Program-made: the position numbers and the translations under genes
In this document: positions 1 through 64,000 of the stretch, one piece after another
Layout of the letters: every line of letters starts with the position of its first letter
Position numbering within the stretch: position 1 is the first letter of the stretch
NCBI GenBank assembly: GCA_009914755.4
Contig: CP086569.2
Span: 8,064,001-8,128,000 of the forward strand
Direction of reading: 5' to 3'
Origin: the human T2T-CHM13v2.0 reference genome, Homo sapiens
Length of the DNA stretch: 64,000 bases
The notes under the pieces: model-generated
Database searches by the model: none
Told to the model about the DNA's origin: nothing
What the model saw: only the letters and a program-made list of their open reading frames with translations

Positions 1-3712
<3,712 letters not shown>

Positions 3713-3716
3713 GAAT

Positions 3717-4007
3717 GTTTTTTTTGAAATGATGTTTCACTCTTGTCCCTCAAGCTGGAGTGTGTTGGCACAATCTCAGCTCACCAAAACCTGTGCCTCC
3801 CAGGTTCAAGTGATTATCCTGCCTCAGCTTTCTGAGTATCTGGGATTACAAGCATTTGCCACCACACCTGCCTAACTTTATATTTTAGTAGAGATGAGGA
3901 TTCTCCATGTTGATGAGGCTGGTCTCGAACTCCTGACCTCAGGTGATATGCCTGATTCAGCCTCCCAAAATGTTGGGAGTACAGGCGTGACCCACCATCC
4001 CTGGCCA
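3717..4007 (-). mobile_element. Alu element, diverged (AluS/J-like), abutting the truncated 5' end of the L1
   Basis: A poly-T run at 3717-3725 is followed by the reverse complement of the Alu right and left monomers. It ends …gagtacaggcgtgacccaccatccctggcc at 4007. Confidence 0.85.
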
Positions 4008-5382
4008 GTCAATTAATATATTTTTTAGCTTGAACCTCTGAACACTCAGAAGCATTTTTTATATAGGATCAGTCTTGAGGTATGCGCTAATCAAGTTACT
4101 ACTCTCAATTGCATCCATCATACAGGCTGGTTCAGGCAGTGGAGGTTCTTCTTCCTGAACTTCTAGATTCCTTTTTTTTTTTCTTTTTCTTGAATGTTGG
4201 ATTGACCAGTGTTTATCTGAAAAGGCTGTTATGTGCACACATTGCTGGTACAGTTTTCTAAGTTAAAGAGATGGCTTCTTAGTTGGTAGGGTTTGTTCCT
4301 GTTACAGTTATGTTCACGTGGCTAAGGTTTCCATTCTCAAGATTTTCATTGGACATTCTGAGGCCCCAGTTCAACTATTTTCCAAGGTTAGATGTGCTGA
4401 ACCAGAACCTGAAATTGTGGTTCATGGTGGCCAGGCTGAGGCTGTCGTTTACAAGGAAGAACTGTCAGGTTTGCATCTTATTTTCCTTGTAATTTTAACA
4501 TATCTTTTGGAATGGAGACCCAAAAAGAATCTGAATATGTGACAGCCTCCTCCTAGATCTGGTACTATTTATACATGACTCTTAAATATCAGGGTAGTTG
4601 AGAGATCTCTATTCTATTATTTGTATGAATTATTTTGTATCTTATTCTCCGTCTTAAGAAAATTTTAGCTATGTATGCAATTCAAAATTGACATATTTTT
4701 TAAATAGCCAACTTAAAAACATTTCATTGAACATGTTGGGTAATATAATTCTAAAATATTTTATTTTAGAAACCAAAACACTTGAAGGTTGATAGTCACA
4801 GTATCTATGAAAGTGACATTATGAACATGCTTTTATAGTTTCCAGAAAGAAGAAAAAATCTATTTAGTCTTCAGTAGTAAAACGTAAAGATTATAGAAAT
4901 GTGATTAAATTTACTGATTAAAATATTCACAAAAACTGAGACAGATTCATTTACTTGTTCTTTATTGTTTACTCTCCAATAATGAACAGATTATAAGACA
5001 TTCAGAATTTACTTCATTATAGAAATAAAGCCACACAGCTATTTTGAAAGAATCATTAAAAATAAACAGAACAAACCTATCATTTATATTATTTAAAAAA
5101 TCACCCAATTCATAGTCCAAAAAAAAAATCTTACTAGGTATTACTACTGGCAGAAACCAGGTTTTCTTAGGACCTGGTCCAGTGAAACCACTCTTCATAT
5201 GTCACCCAATTGATCCTGCCAGTTTCTAGGAAGAGCTACAATTCTAAGAGCCCAGGACAGCTGGGCAGAAATAAAATATCCTTTGGTTATAACAAATGTT
5301 TGGTACTATTATTCCATATCACACAGTTTTTCTGTCCTCAGAGAAAAAATTGAGGATGTGTTGTGTCAGGATCTAGAATCAA

Positions 5383-5699
5383 GGCTTGGCATGGTGGCTT
5401 ATGCCTGTAATCCCAGCAATTTGGGAGGCCGAGATGGGTGGACCAGGAGATCAGGAGATCGACCATCCTGGCTAACACAGTGAAATCTCATTTCTGTTAA
5501 AAACACACAAAAATTAACCAGGCGTAGTGATGGGCGCATGTAGTCTCATCTACTTAGGAGGCTGATGCAAGAGAATCACTTTAACCTGGGAGGTGGAGGT
5601 TGCAGTACGCTGAGATCACACCACTGCACTCCAGCCTGGGCAACAGAGCAAGACTCCATTTCCAAAAAAAAAAAAAAATGGAAAGAAAAGAAAAGAAAA
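5383..5699 (+). mobile_element. Alu element with A-rich tail, flanked by a 12-bp target-site duplication ATCTAGAATCAA (5371-5382 and 5700-5711)
   Basis: The element begins ggcttggcatggtggcttatgcctgtaatcccagcaatttgggaggc and ends …cactccagcctgggcaacagagcaagactccatttccaaaaaaaaaaaaaaa plus an A-rich tail. The direct repeat atctagaatcaa occurs on both sides. Confidence 0.85.
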
Positions 5700-7649
5700 A
5701 TCTAGAATCAAATCAAATATAAAAAAATGGCTTGGTAATTCTGTCTAAGCCAGAATATAGAGGTGGGAGATTAAAATCATATTTTCTTAATTTAAATAAA
5801 AAGAGTTCAGGGAATTTTAGGTTTTGATACCTGGGGTGCATACTATTTACATGGGTTAGCCACTCCATGTTTGACTGGATAGACTTTCCCTCTACCTCCC
5901 TCAGTAGATGCTTAAATGTAGAAACATAATCTAAAAATTTTACAAGGTTTTCACTTAGTTTTCCTAAAACGTCCAACTCCACAATTTGTTTCAATTGTGA
6001 GAGTCAACTGTGCAGCGTAGGTACAATAACGATCTCCTGATATGCAGATTTAATGTTATTTCTTTACCATAGATATTTTCATTTTTCACCCGAGACCACA
6101 GGTTAATTTCAAACAGAATATTTATTTCTAATTATGAGGCTTCTATTACATTGCTAGTATTATCTTGTTTACTTCATGTCTATGCCAAAAATAACTCATG
6201 ACTTATTAAATGTTCAACTATTAACTTAAATAAATTGTCCCAATAAATTTAATAAACTCAATTATATCAATTTCATAATGTAAAATTAACAGTAACTAAA
6301 TGAAAACTGGATTAAATATCATTTTCTAATTGAAATAATTGAAATGTACTGAATAAATGGTATACAATAATACATGCATTGTGAAATTACATGTGAAAAT
6401 TATTTTGTGAACATCATTAAATTTTATCAAAGATACATTCATCAACTCTGAGAAAATTATACAAGTAATGCTTAATGAAATTAGGCTATAAGAAATTTAT
6501 ATATTATGTCTGTAGTGAGCAACAGGCAAGCAGACCAAACAAAAAAAAAGGAGAATTTGCACAAGATGTTTCTAAGAGAGGAGCAATAATATTTTACATA
6601 AATGAGTTTAATACAAAGCAGAGATGATAGATTTGCTTTCAAAATTTTTGAAGTTTCTGGTTTGCTGGTAAGTTACCAAGACTTGTAAAATTATCTGTTT
6701 TATTCTAATATTTTTCTTTTCTACTCAGAGTAGGTACATAATCGTAAACCAATACGATTATTCTCTATAAAGCTGTTACACTTAATGTTTATTTTACAGT
6801 GATTTATTTGTGTATTTACGTCCATTTAAATAAAAACTAAAGGTCTGCGTATGTTTAGCAGACTAGAGACATCATCTGTTAAAGAAAAATAGGATACATT
6901 TTGTAAAGAGTTTTTCAGAATTCAAAAATAAAATGCAAAGCTCCATCGTACTCATAATCTTCATAACAACCATCATAATTATCTGTAGTTACAAGAAAAA
7001 CAGAAATATAAATTGTAGGAACCATATTATCCAAATTATTTTAAGTTAAGACCACTGACAAAGAATCTGGAGAGATGTTATTTCATTGTCATTCAATAGT
7101 ATACAGTTATCATCTGTTACCTACAACCATGCATAAGATGGGATAACCTAACATCAGTGGCAAGATAAAACTTCAATGTAAAACAGCCTTACCACAGTAA
7201 CAAATATGTTCATCAATTGAAACAAAAACAAACTAAATTTATACATTGCCATTAAAAAGGCATTTTGAAATTCACTGTATTTTAATTCTTACTTTGCAAA
7301 TGGTAATGCAATTTTTTTCTAAACTTCAAGTTGTTTCTCTTACTATGCAGAATATTATCCTGATTACTTTTCACACTCCTATTACCCTGTCACTTATGAT
7401 ATTACTGTAAACCAACTACTAAGTAGCCTTTCTACTTAGAATTTCTTTATGTATCTTATATTTAAGTTTACTTAAACTTCCATATGAAAGTATATAAATC
7501 TGTCCATCTAATATAGAGAACCTTTCTTAAATCTAGTGCAGCAACCATTGACCATGTTCTTTCACATAAATTCTAGAAAAGAAGACATAGCTTCAAATGT
7601 AAGAGTTAAATGACATCAATATTTGCTTTCAAAAAATATATGAAACTTT

Positions 7650-7936
7650 TGTTTGTTTGTTTGTTTTGAGAGAGTTTCACCTTGTTGCCATACTGGGGTG
7701 CAGTGTGTGATCTTGGCTCACTGCAACCTCCACCTCCTGGGTTCAAGGGAGCCTCCCGCCTCAGACTCCTGAGTAACTGGGACTACAAGTTCATGCCACT
7801 GTGCCCAGTGAATTTTTTTCTATTTTTTGTAGAGATGGGGTTTCACCATGTTGGCCAGAATATTCTCGATTTCTTGACCTCGTGATCTGCCCGCCTTGCC
7901 TTCCTGGGATTACATGCATGAGCCTCCATGTCCAGC
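7650..7936 (-). mobile_element. Alu element, reverse orientation, with a (GTTT)n-modified tail
   Basis: tgtttgtttgtttgttttgagagagtttcaccttgttgccatactggggtgcagtg … ccttcctgggattacatgcatgagcctccatgtccagc is the reverse complement of an Alu. Confidence 0.8.
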
Positions 7937-10079
7937 AAAAATTGTTTTAATATATAAAAGTAGGTTTCTTTTACAGGAAAGGGATCAAGAATGCAGACTA
8001 GGATCAGCTAAACTATGTGGTTCTCACAGAGAAAAATGCAAGGTGTGCATAAATACAGAACCATCAAATGAAATATCCAGGTACTTGCACTGGGAATAAT
8101 CAAAGAAAAACACAACTTAAGGAGAGTAGAGTAAAGCAAGGCCAAACAATGGGCCACACGAAAAACACATGGAGCCAAGGGAACCTCCCCACCCAGTAAA
8201 GCAGTGGGTGCATGTGTGACTCTGGGAACCAATGATTCTCCCACAGTTCTTTCCAATCCTCAAGTGAGGAGACTCCCTAAAGAACCTACTTTACCAAGGC
8301 CTTCAGTTTAACACATAGACCTATATGGAGTCTCAGCAGAGCAGCTGCACAGGCCTGTGTAGTGATTCAAGAGGCTTAGATACTCTAGCATTCCAGAATT
8401 CTCAGAAAAGGTAGCTGCAACTCCAGCAAAGCAGGATGTTTCACCCCTGTACATACCCACAGGAAACAGGCAGAATCCAGGGACCTCAGCAATGATGGTC
8501 TGTAGGACCCACTTCCACAGTGCCTCATAGATTAAGACCTACTGGCTTAGAATTCTAGCCAACCATTGGTAGCAACACTGCACCTCTCTGATTTGGAGCT
8601 ACCACAAAGAGGAGTGGACCTCCATCTTTGCTGTTTCAACAACATAGCCATCCCAGCCTTCAGGCTTTGAAGAGCCCAAGTTGACTGGGGCAGAAAGGAT
8701 CTCCTAGCACAGTGCAGGTGCTCTAAGAAGTCATGGCCAGACTGCCTATTAAAGCAGGACCCAAATCTCTTCCTCCTCACTGAAAAGAACTTCCCAAGCA
8801 GGGTGTCCAGCTACCAACACCGATGCTATTTAATCAATGACATTTTGAATCCTCTTTGGAATAAAGTTCCCAGAGTGAAGAGTGAGCTGCCATATTTGCT
8901 GTTTGTGTGACTTAGTGGTTCCAGCGTTCTAGCTTAGGAGAATCCAAATAAAATGGGGATGAAAGTGGTACCTCTGCACAGCAGAGCTCTCCTACAAAAA
9001 TGTGGCTATACTGCTATCTTCAGTGAGTCCTGAATTCTCCTTCCTGGAAAAGTCCTTTCAATAGGGTGTTCCAGCTACCTCTTTCAGGTGTTTTGGGCTG
9101 CAAACATGTCTATACTTGCCTGGGATGGAGCTTCCAGAGAAGAGGGCATATTGCCTTCATTGCTGTTTTGCAGCATTCAGTGGGATAACTTCAGGCACTG
9201 GAAAACCTGAAGTGACTGGAAACTGCAGTGGACAGACAGAATACTGCAGCAGCCCTTCAGAAAAGTGGCCAGACTGTTGCATGAGTGCCTGCTCTCACAT
9301 ATTCTCACTGGGCAGGTTCTCCAGGTCTGGGCCTGGTAGGGATATTGAGCCAGTAGCAACTTAGAAACTTCCTGGACAGAGCCTATAGGGGCAACTGAAA
9401 ATATTTCTGCCACTAATTTTGCAGTAGAACTGTCCTTACTGTGCTTCTTAGACTAATGAAAAATCCAAAACCCAAGTGCCTTATTTACACCCCAAACAAG
9501 CTGCATTTTGCCCAAGAAGAGGAGGCCAGTCCATCCCCCATGGGTTCCACATACTATCCATTGCTCCTCGCCCGACAGTAAACTCCTATCTTAGCCCAAA
9601 TCACAGATCCTCCATCCTGGACTGACTGTAGTGAGGAGCTGCTGACCTACATCTCTCTGAGATGCAGCCCCCAGAAGACAAGCAAGGAAATGGGGTAGCA
9701 AGCCACCTCATGTGGTGCCAAGAGTGTTGGTGCAAGAGCAGTTGTAGTAATATATTGCCAGTGATGGCCACTTCTGTAGGTTCAACTTTCTCCCATAAGA
9801 TATTTTAGCCCTAGAGAAACTGTTGGATCTAATTTTGCAGGTTTTGCATACCAGAAGAAGCTGTTCCAACTGAACACCCCTTGGTCTCCTGATGTCTTCA
9901 AGGGACACATTCTGGCTACAGATTCTTACAGGTCAGTCTCAGGTACCCTGGGAGCCCATACCATAGCATCTGCACTGGTGGGCCATGTCTGACCCCTGAA
10001 GAGCTCCAGCAAGTTAGCTCCTATGACTCCATCAACCCACATGTTTCTTCCCCATACTGCAGCTTCCCATGAGACAAAA

Positions 10080-10685
10080 GTAAGTTTATATCCAACCAAA
10101 GTAAGCTTCAGAAGTAAAAATAAATAAATATGGTCCTATTCACATAAGCAAACACTGAAGAAATCTGTTACTTGAGACTTGTCTTACAAGAGCTTCTGAA
10201 GAAAACAATAAATAAAAAAGACTATAATTAGTCACTACAAAAACACACTATATAAACTGCTGACACTATAAAGCAACCACATAAAAAATGTGCAAAACAG
10301 ACAGCTAAGATCATAGTGACAGAATCAAATTGACACATATGAATACTAACGATAAACATAAATGGGCTACATGCCCCAATAAAAAAACAGTGTGGAAAGC
10401 TGAGTAAAGAATCAAGATTTAATGGTATGCTGTAATCTAGACACTCATCTCAGTTAAGTTCAAAATAAAAAAGAAAAATCTACGAAATAAATGGAAAACA
10501 TAAAAAAGGAGGGAATGCAATCATAATTTCTGGCAAAACAGACTTAAAATCCACATAGATTTTTTTAAAAAAAGAGAAAGACAGCATTCCATAATAGTAA
10601 AATGAAATATATACACCCAACACAAAAGCACCCAGATTATAAAGCAAGTTCTTAGAGACCCTACGAGTTCTTAAGTCAAATCTTC
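10080..10685 (+). mobile_element. Old L1 fragment (ORF1 C-terminus, inter-ORF spacer, first ~90 codons of ORF2), heavily mutated
   Basis: tatatccaaccaaagtaagcttcagaagtaaaaataaat matches ISYPAKLSFISEGEIK. cttacaagagcttctgaag matches PALQELLKE. acataaatgggctacatgccccaataaaaaaacagtg matches L1 ORF2 LNINGLNSPIKRHRL. ggcaaaacagacttaaaatcc matches SDKTDFKP. Confidence 0.6.
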
Positions 10686-10692
10686 TTCAACA

Positions 10693-11720
<1,028 letters not shown>

Positions 11721-12390
11721 TTGGCTGTATTTCTTTAAATATAAACTATTAAGGTCACAGTTTTTACATTTTCTCAGAATTACTTTTTGAAGTGAATCTT
11801 TTATTTCATGCTCTGGCCATATGTCTGACTAATATGAAAAGAGCTAGCTGAAAAAAAAATAAGAACAACAATATTTCTCTTGCATTAGCATAAGGCTCAA
11901 GTGAATACATTTTAAATAATTATACGAATCACATTAACAAGGTGGCAATAAAATACCACAGACTCTAATTCCTTTATAGACATATAAACTTAACAGAAAT
12001 ATGCTGAACAAAATTCCTTTGTGAGAAGTCTAATAATCAGTTAAGCATTTGTAGCACTTCAAGGGAGAAAAATACCAAGAACTACATAGAAGTGTAATAA
12101 AAGTGTTGTATATTTGCCCTTCTCAGCCTTTCTTCATCCTATGATGACTTTAAGTATAGTTTCCCAACTCCTGATTTCCCCTTCAAAAATAAATAAAATA
12201 GTGGCAACTGAGTTCAGGCTTCTGGCTTTGTGAGACCTTACTAAAGACTAATTTCTATATTCTATGACAGTGTTTAAAGGAAATGTGGTATTCTTTGACA
12301 ATTTGGGGCAGGTGAGACAGGGTAAATGACTGTTACAAGAAAGACATTGACAAGATATCATTGACAGACTATGGATATAGCAATTGACTA

Positions 12391-14792
<2,402 letters not shown>

Positions 14793-15091
14793 TTTTTCTT
14801 TTTTCTTTTTTCTTAGATGCAATATCACTCTGTCACTAGGATGAAGTGCAGGGGCACAATCTCAGCTCACCGCAACCTCCACTTCCAGGTTCAGGCAATT
14901 CCCCTGCCTCAGCCTCTCCAGTAGCTGGAACTACAGGCACACACCACCATGCCCAGCTAATTGTGTGTATTTCAATAGCGGCAGGATTTCATCATGTTGG
15001 CCGATATGATCTCAATCTCCTGATCTGGCCATGGACCTTCCTTGGCCTTACAAAGTGATGGGATTACACGTATGAGTCACCAGGCCTGGCC
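14793..15091 (-). mobile_element. Alu element inserted into the ancient L1
   Basis: A poly-T/CT tail at 14793-14814 is followed by atcactctgtcactaggatgaagtgcaggggcacaatctcagctcaccgcaacctcc … gattacacgtatgagtcaccaggcctggcc. Confidence 0.85.
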
Positions 15092-15094
15092 AGT

Positions 15095-15420
15095 AAAGTT
15101 TTTTGAGCATACTCATTATCAAGGGTTGGAAGACATAATATTCTAAAAATGTCCATGCTGCTTAAAGTGATCCACACATTCAACAGGCCAATTTTCAATT
15201 TTAAATTAAAGTTTCCCAAAAATATAAATTAAAATAACCCAGAAAATTACATGAAAATCCTGGCAATCTTTAAAAGGAAGCCAAATATTGGAAGCATTAC
15301 ACTTAACAATTTCCAAACACAAAACAAACCTAAAGTAATCAAAACACTTGGTACCAGTACAAAGGTAGAACACGAAAGTAATGAAGCAGAATGCAGCACA
15401 GAAATAAACATTTGAATAGA
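15095..15420 (+). mobile_element. Ancient L1 (L1M-like) ORF2 remnant, continuing the element interrupted by the Alu. It ends where the beta satellite begins.
   Basis: The +1 translation resembles the L1 ORF2 RT-thumb region: …LKVIHTFNRPIFNFKLKFPKNINLK.PRKLHENPGNL.KEAKYWKHYT…NTWYQYKGRT aligns with …YRFNAIPIKIP…ILKFIW…RIAK.ILKKKN…TLPDFK.YYKA.VIKT.WYW. Confidence 0.5.
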
Positions 15421-16749
15421 GAGGAGAGACATACCACCTAGGTTTTTCATTCAGCTGTATTTCACAATTCCTTTGGTAAGCAGGACCCAGGCAGGAGAGG
15501 AGAGTTATACCATTTAAACACTAATTTATGCGATATTTCAAAATTTTTTTCTGGAGGCAGAGAGGCCTGGAGGGACATGTAACCTAGCTGATAGAAGAAG
15601 AGATATGTGATAATATACCCTATTGACAGGACTCATGCAGAAGTATCACATTATTGTGATTCTGAGCCAGCATTACGTAAAAATGCTCCCGTGGAAAGGA
15701 ATTTGAGCCAAAAGACTCAACCTGGGTACTAGGCCCAGAAATATGACACAATCTCATCATCTTTGTAGGTGACAACGTTAACTTTTAGCTAAGTGTGTAT
15801 ATTAGAGTGACAATCTCACATGTTTGCTGCGACAATGTATGACCCTCTGCAACATCCAAGGGACTTATAAAACGTGCATAAGAGTTGCAAAGCTCTCTGA
15901 AGCCTACGTGCTGGTATGGACTCACAATCTTACGTATTATCTTAAACCCAGGTTTGATAGTTGACATCTCTCCTATAGGCAGGGTTAAGGAAAAAGACCC
16001 ATTATTATTTCTGTGGGCTGGGTTTAGAAATGACTGACCATCCCACTTGTGGCCAGAGCCACATATAAATTTCACAATTCCAACTTTGTGCTGTATTCCT
16101 GTGTTAGACTCTTGATCTTAACAGTGGGCATTGTAAATGTGGGATGGTGACAACTTTTAATTTCACCTGGGTTTGTAACCTAGAGCCCCAATCTGAAATT
16201 TTGGCCAGGCCCTGTTATGAAATTTTATAGCACCAAAGAGTTTATATGATATAAGTTAGTATTGTAAGCTTCTGTGAGGTTGTTACATACATGTAACCCA
16301 GGAGATTATCTATTCCTCCAAGCCTAACAATGAAAGGCAAAATATCTTCTATTGCCTGAATCCCAATATAAGTGTGAACATCATGTCTGTGAACTGAAGC
16401 AAGGTATAGGTCATAATCCCATATGCTGGCAAAAACTAGGCAGGAGGGTAACATCACTTAGATGCTGTGCCAGGCAATATGTTACATGCCTTCCTTAGGC
16501 AGGGCATAGGAAATTTGGTCATATTAGCTGGGTGCTGGACCTAGCAATATGACACCATCTCACATGTGGAAAAAACCCAGTCAAGTTATGGGAGCCAAAA
16601 CACCTACATAAAGAGACCAAGATATGTCAAAATACCTTCAGTGGCTCCAGCACAGGAGGACAGTCACATAAAAATGGTCCTGGACTGAGCAATATACAAT
16701 ATGCCATAAGTTCTTCTATATGCAGAAACAAAGCAGAAGAGTAACATCA

Positions 16750-17879
<1,130 letters not shown>

Positions 17880-19089
17880 AAAAATGAGGAGATTCACATA
17901 TCCTGAGTGCTGGGCTCAGTAATGTGCCAAAATCCTCCTATTGTGAATGCCCAGGCAGAAAAACAGAATCACATCACTTAGGTCATGAGCTCAGACATTT
18001 GTCCCAATGTCCCCAGTAGGCAGGGTTCAGGCACACAAGGAGGGTCATATCACCTGTGTGCTTCCCTAGAAATATGTCATAATGTAAAATGTGGGCAGAA
18101 ATTAGGCAGAAGAGCCACATCGCCAGAATGATGGGTTCTGAGATATTTCACAAGGCTCTCTTAGGACAGCACCCAGCAAAGATAGTTACATCACCTAGGT
18201 GCAGGTTCTCTGTTTATGCTACAATTCTCCATGTGGCCTCCATGTGCATAGGACCCAAGGAGGGAGTCACTTCACCTAGGGGATAGGCCCAGAGATATGT
18301 CGCAATGACCTCTATGAAGCATAGCCCTAGCAAAAGAGTACTATCACCTGTGTGCCTGGCCTAAAATATGTCACTGTCAAGGTTGGCAGGGCCCAAGCAG
18401 GAAAGCCACATAACCTAGGTGATAAACCCAGAGATATGTCACAATGCCCTTTTGTGGGCATGGCTCTGGCAAAATAGTACCTTCCCCAGTGTACCTGGTC
18501 TTGCAGTGTGTCACTGTCATTCCTTTTTGCAGGGCTCATTCCAGAGAAGAGAGTTACATAACTTATGAGGTGGACACAGAAATATGTTGCAATAAGTTTG
18601 GTGTGCCTGGCACAGGAAAGAATGTAACATCACCTTGGTGTTAGATCCAGTGATATGTCACAATCTTTACTGAAAGAAGTGCCCAGGCAGCAGAGTCACA
18701 TCACCTGTAGGTTGGCCTACATAGATATGATAATCCCATATATACACTGGAAAAAGCCTGGAGAGTCAAATTAAACAGGTGCTTGGCAAAGATTTATATT
18801 ACAATCACATTGTCAGAAAATTCCAAGGGTGAGATTTACAATGCCACACATGTCCTGTTTTCATATATGACAGTTGGTTTTATCCATATGAGATGATGAT
18901 AGTTCTTACTGTCAGCTGGTTGTGCATACCAGATTCACAATTTCTACTGTGTCCTGAGCCGTGTTTTGACTCTGTCTGTATAACCTAAAGACTTTATAAA
19001 ATATGTGTGCTTGTTGTAATTTTTTGTAAACTTTGTACAAGAAAGAGATTCAGGACATTTGGGATCCCTAAAATTAGTTATTAAACTAG

Positions 19090-20828
19090 GAAAAGATGAA
19101 TTTAAATTGTCTCTGTTTGGAGTTGACACGATTGTATATCTATAAAATCCCATCGTCTGAGCCTAAAATCTCCTTACACTGATAAGCAACTTTAGCAAAG
19201 TCTCAGGATAATAAATCAATGTGCACTCCCATTCACAATTGCTAAAAAGAGAATAAAATACCTAAAAATACAACTTACAAGGGATGTGAAAAATCTCTTT
19301 AGGGTGAACTACAAACCACTGCTCAAGGAAATAAGAGAGAACACAAACAAATGAAAAAACATTCCATGCTCATTGATAGGAATAATTAATATCATGAAAA
19401 TGACCATAACTCCCAAAGTCATTTGTAGAATCAATGCTATCCCCATCAGGCTACCAATAACTTTCTTCACAGAATTGGAAAAAAAAAACTACTTTAAACT
19501 TCATGTGGAACCTAAAAAGAGCCTGAATATCCAAGACAATCTTAAGCAAAAAGAACAAAGAAGGACTCATCACACGACTTGACTTCAAACTATAATACAA
19601 GGCTACAGAAACTAAAACAGCATGGTCCTGGTACCAAAACAGATATATAGATGAATGGAACAGAATAGAGGTCTCAGAAATAACACCACTCATCTACAAC
19701 CATCTGATGTTTGACAGACGTGATGCAAACAAGCAATGGGGAAAAGATTTCCTATTTAATAAATGGTATCTTGAAAACTAGCTAGCCATAGGCAGAAAAA
19801 ATGAAAATGGACCCTTTCCTTGCACCTTGTACAAAAATAAACTGAAGATGGATTAAAAACTTAAACATAAAACCTAAAATTATAAAAATTATAGAAGAAA
19901 ACCTAGGCAATACCATTCAGGACATAGGCATGGGCAAATACTTCATATTTAAACACCAAAAGAAATGGCAACAAATGACATAATTGATAAATGGGATATA
20001 ATTAAACAAAGAAGTTTCTGCACAGCAAAATAAACTATCATCAGAATGAACAGGCAACCTCCAAAATGGGAGAAAATTTTTGCAATCTATCCATCTGACA
20101 AAGGGGTGATATCTAGAATCTACAAAGAACTGAAACACATTTACAAGAAAAAAAAAAAAAAAAACCTATGAAAAGTGCTCATTATCACCAGTAACTAGAG
20201 AAATGCAAATCAAAGCCACAAAGAGATACCATCTCACGCCAGTTAGAATGGCAATAATTAAAAAGTCAGGAAACAATAGACGCTGGAGAGGATGTGAAGA
20301 AACAGGAAAGCTTTTACACTGTTGGGGGGGAGTGTAAATTAGTTCAACCATGTAGAAGACAGTGTGGTGATTCCTCAAGGATCTAGAACTAGAAATACCA
20401 TTTGACTCAGCAATTCCACTACTGGGTGTATACCCAAAGGATTATAAATCATGCTACTATAGAGACACATGTGCACGTATGTTTGTGGCACATATACACC
20501 ATGAAATATTATTCAGCCATAAAAAATGATGAGTTCATATCCTTTGCAGGGACATGGATGAAGCTGAATACCATCTTTCTCAGCAAACTATTACAAGAAC
20601 AGAATAGGAAACACCGCAAGTTATCACTCATAGGTGGGAATTGAACAAAGAGAACACATGGACACAGCGAGGGTAATATCACACAACAGGGCTTGTCAGG
20701 GGGTAGGCGTCTAGGGAAGAGATAGCAGATGCTGGTTTGATTTGTGCAGCAAACCACAATGGCACCTGTATAACTATGTAAAAATACTGCAAGTTATGCA
20801 GAACTTAAAGTAAAATAAAAAAATAAAA
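19090..20828 (+). mobile_element. Older L1 (L1PA7/L1PB-like) 3' half, 5'-truncated in mid-ORF2, inserted in the beta satellite
   Basis: gaatttaaattgtctctgtttggagttgacacgattgtatatctataaaatccc matches [24 protein letters not shown] 19373-19582 reads [38 protein letters not shown] 20402-20644 is ORF2 C-terminus. The 3' end …gaacttaaagtaaaataaaaaaataaaa at 20828 lacks the G-rich stretch of young L1PA. Confidence 0.85.
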
Positions 20829-23800
20829 CCCAGGCAGAATGTTAACATCACTTAGGTGGTGTATCACACAATATGTCACTATGCCCTCTTTAGGCAGGAC
20901 CTAGGATAAAGGGTCACATTAACTGGGGACTGGAACCAGCAATGTGATACAACCACACATGGAAGAAATCCAGCAAAGTGTTGAGAGCCAAAAGAGCTAC
21001 AGAAAGGGTCAAGGTTATGTGAAAATTCCTTCCATGGCTCTGGCACAGAAAAGAGAGTCACATCATTAGAGTGCTGGGCCAAGCAATCTGCTATAATTCT
21101 TTTCTTATTAATACCCTGGGCATAAGAGTGACATCCTCCACATGCTGGGCCCTGAAATATGGCAAAAGTCCTGTTTATGAGTGTTGTTCATCAACAAGAC
21201 GAGTCACGTTAGTTAAGTGCTAGGCTCACCAATCCGTCAAAATCTTCCCATTTTAAAGCCACATACAGAAGAAAGAGAGAAACGTTGCTTAGATCATAGG
21301 ATCAGAGATATGGCCCAATGTCACTTGTAGGCTGGGCCCAGGAAGAAAAAGAGAGTCATATCACCTAGGTGTTTCTTTAGGTAAATGTCACAATTTAATA
21401 TGTGGGCAGAAACCAGGCTAAAGATCCACATCAACTCATCCTGGGTCCTGAGATTTTCACAAGCCCCCCTTAGAAAAGTACCTATGCAAGAAAGTTACAT
21501 CATGTAGGTGCAGGTTCCACCCTTATGTGACAATGCTCCATGTATGCAGGCAAAGCAGGAAGTTAAATCACCTAGGTGACATGCCCAGAGATATTTCACA
21601 AAGCTTTCTTAAAGCATGGCCCTGGCAAAAAGTACCATCACCTTTTTGCCTGGCCTAGCAATATGCTACTATTCAAGTGCGCAGGTCCCAAGCAGAGGAA
21701 CCATATCACCTACATTATAGGCCCTGTGATATGTCAAAATGCCATCTTTTGGGCATGGCCCTGGAAAAAAACTATCATCACCTCTGTGTCTGGTCTAGGA
21801 ATATATCACTATCCTGCCCTGTGTGCAGGGCACATTCAAAAGAGGAGAGAATTTTCTTCAAAGCAATAGGCACAGAGATTATGTCACAATAATGTGACAT
21901 CACCTGGGTGTGGGTTCAGTGATATCACAATGTTACTGAGAGCAGGGCCCAGGTAGAAGAGTCACATCACTTCAAGGTTGGCTCAGGTAGATATCAAAAT
22001 TCCATATGTAGGCTGGAAACAGTCTGAAGAGTGAAATCGCACAGGTGGTCTGCAAAAATTGATGTCAGAGTAATGGTGGAATTAAATTCTAGGGATGAGA
22101 TATACAATACCACACATGTCCTGTTTTCACATAGGAGAATTGCCTTCATCCGTCTGTTATAATGAAAGTCCTTACTGTCAACTGGGTGTGCATATGAGAC
22201 TCACAATTTTCTCTGTGTGCTAGGAGCTGTTATCACACTCTTTATACAAACCAAGGGTGTGATAATATGTGTGGGTGTTGTCATGATATGTGACCTTCTT
22301 ACCAGAAGGTGATCCTGGACAACCGTCATGTCTCTAACATAGTTATAAGAGTCAAAATTTCTTCTACTGATTCAGTTCACATATTAGAGTCATTATCATG
22401 CCTGCTAGCTGTGCCTAGGTATACATCACTATCCCCTCTGTGGTTATTGAACAAGAAGGACAACCATATCACCTAAATCCTGAGCAAGAAATATTCCAAT
22501 ATTGTCTTTGAAGGCAAGACCCTAACAGAAAATTCACAAAACTTGGGTGCTAGGCAAAGCTGTATGGCAATATGGCCCTTGAAGAAGAAGTCCAGGCAGG
22601 AGAGGATAGTTATATAACCTAAATGATGGACCCAGACATATGTCACAATGATTCATGTTGAAAGCCCCAGGTCAGAGAGTCATGACATTTGGATGCAGTG
22701 CCTAGAAATGCTACAATATTCACTGGAAGCAGGGTTCAGGCAGGACAGAAGAGTCACATAACCTAGATGATGGGTACAGAGATATATTACCATCCCTTCT
22801 GAGGTCACTTTTAGACAGGACAATCCAATCACCAAGGTTCTTGACCAGGAATATGTCAAAATGTAATCAGTGGGCTATAAGTAGGCAGGGTTATTAAATC
22901 ACATAGGAGCTGGACAAAGGTATATGTCACAAAAACAACTGAGGAAAGATTCAGAAATGAGAGTCACCACCCTGCACATGTCCTGGCTCCAGGTACAAGA
23001 GTCATTATTAGGGCTTTTGTCTGGTCTCAGGTATATGGCACAATATCACATGTGGCAGGGAGAAGAAAGGAAAGTCACCTCATCTTTGTGGGTGCTGGTC
23101 CAGTGAAATGTCATAATCCTACTTGTGAGCAGGACTCTGGAAGAAGAGTCACATCACCTGGATGCTGGTTTCAGTGGTATATGTAAATCCCCCTCGTGGG
23201 AAAGTCTTCGGAAGAACAGTAGACAAACATCACCTTGGAAATTGGCATGAATATATGACACAATGGCTGCTATGTCAAGAACAAAGGCTGAATAGTCACC
23301 TAATCCTGGTGCTGGGTTCAGCAATACATCAGAATCTCTTTGGTGGTCATGGCCCAGGCAAGACAGAAGAAACTTTACCTAGGTGCTAAGCCATGGGATA
23401 TGTGAAAAACCTTCCTATTGGCAGAGGTACTAGGCCTAGTGATATGACACAATATCTTCATATCTTAGGGTGACACCTTTGACTGTCAGCTTGGTGTACA
23501 TATAAGTGTTGCAATGTCATGTGTGTCCCGTGTCATCATATGACACACTTTACAACATCCGAAGGCTTTATGCAATATGTATGAGAGTTGCAATCTACTC
23601 TGAGGCTGACATGCTCATATTAACTCATGATCTTACATATTGCTATAAACCCAGTTATGATAGTCCACATCGCTCTTATAGGCTGGGTTGAGACAGGAGA
23701 TCGGTTATTATGCCCTTCATCTGGGTCCAGAAATGAGTCACCATCTCACCTGCAATAAGATACACATATGAAAGTCACTATTCCATCTTTTTACTTTATT

Positions 23801-26800
23801 TGCATTTTAAGCTCAGGACTTCAAAAATGGGCTTTGTAAATGTGAGATGGTGACAACATTTGCTCTCACCTGCAAGAGTAATCAAAAGTCACGATTGTAA
23901 CCATTTGCTGGGCCCTTTTATAAAGCTCTGTGTACCACCCAAAGATTTTATACAATATGAGTTAGTGTTTTAAACTTCTGTTAGCTGTGCTCAAATTTGC
24001 AACTCATAACTTTACATATTACCAAAAGTGTAGTGATGAGAGGCAAAATATCTGCTATTTGTGGAATTCCAACTTCCAATTGATAATCATACCTCTGAAT
24101 TGAAGCAATGTAAATTTCATAATCCCATTTGTTAAAAAAAATAGCAGGAGGTTAACACAACTTACATTCTGTGCCAAGCAATATGTCACAATGCCTTCCC
24201 AACACAGGGTCTGGAATGCTGGTTACGATAACTGGGTGCTGAACCCAGCAATATGACACAATCCCAAACATGGATAAAACACCCCAGACAAGTGAAGAGC
24301 GCCAAATCACCTAAATAATAGGCCCAAGATATGTAAAAATACTTTCTGTTGCTCTGGAAGAGGCAGGAGAGTTACATCATCAGGGTGTGGGTCCCAGCAA
24401 TATCCCATAATTCTATCTTTATGCAGGACCGTGTCAGAAATGGAAAATCATCGTAGTGCTGGGCCCAGCAATACATCAAAATTCCTTTTTATGGCCATGG
24501 TTCTGGAAAAAAAAAAGGAGTCATATTACCTAATTATTGTGCTTAGCAATATGTCACATCAACCCATAAAAAAAAGACAGAAGTAAAAAAGACATTACTT
24601 AAGACACAGGCTCAGATATATGATCCAATGTCCCAAGTAGTTAAGACTCAGGTATAAGAGAACAGTCATATTATGCAGGTGCTTCCCTAGGTTTATAACA
24701 TAATCTAACACATTAGGTGAAGCCAGGCAGAAGAGTCACATCACCTTGATACTTGGTCTGGTGATATGTCACAAGGCTCCCTTTAAGACAGGACTCTGGC
24801 TAGAGAGTTACAACAAATGAGTGCAGGTTCTACCCTTATGTTACAATGTTCTATGTGGTCAGGGCCCAAGCAGGGAGTCACATCATCTGGCTGATAAGTG
24901 CAGAGATATGTCACAATGTTCTCCTGGAATTATGGCCCTAGTGAAAGAGCACCATCACCTTTGTGACTAGCCAAGCAATACGTCACTATTCAGGTAAGCA
25001 GGACCCAAACGGGAGAGCCAAGACACCTAGTTGATAGGCCCAGAGGCTTGTCAAATGTCCTCTTTAGGACAGGGCCCTAGAAAAAGGGTACTGTTACCTC
25101 TTTGCCTGACCCAGCCATATGTTGCTATCCCCCACTGTGTGCAGGGCCCATTTTAATGAGTAGAGTGGTTGACTCAGTGATATGTCCCAGGGATTTCTGT
25201 GCACATGACTCAAGCAAAAATGTGACATGACTTGAGTGCTGGATCTAGTAATATGTCACAATTCTTACTGAGAGCAGAGCCCAGGCAAAAGCATCACATC
25301 ACCTAACGGTTGGCCCAGGTAGGTATCACAATAACTTTGTGGGCTGAAACAATCTTGAAGAGTCAAATCACACAGGTCCTTAGCCAGCAAAGATTTATAT
25401 CACAGACACACTGGCAGAAAATTATCAGGATGAGATTTAAAATATCACACATGTTCTATTTTCATGAATGACATTTCTCTTCATATATGTGAGATGGTGA
25501 CTCCATACTGTCAGCTGGGAGTGCATATAAGACTCACAGTTTCACCTTTCTACTGGGTTCTGTTATTACATTCTCTGTACAGGCCAAGGGCTTTATAAAA
25601 TATCCAAGGCTGTTAAAATCATCTTTTCACAAGAAAGTCATTTATTCACTCCTGTTTCTGAAGCAGGTTATAAAACTTAAAATTACACCAATTTCTGGGG
25701 TCCACATAGGAGAGTCATAATCATGCCTGTGAGTTGTGCCTAGATATACGTAACAATTTACTCTGTGGTAATGAAATAGCCATAACAGCAAAGTACCCCC
25801 CCAAAGGCTGAGCAAGAAGTGTTCCAATATTCTCCTTGTTGGTAAGTTTCTGTCAGCATAGTTTGATAACATGGGGGTTACAACCAGATGTATGGCACAA
25901 TGTGCCTTGTGGGCAGTGTCCAGACAGAAGAAGAGACTCCTATCACTGAAATGCTAGGCCTAGAGGTATGTCACAATGTCGCATGTCGAAAGGACCAGGC
26001 AAGAGATTCAGATCACTTGGATGCAGTGCCTAGAAATGGTACTATCCCCAGTGAAGCAGGGTCCAGCAAGAAGAGGAGAGTTGGATAACTAGATGATGGG
26101 TCCAAAGCCATGTCACAATCCTTCCTGGGGATGTTGTAAAAACAGGAGAATCAAGTCACCAAGGCACTCAGCCAAGGTATATATCAAAATCTAATTTGTG
26201 GGTTACACCTAGGCAGCATTAGTAGGTCACTCAAGAAATGGGAAATGGTATATGCCACAATGACACAAGTGGAAAGTTCCAACAATAGGAGTCACCTTCT
26301 TGCATATGACCTGGCTTAAGGTTTAAGAGTCATGATTAGTCCTCTTATTTGGTCTCAAGTATGTGGCATGATATTATCTATGGGCAGAGAGCAAATAGAA
26401 ATATCACATTATCTGGGTGGGTGCTGGTCCAGTGAGATGTCACAATCTTTCTTGTGTCCAGGACCATAGAAGAAGAGTCACATTACCTGGATGCTAGTTT
26501 TAGTGAGATATCAAAATTCCTTTTGTGGACAGCCCTTAAGAAGTTGATGAGACTCATTTTACCTAGGCAATAGGCCTAGATATATGTCACAATGGCCACT
26601 ATTTGCAAAACCAAGGTATGAAAGTGACCTCACTTTGGCTCTTGGTTTAGTAATATGTCACAATCTCCCCTCCTGTCAGGGTGAGACAAGAGAGGAGAAA
26701 CATGACATATGTGCTAAACCAAGTGATATTTTACAAAGCTTCCCATTGGTGGAACCCAAAATGGAGAGTCACATCACCTGGGTGCAGTACCCAGTTATGT

Positions 26801-29800
26801 ATCACAATGCACCATAAGTGCAGGGCAAATGAAGTAGAAGTCACATCGCTTACATGATAGACCTAGATATAAGCTACAATGCCTTTTATAGGCAGAGATA
26901 AGGCAAATAATTTACCTCGGCTGGGTGCTGGTCCCAGTGATATGTAAAAGTCCAATTTGTAGGCAGGTCCAGGCACCTTTGCTTAGGTTTATGTTCCATG
27001 TATGTCACAATTTCATCCATCATCATGGTTTAAATAATGAGAGTCAATTATTCAGGAGTGGGGCTAACTTTTATGTCCTAATCACACAACAGGAAATATT
27101 CAGAAATGTTTTTCATAGTCCCACACAAGTCTTGGCTTTGTATATGGGAGTCAACACCTCCTGTGATTTGGGTCAAAACAGAGGAGTCACAATCTGAACA
27201 ATGCACAAGATCCATGTATAAGATGCCAATTCCACTTGAAGATTGTGTTCCAGGAAGAGAGTCACAGCTTCACAGGTCTGCTGATTCATGCATCACCAAA
27301 GAACCCATTGGTCAGATTCGTGTATGAAAGAAAAAAATTCAAATTTTGACTGCTTTTTTTTTTAGTGAGATTTAGCACCTTATTTGTAGGCCCTATGCTT
27401 TGAGAGAATGACAATCACGTCAGCTGGGTGTGCATCCAAGAGTGAAAATAACATTTGGTTGCTGTTCTCTGTTATAACATTCTTTGTACCACTCACACTT
27501 TACATGATATGCTTGAGTGTCATAATCCTCTGTGAAATGTATACAATTAGGAGACCGATTACTTTACTTATGGCCATAAGGCTGCTATGAGAATCAAAAT
27601 ATCTCTCCTTTCTGGGTCTAGGTATGGTAGTTATATTTCTTCATGGTAGCTCAACCCAGGTATGTGTGCCAATTTCAACTGTGGGAAGAAACATGGTAGG
27701 AGAGTCTCACAACATGGATGCCTAGCTCAGGATACATTATAATCTCCTTTGCAAGCCATGCCAAGTCAGAAGACTCACGTCACCTGGGTACAGCCTCAAG
27801 TAATATGGTCTCGTGTCCGCTGTAGACAGGATTGAAGAAAAATAGGATAATCACACCACCTAGGTGCTGGGATTAGCAATATGTAATAATTGCTTGTTTT
27901 GGCCAGCTCCAGAATACAGAGAATAGTTGCATGCAATTGTATGTCACAATTTCTTTAATAGGTAAGACCTAGGCAGGAGAGAAGAGTCACATTTCCTAAA
28001 TGTTACCCCTGGAGGATGTCACAATGTTCCTTGGGGGCAAAGCAGAGGCAAAATAGAAAAATCAACTAGCAGATGGGTTCAGAGATATGTATTATCCATA
28101 CTTGGCAGGACCCCAGCAGAAAAGTCACATTATTATGATTCTGCCCCAATGATATGTCACAATGCACACAAGGGAAACAATTTAAACAAAAGTTTTAACA
28201 ACTGGGTACTAGGCTCAGTGATTAGACAAAATCTCCTCATATTTTAGGGTGACACCTTCAACAGTTATCTTGGTGTGTATATGAGTCACATTGTCAAGTG
28301 TGTGCTGCATCATTGTATGACACCCTCTACAACATCTGAGGGCTTTATACAGCAAGCATGAAAGTTGCAAACTACTCTGAGGCCCACATGCTCACATGGA
28401 CTCTCGATCTTATATATTGCCTTAAACTTGGGTGTGATAGTCAACATCTCTCATTTAGGCTGAGTTCAGGAGTGAGACTTATTTTTATGCCTCTGAATTG
28501 GCTCTAAAAATGAGACGCAATCACCCCTGTGGCCAGATCCACAAATTATAGTCACAATTCCAACTTTGAACTGTTTTTACTTGTTGGACTCAATACCTCA
28601 ACAATGGGCTTTGTAAATGTGGGATGGTGATAACCTTTACTTTCACCTGGGAGCTTAATTGAGAGTCACAATCCTAACTTTTTTTCTAGGCCTTGTTATG
28701 AATCTCTCTGTACCACCAAAGGAGTTTATACAATATTAATTAGTGTTGTAAATTTCTCTGAGTTTTGTACAAATATGCAAACCAGGATTTTACCTATTGC
28801 CCTAAGTCTAGTGATGAGAGGCAAAATATCTTCTATTGGTTGAATCCCAATATAAGTTTGAACATCATGCCTGTGAAGTGAAGCAAAGTATATGTCATAA
28901 TCTTATTTGTGGACAAAAAGGAAAAAGAATAACATCACTTTGGTTATGTGGTGAGCAACTTGTCACCATGCCTTCTCTAAGAAGGATATAGGAAGGAGGG
29001 TCCTATTATCTGGGAGCTGGACACAACAATATTACACAGTACTTCTTGTGAGAAAGATTAGCCAAAGGATGAAAGGTAAAACACCCTCAGAATAAGAAGA
29101 CATGTCAAAATTCTCTCTGTAGCTCTGGCACCAGAAGGACAGTAGCATCATCAGGGCGCTAGTCCCACCACTATGAAAAAATTGCCTCTTTATTCAGAAA
29201 TGCAGCAGAAGAGTAATATGAACTGAGTACAATAGATCAAAATTGCTCTTTGTGTGCATGGTTCAGAATAAAGAGTAGAGTCACATGACCTAAATGCTGG
29301 TCTCAGAAATATGTCCACAATCTCATCACTTTGAAGGGTGAAGCAGGGGAGGAGAATAATATCACTTAGGTCAGAGGCTCAGAGATAGATCCAAATGTCC
29401 TCAGTAGGCAGAACTCAGAAAGAAAAGGACAGTAGTATTTCCTATGTGCTTCTTTATGTATAAGTCAGAATCTAACACATGGGCAGAAACCTGGCAGAAG
29501 AGCCACTAAATTACCTGGGTTCTGGGTCCTTAGATATGTCACAAATCCCCCTTAGAATAGAAACAAGGTGAAACAGTTACATTGCCTTGGTGCCGGTTTC
29601 ACTTTCATGTCACAATGTTCTCTGTGGTTGAGGCCAAAATATTGAGTCATATCAACTAGGTGATAGAGCCAGATATATGTCACAATGTCCTCTATGAAGC
29701 ATAGCCCTGGGTAAAGAGTACCATCACCTGTGTGCCTCGCCTAGAAATATGTCACTCTCCAGGTTGGCAGGGACCAAGTAGATGAGCCGCATAACCCAGG

Positions 29801-32800
29801 AGAGAGTACCAGAGATATGTCACCAAGTAGAAGAGCCGCATAACCTAGGTGAGAGTACCAGAGATATGTCACAATGTCCTCTTTAGGGGATAGTTCTGGC
29901 AAAAAGTACCATCACCTGTGTGTCTGGCTTTGCAAAGTTACTATCCTTCCTTTGTGCAAGGCCTATCCAGAGAAGAGAGTTACATCACCCATGTGGTGGA
30001 CACAAAAATATGTCACAATAATTTTTGTGGGTGTGGCTCAAGCAAGATTGTAGAATCACGTGGATGCTAGATCCAGTGATATATCAAAACACTTACTGAA
30101 AGAAGGGCCCAGGCAGTAGAGTCACATCACCTTGAGGTTGGCCTAGGTAGGTATCACAATCCCAGATGTTGGCCTGAAGAAGTCTAGAGAGTCAAATTAA
30201 TACAGATGCCTGGCAAATAATTATATCACTATCTCACTGTCAGAAAATTCCAAAGATAAAGTTGGCAATAACACACAAGTCCTGTTTTCCTGTGTGACAG
30301 TTGACTTCATTCATGTGAGATAATGACAGTTCTTACTGTCAGGTGCATGTGCATAGAAGATTCAAACTCTCACCATGTGTTGAGCCCTGCTTTTACTCTG
30401 TCTCTATAACCCAAAGACTTTGTAAAACATATTTGAGCATTGTAATCTTTTGTGATGTTTGTATACGAAAGTTATCCAGGACATCACCCATGTCACTAAA
30501 TTGAGTTATAACAGTCAAAATATGCTCTATTTGCTGAGTCTACATATGACAGTCATTATCATTCCTGTGAGCTTTGCCTAGGTATATGTTAAAATTCCCT
30601 CTGTAGTTATGGGGCAGGCAGAACAGCAATGTCGCTGAAATGTTGGGCCAGAAATATTCCAGTATTCTCTTTGCACGAAGTCTCCTGTCTGAAATACCAC
30701 ATACCTTGTGTGCTAAATCCAGCACAGATTCCATTGTGGTCAGTGTCTAGACATGAGAGGAGAGTCATATCACCTAAAATCTGAACCCAAAAATGTCGAA
30801 ATCCCTCCTGTTGAGAGGGTCCAGAAAAGAGTGTCATGTCATTTGGATGCAATGTTTAGAAATGCTACAATTACTAAAGGAAGGTGGGTACAGGCCAAAG
30901 AGGAGAGTCATGTACCCTAAATAATAGCTTCAAAAATATGTATGTGACTATTACCCTGAAAACATCATCAAGGTAGCACAGTCAAATCACCAAGCTGCTT
31001 GACCCAGGTATTTGTCAAAATCTCATTTGTGGGCTATACCTAGGCAGAATTATTAAATTTCTCAGGTATTGGACAACGATGTATATACAATTACACTTGT
31101 GGAAAGGTTTAAAAATAAGAATCACCATCCTATACATGTCCTGTATCTAGACATAAGAGTTGTTATATGGCAGAATATCTCCTGTTGTCAGAGAGAAGGC
31201 AAAAAAGTCACATCATCTACGTGGGTGCAAGTCCAGTGAGATATGACAATCCACCTGGTGGGCAAGACCCTGGGAGAAGAGTCAGATCACCTGGAAGCTC
31301 CTTTCAGTGACATATGAAAAACTGCTTGGTGAGGGTTTTAGACTCAGAACTTCAACAGCGGCCTTTGTAAACATGGGATGGTGGCAACTTCTAATTTCAC
31401 CTGGGTGTGTAATAGAGAGTCCCAATCTGAACTGTTTGCTGGTCAACATTATGAAAATTTCTACCACAAAAGAGTTTATTCAGTACAATTTAGTGGTGTA
31501 AACTTCTATGAGCTTGGTACAAACATGCAACCCATGACCTTACCTATTGCCACAAGCCTAACAATGAAAGGCAAAATATTGTCTATTGGCTGAATCCCAA
31601 TATAAGTTTGATCATCATGACTGTGAACTGAATCAGGGTATATATTATAGTTACATATGTATGCAAAACACTAGGTAGGAGTGTAACATCATTTTGATGC
31701 TGTGCCAGAAAATATGTCACAATGCCTTCTCTGGGCAGGGTACAGAAAATTGATTCATATTAACTGCATGCTACAATATGATACAATCCCACACATGGGA
31801 AAAACCCAGTCAAGTTATGAGAGCCAAAATATATGTATAATATGCCTAATATACTCAACATACCTTGAGTAGCTCCAGCACAAGCAGGAAACTCACATAA
31901 GGGTGCTGGGACCAGCAATATGCAATGTATAAAATTAGCTGTTTATGCAGATTCCAGGTAGATAATTAACATCATCTGGGTGCTGGGCAATGCAATAAGT
32001 CAAAATTTCTTTATTGTGGGCATGGTTTGGGTAAAAGGGGAGAGTCACATATCCTAAGTGCTGGGCTCAACAATATGCCAAAATCCTCCTATTGTGGATA
32101 CCCAGGCAGGAAGGGAGAGTCACATCACTTAGGTCATGGGCTCAGAGATATGTCCCAACGTCCCAAGTAGGCAGGGTTCAGGTAGAAGAGGAGAGGCATA
32201 TCATGTATGTGCTTCCCTAGGAATATGTCACAATGTAACATGTGGGCAAAAACCAGGCAGAAGAGCCACATCATTTGGGTGCTTGATCCCTAGATATGTC
32301 AAAGGTGCTCTTAATGCAGCACCCAGCCAAGAGAGAAACATCATACTAGGTACAGATTCTCTGATTATGCCACAATGCTCTATTTGTGTAGGGTTCAAGG
32401 AGGGAGTCGCTTAACTGAGATTATAGGCCCAGAGATATATCACAATGTCCACTATGAAGTAGATCTCTGGCAAAAGAATGCTATAACCTATGTGCCTGGC
32501 CTAGAAATATGTCACTCTCAAGGTTGGAAGGGCCTAAGCAGCAGAGCAATATAACCTAGGTGATAGGCCCAGAGATATGTCATAATGCCCTCTTTTGGGG
32601 ATCCTCTGGCAAAGGAATACCCTTGCCTGTGTGACTTTTCTTGCAATATGTCACTATCCTTCTTTCGTAATATTCTCATTTCAGAGAGAAGACTTACATC
32701 AGCTGTGAGGTGGGTGCAGAAACATGTCACAATAATTTTGGCGGGCCTGGCACAGAAAAGTATGTAACATCACCAGGGTGCTAGATCCAGTGATATGTCA

Positions 32801-35800
32801 CAATCTTTACTGAAAGATATGATCAGGCAGAAGAGTCATATCACCTTGACGTTGGCCTTGGTAGGTATCATAATCCCATATGTGGGCTGGAACAAGTCTG
32901 GTGAGTCAAATTACACAGGTGATTGGCAAAGATTTATATCACAATCACACAGCCAGAGCATTTCAAAGATAAGATTTATGATACCACACATGTCCTGTTT
33001 TCATGTGTGACAGTTGCCTTCATTCATGTGAGATTGTAACAGTCCTTACTTTCAGTGTGGTGTGCATACAAGACTCACAATTTTGCCTGGGTGCTGAGCC
33101 CTGCTTTGACTCAGTCTACATAGTCCAAAGACTTTCTAAAATATACGTGAATGTTGTAATCCTTTGTGACCTTTGCACAAGAAGGAGATGCAGGACATGT
33201 CCCTAAACTTAACAATAGGGGTCAAAATATTCCCTATTTTCTAAGTCCACATATGAGAGTCATTATCATGCCCGTGAGCCATGTCTAGGTATATGTTAGA
33301 ATTCCATCTGTGGTTCTGAAGTAGGCAGAACAGCCACATCACCTAAATGCTGAGCTAGAAGCTAGAAGTATTTTGATTTTTTTTTTGTAGGCAGGGTCTT
33401 ATCAGAAATCTCACAAAACTTGTGTGCTAAATTCAGCTTTGTGGAACAATGTGCTTTGTGGCACAATGTCCTTTGTGGGCAGTGTCCAGGAAGGACAGGA
33501 GAGTAATATCACCTAAATGATGGCCTGAAAATATGTGAAAATACCAACTGCTGATAGCACCTAGGAAAGGAGTGATATCATTTGGATGTAGTGTTTAGAA
33601 AAGCTAGAATTACCAAAGGAAGCAGGGTACAGGCAAAAGAGGAGAGTAATGTAACCTAGATGAAGAGTCCAGGAATATGTTACAATCTCCCCTGAGGACA
33701 TTTTTAAGACACCTCAGTCAAACCACCAAGGTGCTTGGCCAATGTATCTGTCAAAAACTCATTTATGAGGTATACTTAGGCAGAACTATTAAATCACTCA
33801 GTAGTTGGGCAAAGGTATATGTCACAATTACCCTTGTGGAAAGGCTTAAGACTAAGAGCCACCATCTTGCGCAAATCCTAGGCTCCAGGCATGTGAGTTG
33901 TTATTAGGCTTCTGTTATAATCTCTGGTATGTGGCATTATATCACTTGTGGCAAGAGGAAAGAAAAAAAAAGAAAGAAAGAAATTCCCACCACCTATGAG
34001 GGTGCAGTTCCAGTGAGATGTTACAATCCACCTTGTGGGAAGGACCCTGGTGGAAGAGTCACATCACCTGGATACTAATTTCAGTGACATATCAAAACCC
34101 CCTCTCTGGGCAGGATTTTGGTAAGAGAGGAGCCTCACTTCACCAAGGCAATTGACCTAGATATATGTCACAATATTTTTTCCGTGCAGTAACAGAGCCG
34201 GAGAGTGGCATCACACTGTTGCTGAGTGTAGCTTTATTTCATAATCACCCTGTGGTCAAGGTACAGGCAAAAGCCAAGAAACATCACCTAGGTGCTGAGC
34301 CAAGTGATATGTTACCATGCTTCCTGTTGTCAGAACCCATAAAGTAGAATCACATCACCTTGGTTCAGTACATAGTTGTGTGTCACAATGCACTGTAAGT
34401 GAAGGGTCAAAGCAGTAGCAGGGAGCCATAATACTTACGTGATAGACCTAGATATAACACAGAATTCTTTTTGTAGGCAGATTTAATGCAGATAACTCAC
34501 ATCACCTGGGTGATGGTTCCAGTGATATATAGAAGTTCCCATTGTAAGCAGAGCCATGAAAGAGGTGATCTATTTCTTAGTTGCTTGTTCCACAGATGGC
34601 ACAATTTCTTCTGTGGTCTGGGCCTAGAAAAGAGAGTCAAATTGCTGATGCACTGGGCAAAGTTACCTTGTCCCAATCACACTCTCAGAAAGGTTCAGAA
34701 ATAAGTTTCACATCACACACAAGTCCTGGTTTTGTTTATGTGAGTCAACTCTTTCTATGAGTTGGGTTGAAGTAAAGAAGTCACAATCTCAACATTGAGG
34801 CAGATCCATGTATAAGATCCCCAATCCCACTTGAAGACTGTGTTCCAGTAGGAGAGTCAGAGCACAACAGTGTGCTGAATCATGGTTCAAATGTTACAAA
34901 ACCATCTGTGAATCAGATTCCTGAATGAGAGTAATTATTTCAACCTTCGACTGCTTTTTATCCGTGAGATTTAGTACCTCATTCCTAGGCCCTGTTCTGT
35001 GTGAGAATGACAATCATGTCAGCTAGGTGTGCATACAAGGGTCTCATTCGTGCCTCGTTGTTGTTCTTGCTTATGATCCTCTTTGTAACATTAAGACTTT
35101 ATATGATGTACCTGAGTGTTATAATCCTTTGTGAACTTTATAACATTGAAAAACCCAGGACTTTACCCAATGGCTGTGAGACTGGTTCTGAGAGCCAAAG
35201 TATCTCTACTGTCTAAGTCCAGGTATGAGAGTTATTATTATGCATCTGTGCTTAACCAAGCTACATGTTACAATTTCACCTGAGAGCAGGGAAAAGGCAG
35301 GAGAGTCTCATCACCTGGGTGCTGAGCCAGTGATACAGCATAATCTCATTCATAGGCTAGACCTATTCAGAAGAGTCACGTCACCTGGGTATAGCATCAA
35401 ATAATATGTCACCAACCCCACTATAGACAAGGGAGAAGAAAAAGATGAGTCACTCCCCATGGATGCTGTGCTGTGCAATATGTAATAATCCCCTTGCTGG
35501 CAAGCATCTAGAATATGAAGGAGAGTCCCTTCACCTAGGTTTTGCAGTCAGTGGAATGTCAGAACTTTTTTGGTAAGCAGGACCCTGTCAGGAGAGGAGA
35601 TCACATAATCTAGATGTTAAGCCAATCAATATTTCACGGTCTTCTGATGGCAGTGCACAGGCAGGGGCCACAAATTACCTAGCTTACAGGTCCAGAGATA
35701 TGGGATAATTTCCCCTGTTGGCAGGTCCCAGGCAGAACAGTCACATTATTATAATTCTAAACCAGCGGCATATCACAAGACACCCATGTGAAAAAAATTT

Positions 35801-37908
35801 AATCCAAAAAGTCACAACACCTGGGTACTAGGCCAAAACCTTTTGTCTCTGATGTTGACACCATTAAATATAAGCTGGGTGTGTATAACAGAGCCACACT
35901 TTTGCATGTTTCCTACCTTTTTTTATGACACTCTACAACATTTGAAGGCTTTATACAGCATCCATGAGAGTGGCAAACCACTCTGACCCCTACTTGCTAG
36001 TATGGATTCACGATCTTACACATTGCCCTAAAACCCAGGTTTTATGTCTTCTGTAGGCTGGATTAAGGATGAGATCCATTATTACTTTTGTGAGCTGGAT
36101 GTAAAAATGGGTCACCATCCCACCTGTGGTGAGATACACATAGGAAGGTCAAATTCCAACTTTGTACTGTAGTTACTTTTTGGAATCAGGACCTTAACAG
36201 TGGGCTTTGGCCATGTGGGATGGAAACATTTGCTTTCATTTAGGTGCATAATCAAGAATCCCAATCTGAACATTTTGCTGGTCCTTGTCTTGAAACTCTC
36301 TGCATCTCCCAAGGAAGGTGTTATAAGTAAGTGTTTTAATGTTCTGTAAGCTTTGTACAAATATGCAACCGAGGACCTTTCATATTGCCCTGAGCCTAGT
36401 GACGAAAGGCAAAATATCTCCTATTGGTTGAATTTCAATATAAGTTTGACCATCATGCCTGTGATCTCAAGTAATGTGTATGTCACAGTCCCATTTGTGA
36501 GCAAAAACTATGCAGCAGGGTAACATCTCTTTGGTGCTGTGCCAAGCAACATGTCACAATACCCTCCCTAGGCAGGGTACAGGAATTAGAGTCACATTAA
36601 ATTGGTGCTGGACTCAGCAATACAAAACCATCTTACCTGTGAAAGAGACCCAGCCAAAAGATAAGAATCAGAACACCTACATGATGGGCCCAGGACATGT
36701 CAAAATACGTTCCGTGGCTCCAGGACAGTCATGAGTCATGATATAATGTCCTCCTCTGGACAGTAAATTAACAGGGTTTGGCCCCAGCAATATACCATAC
36801 CTCTCTGTGTTTGCAGGACTTAGGCAAAAGAGGAACGTAACCTGGGTGCTGGGCCCTGCAATAGGCCAACAATTCTGATTGTGGGAATGGTTTCAGAAAA
36901 TAAGGAGAGTCAAACAACCTGAGTTCTGGGCTCTGCAATCCATTCATTGTAAAAATCAGACAGAAGATGAGTCACTTCACTTTAGTCTTGGGCTCAGAGA
37001 TATATCCCAATGTTCCCAGTATGCAGGTCCCATGAAGAAAAGGACAGTCATATCACTTAGGTGCTTCCGTAGTTGTATGTCACAATCTAACATGTGGGCA
37101 GAAACCAGGCAGAAGAGCCACACCACCTGGGTATGGCCTCAAGCAATATGTCACCATGCCCAATGTAGACAGTTTGCAGAAAATAAAGAAAATCACACCA
37201 CCTGGGTGCTGGGCTCAGAAATATGTAATAATTTCCTTTATTGGTACAATTCAGGACAAAGAGAACATTAATGTCACCTAGGTTTTGCACTCAGTTCAGG
37301 ACAAAGAGAACATTAATGTCACCAAGTTTTGCACTCACAATTTCTTCAGTGGACAGGATCCAGGCAGGAGAGCAGAGTCACCTTAGCTATATGCTATATC
37401 TAGCAATATGTTACAGAGTTCCCTATGGAAAAGGCACTGACAGGAGAGACATCTTACCTAGCCAACAGGCACAGAGATATGTGAAAATATCCCCTGTTTG
37501 CAGAGCCCAGGCAGAAGAGTCACAGTATTATGTTCTGATCCATTGATATGTAACATGCCCTTCTGGAAAATAATTTGAACCAAAAAGTCTCAACACTGGG
37601 GTACCAGGTCAAGGATATGACACAATCTCCTCAACTTTAAGGGTGACACCATTAACTGTTACCTAGTTGTGCATATGTCAGTCACAAACTCACGTGGGTG
37701 CTGGCCATTGTGTGACACTCTATACAACCTCTGAGAACTTTAAACAACATCCATGAGAGTTGAAAACTCACTGAGGCCTACATGCTTATATGGACTCATG
37801 ATCTTACATATTTCACTAAGCTCAGATATGACAGTCAACATCTCTCTTACACATGCTGGCTTCAGGGAGGAGACCATTATTAGCCCTGTGAGCTGGGTCC
37901 AGAATTGA

Positions 37909-38335
<427 letters not shown>

Positions 38336-41300
38336 GGTAATAACTTTTACTTTCACCTGAATGTGTTGTGGAGAGTCACAATACTAATATTTTTCTGGAC
38401 CCTCTTATGAAATTGTCTGTACCACCCAAGAAGGTTTTGTAATATAAGTTAGTGTTGTAAAATTCTGTAAGCTTGTTCAACTAAGCAATGAAGGACTTTA
38501 CCTACTGACCTAAACCTAGTGGTGAAAGGCAAAATATATCCAATTGGCTGAATCCCAATAGAAGCATGATCGTCATGCTTTTGAACTGAAGAAATGTATA
38601 TGTCATAACAATTTGTGGACAAAAATCTAGACAGAAGGTTGACATCACTTAGGTGCTACGGCAAGAAACATGATACAATACCTTGTGTAGGGGGGTCATA
38701 GGAAACAGGGTCACATTAACTGGGCTCTGGAGCCAGCAATATGGCACAACCTCACATGGAAGAAATCTAGCAAAGTGAGGAGACCCAAAACACATATGGA
38801 GTGGGCCAAAGATATATAAAAATAGCTTCTGTGGCTCTGGCACAGGCAGGAGAGTCACATCATTAGCATGCTAGGCCCAGCAATATGCTGAAATTCCTTC
38901 TTTATGCATGGCCCATGCATAAGTGTAACATAATCCAGGTGGGGGGACCTGAACTACAGCAAAATTCCTGTTTGTGAGCATTGTTTGGCAACATGATGAG
39001 AGTCACGTTTCCTAAGTACTGGACTCATCAGCATGTCACAATCTTCCCATTGTAAAAGCTTAGACAGAATAAGAAACTCACATCACTTAGGCCATGGGGT
39101 CAAAGATATGACCCAATAACACAAGTAGGCAGTGCTCAGGCGGAAATAGACAGTCATAACACCTAGATGCTTTTTTAGGTATATGTCACAATTTCATCCA
39201 TGTCCAGTCCTTTCATTCAGTTCTTTCTTTCTATCAGCTGGGTGTGCATACAAGACTCACAATTTCACCTGTATGCTGAGCCCTTCTTTGATTCTGCATG
39301 TATAACCCAAAGACTGTAAAATATGTGTGAGTGTTGTAATATTTTGTGACCTTTGTAGAAGAAGGTGATATGGGATATCACACATGTCCCTAAATGTAGT
39401 TATAATAGTCAAAATATCCTCTATTGTCTGAGTACACATGTAAGAGTCATTATCATTTCTGAGAGCCATGCCTAGGTATCAGTTACAACATTCTCTGTGG
39501 TTATAAAGCAGGCTGAATAGTCATATCGCCTAAATTCTGGACCAAACATATTCCAATATTCTCTTTGGAGGCAGGGTCGTGTCAGAAATGTCACATAACT
39601 TGTGTGCTAGATACAGCTCTGTGGCACAATGTTATTTGCGGGCAGTGTCCAGGCAGAAGAGGAGAGTCATATCACCTAAATGTTGAGCCCCAAAATATGT
39701 CACAATGTCTCCTATTGGCAGGACACAGACAAAATTGTCATATCATTTGGATATAGTGTTTAGAAATGCTACAATTACCAAAGCGAGCTGGGTACAGGCA
39801 GGAGAGGGGAGCCATGTAACCTAGGTGATGTGTCCAGAAATATGTTACAAAATCCCCTGAGGACATTGTTAAGATAGCAAGAGTCAAATCACCAAGGTGC
39901 TTGACCCAGGTGTTTGTCAAGATCTCATTTGTGGGTGATACCTAGGCAGAATTATTAAATCTCTCAGGAGCTGGGCAAAGGTACATGTCACAATTACACC
40001 TGTGGAAAAGTTTAAGAGTCACCATACTGCACATGTCTTGGCTCCAGGCGTATTAGCTGTTATTAGGCTTTTGTTATGGTCTCAGGTATATGGCACAATA
40101 TCACCTCTGGTCAGAGAGAATGCAAGAAAGTCACATCACCTACATGGGTGTGGCTCCATTGAGATATCACAATCCACCCTGTGGGCAGAACCTTGGCAGA
40201 AAAGTCACATCACCTGGCTGCTGGTTTGAGTGACATCAAAGCCCCATTGTGAACATGACTTTGGAAAGAGGGGAGACTCAGTTAACCTAGGCAATTGACC
40301 TAGGTATATGTCACAATGGCCCTTATGTGCAGTACCAAGGCTGGAGAGTGACCTCACATTGGCCCGTTGGTTCAGCAATATGTCACAATCGGCCTGTGGT
40401 GAGGGCACAGGCAAAAGTGAAGAAATATCACCTTAGGTTCTGAGCTGAGTGATATGTTACAATGCTTCCTGCTAGAAGAATGCAAAAAAGAGTATCTCAA
40501 CACCTGGATGAAGTGCCCAGTTAAGTGTCACAATTCACTGTAACTGAAGGGCCAAGGCAGTACAAAGGAGTCACATCACTTATGTGATGGACCTAGATAT
40601 AGGACACAATTTTCTTTGTAGTCAGGCTTCAGGCAGATAATTTACATCACCTTGGTGATGGTACCAGTAATATATAAAAGTACCCTTTTTAGGCAGACTC
40701 AAGGAACATGTTATATATTGCTTAGGTGCCTGTTCCACATATGGCACAATTTCATTGTGGTCTGAGCCTAGAAAAGAGAGTCAGATTATTTATGTGCTGG
40801 GCAAAGTTACCTGCCCCAATCACATGCTAAGAAAGGTTCAGAAATAATTTTCACAACCCACACAAGTCCTGGTTTCATGTATGTGAATCAATCCTGTCTA
40901 TGACTTAGGCCAAAGTAGAGGAGTCACAATCTGAACAATGGGCAAGATCCATGTATAAGAGCCCCAATGACTTATTGTGTCAATGAGATTGTGTCATATC
41001 ACTGGGCTTAGTAGCCCATTGTTAGAACTTTTGTTTAAATTGTTTCCCATGTGTGCATTATAACACTCTTCTGCCTGGGTACTGCAAACAAGAAATATTG
41101 TCACATGTCTCTGAGCCTATCTGCTAGGTGATTTGTCTGTTTTAGCTGTGCTTTGCTCCCAGGGAACATTGTGACATCTTTTAATGTGGCACCTAGGAAA
41201 TGTGACTTCTCTTTTCTGCCTAGGTCCTGTGCACTAAAGAAATATGTACATAGTGCTGAATGCAAAACTTAAATAATGCAACTCTCCTCTTTTTTTCTGG

Positions 41301-42691
41301 AGTCTGAAAAAAGAGGGCATTATTAAATATTGCTGAGGCTAGCACCTTAATGCTGTATCCAGATGATATAACTCTTCTGACTTGGCACTGTCTGCAAAAG
41401 AGATTATAATGTATTCTGAGCTCAAAATCCTGGTGATGAGACTCTTCTTCCTTAGTTCTGCCCACAGGAGAAATAGTGACATATACATGAGTTCAGCTCA
41501 CATGTACAAATATAGCTATCATACCTGGACCCATAAAGAAGAGACATTTGGACTCTCAAAACTGGTCGTATGTCCATAAGTAAAGCAATGGGTCTACTAA
41601 TTTTATAAAGTTCACAGAGGACTATGACACTCAGGCATATGATATAAATCCTGAGTGAGTCAGGATTTATACTCAATGTGACTACTATTGAGTATAAAAC
41701 CTAGGTGATATATCCACAGGGACAGCAAGCCATTGCTATTGTGACTCTTGGATAAACACTCAGCTGGCACATTTATGTATCACTGGGACCAGCATCCAGG
41801 TGATGTGAATTCTTTGCCTGAGTGCTGCCTAAAAAGAGCATTTTGGCTTATATCTAGATCAATCAAGTAAGTGATGTGACTCTCTTCTACTGCCTTCACC
41901 CTGCACTTATGGTGCATTGAACACATAACTGGGTTCTGCACCCAGGTGATGTGACTCTCCCTTTTGGGTTCTGCCAACAAGAAGCTTTGTAACATATCAC
42001 TTTGCTCAGCACCTAAGTCATGTTTCTTCTATCTTATCTCGACCTGATCACAGGGGAGACTGTGACATATTGATAAGTCCAGCACCAAGGCGTGGTCACT
42101 TTCACACCTTGGTTTTGCACATAGCAGCCATTGTGATGTGTATCTATTCCAATTGCCTAGGTTACATGAGCCTCCTCTCTTTCTTAATCCTTGCCAACAG
42201 GTGGAATTTTGATATATCACTAAAACCAGCATCCAGATGATATGATTCTTCTTCCAGGGTCCTGCCCACAGATGGATTGTGACATCTCACTGGACCAGCA
42301 CCCACCCAGGTGTGGTGACCTTCCCACTTGCTTGCCACCCACAGGTGATATTGTGCCATGTACTTAAGATGAGATAAGAGGACTAATGATGACTCTTAAA
42401 TCCGGAGACAGGTCATATGCAAGATGGTGACTCCCAATCCTGAAGCATTTCACTAGTGTGATTGTGACATATACATTTGCCCAGCTTCTGAGTGATTTCA
42501 TAATCCTGCCTAGGTGTAGTCCACAGGTGAGATTCACACATATACTTCAGCTGGTCACCACGGTGATTTGACTCACCTGTCTTAACAATATCCTCAGAAA
42601 GTATTGTAATATGTCTCTGAATCCATCATCTAGGTTACCTGTCTCTCCTCCTCTGCCTGGACCCTGCTTCCATTGGGGATTGTAGCAATAT

Positions 42692-42768
42692 TTTTCCTTT
42701 TTCTTTTTTCTTTTTGTCACCTAGGTTGGAGTGCAGTGGTGCAATCTCAGCTCACTGCAACCACCGCC
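42692..42768 (-). mobile_element. Severely 5'-truncated Alu (only ~55 bp of the 3' end plus T-rich tail) inserted in the satellite with a ~15-bp TSD TTGTAGCA(A)TATTTTT
   Basis: tttttcctttttcttttttctttttgtcacctaggttggagtgcagtggtgcaatctcagctcactgcaaccaccgcct is the reverse complement of the Alu 3' end. It is flanked by gattgtagcaatattttt on the left and ggaggttgtagcattttt on the right. The uninterrupted copy at 52660 reads ccagtgcagactgtagcatttttatgcac. Confidence 0.6.
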
Positions 42769-45700
42769 TTGGAGGTTGTAGCATTTTTAAGCACTGCATG
42801 CAAATGACATGACTCTCTTTCCTCATCCTTTCAAGCAACTTTTCTTCCCGGAAATTGCCTACAAGGAGAATATTTGAAAATTCCTGATTCAGCATGTAGG
42901 TGTCTTGGCTATCACACCTGTTTCATTACCACAGAGAAAACTGACATATAACTAGGCACAACTCATAGGCATAATAATGACTCATACCTCACAAATAGGA
43001 GTAATTTTTGACTCTCGTTATGGGCTTTAGAAATATAAGTGATTAATACTCTCAGCTAAAAAAAAAAAGGTCTGAGATTATAATGGCCTCAGAAATTTTA
43101 TAAAGCCTTTGGCTTGTGCAGAGAGTTTAATGACAGAACACAGAAGAAAGATAAAATTCTGAGTCTCATACACACATCCAGCTGATAGTAAAGACCGTCA
43201 CCATCTCATATATATGAAGCCAGATGTCACTACTGAAAACAAGATATGTGCGGTATTGTAAATCTTATCCAGGAAATTTTCTGCCAGTGTGGCTGTGACA
43301 TAAATATTTGCCAAGCACCTCTGTGATTTGACTCTCCAGACTGGTTTCATCCCACATATGTTATTGTGATATGTACCTAGGCCAACCTCTAGGTGAGGTA
43401 ATTCTCCTGCCTGGGCCTTGCTGTCAGTGAGAATCATAACATATCAGTAGATTCAGCACCCTAGTCATGTTATGTTTTTGCCTGAGCCCTGCCTACAGAA
43501 ATCACTGTGACATATCACTAGGTCAACAACTTACGTGATGTAAGTCTCCTCATTTTAATGGGCCCTGTGCATTGTGGGGGATAGTGACATATGGCTGGGC
43601 TAGAAACAAAGCTGATGGTACTCTTTTGTGAGGGCCATGTCCTAAAAAGGGCATTATGACAAATCTCTGGGTCTTCACCTAGGTGATTTTGCTCTCCTAC
43701 TTGGGTCATGTTTACCTGTATAGTGACATGTTGCTAGGCTAAGTACAAATGTAATGCTACACTTTCACCAGGGCCATGCTTCAGGGGGACATTGTGACAT
43801 ATCTCTGGGCCTATCACTTAGGTGATATGACTCCCTGCTTGGGTCCTGCCCACATAGAGCATTGAAACATAAGGGCAAAAACTGCACCAGTTTGCTGTCT
43901 CTTGCTTGGGTCCTGTCCTAAGGGAGCCTTGTGACATAGCTCAGGATCCAGCATCAAGGTGATGTGGCTCTTTTGCCTGTTTTCACCTAACATGTAAGAT
44001 TGTGTCATGTATCTAGGGAAGCAACTACCTGATATGTGATATGAGTCTTCTGTTCTGTTTGAGCCCTGCCTACTTGGGATATTTGGCCATATATCTGAGC
44101 TCATGTCCTAAGTGATGTGACCCTGTTTTTCCACCAGAGACTTTATAATGGGTTAATGTGAACTATTTCTAAGTCCAATACTTAGATAATATAACTCTTC
44201 ATTTTTTCCTGAACTTTTCCCTAAGAAGAGGAATTGTGACATATTACTGGGCTGAGCACACAGATGATGCTTCTCTGCTGCCTGGGTCATTCATAAAGAG
44301 AGAATTATGGCATATATTTGGGCCCCCAACCCTGATGATGTAAGTCTCCTGCCTGTGACATAGCAACAGAAAGTATTTTAACATACCTTGGGCCCATGTT
44401 GTAGGTGTGTTTGCTCTCATCATTTGTCTATTTTTCTTCCAAATTTGGGATTGTGTTATATTGCTGGTTCCAGCAGCCCAGTTAATGTAACCTTCATTTC
44501 TACATCCTGCTTAGAGGGCATTGTGACATATTGCTTGGCAGAACACCTAAGTTGTGCTACCCTCTTGCCAAGTTTTTTCCTACAAATTGGATTATTAAAT
44601 TTACATTGCTTCTATTCAGAGGGATGATGATCAAATTTAAATTGTGATTACACCAATAGTTCATATTTTGCCTCTCGTCGCTATGTATATGGCAATAGGT
44701 AATGTTATGAGTTGTATATTTGTACAAAACTTAGAGAATGTTACAACTCTAACTCAGATTCTATAAACTTACTGGGTGGTACACAGAGTTTTATAACAGG
44801 GTCCAGCAAAAGATTAAGATTGTGATTCTTGATTACATATGCAGATGAGAACAAATGTTGTCATCATCCCACATTTACAAAAGCCACTGTTGAATTCCTG
44901 AATCTAACAAGTAAATAAGGTACAAAGATGGAATTTTGACTTTCATATGTGGATCTTGCTACAGATGAGATGGTGACTTATTTCTGGACACAGATCACAG
45001 GCATAATAATGAGTCTCCCATCTCAACCCAGCCTATAAGGGAGATGTTGACTCATAGCTGGGTTTAAAGCAATATATAAGATTGTGAGTCACTATGAGCA
45101 TGTATGCCTCAGAGTGGATTGCTACTCTTATGTATGTTGCATAAAGCTTTCCAATGTTGTAGAATGTGTCATACGGTGAGCCAGAAAACACATGAGATTG
45201 TCACTCTCATATACACATCAAGCTAGAAGTTAAAGATGTCACACTAAAAAATGAAGAGATTGTGTCCTATCTCTAGGCCTAGTACTCCTAGGCGTTGAGA
45301 ATTTTTTGCTTAAATTCTCTTTTTTTTTTTTTTTACTGAAAATATTATGTTTATTTATTTATTTATTTATTAGTATTATTATACTTTAAGTTTTAGGGTA
45401 CATGTGCACAATGTGCAGGTTAGTTACATATGTATACATGTGCCATGCTGGTGTGATGCACCCATTAACTCATCATTTAGCAGTAGGTATATCTCCTAAT
45501 GCTATCCCTCCCTCCTCCGTCCACCCCACAACACTCCCCAGAGTGTGATGTTCCCCTTTCTATGTCCATGTGTTCTCACTGTTCAATTCCCACCTATGAG
45601 TGAGAATATGCAATGTTTGGTTTTTTGTCCTTGTGATACTTTACTGAGAATAATGATTTCCAATTTCATCCATGTCCCTACAAAGGACATGAACTCATAA

Positions 45701-46526
45701 TTTTTATATGGCTGCATAGTATTCCATGGTATATATGTGCCACATTTTCTTAATCCAGTCTATCAGTGTTGGACATTTGGGTTGGTTCCAAGTCTTTGCT
45801 ATTGTGAATAGTGCCGCAATAAACATATGTGTTCATGTGTCTTTATAGCAGCATGATTTATAGTCCTTTGGGTATATACCCAGTAATGGGATGGCTGGGT
45901 CAAATGATATTTCAAGTTCTAGATCCCTGAGGAATCGCCACACTGACTTCCACAGTGGTTGAACTGGTTTACAGTCCCACCAACAGTGTAAAAGTGTTCC
46001 AATTTCTCTACATCCTCTCCAGCACCTGTTGTTTCCTGATTTTTTAGTAATTGCCATTCTAACTGTGTGAGATGGTATCTCATTGTGGTTTTGATTTGCA
46101 TTTCTCTGATGGTCAGTGATGGTGAGCATTTTTTCATGTGTTTTTTGGCTGCATAAATGTCTTCTTTTGAGAAGTGTCTGTTCATGTCCCTCACCCACAT
46201 TTTGATGGGTTTGTTTGTTTTTTTCTTGTAAATTTGAGTTCATTGTAGATTCTGGATATTAGCCCTTTGTCAGACGAGTAGGTTACAAAAATTTTCTCCC
46301 ATTCTGTAGGTTGCCTGTTCACTCTGATGGTAGTTTCTTTTGCTGTGCAGAAGCTCGTTAGTTTAACTAGATCCCATTTGTCAATTTTGGCTTTTGTTGT
46401 CATTGCTTTTGGTGTTTTAGACATGAAGTCCTTGCCCATGACTATGTCCTGAATGGTAATGCCTAGGTTTTCTTCTAGGGTTTTTATAGTTTTACATCTA
46501 ACATTTAAGACTTTAATCCATCTTTA

Positions 46527-46709
<183 letters not shown>

Positions 46710-46712
46710 CTA

Positions 46713-46820
<108 letters not shown>

Positions 46821-46937
46821 TTAGGATTGACTTGGAGATGTAGGCTCTTTTTTGGTTCCATATGAACTTTAAAGTAGTTTTTGCAATTCTGTGAAGAAAG
46901 TCATTGGTAGCTTGATGGGGAGGGCATTGAATCTTTA

Positions 46938-47977
<1,040 letters not shown>

Positions 47978-48835
47978 TCAGTCCTGTCCTGGACTCTTTT
48001 TGGTTGGTAAGCTATTGATTATGGCCAAAATTTCAGATCCTGTTATTGGTCTATTCAGAGATTCAATTTCTTCCTGGTTTAGTCTTGGGAGGGTGTATGT
48101 GTCGAGAAATTTATCTATTTCTTCTAGATTTTCTAGTTTATTTACGTAGAGGTGTTTGTAGTATTCTCTGGTGGTAGCTTGTATTTCTGTGGGATCGGTG
48201 GTGATATCCCCTTTATTATTTTTTATTGCGTCTATTTGATTCTTCTCTCTTTTTTTCTTTATTAGTCTTGCTAGCGGTCTATCAATTTTGTTGATCCTTT
48301 CAAAAAACCAGCTCCTGGTTTCATTAATTTTTTGAAGGGTTTTTAGTGTCTCTGTTTCCTTCAGTTATGCTCTGATTTTAGTTATTTCTTGCCTTCTGCT
48401 AGATTTTGAATGTGTTTGCTCTTGCTTCTCTAGTTCTTTTAATTGTGATGTTAGGATGTCAATTTTGGATCTTTCCTGCTTTCTCTTGTGGGCATTTAGT
48501 GCTATAAATTTCTCTCTACATACTGGTTTGAATGTGTCCCAGAGATTCTTGTATGTTGTGTCTTTGTTCTCGTTGGTTTCAAAGAACATCTTTATTTCTG
48601 CCTTCATTTCATTATTTACCCAGTAGTAATTCAGGAGCAGGTTGTTCAGTTTCCATGTAGTTTGGCGGTTTTGAGTGAGTTTCTTAATCCTGATTTCCAG
48701 TTTGATTGCACTGTGGTCTGAGAGATAGTTTGTTGTAATTTCTGATCTTTTACATTTGCTGAGGAGAGCTTCACTTCCAACTATGTGGTCAATTTTGGAA
48801 TAGGTGTGGTGTGGTGTTGAAAAGAATGTATCTGT

Positions 48836-48935
48836 CTAATGTTGACAGTGGGATGATGACAGTGGGGTGTTGACAGTGGGGTGTTCACAGTGAGGTGTTA
48901 AACAGAGGGGTGTTGACAGTGGGGTGTTAAAGTCT
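48836..48935. repeat. 14-bp tandem expansion (tgacagtggggtgt)x~6 inside the L1 ORF2 endonuclease-coding region
   Basis: Consensus L1 reads …ctaatgttgacagtggggtgttaaagtctccc…. Here it reads ctaatgttgacagtgggatgatgacagtggggtgttgacagtggggtgttcacagtgaggtgttaaacagaggggtgttgacagtggggtgttaaagtctccc. Confidence 0.7.
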
Positions 48936-49814
48936 CCCATTATTATTGTGTGGGAGTCTAAGTCTGTTTGTAGATCACTCAGGACTTGCTTTGTGAATCT
49001 GGGTGCTCCTGTATTGGGTGCATATATATTTAGGATAGTTAGCTCTTCTTGTTGAATTGATGACTTTACCATTATGTAATGGCCTTCTTTGTCTCTTTTT
49101 ATCTTTGTTGGTTTAAAGTCTGTTTTATCAGAGACTAGGATTGCAACCCCTGCCCTTTTTTGTTTCCATTTGCTGGTAGATCTTCCTCCATCCTTTTATT
49201 TTGAGCCTGTGTGTCTCTGCATGTGAGATGGGTTTCCTGAATACAGCACACTGATGGGTCTTGACTCTGTGTCCAATTTGCCTGTCTGTGTCATTTAATT
49301 GGAGCATTTAGTCCTTTTACATTTAAAGTTAGTATTGTTATGTGTGAATTGATCCTGTCGTTGTGATGTTAGCTGGTTATTTTGTTCGTTAGTTGATGCA
49401 GTTTCTTCCCAGACTTGATGTCGTTACAATTTGGCATGATTTTGCAGTGGTTGGTACTGGTTGTTCCTTTCCATGTTTAGTGCTTCCTTCAGGAGCTCTT
49501 TTAGGGGAGGCCTGGTGGTGACAAAATCTCTCAGCATTTGCTTGTCTGTAAAGTATTTTATTTCTCCTTCACTTATGAAGCTTAGTTTGGCTGGATATGA
49601 AATTCTGGGTTGAAAATTCTTTTCTTTAAAAATGTTGAATATTGGTCCCCACTCTCTTCTGCCTTGTAGAGTTTCTGCTGAGAAATCCACTGTTTTTACT
49701 ATACTGCATAGGTCATACAGAAAAAGAAAATTATAGCATATAGCTGCACCCAGCTCCCTAATGATATGACTCTTCTGCCTATGCCAGAGCCACAGAAGGT
49801 ATTTTGACACATCC

Positions 49815-50502
49815 ATTGTTTAGATGAATGTATAACTAGAATAACCAATGCAGAGACCTCCTTAAAGGAGCTGGTGAAGCTGAAAGCCAAGGCTCGAGAA
49901 CTGCGTGAAGAATGCAGAAGCCTCAGGAGCCGATGCAATCAACTGGAAGAAAGAATGTCAATGATGGAAGATGAAACGAATGAAATGAAGCAGGAAGGGA
50001 AGTTTAGAGAAAAAAGAATAAAAAGAAAGGAGCAAAACCTCCAAGAAATATGGGACTATGTGAAAAGACCAACTCTACGTCTGATTGGTGTACCTGAAAG
50101 TGACGGGGAGAATGGAACCAAGTTGGAAAACACTCTGCAGGATATTATCCAGGAGAACTTCCCCAACCTAGAAAGGCAGGCCAACATTCAAATTCAGGAA
50201 ATACAGAGAACACCACAAAGATACTCCTCCAGAAGAGCAACTCCAAGACACATAATTGTCAGATTCACCAAAGTTGAAATGAAGGAAAAAATGTTAAGGG
50301 CAGCCAGAGAGAAAGGTCGGGTTACCCACAAAGGGAAGCCCATCAGACTAACAGCGGATCTCTCAGCAGAAACTCTACAAGCCAGAAGAGAGTGGGGGCC
50401 AATATTTAACATTCTTAAAGAAATGAATTTTCAACCCAGAATTTCAGATCCAGCCAAACTAAGCTTCATAGGTGAAGGAGAAATAAAATACTTTACAGAC
50501 AC
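49815..50502 (+). mobile_element. Inverted L1 ORF1 segment (codons ~95-300) forming the 5' end of the complex L1 insertion. It overlaps by ~45 codons with the ORF1 portion present in the minus-strand body.
   Basis: tttagatgaatgtataactagaataaccaatgcagagacctccttaaaggagctggtgaagctgaaagccaaggctcgagaactgcgtgaagaatgcagaagcc matches the L1 ORF1 coiled-coil region. The match ends at …gaaataaaatactttacagaca. Both this segment and the minus segment encode SAETLQ.RREWGPIFNI.KE.NFQPRIS.PAKLSFI.EGEIKYFTD. Confidence 0.8.
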
Positions 50503-53500
50503 GCTTAAATTCTTTACCATGGGTGCGTTGTGAGGCATCGCTGGGTTAGAGTGATAAAAAGATGACTCTTGCTTGGACCCCAGCACCATGGGATATTACC
50601 ACATATCTCTGGGCCTATCAGGTAGGTGATGTGTCTCTCCTCCCAATGTCATATCCACAGGGGACACTGTGACATATTGCTGGATATAGCATCTAGATAA
50701 TGTGAATCTCCTCTGCTGCCTGGATCCTGCCCACTGAACAATTTGTGACTACCAATGAGTATAAAACCTAGGTGATGTGACTCTAACTTTGTTCTGTACT
50801 CTGTCATGAGAGGGAATTATAACATATTGCTGAGCATGGCACCTAGGGGTGTGACTATCCACTATTTTTTCAACGATGTATACAGTGGGCATGATGACAT
50901 ATTATTGGAGATTGTACCCAGGTGATATGAGCCTTCTGACTGGGTTCTGCCTACAGAGGAGATTATAATGTATGCCTGGCTAAGGACCCAGATGATGTGA
51001 CTCTTCTGTCTGGTCTCTGCCCAAAGGTAAAATTGGACTTATTTGTGAAATCAGTTCATATGCACAACAATAACTTTCATAGATTGTCCAAGCCAGGGGG
51101 GATATTTTGAGTCTCATTGCTAGTCTTATGGCCATGGGTAAAGTCCTAGACTCCCACCTATGAGAATTCACAGAAAAGTGTGCTACTCAGGTATATCACA
51201 TAAAGCATGAGTGGTACAAAGAGTTTCCTGACAGGCACCAACAAACATGTGCTACTTTGAATCTTGGATGCATACCCAGCTGACACAATTTTCATTCTCA
51301 TACATAAGCTGAGCCTACAAATGAGGTACTAAGTCTCACACACATCAGCAGTCAAATCTTAAAATTGTAATTCTTATACATGAATCTGATCCACAGGTGG
51401 TTTGGTGACATTTGAACCTCGATTCAGCAAACCCGTGGTGCTTCGACTCTATTAATGGAGCACAATCTTCAAGTGGGATTGGGGCTGTTATGCATGCATC
51501 TTGCCCATTGTTGAGATTGTGACTGCTGTACTTTGATCCAACTCATAGGAGATGTTGACTCTCACACCCTAAGCCAGTACTTGTGTGTGACTGTGAAATG
51601 TATTTCTGAACATTTTTGAGTGTGTGATTAAAAAGTATAACTTTGACCAGCATCTGAATGTTTTGACTCTCCTTTCTAGGCCCAGAGCACAGTTCAAGCT
51701 GTGACATATGTGCGCCAATCACCTATGCAATATATAGCACCTTCTTTGGCAATAGGACAAAGGGCAATTTACATATCCCTGAAAGCAGCACCCAGCTGAT
51801 GTAAAATCTTGGCCTGAACCCTGCCTACAGACAGCATTGTGGCTTTTATCAAGGTCCATCATATAAGTGATGTGACTTCCTTCTACTGCCTTGGCCTTGA
51901 ACTTCTGGTGCATTGTTACACATAACTGGGTACTGCACCCATGTGATGTGACCCTTCGTTTGGTGGGGGGAGGTTGTACTAATACAAAAACTATGTAACA
52001 TATCATGTGGCTCAGCACCTAGGTGATGTTTCTTCTCTCTTGACTGAGCGCTGACCACCAGAGAGATGGTGACATATAGGTGAAACTAGCACAAGGTAAT
52101 TTCACTCTCCTGCCTTGGTCCTAAATATAGGGGCCATTGTGACATATACCCAGGCCAATTGCCCGGGTGAGGTTTGTGTCCTCTCCAGCTTAAGCCCTGC
52201 CCACAAGAGGGGTTTAGATATATGATTGAAACTAGCATCCTGATGATGGGACTCTTCTTCTAGAGGTCTGTCCACAACAAGGATTGTGACATTCAACTAG
52301 GCCAGCATCCACTCAGGTGATAAAAATTTCCTTTTTTCTCCATGTTCACAGGTTATATTGTGCCATATATGTGAGACCAGATCAAAGGCCTGATAATGAC
52401 CCTTGTACCTGAAGCCAGGATGTGCAGAATGGTGACTCTCATCCCTGAAACTTTTTATAGGTGTTATTGTGACATTTTTGTTTGCCAATCTCCTGAATGA
52501 TTTAATAATCCGACTTAGTTATAGCTGAGTTGACATTTTGACTTATGTCTGGGCAAAACCTTGATGATTTGACTCTTGTGTCTAAACTGTGTCTTCAAAA
52601 GGGATCATAACATATTGCTGGATTCATCTTCTAGGTTCTGTGTCTCTCCTCTCCTGCATGAACCTGATTCCAGTGCAGACTGTAGCATTTTTATGCACTG
52701 AATTCAAATGACACAATTCTATTGCCTGGGCCCTTTTCAACAGGAGTCATTGTGACATATCTCTGGGGCCATGGTTTAGGTAATATGACTCCACTCTCCT
52801 TCCTGGACATTCTCCACAAGGGGCATTATGCCATGGAGCTTTGCCTAGCATGCAAAGTTTGTGAATTTTCTGTTAGAGTCTTGCTTTCAAAGAGTATATT
52901 GGAATAATTCTGGATGAAAATTTAGGTGACGTGATTGTCCTGTCTGTTTAGTAAGCACAGAGGAAATGGTGACATTTACCAAGGCACAGCTAACAGCCAT
53001 GATCATGAGTCTAATATGGAGACCCAGCCAATAAGATAAAGTTGACTTTTGTCACAAGATTTTGGGACATGAGTGATGTCAATGATCTTCTTTTGGTAAA
53101 AAGCCACAAAAAATTATAACTAACACATGTATTTTGTAACACCCTTGGATACAGAGTGTCATAATGCCTAGCACACAGAGAAAATTATGAGTCTCATATG
53201 CAAACTAAATAACAGCAAGGACTTTCAACATCAAAGAGGAATGAAAGCAACTGTCCTACATAAAAAGAGGACATGTGTGGTATTGTAAATCTAATCCTTA
53301 GAATTTAATTCCATTGTGAATATGATATAAATCTTTCCCAAACACCTGTGTGATTTCACTCTTCAGATTGTTTTCAGCCTATTTATGGAATTTTGATATC
53401 TATCTGGGCCCATTTTGAAGTGATGTGACTCCTCTGCCTGGGCTCTGCTCTCAATAAGAATTATGACATCACTGGATCTAGCACCCAGGTGATGTTACAT

Positions 53501-56500
53501 TCTTGCCTCCCACAGACATCATTGTGATGTATCACTGTATCCATCACTTAGAAGAGGACGCCAGGGCCATGCCCAAAAGAGGGCATTTTGACCTATCAGA
53601 AGTCTATCATGTAGGTGATATGGCTCTTCTTGGGTCCTGCCCACTTGAATAATGATACATTGCCAGGCCGGGCACAAAGGTAACTGTACTCTTTTGCCAG
53701 GGCTATGCTTTAAAGAAGTTTTTGTGACATATCTCTGAGCCTATCACCTAGGTGATGTTACTCCCTGCTTGGCCCTGTCCAATGTAGCTCTGTGATATAA
53801 GGGTGGAACCTGCACCTAGGTGATGTAAGTATTTTGCCTGGGTCCTATTCTAAGAAGGACTTGTTTTCATCTCAGGACCCAGGACCAGTTGACATGGCTC
53901 TTGAGTCTGGTTTCCACCCACATATTAATTTGTGATATATACCAAAAGAAACACCTGTGTAATATGACTTCCTTTTTCTGCCTGAACCTTGGCTACTGGT
54001 GACATTGGGCCATATCTCTGAGCCCAGGACCTAATTGATGTGAGTCTCTACTTCTCTCTGGGCCTTTACAGTAGGAGGATTGTGACATATTGATGAGTAA
54101 AGTACTTAGGTAATGTGACGCTCATCTTGTTGCTGAATAATGCCCATGAAATGGACTTTTGTTATATTTCAGGGCCCAGCACCACATGTTGTTACTACAC
54201 CGCATAGATCATACATAAAGAGAAAATTATAGCATATAGCTGCACCCAGCTCCCTAATGATGTGACTCTTCTGCCTATGCCAGAGCCACAGAAGGAATTT
54301 TGACGTATCCATTGTTTATTCTGCAGGTTCTTTTGGCTCTCATCACTTTACTGGGTTTCTTCCATGTGTGGATGTATCGCTTTGCTTTCTCCTGCCGTCT
54401 GTTAATGTAACCCTATTTCCTAGGTCCTGCCTAAATAGAGCACTATGGCATATTGCTTGGCACAGCACCTAAGTGATGTTAATCTTCAGCCTAGTTTTTT
54501 GCCCACAAATGGGATTATGACATATACCTGTCTTCAGTTCAAAGACATGTTGATCAAGCCTATATTTGGATTCAGCCAATAGGAGATATGTTGCCTCTCA
54601 CCACTAGGTTGTTGTCAATAGGCAAGGTCCTCCATTGTATATTTGTACAAATCTCACAGAAGCTTACAACATTAACTCATATCATAAAAACTTCTTGTGT
54701 GGTACAGAAAGGTTCATAGTGGGGTCTGAAAAAGTTAAAATTGTGACTTTCATCTAGATACTCAGTTGAAAGTAAGAGTTGTTACCATCCTACATTTACA
54801 AAACATTGCTGAGGTCCTGAGTCTAAAAAGTCAATACAGAACTAAGTTGGCATTGTGACTTTCCTAAACGAATCTGGTCACGGGCAGAATGGTGAGTAAT
54901 TTCTGGACCCAGCTCACAGACATAATAGTGGTCTCATCCCTGAAACCAGCATATAGGAGAGATGTTGACTGTCATACCTGAGTTTAGGGCAATATGTAAG
55001 GTCCTGAGTCCCTACAAGCATGTAGGCCTCAGAGAGTTTTGCAACTCTGATGTATGTTGTATAAACATCTCAGGTGTTGTAAAGAGTGCCAGGCAACAAA
55101 CAGCATACACGTGAGATTGTGACTATCATACACAACTCTATAACAGTTAATGGTGTCACCCTTAATAATGAGGTGATTGTGTTACCTCCCTTGGCAAAGT
55201 AAACCAATGTTGACTTTTTGGTTAAAATTCGTTTCCGTAAGGGCTTTGCTAAATATCACTGGTCAGAATATTGATACAGTTACTCTTCTGTCTGAGTCCT
55301 GCAAACAGAGAATATTCTCATTTATCTCCAGGCCTATTGGCTAGGTGATTTATCTCTCCAGCCAGTGCCCTGCCCAAACAGGACACTGTGACATATTGAT
55401 AGATACAACATCTAGGTAATGTGAATTATCACTCCTGCCTGGATCCTGCCCACTGAAAAAATTTTGATATACCACTGAGTGCAAAACCTAAGTGACATGA
55501 CTCTTTTTTGTTTTCCTGGACCCTGCAAAGTGAGGTAATTATTATACTTTACTGATCCCAGCCCCCAATGGTGTGACTTCCTTTTTTTTTTCTTCTTTAA
55601 ACCTCTCTTCATTGGGCATGGTGACATATCACTTGAGGCAGTACCCAGATAGTGTGACTCTTCTGCCTGTTTTCTGCCCACTTCTTAGATTGGGATGCAT
55701 AATGAAGGAAGCAGCTGGGTGATATGACTCTCCTTTTCTTTCTGGGCCCTGACTACTGGGGACAGTGGGATATATCTCTGAGGCCATGATCTCAGTGAAT
55801 TGACTCTCTTCTTCTACCTGGTCTTTACAATGGGGGAGATGGTGATATATTGCTGAGCCCAGGACTCAGGTTATTTCACTCTCATTTTTCTCTTGAACCA
55901 TGGCCATAAACAGATATTTTGACATATTGCAGAGTCCAACACCTAGATAATGTTACTCTTTTACCTGGGTCATCTATATACAGAATATTATGGCATAATG
56001 CTTGGCCCAGAACCCTGATGATGTGACTTTCATGAGGATGCCAGAACACCAGAAGGTATTTTGACATACTCTGGGCCCACTATGTAGGTGTTTTGACTCT
56101 CACTTTTTGGCTTTTTATTCTTCCACATGTGGGATTGTGCTGTATTGCTGAGTTCAGCACCCAATAAATATGACTCTAATTCCTACACCCTGCCTAGAGA
56201 GGGTATTGTGACATGTTGCTTGTCACAGCACCTAAGTGATATTACCCTGTGGCATAGATTTTTTTGCCCACAAATGGGACTATGATATACACTTTACTTC
56301 AGTTTACAGGCATGATTGACAAACTTATATTTGAATTTAGCCAATAGGAGATATTTTGCCTTTCATCGCTAGGCCTAGGGAAATAGGTAAGGTCCTGGGT
56401 TGCATATTTATACCAAGCTCAAAGACCTTTACAACATTCACTCATAATGTATCATCTCCTTCAGTTATACAGAGAGTTTCATGACAGAGTCCACCAAAAG

Positions 56501-57350
56501 TTCAGACTTGGACTCTCAATTACACACCCAGGTGAAAGCAGATGTTGTCACCACCCTATATGTCCAAAGCCCACTGTTAGGGTCCTGAGTCTAACAAGTG
56601 AATGCAGTACAACATTGGAGCTGTTACTTTTATATGTGGATCTGACCACAAGTGAGAGGGTGAGTCATTAATGGATCCAGCTCACAAACATAAAAATGGG
56701 TCTCATTCCTGACCCCAGCTTACAGAAGAAATGTTGACTATTACACCTTGTTTTAGGGAAATATATACGTAAGATTGTGAATCTATAGGAACATGTAAGT
56801 CTCACAGTGGTTTGCAACTCTCATGCATGCTGTATAAAGCCTTCAAATGTAGGTAAAGTGTTATACAATGGTCCAGGAAACACAGGAGACTGTGAATCTC
56901 ATACACACCCAGATCACAGTTAGTAGGGTTACTCTCAAAGACAAGGAGATTTGGTATCTTACTAGGCCTAGTATCCAGGTGTTGAGACATTTTGGATTAA
57001 ATTTCTTTTCACGGGTGCATTGCTCCATATTGCTGGGTTAGAATCATAAAAATGTGACTCTTCTGCCTGGACCTGGCAACAGGGGCTATTATCACATATC
57101 TCTTGGCCTATAAGCTAGGTGATTTGTCTCTTCTCCTTGTGTCATGCCCCCAGCAGGCATTGTGAAATATTGTTTGGCATAACATTTAGGTAATATATCT
57201 CTCCTCTCCTGCCACATCCTGCTCACCAAAGAAATTGTGACATACCGCTGACTTCAAAACCTAAATAATGTAACTCTCCTTCATATTCTAGACTCTGCTC
57301 AGAGAGGTGGTGATTACATATTGCAGAGCCCAGCACCTAGGTTAAGTGAC

Positions 57351-57502
57351 CTTCTTCTTCTTCTTTCTTCTTCTTCTTCTTCTTCTTCTTCTTCTTCTTC
57401 TTCTTCTTCTTCTTCTTCTTCTTCTTCTTCTTCTTCTTCTTCTTCTTCTTCTCCTCCTCCTTCTCCTTCTTCTTCTCCTTCTCCTTCTCCTTCTCCTTCT
57501 CC

Positions 57503-57534
<32 letters not shown>

Positions 57535-57600
57535 CTTCTTCTTCTTCTTCTTCTTCTTCTTCTTCTTCTTCTTCTTCTCCTCCTTCTTCTTTATTCTTCT
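57351..57600. repeat. (CTT)n/(GAA)n microsatellite, ~250 bp, with two nearly pure tracts of about 25-28 triplets separated by a CTC/CTCCTT-rich section. It derives from the A-tail of the adjacent Alu.
   Basis: cttcttcttc… continues from 57351. An impure section ctcctcctccttctccttcttcttctccttctcc lies at 57451-57505. A pure run follows to ~57580, then ctcctccttcttctttattcttctgtctttgtttttgttttgag leads into the Alu. The six-frame track shows poly-E, poly-S and poly-L pseudo-ORFs here. Confidence 0.9.
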
Positions 57601-57893
57601 GTCTTTGTTTTTGTTTTGAGACAGAGTCTTGCACTGTTGCTCGGGCTGGAGTGAAGAGATACAATGACAGCATACTTCAACCTCCGCCTTTAGGGGTCAT
57701 GTGATTCTCATTTATCAGGTTCCTGAGTAGTTGGCATTACAGGCACTTGCCACCAGGCCTGGCTAATTTTCTTTTTTAGTAAAGACTGTGTTTTACTATA
57801 TTGGCCAGGCTGGTCTCAAACTCTTGACTTCATGATCTGCCTGCCTTTGCTTCCCAAAATGATGCAATTACAGGTGAGAGCCACAGCACCCAG
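57601..57893 (-). mobile_element. Alu element (reverse orientation) inserted in the beta satellite, with its tail expanded into (GAA)n
   Basis: ttgttttgagacagagtcttgcactgttgctcgggctggagtg … ttcccaaaatgatgcaattacaggtgagagccacagcacccag. Flanking satellite is …cacctaggttaagtgac|c … |tggactctcctctc, with a weak TSD AGTGAC/AGTGGAC. Confidence 0.8.
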
Positions 57894-60800
57894 TGGACTC
57901 TCCTCTCTTTCTTCTACCCTATCTATAGTGGGCTTGGTGACTTAACTATTTGAGGCTTTATCTATGTGATGTGACTCTTCTGACTAGGCTCAGACTACAA
58001 ATGAGATTATACTGTATCATTGGATTAGCACCAAGGTGATGAGCCTCTCCTGCCTTGTCTCTGCTCACAGCAGAAATTGTGACATATACCAGGGTTAAGT
58101 AAACATGTGCAATAAAAGTCTTATTACTGGACCTAGTCAGTAGAGATATTTTGACTTTCATAACCAGTCTCACAGCCATGGGTAAAGTCCTGGGTTATTC
58201 ACAATTATAAATTTTTAGAAAAATTATAACTCTAAAGTATATCATATAAATCTCAATGGTAGAAAGAGTTTCATAACACAATCCATCAACGACATGAGAA
58301 TGTGACCCTTGTATGCCCACTTAGCTGATATGATTGTCATCACACATGAAGAGAGTTAAACATGAGGTACTAAATCTCACACATAAAAAGCAGTCAAAGT
58401 TTGAAATAATTACTTTCATACATGGCTTTGATTCACAAGTGATTTGGTAACATTTGAACCATGATTCATCACACTTCTGGGGCTGTGACTCCTTTCCTGA
58501 AAACAATCTTAAAGTGAAATCGGGGCTCTTATACATGGATCTTGTCCATTGTTGAGGATGGGACTCCTCTACTTTGACCCAACTTATAGAAAGGGTTGAC
58601 TCACATACACGAATCCAACAATTGTGTGGGATGTGAAACTTATTTCCGAGAGTGTAATTTCCCAGCACAGGAATAATTGGACTCATTTTCTAGGCCCAGA
58701 CCACAGATAAAATTGTGCCCTATGTGGAACAAACACCTAAGCAATAGATAACACATTCCTCTTCTCTGCCTACAAAGGATACTTTATAAATTACTGGGAC
58801 CATCAACCAGGTGTTGTGAATTATCTGCCTGGAACCTGCCTACAAAGAAAAGTGTGTCTTATATCTAGGTTCATCACCTAAGTGATGTCATTCCCTTCTA
58901 CTGCCTTGGCCCTGAACTTACATGAATTGTGACACATAATTGGAAACTGCACCCAGGTGATGTTTTTGTTACTGCTTAAAGGAAGCTTGTAACATGTCAC
59001 TTGGCTCAGCATCTAGGTGATGTTTTCTTGCTTTTGCCTGGGTCCTGACCACAGAGATATTCTGAGATATTGCTTGAGCCAGCAGAAAGTTGAGTTCACT
59101 CTCCTGCCTTGGTACTGAACATTACAGACACTGTGAGTTGTATCTAGCTCAATTGCCTAGGTGAAGTAAGCCTTCTCTCTTGCTGAAGTCCCACACACAG
59201 AGGGGGTTTAGATATATCACTAAAACCGACATCCAGGTAATGTGACTCTTCTTCCAGGGTTTGGCCCACAAGGTGGTTTGTGACATCTCCTGGACCCATA
59301 CCCATGTAGGTTATGTGACTTTCTTACCCTCTTTCTGGCCACAGGTGATATTATGTCATATACCTGAGACCATAAGAAAAGTCTATTAACAACAAATATG
59401 CTAACATCCTGCACAAGTGCCGGGTGGTGACTCTTATTACTAAACCTTTCCATGAGTGTAATTGTGACATGTACCTTTGTCCATTTCCTGAGTGATTTAA
59501 TAATTCTGCCTAGGTATAGCCCAAAAAAGAGATTTTGACAAATACCTGGGGCAAGCACCTGGGTGATTTGAGCTTGCTAACTTAACAGTGTCCTCATGAG
59601 GCTTGTAACATATTTCTGGAGTAATTTTCTAGGTTACATGACTCTCCACTCCTGCCTGGACTCTAATTCTTCTGGTAATTGAAGCATTTCTAAACGTGGC
59701 ATCCAAATGATATGACTCTCTTGCCTGTGCCCTGTTAACAGGAGGCATTGTTTCATGTTTTGGGACCCATCATTTAGGTAATATGACAGTCCTCTCCTGC
59801 CTGGACACTGCCAACAGGGACATTGTGCCACAGAGCTGGACCTAGTGTAGAGGTCAAGTGACATTTCTGACAGAACCTTGCCTACAAAAAGATTACGGGA
59901 AAATTTCTGGCCCAGCATTTAGGTGATGTGACAGTTCTGCCTGCTTCAAAACTGGAGAGGGAATTGTAACATATAACTAGGAATGGCTCACAGGCATGAT
60001 AATAGCTCTCATATGTGGACTCAGCCAATAGAGGTTATTTTGATTCATAACTAGGTTTATGGACTTGCTTGATGTCCTAAATTACCTTCTTGTACAAAGG
60101 TTACAAAAGATTACAACACTCATACATATTATACAAAGTCTTTGAGTTATACAGACAGAGTAAAAGCAGAACTCAAGACACAGGTGAAATTGTGAGTCTT
60201 GTGTGCACACCCAGGTGACAGTATGAACTGTCATCATGTTACACAGATGAAGCCAAATATCAACCAGAAAACAAGACATGTGTGGTATTGTAAATCTCAT
60301 CTTTGGCATTTTCTGACAGTGTGATTGTGATATTAATTGCCAAGCACATGAGTAATTTGACTCTCCACACTTGTTCTAGCCATATATAAGATCATGATAT
60401 CTACCTACGCCAACCTCAAAGTGAGGTGACTCTGCTGCCTGGGCCCTTGTGTAAGTAAGTGTTGTGATATGTCACTGGATCTGACATCCACATGATGTTA
60501 CAATCTTGCCAGTGTCACCTGCGCCAAAATCATTGTAAAATTTTTTTGTGTCCATCTCATGGGTGATGTAGCTAATATCTCTGAAATACGCCCTGTAGAA
60601 AGAAAGGATAGTGACATAATCAAAGGCCAGGCACACAGGTGATGGTACCCTGTTGCCAGAGCCATGCTCAAAGGAGGACATTTTGATAAATCTCTGGGTC
60701 TATCACCTAGGCAATGTGGCTCTCCTGCTTGGGCCCTGCCAACCTGGAGATTGACATGTTTCTAATCCAGGCACACAGTTGATGGGTCTCTCTTGCCAGA

Positions 60801-63800
60801 GTTATGCTGTATAGATGACTTTTTGACTGACATATCTCTGGGCCTATATATCACTTAGGTGAAGTGACTCTCTTCTTGGGCCACGCCACATGAAGCATTG
60901 TGGCATAAGCAGAGAACATACACCTTCATGACATAAATCTCTAATTTGGGTGGTGTCCTAAGAGAGCCTGTGACATATCTCCGAACTCAGCACCCAAGTA
61001 ATGTGGCTCTTTTGCCTGGCGTCTGCCCACATGTTACCTTGTGACATATTCCAAAGGAAGCACCTAGGTGATATGACTCTCCTCATCTACCTGAGCCCTG
61101 CCTACTGGAGACATTTGAAGATATCTCTGAGACCATGACCTAACTGATGTGACTCTCTTTTTCTGTCTGGGCCTTCACAGTAGGAGGATTTTCATACGTT
61201 GCTGAGCCTAGCACTCAGGATATGTCACTCTCCTCTTTTATTGAACCGTTTCCACAGAAAAGGAATTTTGACCTTTTGCAGGGCCCATATCCCAGATGTC
61301 ATTCTTCTGTCTTGGTTCTGAATAAAGAGGAAATTATGACATATTGCATATTGCTAGGCCCATCACCCCTATGATGTGACTCTCTTGCCCGTGTTTGAGC
61401 CAATAAAGGTATTTTGACATATCTTGGGCTCATTATGTAGGTGTTTTGGCTATCACAACTTGGCTGGGTTTTTTCCCACATCTGGCATGGTGTCATATTG
61501 TTGGGTCAGCACCCGATTAATGTGATCCAATTTCTTATACTATATCTAGAGAAGGTATTGTGATGTAATGTATGGCACAGTAACTAAGTGATGTTACCCT
61601 CTTGCCTAGTTTGTTGTCCACTTATGAGATTATGACATATACCTTTCTTCAGTTCACAGGCATGATGATCAAACTTATACTTGGATTCAGCCAATAGGAT
61701 ACATTTTGCTTCGCAATGTTAGTCTTAGGGGAATAGGTAATGTCCTAGGTTGCATATTTTTACCAAGCTCATAGAAGGTTAAAACACTAACCCATATTGT
61801 ATAAACTGTTTGGTGGTAGAAAGTTTCATGGGTCTTTTGGTGATGTATGATTCAGCATACCCATGAGGCTGTGACTACCCTACTGGAACACAATCTTCAA
61901 GTGGGATTGGGCCTCTTATTCATGGGTCTTGCCCATTGTTGTGACTGTGACTCAAATACTTTGACCAAACTCATAGAAAGTGTTGACTCCACATACACAA
62001 AACCAGGACTTGTGTGCGATGTGAAACTTATTCCCAAACATTTCTGAGAGTGTGATTAGGACAGGTAACTTTGCCCTGCAAATGAATAATTTGACTGTTT
62101 GTTCTAGGACGAGACCATAGAAGAAATTGTGTTGTGAACAAGCAACCTAGCAATATATTACACATTTCATGGTTCTGCCTACAAAAGGCAATTTTATATA
62201 TCATTAAGAACATCACCCAGGTGATGTGAAATATCTGCTTGAAACCTGCTTATAAAGAGAATTGTGTTTTATATCTAGGCCCATCATGTAAGTGATGTGA
62301 ATTCCTTCTACTGCCTTGGCTCTTCACTTACAGTGTACTGTGACACATAACTGGGTAGTGCACACAGGTGACATGATTCTCACTTTTGGGTTCTGCCAAC
62401 AGGAAGTGATGTAACATATCACTTGTCTCAGCACCTAAGTGATGTTTCTTCACTTTTGCTTGGGCCCTGACCACAGGGAGATTGTGACACATTGCTAGTC
62501 CCAGAAAAAATGTGAGGGCACTCTCCAGCATTGGTACTGCACATCGAAGACGTTGTGAGATATATCTAGGCAAATTGCTTAGGTAAATAAGTCTCCTCTC
62601 TTGCTACAGTCCTGCCTACAGAGGCAGTTTGGATATGTCACTGCAATCAGCATACAAGTGATGTGACTTTTATGCCAGGGTCCTGCCCTTCAAAGGTGAA
62701 TTGTGACATCTCACTGGAGCCACCACCACATAGGTGATGTGACTTTCTTGCCTTCTCTATGGTCAGTTGATATTGTGCAATATGCCAGAGATAATAACAG
62801 AAGTCTAATAACAACTCCTATGCCTGGCTTCAGGAGAGGGGCAGGAAGCTGACTCTTATTCTTAACCTTTCCACAAGAGTAACTGTGACATGTACTTTTG
62901 CCCAGATCCTGAATGACTTAATATTTCTGGCTAGGTATAGCCCATAAATGAGATTTTGACAAGTAGCTGTGACACATATATTAGTGATTGGCCTTTGCTA
63001 TCTTAACAAAGTCACCAGGAGGGAATCATAACATATTTCTGGACCCATATTCTAGGATACATGCCTTTCCCCTCCTGCCTGGATCCTGCTTTTTTTGGTA
63101 ATTGTAGCTTTTCTAAACACTACGTCCAAATGATATGAATTTCTTACTTGGACCCTGCCAACAGGAGGCATTCTGACATATGTTAGGGCCCAACATTTAG
63201 GTTATATGACTCTCCCCTCCTGCCTGGACATTGCCCACAAAGGACATTTTACCAGAGAGGTGGATCTAGAACACAAGTTATGTAAAATTTCTGACAGTAT
63301 CCTGCCCACTAAGAGAATGTGGCAATATTTCTAGCCCAGAATTCAGGTGATGTGGCTGTTCCATCTGCTTCATAACCACAGAGGGAATTGTAACATATAC
63401 CTAGGCACAGCTCACAGGAATGATAATGACTCTCATATGTGAACTCAGCCAATAGAGAATATTTTGACTCATAAGTAACTTTAGGGACATGCATGATGTC
63501 TTGAATCACCTTCTTCTGCAAAGGTCACAAAAGATTACAACATTCACACATATTTTACCCAGTCTTTAGATTCAGACAGCATCAAAGCAAGGCTCAGCAC
63601 ACAGGTGAAATTGTGAGTCCTGTATGTGCACTGAGCTGTGAGTAAGGACTGTCATTATCTCACATGGATTAAGCCAACTGTCACATATAAAAGCAAGATG
63701 GGTGGTATTTTAAATCTCACCTTTGGAATTTTCTGAAAATGTGATTGTGATAAAAATTTTTGCCAGGCTCCTGTGTAATTTGACTCTCCAGAATGTTTCT

Positions 63801-64000
63801 AACCCAGGATTGTGATATCTGTTTAGGCCAAACTCTAGGTGATATGACTCTCCTGCCTGGATCCTTCTCTCAGTAAGGATTGTAATATATCCCTGGATCT
63901 AGCATCCAGATGATGTTACATTCTTGCATGTGCCATGCCCATGCAAATTATTGTGACATATTTCTGTGTCCACATCACTCGTGTTGTAACTCTTTTCTCT

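What the first reader, a model, noticed from the sequence alone, without database searches (positions are those of the whole stretch)
40940..41040. Abrupt head-to-head polarity switch of the beta-satellite array, with no spacer or transposable element at the junction
Up to ~40,975 the monomers read gagtcacatcacct…atatgtcacaatg (for example …gagtcacaatctgaacaatgggcaagatccatgtataagagccccaat). From ~40,987 they read as the reverse complement (gattgtgtcatatcactgggcttagtagcc…, then attgtgacat…ctgggcc…cacctaggtgatgtgactc for the remaining 23 kb). The larger divergent HOR blocks are also inverted; the MIPHMSCF pseudo-ORF block is on the plus strand at 18.8-39.4 kb and on the minus strand at 43.2, 53.3, 60.2 and 63.6 kb. 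The switch sits inside a monomer. No Alu, L1, unique filler or simple repeat lies within ±500 bp. The last '+' unit (…caagatccatgtataag…) and the first '-' unit (…cccattgttagaac…, compare the HOR piece ggatcttgcccattgttgag) may map to nearly the same HOR position, which would make the junction a palindrome centre. The two arms are not mirror images in repeat spacing, so any inverted duplication is old or the arms homogenised independently. Arrays in inverted orientation are candidates for hairpin or cruciform formation, replication-fork stalling and isodicentric rearrangement. In an assembly they also mark a place where misjoins occur.
Basis: seen in the sequence. Interest (0 to 1): 0.7.

Follow-up and report, generated by a model that had tools for sequence, protein, structure and literature searches.

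The report
Orientation flip in decayed beta-like satellite
A degenerate primate satellite array really does reverse direction within about 15 bases at 40.97 kb. This is an ordinary inversion scar of a kind already catalogued in satellite DNA, not a palindrome and not a structure-forming element.

Summary
A profile built from the window's own ~70-bp monomers finds 201 '+' copies, all ending by 40,965, and 156 '-' copies, all starting at or after 40,983, with no exceptions. The junction is 0-14 bp wide (40,969-40,982). No transposon, simple repeat or unique filler lies within ±500 bp.

- **Family:** the array is a diverged beta-satellite relative. Spacing peaks at 71 bp, not 68. The GATCAGTGC box is absent. 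Identity to a canonical monomer recalled from memory is about 79%.
- **No HOR:** there is no homogenised higher-order repeat. The multi-kb blocks are 66-81% identical.
- **No palindrome centre:** the left arm ends at the unit position equivalent to 34,825 and the right arm at the position equivalent to 28,235, roughly 1-1.3 kb apart. The nearest same-position inverted pair is 77-78% complementary and 1,081 nt apart.
- **Arms not homogenised separately:** block subfamilies are shared between the arms.
- **No hairpin or cruciform potential:** fold z = -0.40, and the longest exact inverted match within 2 kb is 17 bp.

The best reading is an inert breakpoint made by end joining, possibly with microhomology, inside a pre-existing array beside a zinc-finger pseudogene. 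Strand switches in beta-satellite arrays are already documented genome-wide. Interest is low.

The parts
15414..40968 (+). Left arm of the diverged ~71-bp satellite array. It holds 201 '+' monomers. It is interrupted by L1 fragments at about 16.83-17.88 kb and 19.08-20.83 kb and by an Alu at 38,034-38,336.
   Evidence: nhmmer profile hits; spacing mode 71 bp; block self-alignments; Alu match; L1 ORF fragments.
39227..40968 (+). Terminal left-arm block. It is homologous to 33,045-34,825 in direct orientation, and to 63,646-61,906, 60,227-58,519 and 53,135-51,478 in inverted orientation. In all paralogues the homology continues past the point where this copy is cut.
   Evidence: alignment A1; 79-80% identity to U-type copies in both arms.
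40969..40982 (.). Junction interval GACTTATTGTGTCA, 14 bp of ambiguous origin. It can be read in three ways: as left-arm continuation with a 4-bp deletion, as right-arm continuation with a ~10-bp deletion (overlap GTGT), or as filler that repeats ATTGTGTCA from 40,988-40,996.
   Evidence: Alignments A1, A2 and A3; sequence read.
40983..64000 (-). Right arm of the same array in reverse orientation, with 156 '-' monomers. It runs off the window end. One L1 insertion (45,318-50,505) and a (CTT)n tract at 57,351-57,605 interrupt it.
40983..45316 (-). Junction-proximal right-arm block. It is the inverted counterpart of left-arm 23,427-28,235 at 73-85% identity. It ends at the junction about 30 bp past a block boundary.
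40432..40684 (+). Left member of the nearest same-position inverted pair. Its partner is 41,766-42,017. The pair is 77-78% complementary with 1,081 nt between the arms and is centred at about 41,225, not at the junction.
   Evidence: the repeat finder I1 and I2; blastn HSP 39,767-40,684 vs 42,687-41,766 at 72.7%.
41766..42017 (-). Right member of that inverted pair.
41658..41765 (-). Remnant left by a ~470-bp deletion in the right-arm copy relative to all paralogues (equivalent to 26,951-27,420). The deleted stretch includes the position at which the left arm ends.
45318..50505 (-). L1 composite insertion with a poly(A) tail and a GAATTTAAGC target-site duplication. Removing it restores array continuity, so the right arm is a single array.
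   Evidence: alignment A3.

Best explanation
The junction is a genuine rearrangement breakpoint inside an old, decayed beta-satellite-like array in a primate genome. A head-to-tail array had already been built from about 19-kb super-units, each made of dissimilar multi-kb blocks. It was broken at two non-equivalent positions, and one part was rejoined in reverse. The joint formed by non-homologous or microhomology-mediated end joining or template switching. It leaves 0-14 bp of unassignable sequence and no foreign DNA. The second breakpoint lies outside the window. Today the junction is an inert scar. The flanking arms are too diverged (about 20-30%) and too offset to pair as a hairpin or cruciform or to support homologous exchange.

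Shown: the switch, its position, the non-equivalent break positions, the shared block subfamilies and the lack of pairing potential. Inferred: the joining mechanism, and simple inversion rather than inverted duplication.
For: - The strand partition of 357 monomers is perfect.
- The left arm ends at the equivalent of 34,825 / 27,223 / rc61,906 / rc58,519 / rc51,478. In all five paralogues the sequence continues (CCCACTTGAAGATTGTG...).
- The right arm ends at the equivalent of rc28,235 / rc15,757, and those paralogues also continue.
- Both ancestral partners carry (T/G)GTGT at the joint, which is compatible with 4 bp of microhomology.
- T-type, H-type and U-type block subfamilies each occur in both arms. 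Same-arm copies of one type are 79-80% identical, no closer than cross-arm copies at 75-80%. The array therefore diversified before the arms were separated.
- No long inverted homology exists at the break that could have mediated NAHR.
- AT skew flips sign at the junction.
- Strand switches are a documented feature of beta-satellite arrays (over 200 breakpoints on chr1 and the acrocentrics) and of diverged alpha satellite (Altemose et al., bioRxiv 10.1101/2021.07.12.452052).
Against: - The second breakpoint expected from a simple inversion is not in the window, so inversion and inverted duplication cannot be separated.
- The age is undetermined and there is no outgroup or second haplotype.
- The fine reading of the 14-bp joint is ambiguous because the surrounding sequence is highly degenerate.
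- No independent assembly or read data could be obtained.
Confidence: 0.6

Rival explanations
1. Fold-back or inverted duplication. One arm was copied from the other after a break, leaving a single-copy spacer at the turn-around, as in human inverted duplications with a disomic spacer.
For: - Same-position inverted arms exist with a spacer of the right order: 40,432-40,684 vs 41,766-42,017, 1,081 nt apart.
- At larger scale, 31,451-40,968 vs 61,829-51,478 has a ~5.3-kb pre-L1 spacer.
- Most 500-bp tiles have their best match in the opposite arm.
- Spacers and short inverted sequences at the spacer boundary define the fold-back model (PMC3907307).
Against: - The junction-flanking arms are not each other's closest relatives. 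The left terminal block is 79-80% identical to copies at 58.5-63.6 kb and 33-35 kb, but only 67% identical to the adjacent right-arm copy.
- Cross-arm nearest neighbours are expected anyway, because each arm holds only about one copy of each block type.
- The one block type with two same-arm copies (U'' and U) is as similar within the arm (79-80%) as across arms.
- No anti-diagonal is centred on the junction.
Confidence: 0.2
2. Boundary between two large inverted segmental duplications. Each would carry its own satellite block and zinc-finger gene, and they were juxtaposed head-to-head when a ZNF/satellite cluster expanded.
For: - A degenerate C2H2 zinc-finger pseudogene lies at about 10.75-11.72 kb beside the array.
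- ZNF clusters interspersed with beta-satellite blocks are described for human 19p12 (Eichler 1998, as cited in PMC3018141).
Against: - The L1 pair 1-3,357 / 45,473-48,831 is in direct, not mirrored, orientation.
- No ZNF sequence is seen on the right side within the window.
- Both arms share the same block order logic, U then T then H, which fits one array better than two.
- The Eichler paper itself could not be read.
Confidence: 0.1
3. Assembly misjoin that joined two reads or contigs from opposite strands within a repeat.
For: Repeat arrays are classic misjoin sites. No read data are available here.
Against: - Flanking sequence is effectively unique. Every block differs by at least 19% from any other copy in the window, and exact repeats are at most 35 bp. 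There is no near-identical repeat to confuse an assembler.
- The break positions match neither a monomer boundary nor a block boundary on both sides.
Confidence: 0.05
4. A structure-forming palindrome, active in cruciform formation, fork stalling or isodicentric formation.
For: Arrays are in inverted orientation. In long single-stranded DNA, inverted repeats up to about 25% diverged and far apart can still interact in yeast (PMC10164571).
Against: - The fold energy of ±150 bp is no different from shuffles (z = -0.40).
- The best straddling inverted repeat is 77% complementary with a 1,081-nt spacer.
- The longest exact inverted match within 2 kb is 17 bp.
- Arm divergence of 20-34% is at or beyond the limit reported.
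Confidence: 0.03

Closest known systems
Strand switches (inversion breakpoints) in human beta-satellite and diverged alpha-satellite arrays, catalogued in T2T-CHM13 (Altemose et al., bioRxiv 10.1101/2021.07.12.452052)
   Same: An abrupt change of monomer polarity inside a satellite array, in old diverged sequence that also carries L1 and Alu insertions. One search reports over 200 breakpoints in beta-satellite arrays and describes flanks that 'accumulate mutations, inversions, TE insertions'.
   Different: This array is far more diverged than the pericentromeric beta-satellite arrays described there. It has a 71-bp rather than 68-bp spacing and sits beside a ZNF pseudogene. Whether this particular junction is in their tables could not be checked.
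ZNF / beta-satellite cluster organisation of human 19p12 (Eichler et al. 1998, Genome Res 8:791; known here only through citations in PMC3018141 and PMC2671837)
   Same: Tens of kb of beta-satellite-like sequence next to KRAB-ZNF-type zinc-finger sequence. The window has a C2H2 pseudogene at 10.75-11.72 kb.
   Different: The chromosomal location was not testable because no primate genome was available. The paper could not be read, so I cannot say whether it describes polarity switches.
Fold-back inverted duplications with a disomic spacer (Hermetz et al. 2014, PMC3907307)
   Same: Inverted arms separated by a kb-scale asymmetric spacer, with a junction showing little or no homology.
   Different: Those arms are identical when formed. 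Here the arms adjacent to the junction are 67-73% identical and are not each other's nearest relatives.
Near-perfect large palindromes and AT-rich palindromic repeats that form cruciforms or isodicentrics (established knowledge: Y-chromosome palindromes, PATRRs)
   Same: Head-to-head repeated DNA.
   Different: Those have arms over 99% identical with short or no spacers. Here complementarity is 77%, the spacer is 1,081 nt and there is no excess fold stability.

Membership tests
Beta satellite (Sau3A / BSR family) | Tandem head-to-tail monomers of about 68 bp | tested here: inconclusive
   The array is tandem, but spacing peaks at 71 bp (median 71, IQR 70-75) with a second peak at 75-76 bp. Only 9 of 270 adjacent spacings are 68 bp. 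TRF detects no array because the copies are under about 70% alike.
Beta satellite (Sau3A / BSR family) | Highly conserved GATCAGTGC block in most monomers (stated in PMC2671837) | tested here: not met
   There are 0 exact and 3 one-mismatch occurrences in 64 kb. The window consensus has GCTGGGCCC at that place.
Beta satellite (Sau3A / BSR family) | Sequence similarity to the family consensus | tested here: inconclusive
   56 of 71 aligned positions are identical. The score is 38, against a shuffle mean of -2.9 and maximum of 6. This is strong as a lead and weak as a test.
Higher-order repeat (HOR) array | A multi-monomer unit repeated at high identity (typically at least 95%) | tested here: not met
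   Multi-kb blocks are 66-81% identical. No periodic high-identity unit appears in TRF.
Satellite-array inversion breakpoint (strand switch) | Same repeat family on both sides, in opposite orientation, with an abrupt transition | tested here: met
   201 '+' and 156 '-' monomers from one profile, with no exceptions and a gap of at most 17 bp. Block subfamilies are shared across the junction.
Satellite-array inversion breakpoint (strand switch) | A reciprocal second breakpoint (tail-to-tail junction) | not testable with these tools
   The right arm runs off the window at 64,000. The left arm ends at the array edge near 15.4 kb, and that edge shows no specific relation to the junction (61.9-73% identity to the right-arm end, against 73-85% for the 28.2-kb copy).
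True palindrome or cruciform-forming inverted repeat | Arms meet at the same repeat position, giving a symmetry centre at the junction | tested here: not met
   The left end corresponds to the position of 34,825 / 27,223 and the right end to 28,235, about 1-1.3 kb apart in unit coordinates. At monomer level the left arm ends at about profile position 63-70 and the right arm at about 33. No anti-diagonal is centred at 40.98 kb.
True palindrome or cruciform-forming inverted repeat | Near-identical arms with a short spacer and excess fold stability | tested here: not met
   77% complementarity and a 1,081-nt spacer; z = -0.40; a 17-bp longest exact inverted match within 2 kb.
Fold-back inverted duplication | The arms flanking the spacer are each other's closest relatives | tested here: not met
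   The left terminal block is 66.9% identical to the adjacent right-arm copy, against 79-80% to distant copies in both arms.

The most novel reading that the evidence does not exclude
Both break positions may be recurrent weak points of the repeat unit rather than random sites. In homologous coordinates:
- The left break lies 58-60 bp from the end-point of an independent 3.4-kb tandem duplication (boundary at 61,847). It also lies inside an independent ~470-bp deletion (41,658-41,765).
- The right break lies within about 90 bp of an independent deletion boundary (23,403/23,427) and of an L1 insertion site with a GAATTTAAGC target-site duplication. Both are in an unusually AT-rich linker.

If real, specific sites in this satellite unit repeatedly break. 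Possible causes are L1-endonuclease nicking, or template switching at the monomer's dyad-symmetric CACCT/AGGTG core. That could help explain why beta-satellite arrays carry so many strand switches.
Probability: 0.1. Interest if true: 0.4.

Novelty: already known. Interest (0 to 1): 0.15.

Why it matters
It matters little biologically. It is one more inversion scar in decayed satellite DNA, a class of event already counted genome-wide in complete human assemblies. The practical value is in annotation. The site should be recorded as a strand switch in a diverged beta-like array next to a ZNF pseudogene. It should not be flagged as a palindrome, a fragile site or a likely misassembly. The clustering of independent rearrangement end-points at the same two unit positions is the only aspect worth a wider survey.

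Tried and rejected
- **TRF** on the whole window found no satellite array because the monomers are too diverged.
- **Rfam** gathering scan gave 0 hits.
- **Palindrome-centre hypothesis** rejected from block and monomer coordinates.
- **Ancient global palindrome at about 41.2 kb.** Three HSPs share that centre. This was rejected because the one-sided 5.2-kb L1 insertion should have shifted the distal ones.
- **Staggered-break inversion of the whole left arm.** This predicts that 15,414-15,757 is the closest copy of 40,985-41,325. The observed identity is 62-73%, lower than the 73-85% of the 28.2-kb copy.
- **Link between the right-arm 470-bp deletion and the left-arm terminal 284 bp.** Rejected because the left block is U-type and the right block is H-type.
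- **Independent confirmation of the junction.** Exact junction-spanning patterns gave 0 hits in metagenome contigs and genome contigs. Three array ORFs are not on record in the gene-position index.
- **Literature.** Eichler 1998 is not held. Searches for a printed beta-satellite consensus and for BSRa/BSRf names gave nothing usable.
- **ZNF naming.** A large protein search to name the ZNF pseudogene was not run, because it would not change the verdict.
Full report
**What the window is.** Alu sequence occurs at five places and L1 ORF1/ORF2 fragments at several, so this is simian primate DNA. From about 15.4 kb to the window end it carries a very degenerate tandem satellite. TRF does not report it. 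A profile HMM iterated from four seed monomers converges on 357 copies with this 70-bp consensus:

GGTGCTGGGCCCAGAAATATGTCACAATGCCCTCTGTGGGCAGGGCCCAGGCAGGAGAGTCACATCACCT

Adjacent copies are spaced with a mode of 71 bp and a second mode at 75-76 bp. Profile hits cover 43-49% of the two arms. The rest is too decayed to score, or is transposon sequence.

**Checking the observation.** All 201 '+' monomers end at or before 40,965. All 156 '-' monomers start at or after 40,983. No hit lies on the wrong side. Three other measures agree. K-mer matches to the 25-40 kb region flip from direct to inverted between the 40- and 41-kb bins. Three anchor motifs flip strand at the same point. AT skew changes sign there.

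**Anatomy of the junction.**
- *Left side.* Five paralogous copies align with the left arm up to ...CATGTATAAGAGCCCCAAT, ending at 40,968. They are 34,825 and 27,223 in direct orientation, and 61,906, 58,519 and 51,478 in inverted orientation. All of them continue CCCACTTGAAGATTGTGTTCCAG..., which the junction lacks.
- *Right side.* Paralogues at 28,235, 15,757, 23,457 and 45,255 align with the reverse strand from 40,983-40,985 onward. They continue in the other direction with sequence the junction lacks.
- *The 14 bp between (GACTTATTGTGTCA).* It can be read as left-arm continuation with a 4-bp deletion. It can be read as right-arm continuation with a ~10-bp deletion, in which case the two overlap in GTGT. 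Or it can be filler that repeats ATTGTGTCA found 14 bp downstream. The sequence is too decayed to choose.
- *What is firm.* The joint is 0-14 bp wide and contains no transposon, simple repeat or unique insert. The 500 bp on each side are array sequence.
- *Monomer register.* The left arm stops near profile position 63-70 and the right arm near position 33. The joint is therefore not symmetric even at monomer scale.

**Large-scale structure.** Self-alignment shows multi-kb blocks that are 66-81% identical, with recurrent boundaries at 23.4, 28.2, 31.3 and 39.2 kb on the left and at 45.3, 53.5-53.9 and 61.84 kb on the right.

Read in its own direction, the left arm is U''-T-H-t-U-T'. The right arm is X-U-T-e-H. 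The right arm is interrupted by an L1 whose poly(A) tail and GAATTTAAGC target-site duplication are intact. Removing that L1 restores continuity.

These are old block duplications, not a higher-order repeat in the usual sense of a unit repeated at 95% identity or more.

A tree of the nine copies of one 1-1.7-kb block type separates three subfamilies, and each has members in both arms:
- T at 21.7 kb pairs with 53.1 kb.
- H at 25.5 kb pairs with 42.7 kb.
- A star-like U group contains 39.2, 33.0 and 30.3 kb from the left and 63.6 and 60.2 kb from the right.

Block diversification therefore came before the arms were separated, and the arms were not homogenised independently.

Most 500-bp tiles have their best match in the opposite arm. 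This does not prove an inverted duplication, because each arm holds only about one copy of each block type. Where a same-arm copy of the same type exists (U'' at 17.9-18.9 kb against U at 32.0-33.0 kb), it is as close (79-80%) as the cross-arm copies (75-80%).

**Is it a palindrome centre?** No.
- In unit coordinates the left arm ends at the equivalent of 34,825 / 27,223, and the right arm at the equivalent of 28,235. These are roughly 1-1.3 kb apart.
- The nearest truly corresponding inverted pair is 40,432-40,684 against 41,766-42,017. It is 77-78% complementary, 1,081 nt apart and centred at about 41,225.
- Inverted alignments between the arms centre at 34.4, 37.7, 46.6 and 51.4 kb and elsewhere, not at 40.98 kb. 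The predicted X pattern is absent.
- The 300 nt around the junction fold no better than shuffled sequence (z = -0.40).
- The longest exact inverted match is 17 bp within 2 kb and 35 bp between entire arms.

The published rule is that distance and divergence between inverted repeats suppress instability. Even in long single-stranded DNA, heterology beyond about 25% does so (PMC10164571). Against that rule, a present-day role in cruciform formation, fork stalling or isodicentric exchange is not supported.

**Most likely origin.** The best-supported account is a two-break rearrangement of a pre-existing head-to-tail array. The ends were joined by end joining or template switching, with at most a few bases of microhomology. 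There is no inverted homology at the break to have driven NAHR, and no transposon sequence to implicate an insertion-mediated event.

Whether the event was a simple inversion or an inverted duplication with a spacer cannot be decided. The far end of the right arm is outside the window. A spacer-type geometry does exist: 1.08 kb locally and about 5.3 kb at block scale (compare PMC3907307). However, the arms next to the joint are not each other's closest relatives: 66.9% identity against 79-80% to distant copies. That counts against a fold-back after block diversification.

A misassembly is unlikely on internal grounds, since every flanking block is at least 19% different from any other copy. 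No reads or independent assemblies could be obtained to test this.

**Family and context.**
That is far above shuffles.
- The 71-bp spacing and the absence of the GATCAGTGC block (the block is described in PMC2671837) make this a diverged relative rather than a typical member.
- A degenerate C2H2 zinc-finger pseudogene lies on the minus strand at 10.75-11.72 kb. It has TGEKPY linkers, an 84-bp (28-codon) periodicity, sub-threshold Pfam zf-C2H2 hits and many stop codons.
- That fits the ZNF/beta-satellite organisation reported for human 19p12 (cited in PMC3018141). The location could not be tested, and the primary paper was not available.

**Novelty.** Strand switches inside satellite arrays are an established observation. 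The T2T centromere study counts inversion breakpoints per satellite family. It reports over 200 in the beta-satellite arrays of chr1 and the acrocentrics, and it describes diverged flanks as accumulating mutations, inversions and transposon insertions. This junction is an ordinary instance of that class.

**One loose end.** In homologous coordinates, both break positions lie within 60-90 bp of end-points of other, independent rearrangements in paralogous copies:
- a 3.4-kb tandem-duplication boundary at 61,847;
- a ~470-bp deletion at 41,658-41,765;
- a deletion boundary at 23,403/23,427;
- the L1 insertion site.

A rough post-hoc estimate puts the chance of both coincidences near 1%. I record it as unexplained rather than as a finding.

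Noticed in passing
window 10,750-11,720 (minus strand): A degenerate C2H2 zinc-finger pseudogene. It has three TGEKPY-type linkers, three C..C...H...H patterns and an 84-bp tandem periodicity at 11,034-11,248. Pfam zf-C2H2 and zf-H2C2_2 hits fall below the gathering cut-off, and there are many in-frame stops. It suggests a ZNF/satellite cluster context such as human 19p12.
   Followed up: partly
window 45,318-50,505: An L1 composite inserted in the right arm only. ORF2 lies on the minus strand at 45.8-47.9 kb. ORF1 lies on the plus strand at 49,874-50,533, with an inverted ORF1 piece at 49,424-49,816. There is a poly(A) tail at about 45,320-45,335 and a GAATTTAAGC target-site duplication. The internal orientation change suggests a 5'-inverted (twin-priming-like) element or two nested L1s.
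   Followed up: partly
window 1-3,710 and 45,473-49,149: Two L1 stretches in the same orientation are 90% identical over about 3.6 kb (1-3,357 = 45,473-48,831; 3,473-3,710 = 48,911-49,149). They could be two insertions of one subfamily or a segmental duplication. This was not resolved.
   Followed up: no
window 16,820-17,762: Adjacent L1 pieces in opposite orientations: 16,820-17,172 matches 46,297-46,649 directly at 95%, and 17,171-17,762 matches 45,939-45,350 inverted at 93%. They interrupt the left arm. This is the pattern expected of a 5'-inverted L1 insertion.
   Followed up: no
window 57,351-57,605: A (CTT)n tract of about 84 units sits inside the right arm with no counterpart in the homologous left-arm block (35.4 kb). 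It is a secondary microsatellite expansion within the satellite.
   Followed up: no
window 54,182-54,318 vs 49,4xx-49,9xx: A 137-bp stretch inside the right-arm satellite matches the L1 ORF1-containing region near 49.4-49.9 kb at 92% identity. It may be a small L1 fragment embedded in the array. It remains unexplained.
   Followed up: no
window 61,847; 41,658-41,765; 23,403-23,427; 45,318/50,505 (homologous to the two junction break sites): End-points of four independent rearrangements fall within 60-90 bp, in homologous unit coordinates, of the two positions broken at the 40.97-kb junction. The four are a 3.4-kb tandem duplication, a ~470-bp deletion, a ~1.5-kb deletion boundary and an L1 insertion. 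The right-hand site is an AT-rich linker (TTTAAACAAAAGTTTTAAC).
   Followed up: partly
window 38,034-38,336: A young-looking Alu (1 mismatch in the first 36 bp of the consensus head) is inserted in the left arm only. The homologous right-arm block (54.78 kb) lacks it.
   Followed up: no

What the first reader, a model, noticed from the sequence alone, without database searches (positions are those of the whole stretch)
45308..50513. Single TSD-flanked L1 insertion with an inverted ORF1 segment and a 124-bp satellite-derived filler at the inversion junction
The satellite sequence gcttaaattct is duplicated at both ends of a 5.2-kb insert, so this is one integration event. Inside it the L1 body (minus strand, ORF1 codon ~255 to the 3' end) is joined to an opposite-orientation ORF1 piece (codons ~95-300). 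That matches twin priming with a ~140-nt overlap. Between the two pieces sits 124 bp that is not L1. It is beta-satellite in the local ('-') polarity, and its closest visible match (~93%) is the homologous HOR position 3.7 kb to the right (54185-54310). The equivalent HOR position 1 kb to the left (44280-44390) matches much less well. Filler DNA at an L1 inversion junction is uncommon. It could reflect template switching by the reverse transcriptase to nearby genomic DNA, a 5' transduction from a satellite-embedded source copy, or a later gene-conversion or unequal-exchange event among HOR copies. The (TAAA)n-modified tail and the odd ttttcagt stub next to the poly-A at 45335-45345 could help identify the source element.
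Basis: seen in the sequence. Interest (0 to 1): 0.55.

Follow-up and report, generated by a model that had tools for sequence, protein, structure and literature searches.

The report
Inverted L1 insertion with copied flanking DNA
An old L1 retrotransposon landed once in a diverged satellite array, and the join between its two oppositely oriented halves holds a 124-bp copy of satellite DNA from 3.7 kb away, a rare trace of how such insertions are stitched together.

Summary
A 5,184-bp insert lies between two copies of GCTTAAATTCT, an 11-mer that occurs nowhere else in the window. Six paralogous satellite blocks run unbroken across the reconstructed empty site, so this was one integration.

The insert has three parts:
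- An L1 body on the minus strand (45374-49694), from ORF1 codon 250 to the 3' end, with a tail.
- A 124-bp non-L1 filler (49695-49818).
- An oppositely oriented ORF1 piece (49819-50501, codons 73-299) that abuts the right TSD.

This is twin-priming geometry, with an unusually long 152-nt stretch copied into both halves.

The filler is a same-orientation copy of 54191-54314, which lies 3,673 bp beyond the 5' side of the insertion. It is 91.9% identical to that site, while other satellite paralogs in the window reach only 74-78%. The filler-donor divergence matches the divergence between the two L1 duplicate copies, so the filler dates to the insertion. Each filler junction shares 4 bp with the adjoining L1 end (TGTT, TTTA; joint chance about 4e-4).

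Best reading: microhomology-primed template switching onto nearby flanking DNA while the two cDNA ends were being joined. 5' transduction and later gene conversion are rejected. The array is an old, diverged satellite with a 70-71-bp period, not a homogeneous HOR. This is a variant of known L1 behaviour and of modest interest.

The parts
45308..45318 (+). Left copy of the target-site duplication GCTTAAATTCT. It is followed by a single C at 45319, where the empty site predicts T.
   Evidence: The 11-mer occurs only twice in the window; paralogous empty sites carry one copy.
45320..45334 (-). Poly(A) tail of the inserted RNA (T15 on the + strand).
   Evidence: Read directly.
45335..45349 (-). 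15-nt non-L1 stub (sense CATAATATTTTCAGT) between the (TAAA)n tract and the poly(A). Inferred to be a very short 3' transduction: cleavage 15 nt downstream of the last AATAAA of the source element's degenerate tail.
Evidence: Sequence.
45350..45373 (-). (TAAA)n-type A-rich tract (sense CTAATAAATAAATAAATAAATAAA), probably the source element's own decayed tail.
45374..49694 (-). L1 body, the non-inverted cDNA primed on the poly(A). It runs from ORF1 codon 250 through the inter-ORF spacer, ORF2 and the 3' UTR (4,321 bp).
   Evidence: ORF1p residues 250-338 in frame. RVT_1 and Exo_endo_phos_2 domains and ORF2p residues 613-822. The 5' end is mapped against an independent L1 copy, L003.
48832..48931 (-). 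Internal anomaly in the endonuclease-coding part of the body. About 110 bp of L1 are replaced by about 6 tandem copies of a 14-bp unit (TGTTGACAGTGGGG).
   Evidence: TRF; alignment to the other L1 copy in the window.
49543..49694 (-). Body copy of the 152-nt L1 stretch present in both halves (ORF1 codons 250-299).
   Evidence: 143/152 identical to 50350-50501.
49691..49694 (+). Microhomology TGTT, shared by the L1 body end and the donor (54187-54190).
   Evidence: The preceding base differs (C in L1, A in the donor).
49695..49818 (+). 124-bp filler, a same-orientation copy of satellite 54191-54314.
   Evidence: 10/124 mismatches; next-best in-window paralogs 74-78%.
49819..49822 (+). Microhomology TTTA, shared by the donor end (54315-54318) and the start of the inverted L1 piece.
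   Evidence: L1 has A before TTTA (seen in L003) and the donor has G. After it, L1 continues GA and the donor continues TT.
49819..50501 (+). Inverted L1 piece (the second cDNA), ORF1 codons 73-299, 683 bp. Its 3'-most L1 end abuts the right TSD, and it has no poly(A) of its own.
50350..50501 (+). Inverted-piece copy of the duplicated 152 nt.
50503..50513 (+). Right copy of the TSD. Base 50502 is C where L1 has A. The TSD begins with the GC that also follows in L1 (…ACAGACAAGCAAATGCT), and with a 2-nt bulge it matches 8 of 9 L1 bases there.
54187..54318 (+). Donor site in the flanking satellite, including both 4-bp microhomologies. It is intact in the array and lies 3,673 bp to the right of the right TSD.
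   Evidence: A single 1.6-kb HSP (43631-45265 vs 53563-55182) passes through it.

Best explanation
An L1 RNA inserted once, by endonuclease-initiated target-primed reverse transcription with twin priming, into a unit of an old satellite array with a period of about 70 bp. Shown: one TSD pair, a poly(A) at the left end, and both L1 halves in the orientation and order that twin priming predicts. The + strand 3' end at the left nick primed on the poly(A) and made cDNA1, which reaches ORF1 codon 250. The 3' overhang of the other DNA end annealed inside ORF1 near codon 300, where the TSD resembles the L1 sequence, and made cDNA2 back to codon 73. cDNA1 ran 152 nt past that internal priming site, so this stretch is present twice. 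Inferred: the two cDNA 3' ends were not annealed to each other directly. One of them, most simply cDNA1 ending in ...TGTT-3', paired through 4 bp with the minus strand of the flanking satellite 3.7 kb inside the opposite (5'-side, 'reciprocal') DNA end. Long 5' resection of that end would expose exactly this strand. The end was extended for about 124 nt, came off, and re-annealed through its new ...TTTA-3' end to the 3' end of cDNA2. Fill-in synthesis and ligation then completed the insertion. The donor stayed intact, so this was copying, not transfer. The sequence cannot say whether the polymerase was ORF2p, which can copy DNA templates and jump between templates, or a host repair polymerase.
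For: Single event: the 11-bp TSD is unique in the window, and six paralogous empty sites are continuous across the junction. Twin-priming geometry: the inverted piece covers codons 73-299, its codon-299 end abuts the TSD, and the body starts at codon 250. There is GC microhomology, and 8/9 similarity with a 2-nt bulge, between the TSD and L1 at the internal priming site. Every difference between the two 152-nt copies is private to one copy, the other matching human ORF1p. Filler origin: 91.9% identity to 54191-54314 against at most 78% for every other in-window paralog. It has the same orientation as the donor, and that orientation fits the strand exposed by 5' resection of that end. The donor is uninterrupted. 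Timing: 10/124 filler-donor differences against 9/152 between the L1 duplicates, Fisher p = 0.49. Junctions: 4-bp microhomology at both ends; at least 4 bp occurs at about 2% of random junctions, jointly about 3.7e-4. Independent support for the body/filler junction: a human oral-metagenome contig is 100% identical over 49555-49801, including every filler-specific variant. Plausibility from the literature: ORF2p copies DNA templates from 5-10-nt primers and jumps between templates (PMC10830420). L1-generated break ends undergo kb-scale resection, and local genomic DNA gets incorporated at insertion junctions (bioRxiv 10.1101/2024.12.14.628481). Filler DNA is reported in twin/dual-priming variants (PMC2837659). 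Microhomologies are the rule at junctions of 5'-inverted L1s (PMC2912911).
Against: Only this 64-kb window could be searched for donors. The right half of contig L001 shows that the genome holds at least one satellite copy closer to the donor region (about 85%) than any in-window paralog, so a better donor elsewhere is not excluded. An RNA template, meaning a transcript of this array, would leave the same sequence. The published local rearrangements at L1 insertions are inversions or inverted duplications placed next to the flank, not a direct copy between two cDNAs. The 152-nt overlap is far above the reported median of 12 bp (PMC12016303), and it needs either strand displacement or a second RNA molecule. 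The filler/inverted-ORF1 junction has no independent confirmation: L001 continues into satellite there, and searches found no other contig. The first-strand nick site (TTCT/TTAC, or TCTTT/AC if 45319 was T) is only a loose match to TTTT/AA.
Confidence: 0.6

Rival explanations
1. RNA-templated filler. While copying L1 RNA, the reverse transcriptase switched to a transcript of the local satellite array, copied about 124 nt, and the product was then joined to the other cDNA. This is the same process that makes U6/L1 and other RNA/L1 chimeras.
For: ORF2p template switching between RNAs is established and explains many chimeric insertions (PMC13174262, PMC10830420). Microhomology at both junctions fits this equally well. 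That census excluded 5'-inverted L1s, so such cases would have been missed.
Against: Known RNA chimeras usually copy the partner RNA to a defined end and place it at the 5' edge next to the TSD. Here an internal 124-nt piece sits between two L1 cDNAs. Among at least 8 in-window paralogs the source is the nearest one on the 5' side of the break, only 3.7 kb away, which a cis DNA template explains more simply. There is no evidence here that the array is transcribed.
Confidence: 0.2
2. Capture of a free DNA fragment. A broken-off or excised piece of nearby satellite DNA was ligated between the two cDNA ends by end joining, with no templated synthesis.
For: Filler DNA at end-joining junctions is a known phenomenon, and it was invoked for extra sequence in twin/dual-priming loci (PMC2837659).
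Against: The donor is intact, so a fragment would have had to come from a sister chromatid or homologue. Two 4-bp microhomologies (joint chance about 3.7e-4) point to annealing-primed copying rather than blunt ligation.
Confidence: 0.07
3. Second-locus origin. Somewhere else an L1 truncated at ORF1 codon 250 sits directly against this satellite sequence, as contig L001 seems to show. A read-through transcript of that locus (satellite plus truncated L1) was retrotransposed here, so the filler is a 5' flank of the source. The inverted ORF1 piece would then come from a second, ordinary L1 RNA.
For: L001 joins the same L1 breakpoint to at least 250 bp of continuous satellite. Two RNA templates would also explain the 152-nt overlap without strand displacement.
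Against: L001 is a mosaic. It is 0/247 mismatches to the window in its core. Its left 100 bp are about 80% identical and carry different private L1 mutations. There are 6 mismatches in the last 22 bp of the filler. For an insertion this old (5.9% between duplicates), 0/247 has a probability of about 5e-7. The core is therefore this locus itself, and the flanks are best explained as low-coverage de Bruijn mis-joins through shared repeat k-mers. The unambiguous core of about 170 bp is the size of a sequencing read.
Confidence: 0.05
4. Post-insertion origin or artefact. The filler entered an ordinary twin-primed L1 later, by gene conversion, unequal exchange or a small insertion, or the window is mis-assembled at this point.
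For: Satellite arrays do undergo conversion and are hard to assemble. The right-hand junction lacks independent confirmation.
Against: Exchange between satellite units has no homology with which to act inside an L1. The filler lands exactly between the two cDNA ends, with microhomology to each. Its divergence from the donor equals the age of the L1 duplicate. The left junction is present in independent human reads.
Confidence: 0.04

Closest known systems
Twin priming, i.e. 5'-inverted L1 insertions (Ostertag & Kazazian 2001; characterised in PMC2912911 and PMC12016303)
   Same: One TSD pair. A poly(A)-primed body plus an oppositely oriented upstream L1 piece whose 3'-most end abuts the 5' TSD. 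Microhomology between the target overhang and L1 at the internal priming site. Part of the RNA copied into both cDNAs.
   Different: The two cDNAs are normally joined directly through microhomology; here 124 bp of non-L1 DNA lies between them. The overlap is 152 nt, against a reported median of 12 bp (quartiles 4-17).
Extra 'filler' sequence in variant twin/dual-priming L1 loci of primates (Meyer et al. 2010, PMC2837659)
   Same: TSD-flanked L1 insertions of the twin-priming type that carry 4-2263 bp of sequence not belonging to the candidate L1. The authors regard it as filler rather than transduction.
   Different: Those loci are defined by a 5' poly(T), and the section I read reports no origin for the extra sequence. 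Here the donor is identified, 3.7 kb away in cis, with microhomology at both ends and a matching age.
Local genomic inversions and inverted duplications at L1 insertion sites, from remodelling of resected ORF2p-generated break ends (bioRxiv 10.1101/2024.12.14.628481)
   Same: Hundreds of bp of genomic DNA from within a few kb of the target, usually on the reciprocal (non-poly(A)) end, become part of the insertion junction. Short microhomologies prime synthesis. Kb-scale 5' resection is implied.
   Different: Those pieces are inverted (self-annealing of one overhang) and lie between the L1 and the flank. Here the copy is direct, which implies priming by the other end's cDNA, and it lies between two L1 cDNAs. 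Those cases are somatic or experimental; this one is an old germline insertion.
RNA/L1 chimeric insertions made by RT template switching, such as U6/L1 (PMC13174262)
   Same: One TPRT event concatenates L1 cDNA with a copy of a second template.
   Different: In those, the partner is a defined cellular RNA at the 5' edge of the insertion. Here it is an internal piece of flanking satellite between two L1 cDNAs, and a DNA template is the simpler reading.
Microhomology-mediated templated insertions in double-strand-break repair (polymerase-theta end joining, MMBIR/FoSTeS); named from general knowledge
   Same: The donor is kept. The copy comes from nearby sequence. A few bp of microhomology mark each switch. 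The pattern is synthesis, dissociation and re-annealing.
   Different: Typical theta-mediated insertions are much shorter than 124 bp. The ends being joined here are reverse-transcribed cDNAs, and the polymerase is unknown.

Membership tests
L1 (LINE-1) insertion by endonuclease-dependent TPRT | Sequence homology to L1 ORF1p and ORF2p | tested here: met
   ORF1p structures E 5e-111. Pfam Tnp_22 trimer, RBD and dsRBD domains, RVT_1 and Exo_endo_phos_2. Human ORF2p residues 613-822, E 1e-120.
L1 (LINE-1) insertion by endonuclease-dependent TPRT | 3' poly(A) tail abutting one TSD copy | tested here: met
   T15 at 45320-45334, one base from the left TSD.
L1 (LINE-1) insertion by endonuclease-dependent TPRT | Target-site duplication flanking the whole insert, with a continuous empty site | tested here: met
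   The 11-bp TSD is unique in the window; six paralogous empty sites.
L1 (LINE-1) insertion by endonuclease-dependent TPRT | First-strand nick at a TTTT/AA-like site | tested here: inconclusive
   The reconstructed site reads ...AAATTCT/TTACC, or TCTTT/AC if 45319 was originally T. It is T-rich but not canonical.
Twin-primed (5'-inverted) L1 | The inverted piece comes from L1 sequence upstream of the body, and its 3'-most L1 end sits next to the 5' TSD | tested here: met
   Codons 73-299, with the codon-299 end at 50501 next to the TSD; the body starts at codon 250.
Twin-primed (5'-inverted) L1 | Microhomology between the target overhang and L1 at the internal priming site | tested here: met
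   A GC is shared, and the TSD matches 8 of 9 L1 bases with a 2-nt bulge.
Twin-primed (5'-inverted) L1 | Small deletion or duplication of L1 sequence at the inversion point | tested here: met
   A duplication is present, but at 152 nt it is an outlier against the reported median of 12 bp (PMC12016303).
Twin-primed (5'-inverted) L1 | The two cDNAs are joined directly at the inversion junction | tested here: not met
   124 bp of non-L1 sequence lies between them.
L1 5' transduction | The extra sequence lies immediately upstream of L1 nucleotide 1 of a full-length copy, in the sense orientation | tested here: not met
   The filler is bounded by ORF1 codon 250 on one side and codon 73 on the other.
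Microhomology-mediated templated insertion (template switch) | The donor is retained, i.e. copied rather than moved | tested here: met
   A single HSP between paralogous blocks runs through 54187-54318.
Microhomology-mediated templated insertion (template switch) | Microhomology at both switch points, beyond chance | tested here: met
   TGTT and TTTA. At least 4 bp occurs at about 2% of random junctions, jointly about 3.7e-4.
Microhomology-mediated templated insertion (template switch) | The best donor in the whole genome is the nearby site | not testable with these tools
   It is the best in the window by a wide margin, but no host genome could be searched. Scans of the available collections found nothing.
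Microhomology-mediated templated insertion (template switch) | Nature of the template (DNA or RNA) and identity of the polymerase | not testable with these tools
   The sequence outcome is the same for either template.
Beta-satellite higher-order-repeat array | Monomer periodicity near 68 bp with a recurring monomer motif | tested here: met
   Autocorrelation peaks at 70-71 bp. ATATGTCACAAT with up to 1 mismatch occurs 95 times against 0.95 expected. The name 'beta satellite' rests on my recollection of its consensus.
Beta-satellite higher-order-repeat array | Near-identical multi-monomer units repeated in tandem (an HOR) | tested here: not met
   Blocks are 68-80% identical. TRF reports no satellite array.

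The most novel reading that the evidence does not exclude
The filler is an in vivo trace of ORF2p itself jumping from L1 RNA onto resected single-stranded genomic DNA of the opposite break end, and then onto the twin-primed cDNA. That is the 'template jump to genomic DNA' step of the revised L1 insertion model, caught after landing 3.7 kb off target. It would mean that the reciprocal end is resected over kilobases during germline L1 integration while the reverse transcriptase is still engaged. It also predicts a hidden class of 5'-inverted L1s whose inversion junctions hold direct copies of 5'-flank DNA.
Probability: 0.2. Interest if true: 0.6.

Novelty: new variant of a known kind. Interest (0 to 1): 0.36.

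Why it matters
How the 5' end of a new L1 copy is attached, and which enzyme does it, is the least understood step of retrotransposition. This old insertion records the order of events unusually clearly. It preserves two cDNAs, a 152-nt double-copied stretch, and a dated, donor-identified 124-bp copy of flanking DNA with microhomology at both switches. That implies long resection of the opposite break end and at least two template switches before closure. One locus proves little by itself. It does define a simple search: look for non-L1 sequence at the inversion junctions of 5'-inverted L1s, and record the donor's distance, side and orientation. Published chimera censuses skipped this by excluding inverted elements. 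If such fillers turn out to be common, near the target and in direct orientation, they would give genome-scale evidence on how L1 insertions are resolved.

Tried and rejected
- Tandem Repeats Finder did not detect the satellite because the monomers are too diverged. I used autocorrelation, self-BLAST and a motif count instead.
- Exact-pattern scans for the filler or its junction found nothing: two scans of the bacterial/archaeal genome collection and two of JGI metagenomes, looking for host contamination.
- Exact-product look-ups of five locus-specific ORFs found nothing on record.
- A homology search with the ORF spanning the filler/inverted-ORF1 junction gave no hit.
- A homology search with the ORF spanning the body/filler junction gave one relevant contig, L001.
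  - At first L001 looked like a second locus in which the truncated L1 abuts continuous satellite. I considered a model of a read-through transcript plus a second RNA.
  - I rejected that model because L001 is a mosaic: 0/247 mismatches in the core, about 80% identity on the left with different private L1 mutations, and 6 mismatches in 22 bp on the right. That pattern fits a chimeric low-coverage assembly and does not fit any relationship dating to the insertion.
  - P0002 and its contig L002 turned out to be an unrelated L1 rearrangement.
- Rfam found no RNA family in the window.
- 5' transduction is rejected on geometry. Gene conversion or unequal exchange is rejected on position, microhomology and timing.
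- Two independent insertions are rejected: the inverted piece has no poly(A) or TSD of its own, and the flanks are contiguous in six paralogs.
- I could not assign an L1PA subfamily because no consensus library was available. ORF1p numbering uses the human sequence as I recall it, checked against PDB alignments.

Full report
**What is there**

Reading 44200-51200 shows an L1 element in antisense orientation. A T15 run sits at 45320-45334, and a sense-oriented ORF1 fragment ends at 50501/50502. The 11-mer GCTTAAATTCT occurs exactly twice in the 64-kb window, at 45308-45318 and 50503-50513, directly outside these two ends. I joined the left flank, one copy of the 11-mer and the right flank, and aligned this reconstruction to the rest of the array. 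Six paralogous blocks cross the junction without a gap, and each carries a single TTAAATT-like motif. The 5,184 bp between the repeats are therefore one insert in otherwise continuous satellite, flanked by a genuine target-site duplication.

**The two L1 pieces**

- The + strand piece (49819-50501) translates to human ORF1p residues 73-299. It matches ORF1p crystal structures at E 5e-111 and the Pfam trimerisation, RBD and dsRBD domains.
- The minus-strand body (45374-49694) begins in frame at ORF1p residue 250. It continues through the ORF1 stop, the inter-ORF spacer and ORF2 (RVT_1, endonuclease, human ORF2p residues 613-822 at E 1e-120) to the 3' UTR.
- An independent L1 copy fetched from a public contig (L003) confirms all three L1 breakpoints to the base.
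- The stretch encoding residues 250-299 is present in both pieces: 152 nt, 143 of them identical. Every amino-acid difference between the two copies is private to one copy, while the other matches human ORF1p. This is what two copies of one RNA look like after independent decay.
- The inverted piece has no poly(A). The end of it that lies furthest 3' in L1 abuts the right TSD. The TSD also resembles the L1 sequence at that point: a shared GC, and 8 of 9 bases with a 2-nt bulge.

This is the geometry of twin priming. The published surveys I read find microhomology at almost all such junctions (PMC2912911). They also find that the two cDNAs overlap in 42% of germline cases, but by a median of only 12 bp (PMC12016303). 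The 152-nt overlap here is an outlier.

**The filler**

Between the two L1 ends lie 124 bp (49695-49818) that belong to neither.

- Source: a search of the whole window finds one outstanding match, 54191-54314, in the same orientation, with 10 mismatches in 124 (91.9%).
- Position: the donor begins 3,673 bp to the right of the right TSD. That is the side opposite the poly(A).
- Not target sequence: within the array, the filler's homologous position lies about 1 kb from the homologue of the insertion point. The filler is therefore not contiguous target sequence.
- Copied, not moved: the donor is uninterrupted, since one long alignment between paralogous blocks passes through it.
- Junctions: the alignment to the donor extends 4 bp into each adjoining L1 end, TGTT at 49691-49694 and TTTA at 49819-49822. 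The bases beyond differ in both directions. In 200,000 simulated junctions between these same sequences, 4 bp or more of microhomology occurred at about 2%, so about 3.7e-4 for both junctions together.
- Timing: the filler-donor divergence (10/124) is indistinguishable from the divergence between the two L1 duplicate copies (9/152; Fisher p = 0.49). Those copies were identical when the element inserted. The filler was therefore made at about the time of insertion.

**Mechanism**

Shown: one integration, twin-priming topology, a copied and retained nearby donor, microhomology at both switches, and the same age for the filler and the insertion.

Inferred:
1. The + strand 3'-OH at the first nick primed cDNA1 on the poly(A).
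2. The staggered second nick left a minus-strand 3' overhang on the right-hand end. This overhang annealed inside ORF1 and primed cDNA2.
3. cDNA1 continued 152 nt past that priming site. This needs either displacement of cDNA2 or a second RNA molecule.
4. The right-hand end was resected 5' to 3' over more than 3.7 kb, exposing its minus strand.
5. The 3' end of cDNA1 (...TGTT) annealed there and was extended by about 124 nt in the + sense. This gives the direct orientation that is observed.
6. The extended end dissociated and re-annealed through its new TTTA end to the 3' end of cDNA2. It then copied cDNA2 to close the insertion.

The mirror-image order, with cDNA2 switching first, is equally compatible with the sequence. 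The polymerase cannot be read from the sequence. ORF2p copies DNA templates from very short primers and jumps between templates in vitro (PMC10830420). Host repair polymerases that use microhomology are the alternative.

Recent experimental and cancer-genome work supports two of these steps. L1-generated break ends are resected over kilobases, and pieces of local genomic DNA, mostly from the reciprocal end, are built into insertion junctions (bioRxiv 10.1101/2024.12.14.628481). Those pieces are inverted and lie next to the flank. The present case is a direct copy placed between the two cDNAs.

**Rivals**

- RNA template (a transcript of the array): this would leave the same sequence, and I give it about 0.2. 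The main argument against it is that the source is the nearest paralog on the 5' side of the break.
- Ligation of a free fragment: this fits poorly with the two microhomologies and the intact donor.
- 5' transduction: impossible on geometry.
- Conversion or unequal exchange among satellite units: these cannot act inside an L1.

**The L001 conflict**

The most serious challenge came from my own search. The ORF that starts in the filler and reads into the ORF1 C-terminus found a 590-bp contig from a human oral metagenome, L001. In L001 the same L1 breakpoint is followed by at least 250 bp of continuous satellite rather than by the inverted ORF1 piece.

Taken at face value, that suggests a second locus and a read-through-transcript origin for the filler. 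But L001 is a mosaic:
- It has 0 mismatches in 247 bp across the L1/filler junction, and it includes every variant that distinguishes the filler from the donor.
- Its left 100 bp are about 80% identical to the window and carry different private L1 mutations.
- It has 6 mismatches in the last 22 bp of the filler.

For an event as old as this one, 0/247 has a probability of about 5e-7. The core is therefore this locus itself, sampled from human DNA. The two flanks are best explained as low-coverage assembly joins into other repeat copies.

L001 is useful in two ways. It independently confirms the body/filler junction in human DNA. It also shows that the genome contains satellite copies closer to the donor region (about 85%) than anything in the window. 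That is why I cannot claim the local donor is the best in the genome. No public contig for the filler/inverted-ORF1 junction was found.

**Tail**

In the L1 sense, the element ends GTATAATAATA, then CTAATAAATAAATAAATAAATAAA, then CATAATATTTTCAGT, then A15. The 15-nt stub starts right after the last AATAAA of the TAAA tract. The simplest reading is inference only: the source element had a decayed (TAAA)n tail, and its transcript was cleaved and polyadenylated 15 nt into the source's flank. That would be a minimal 3' transduction, and it could identify the progenitor element.

**Context**

- The surrounding repeat is an old, diverged satellite with a period of about 70-71 bp.
- Its conserved motif ATATGTCACAAT occurs 95 times against 0.95 expected. 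Every match is on the + strand up to 40.75 kb and on the minus strand from 40.99 kb.
- Blocks are only 68-80% alike, so 'HOR' is too strong a term.
- A decayed zinc-finger array lies at about 10.7-11.6 kb.
- Together with my recollection of the beta-satellite consensus and of the beta-satellite/ZNF organisation described for human 19p12 (Eichler et al. 1998, seen only as a citation), this suggests that kind of region. I did not test it.

**Verdict**

The element is a member of the twin-priming class that fails one usual feature, direct joining of the two cDNAs, and is extreme in another, the length of the overlap.

Filler in such insertions has been reported before without a traced origin (PMC2837659). 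The largest recent chimera census excluded inverted L1s (PMC13174262). I therefore rate this a new variant of a known kind. It is an informative single example rather than a surprise.

Noticed in passing
window 16820-17762: A second 5'-inverted L1. An antisense piece (16820-17172, homologous to 46297-46649 of the main element) directly abuts a sense 3'-terminal piece with an A-rich tail (17171-17762). There is a gap of about 358 nt of L1 sequence at the inversion point and no filler. It is an ordinary twin-priming product that can serve as an internal comparison. I did not find a clear TSD.
   Followed up: partly
window 48832-48931: Inside the endonuclease-coding part of the main L1, about 110 bp of normal L1 sequence are missing. 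About 6 tandem copies of a 14-bp unit (TGTTGACAGTGGGG) occupy the spot. The unit is itself L1 sequence from the right edge of the deletion.
   Followed up: partly
window 40750-40990: The satellite array flips polarity. All 56 motif matches between 15.7 and 40.75 kb are on the + strand, and all 39 from 40.99 kb to the end are on the minus strand. Self-BLAST shows the two arms as inverted paralogs at 68-78% identity.
   Followed up: partly
window 10700-11600 (minus strand): A decayed C2H2 zinc-finger array with an 84-bp period and no long ORF. It looks like a KRAB-ZNF pseudogene next to the satellite, which suggests a ZNF-cluster/beta-satellite region.
   Followed up: partly
L001 (ENA ERZ988345, human oral metagenome contig, 590 bp): A host-contamination contig that is a three-part mosaic: another L1 copy, then 247 bp identical to window 49555-49801, then a different satellite paralog about 85% identical to 54319-54438. 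It is most likely a chimeric low-coverage assembly, and a reminder that repeat junctions in metagenome contigs can mislead.
   Followed up: yes
window 45319, 49695, 50502: At three of the four junctions of the insert, the base next to the switch point matches neither partner. 45319 is C where the empty site predicts T. 49695 is T where the donor has G and L1 has A. 50502 is C where L1 has A. These could be later substitutions, or errors and untemplated additions made when synthesis restarted from a short annealed end. The pattern was noticed after the fact and not tested statistically.
   Followed up: no
window 1 to about 4420: Another antisense L1, cut by the window start. It is 90.5% identical to 45473-48831 and then broken up, with only a further piece at 3473-3710 matching. 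It is a separate, unrelated copy.
   Followed up: no
window 19079-20684: Fragments of an older L1 in sense orientation, about 82-83% identical to the main element, embedded in the left satellite arm.
   Followed up: no
window 57351-57605: A long (CTT)n microsatellite of about 84 copies inside the right satellite arm. It creates spurious ORFs on both strands.
   Followed up: no
window 49424-49816 (minus strand): The rearrangement created a 130-codon ORF that starts at an ATG inside the filler and reads into the ORF1 dsRBD-like C-terminal domain. Nothing suggests it is expressed or functional. It was useful only as a locus-specific search handle.
   Followed up: partly
window 29773-29872 and 37250-37337: Two young two-copy tandem duplications (49-bp and 45-bp units, 94-95% identical) within the left satellite arm.
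   Followed up: no
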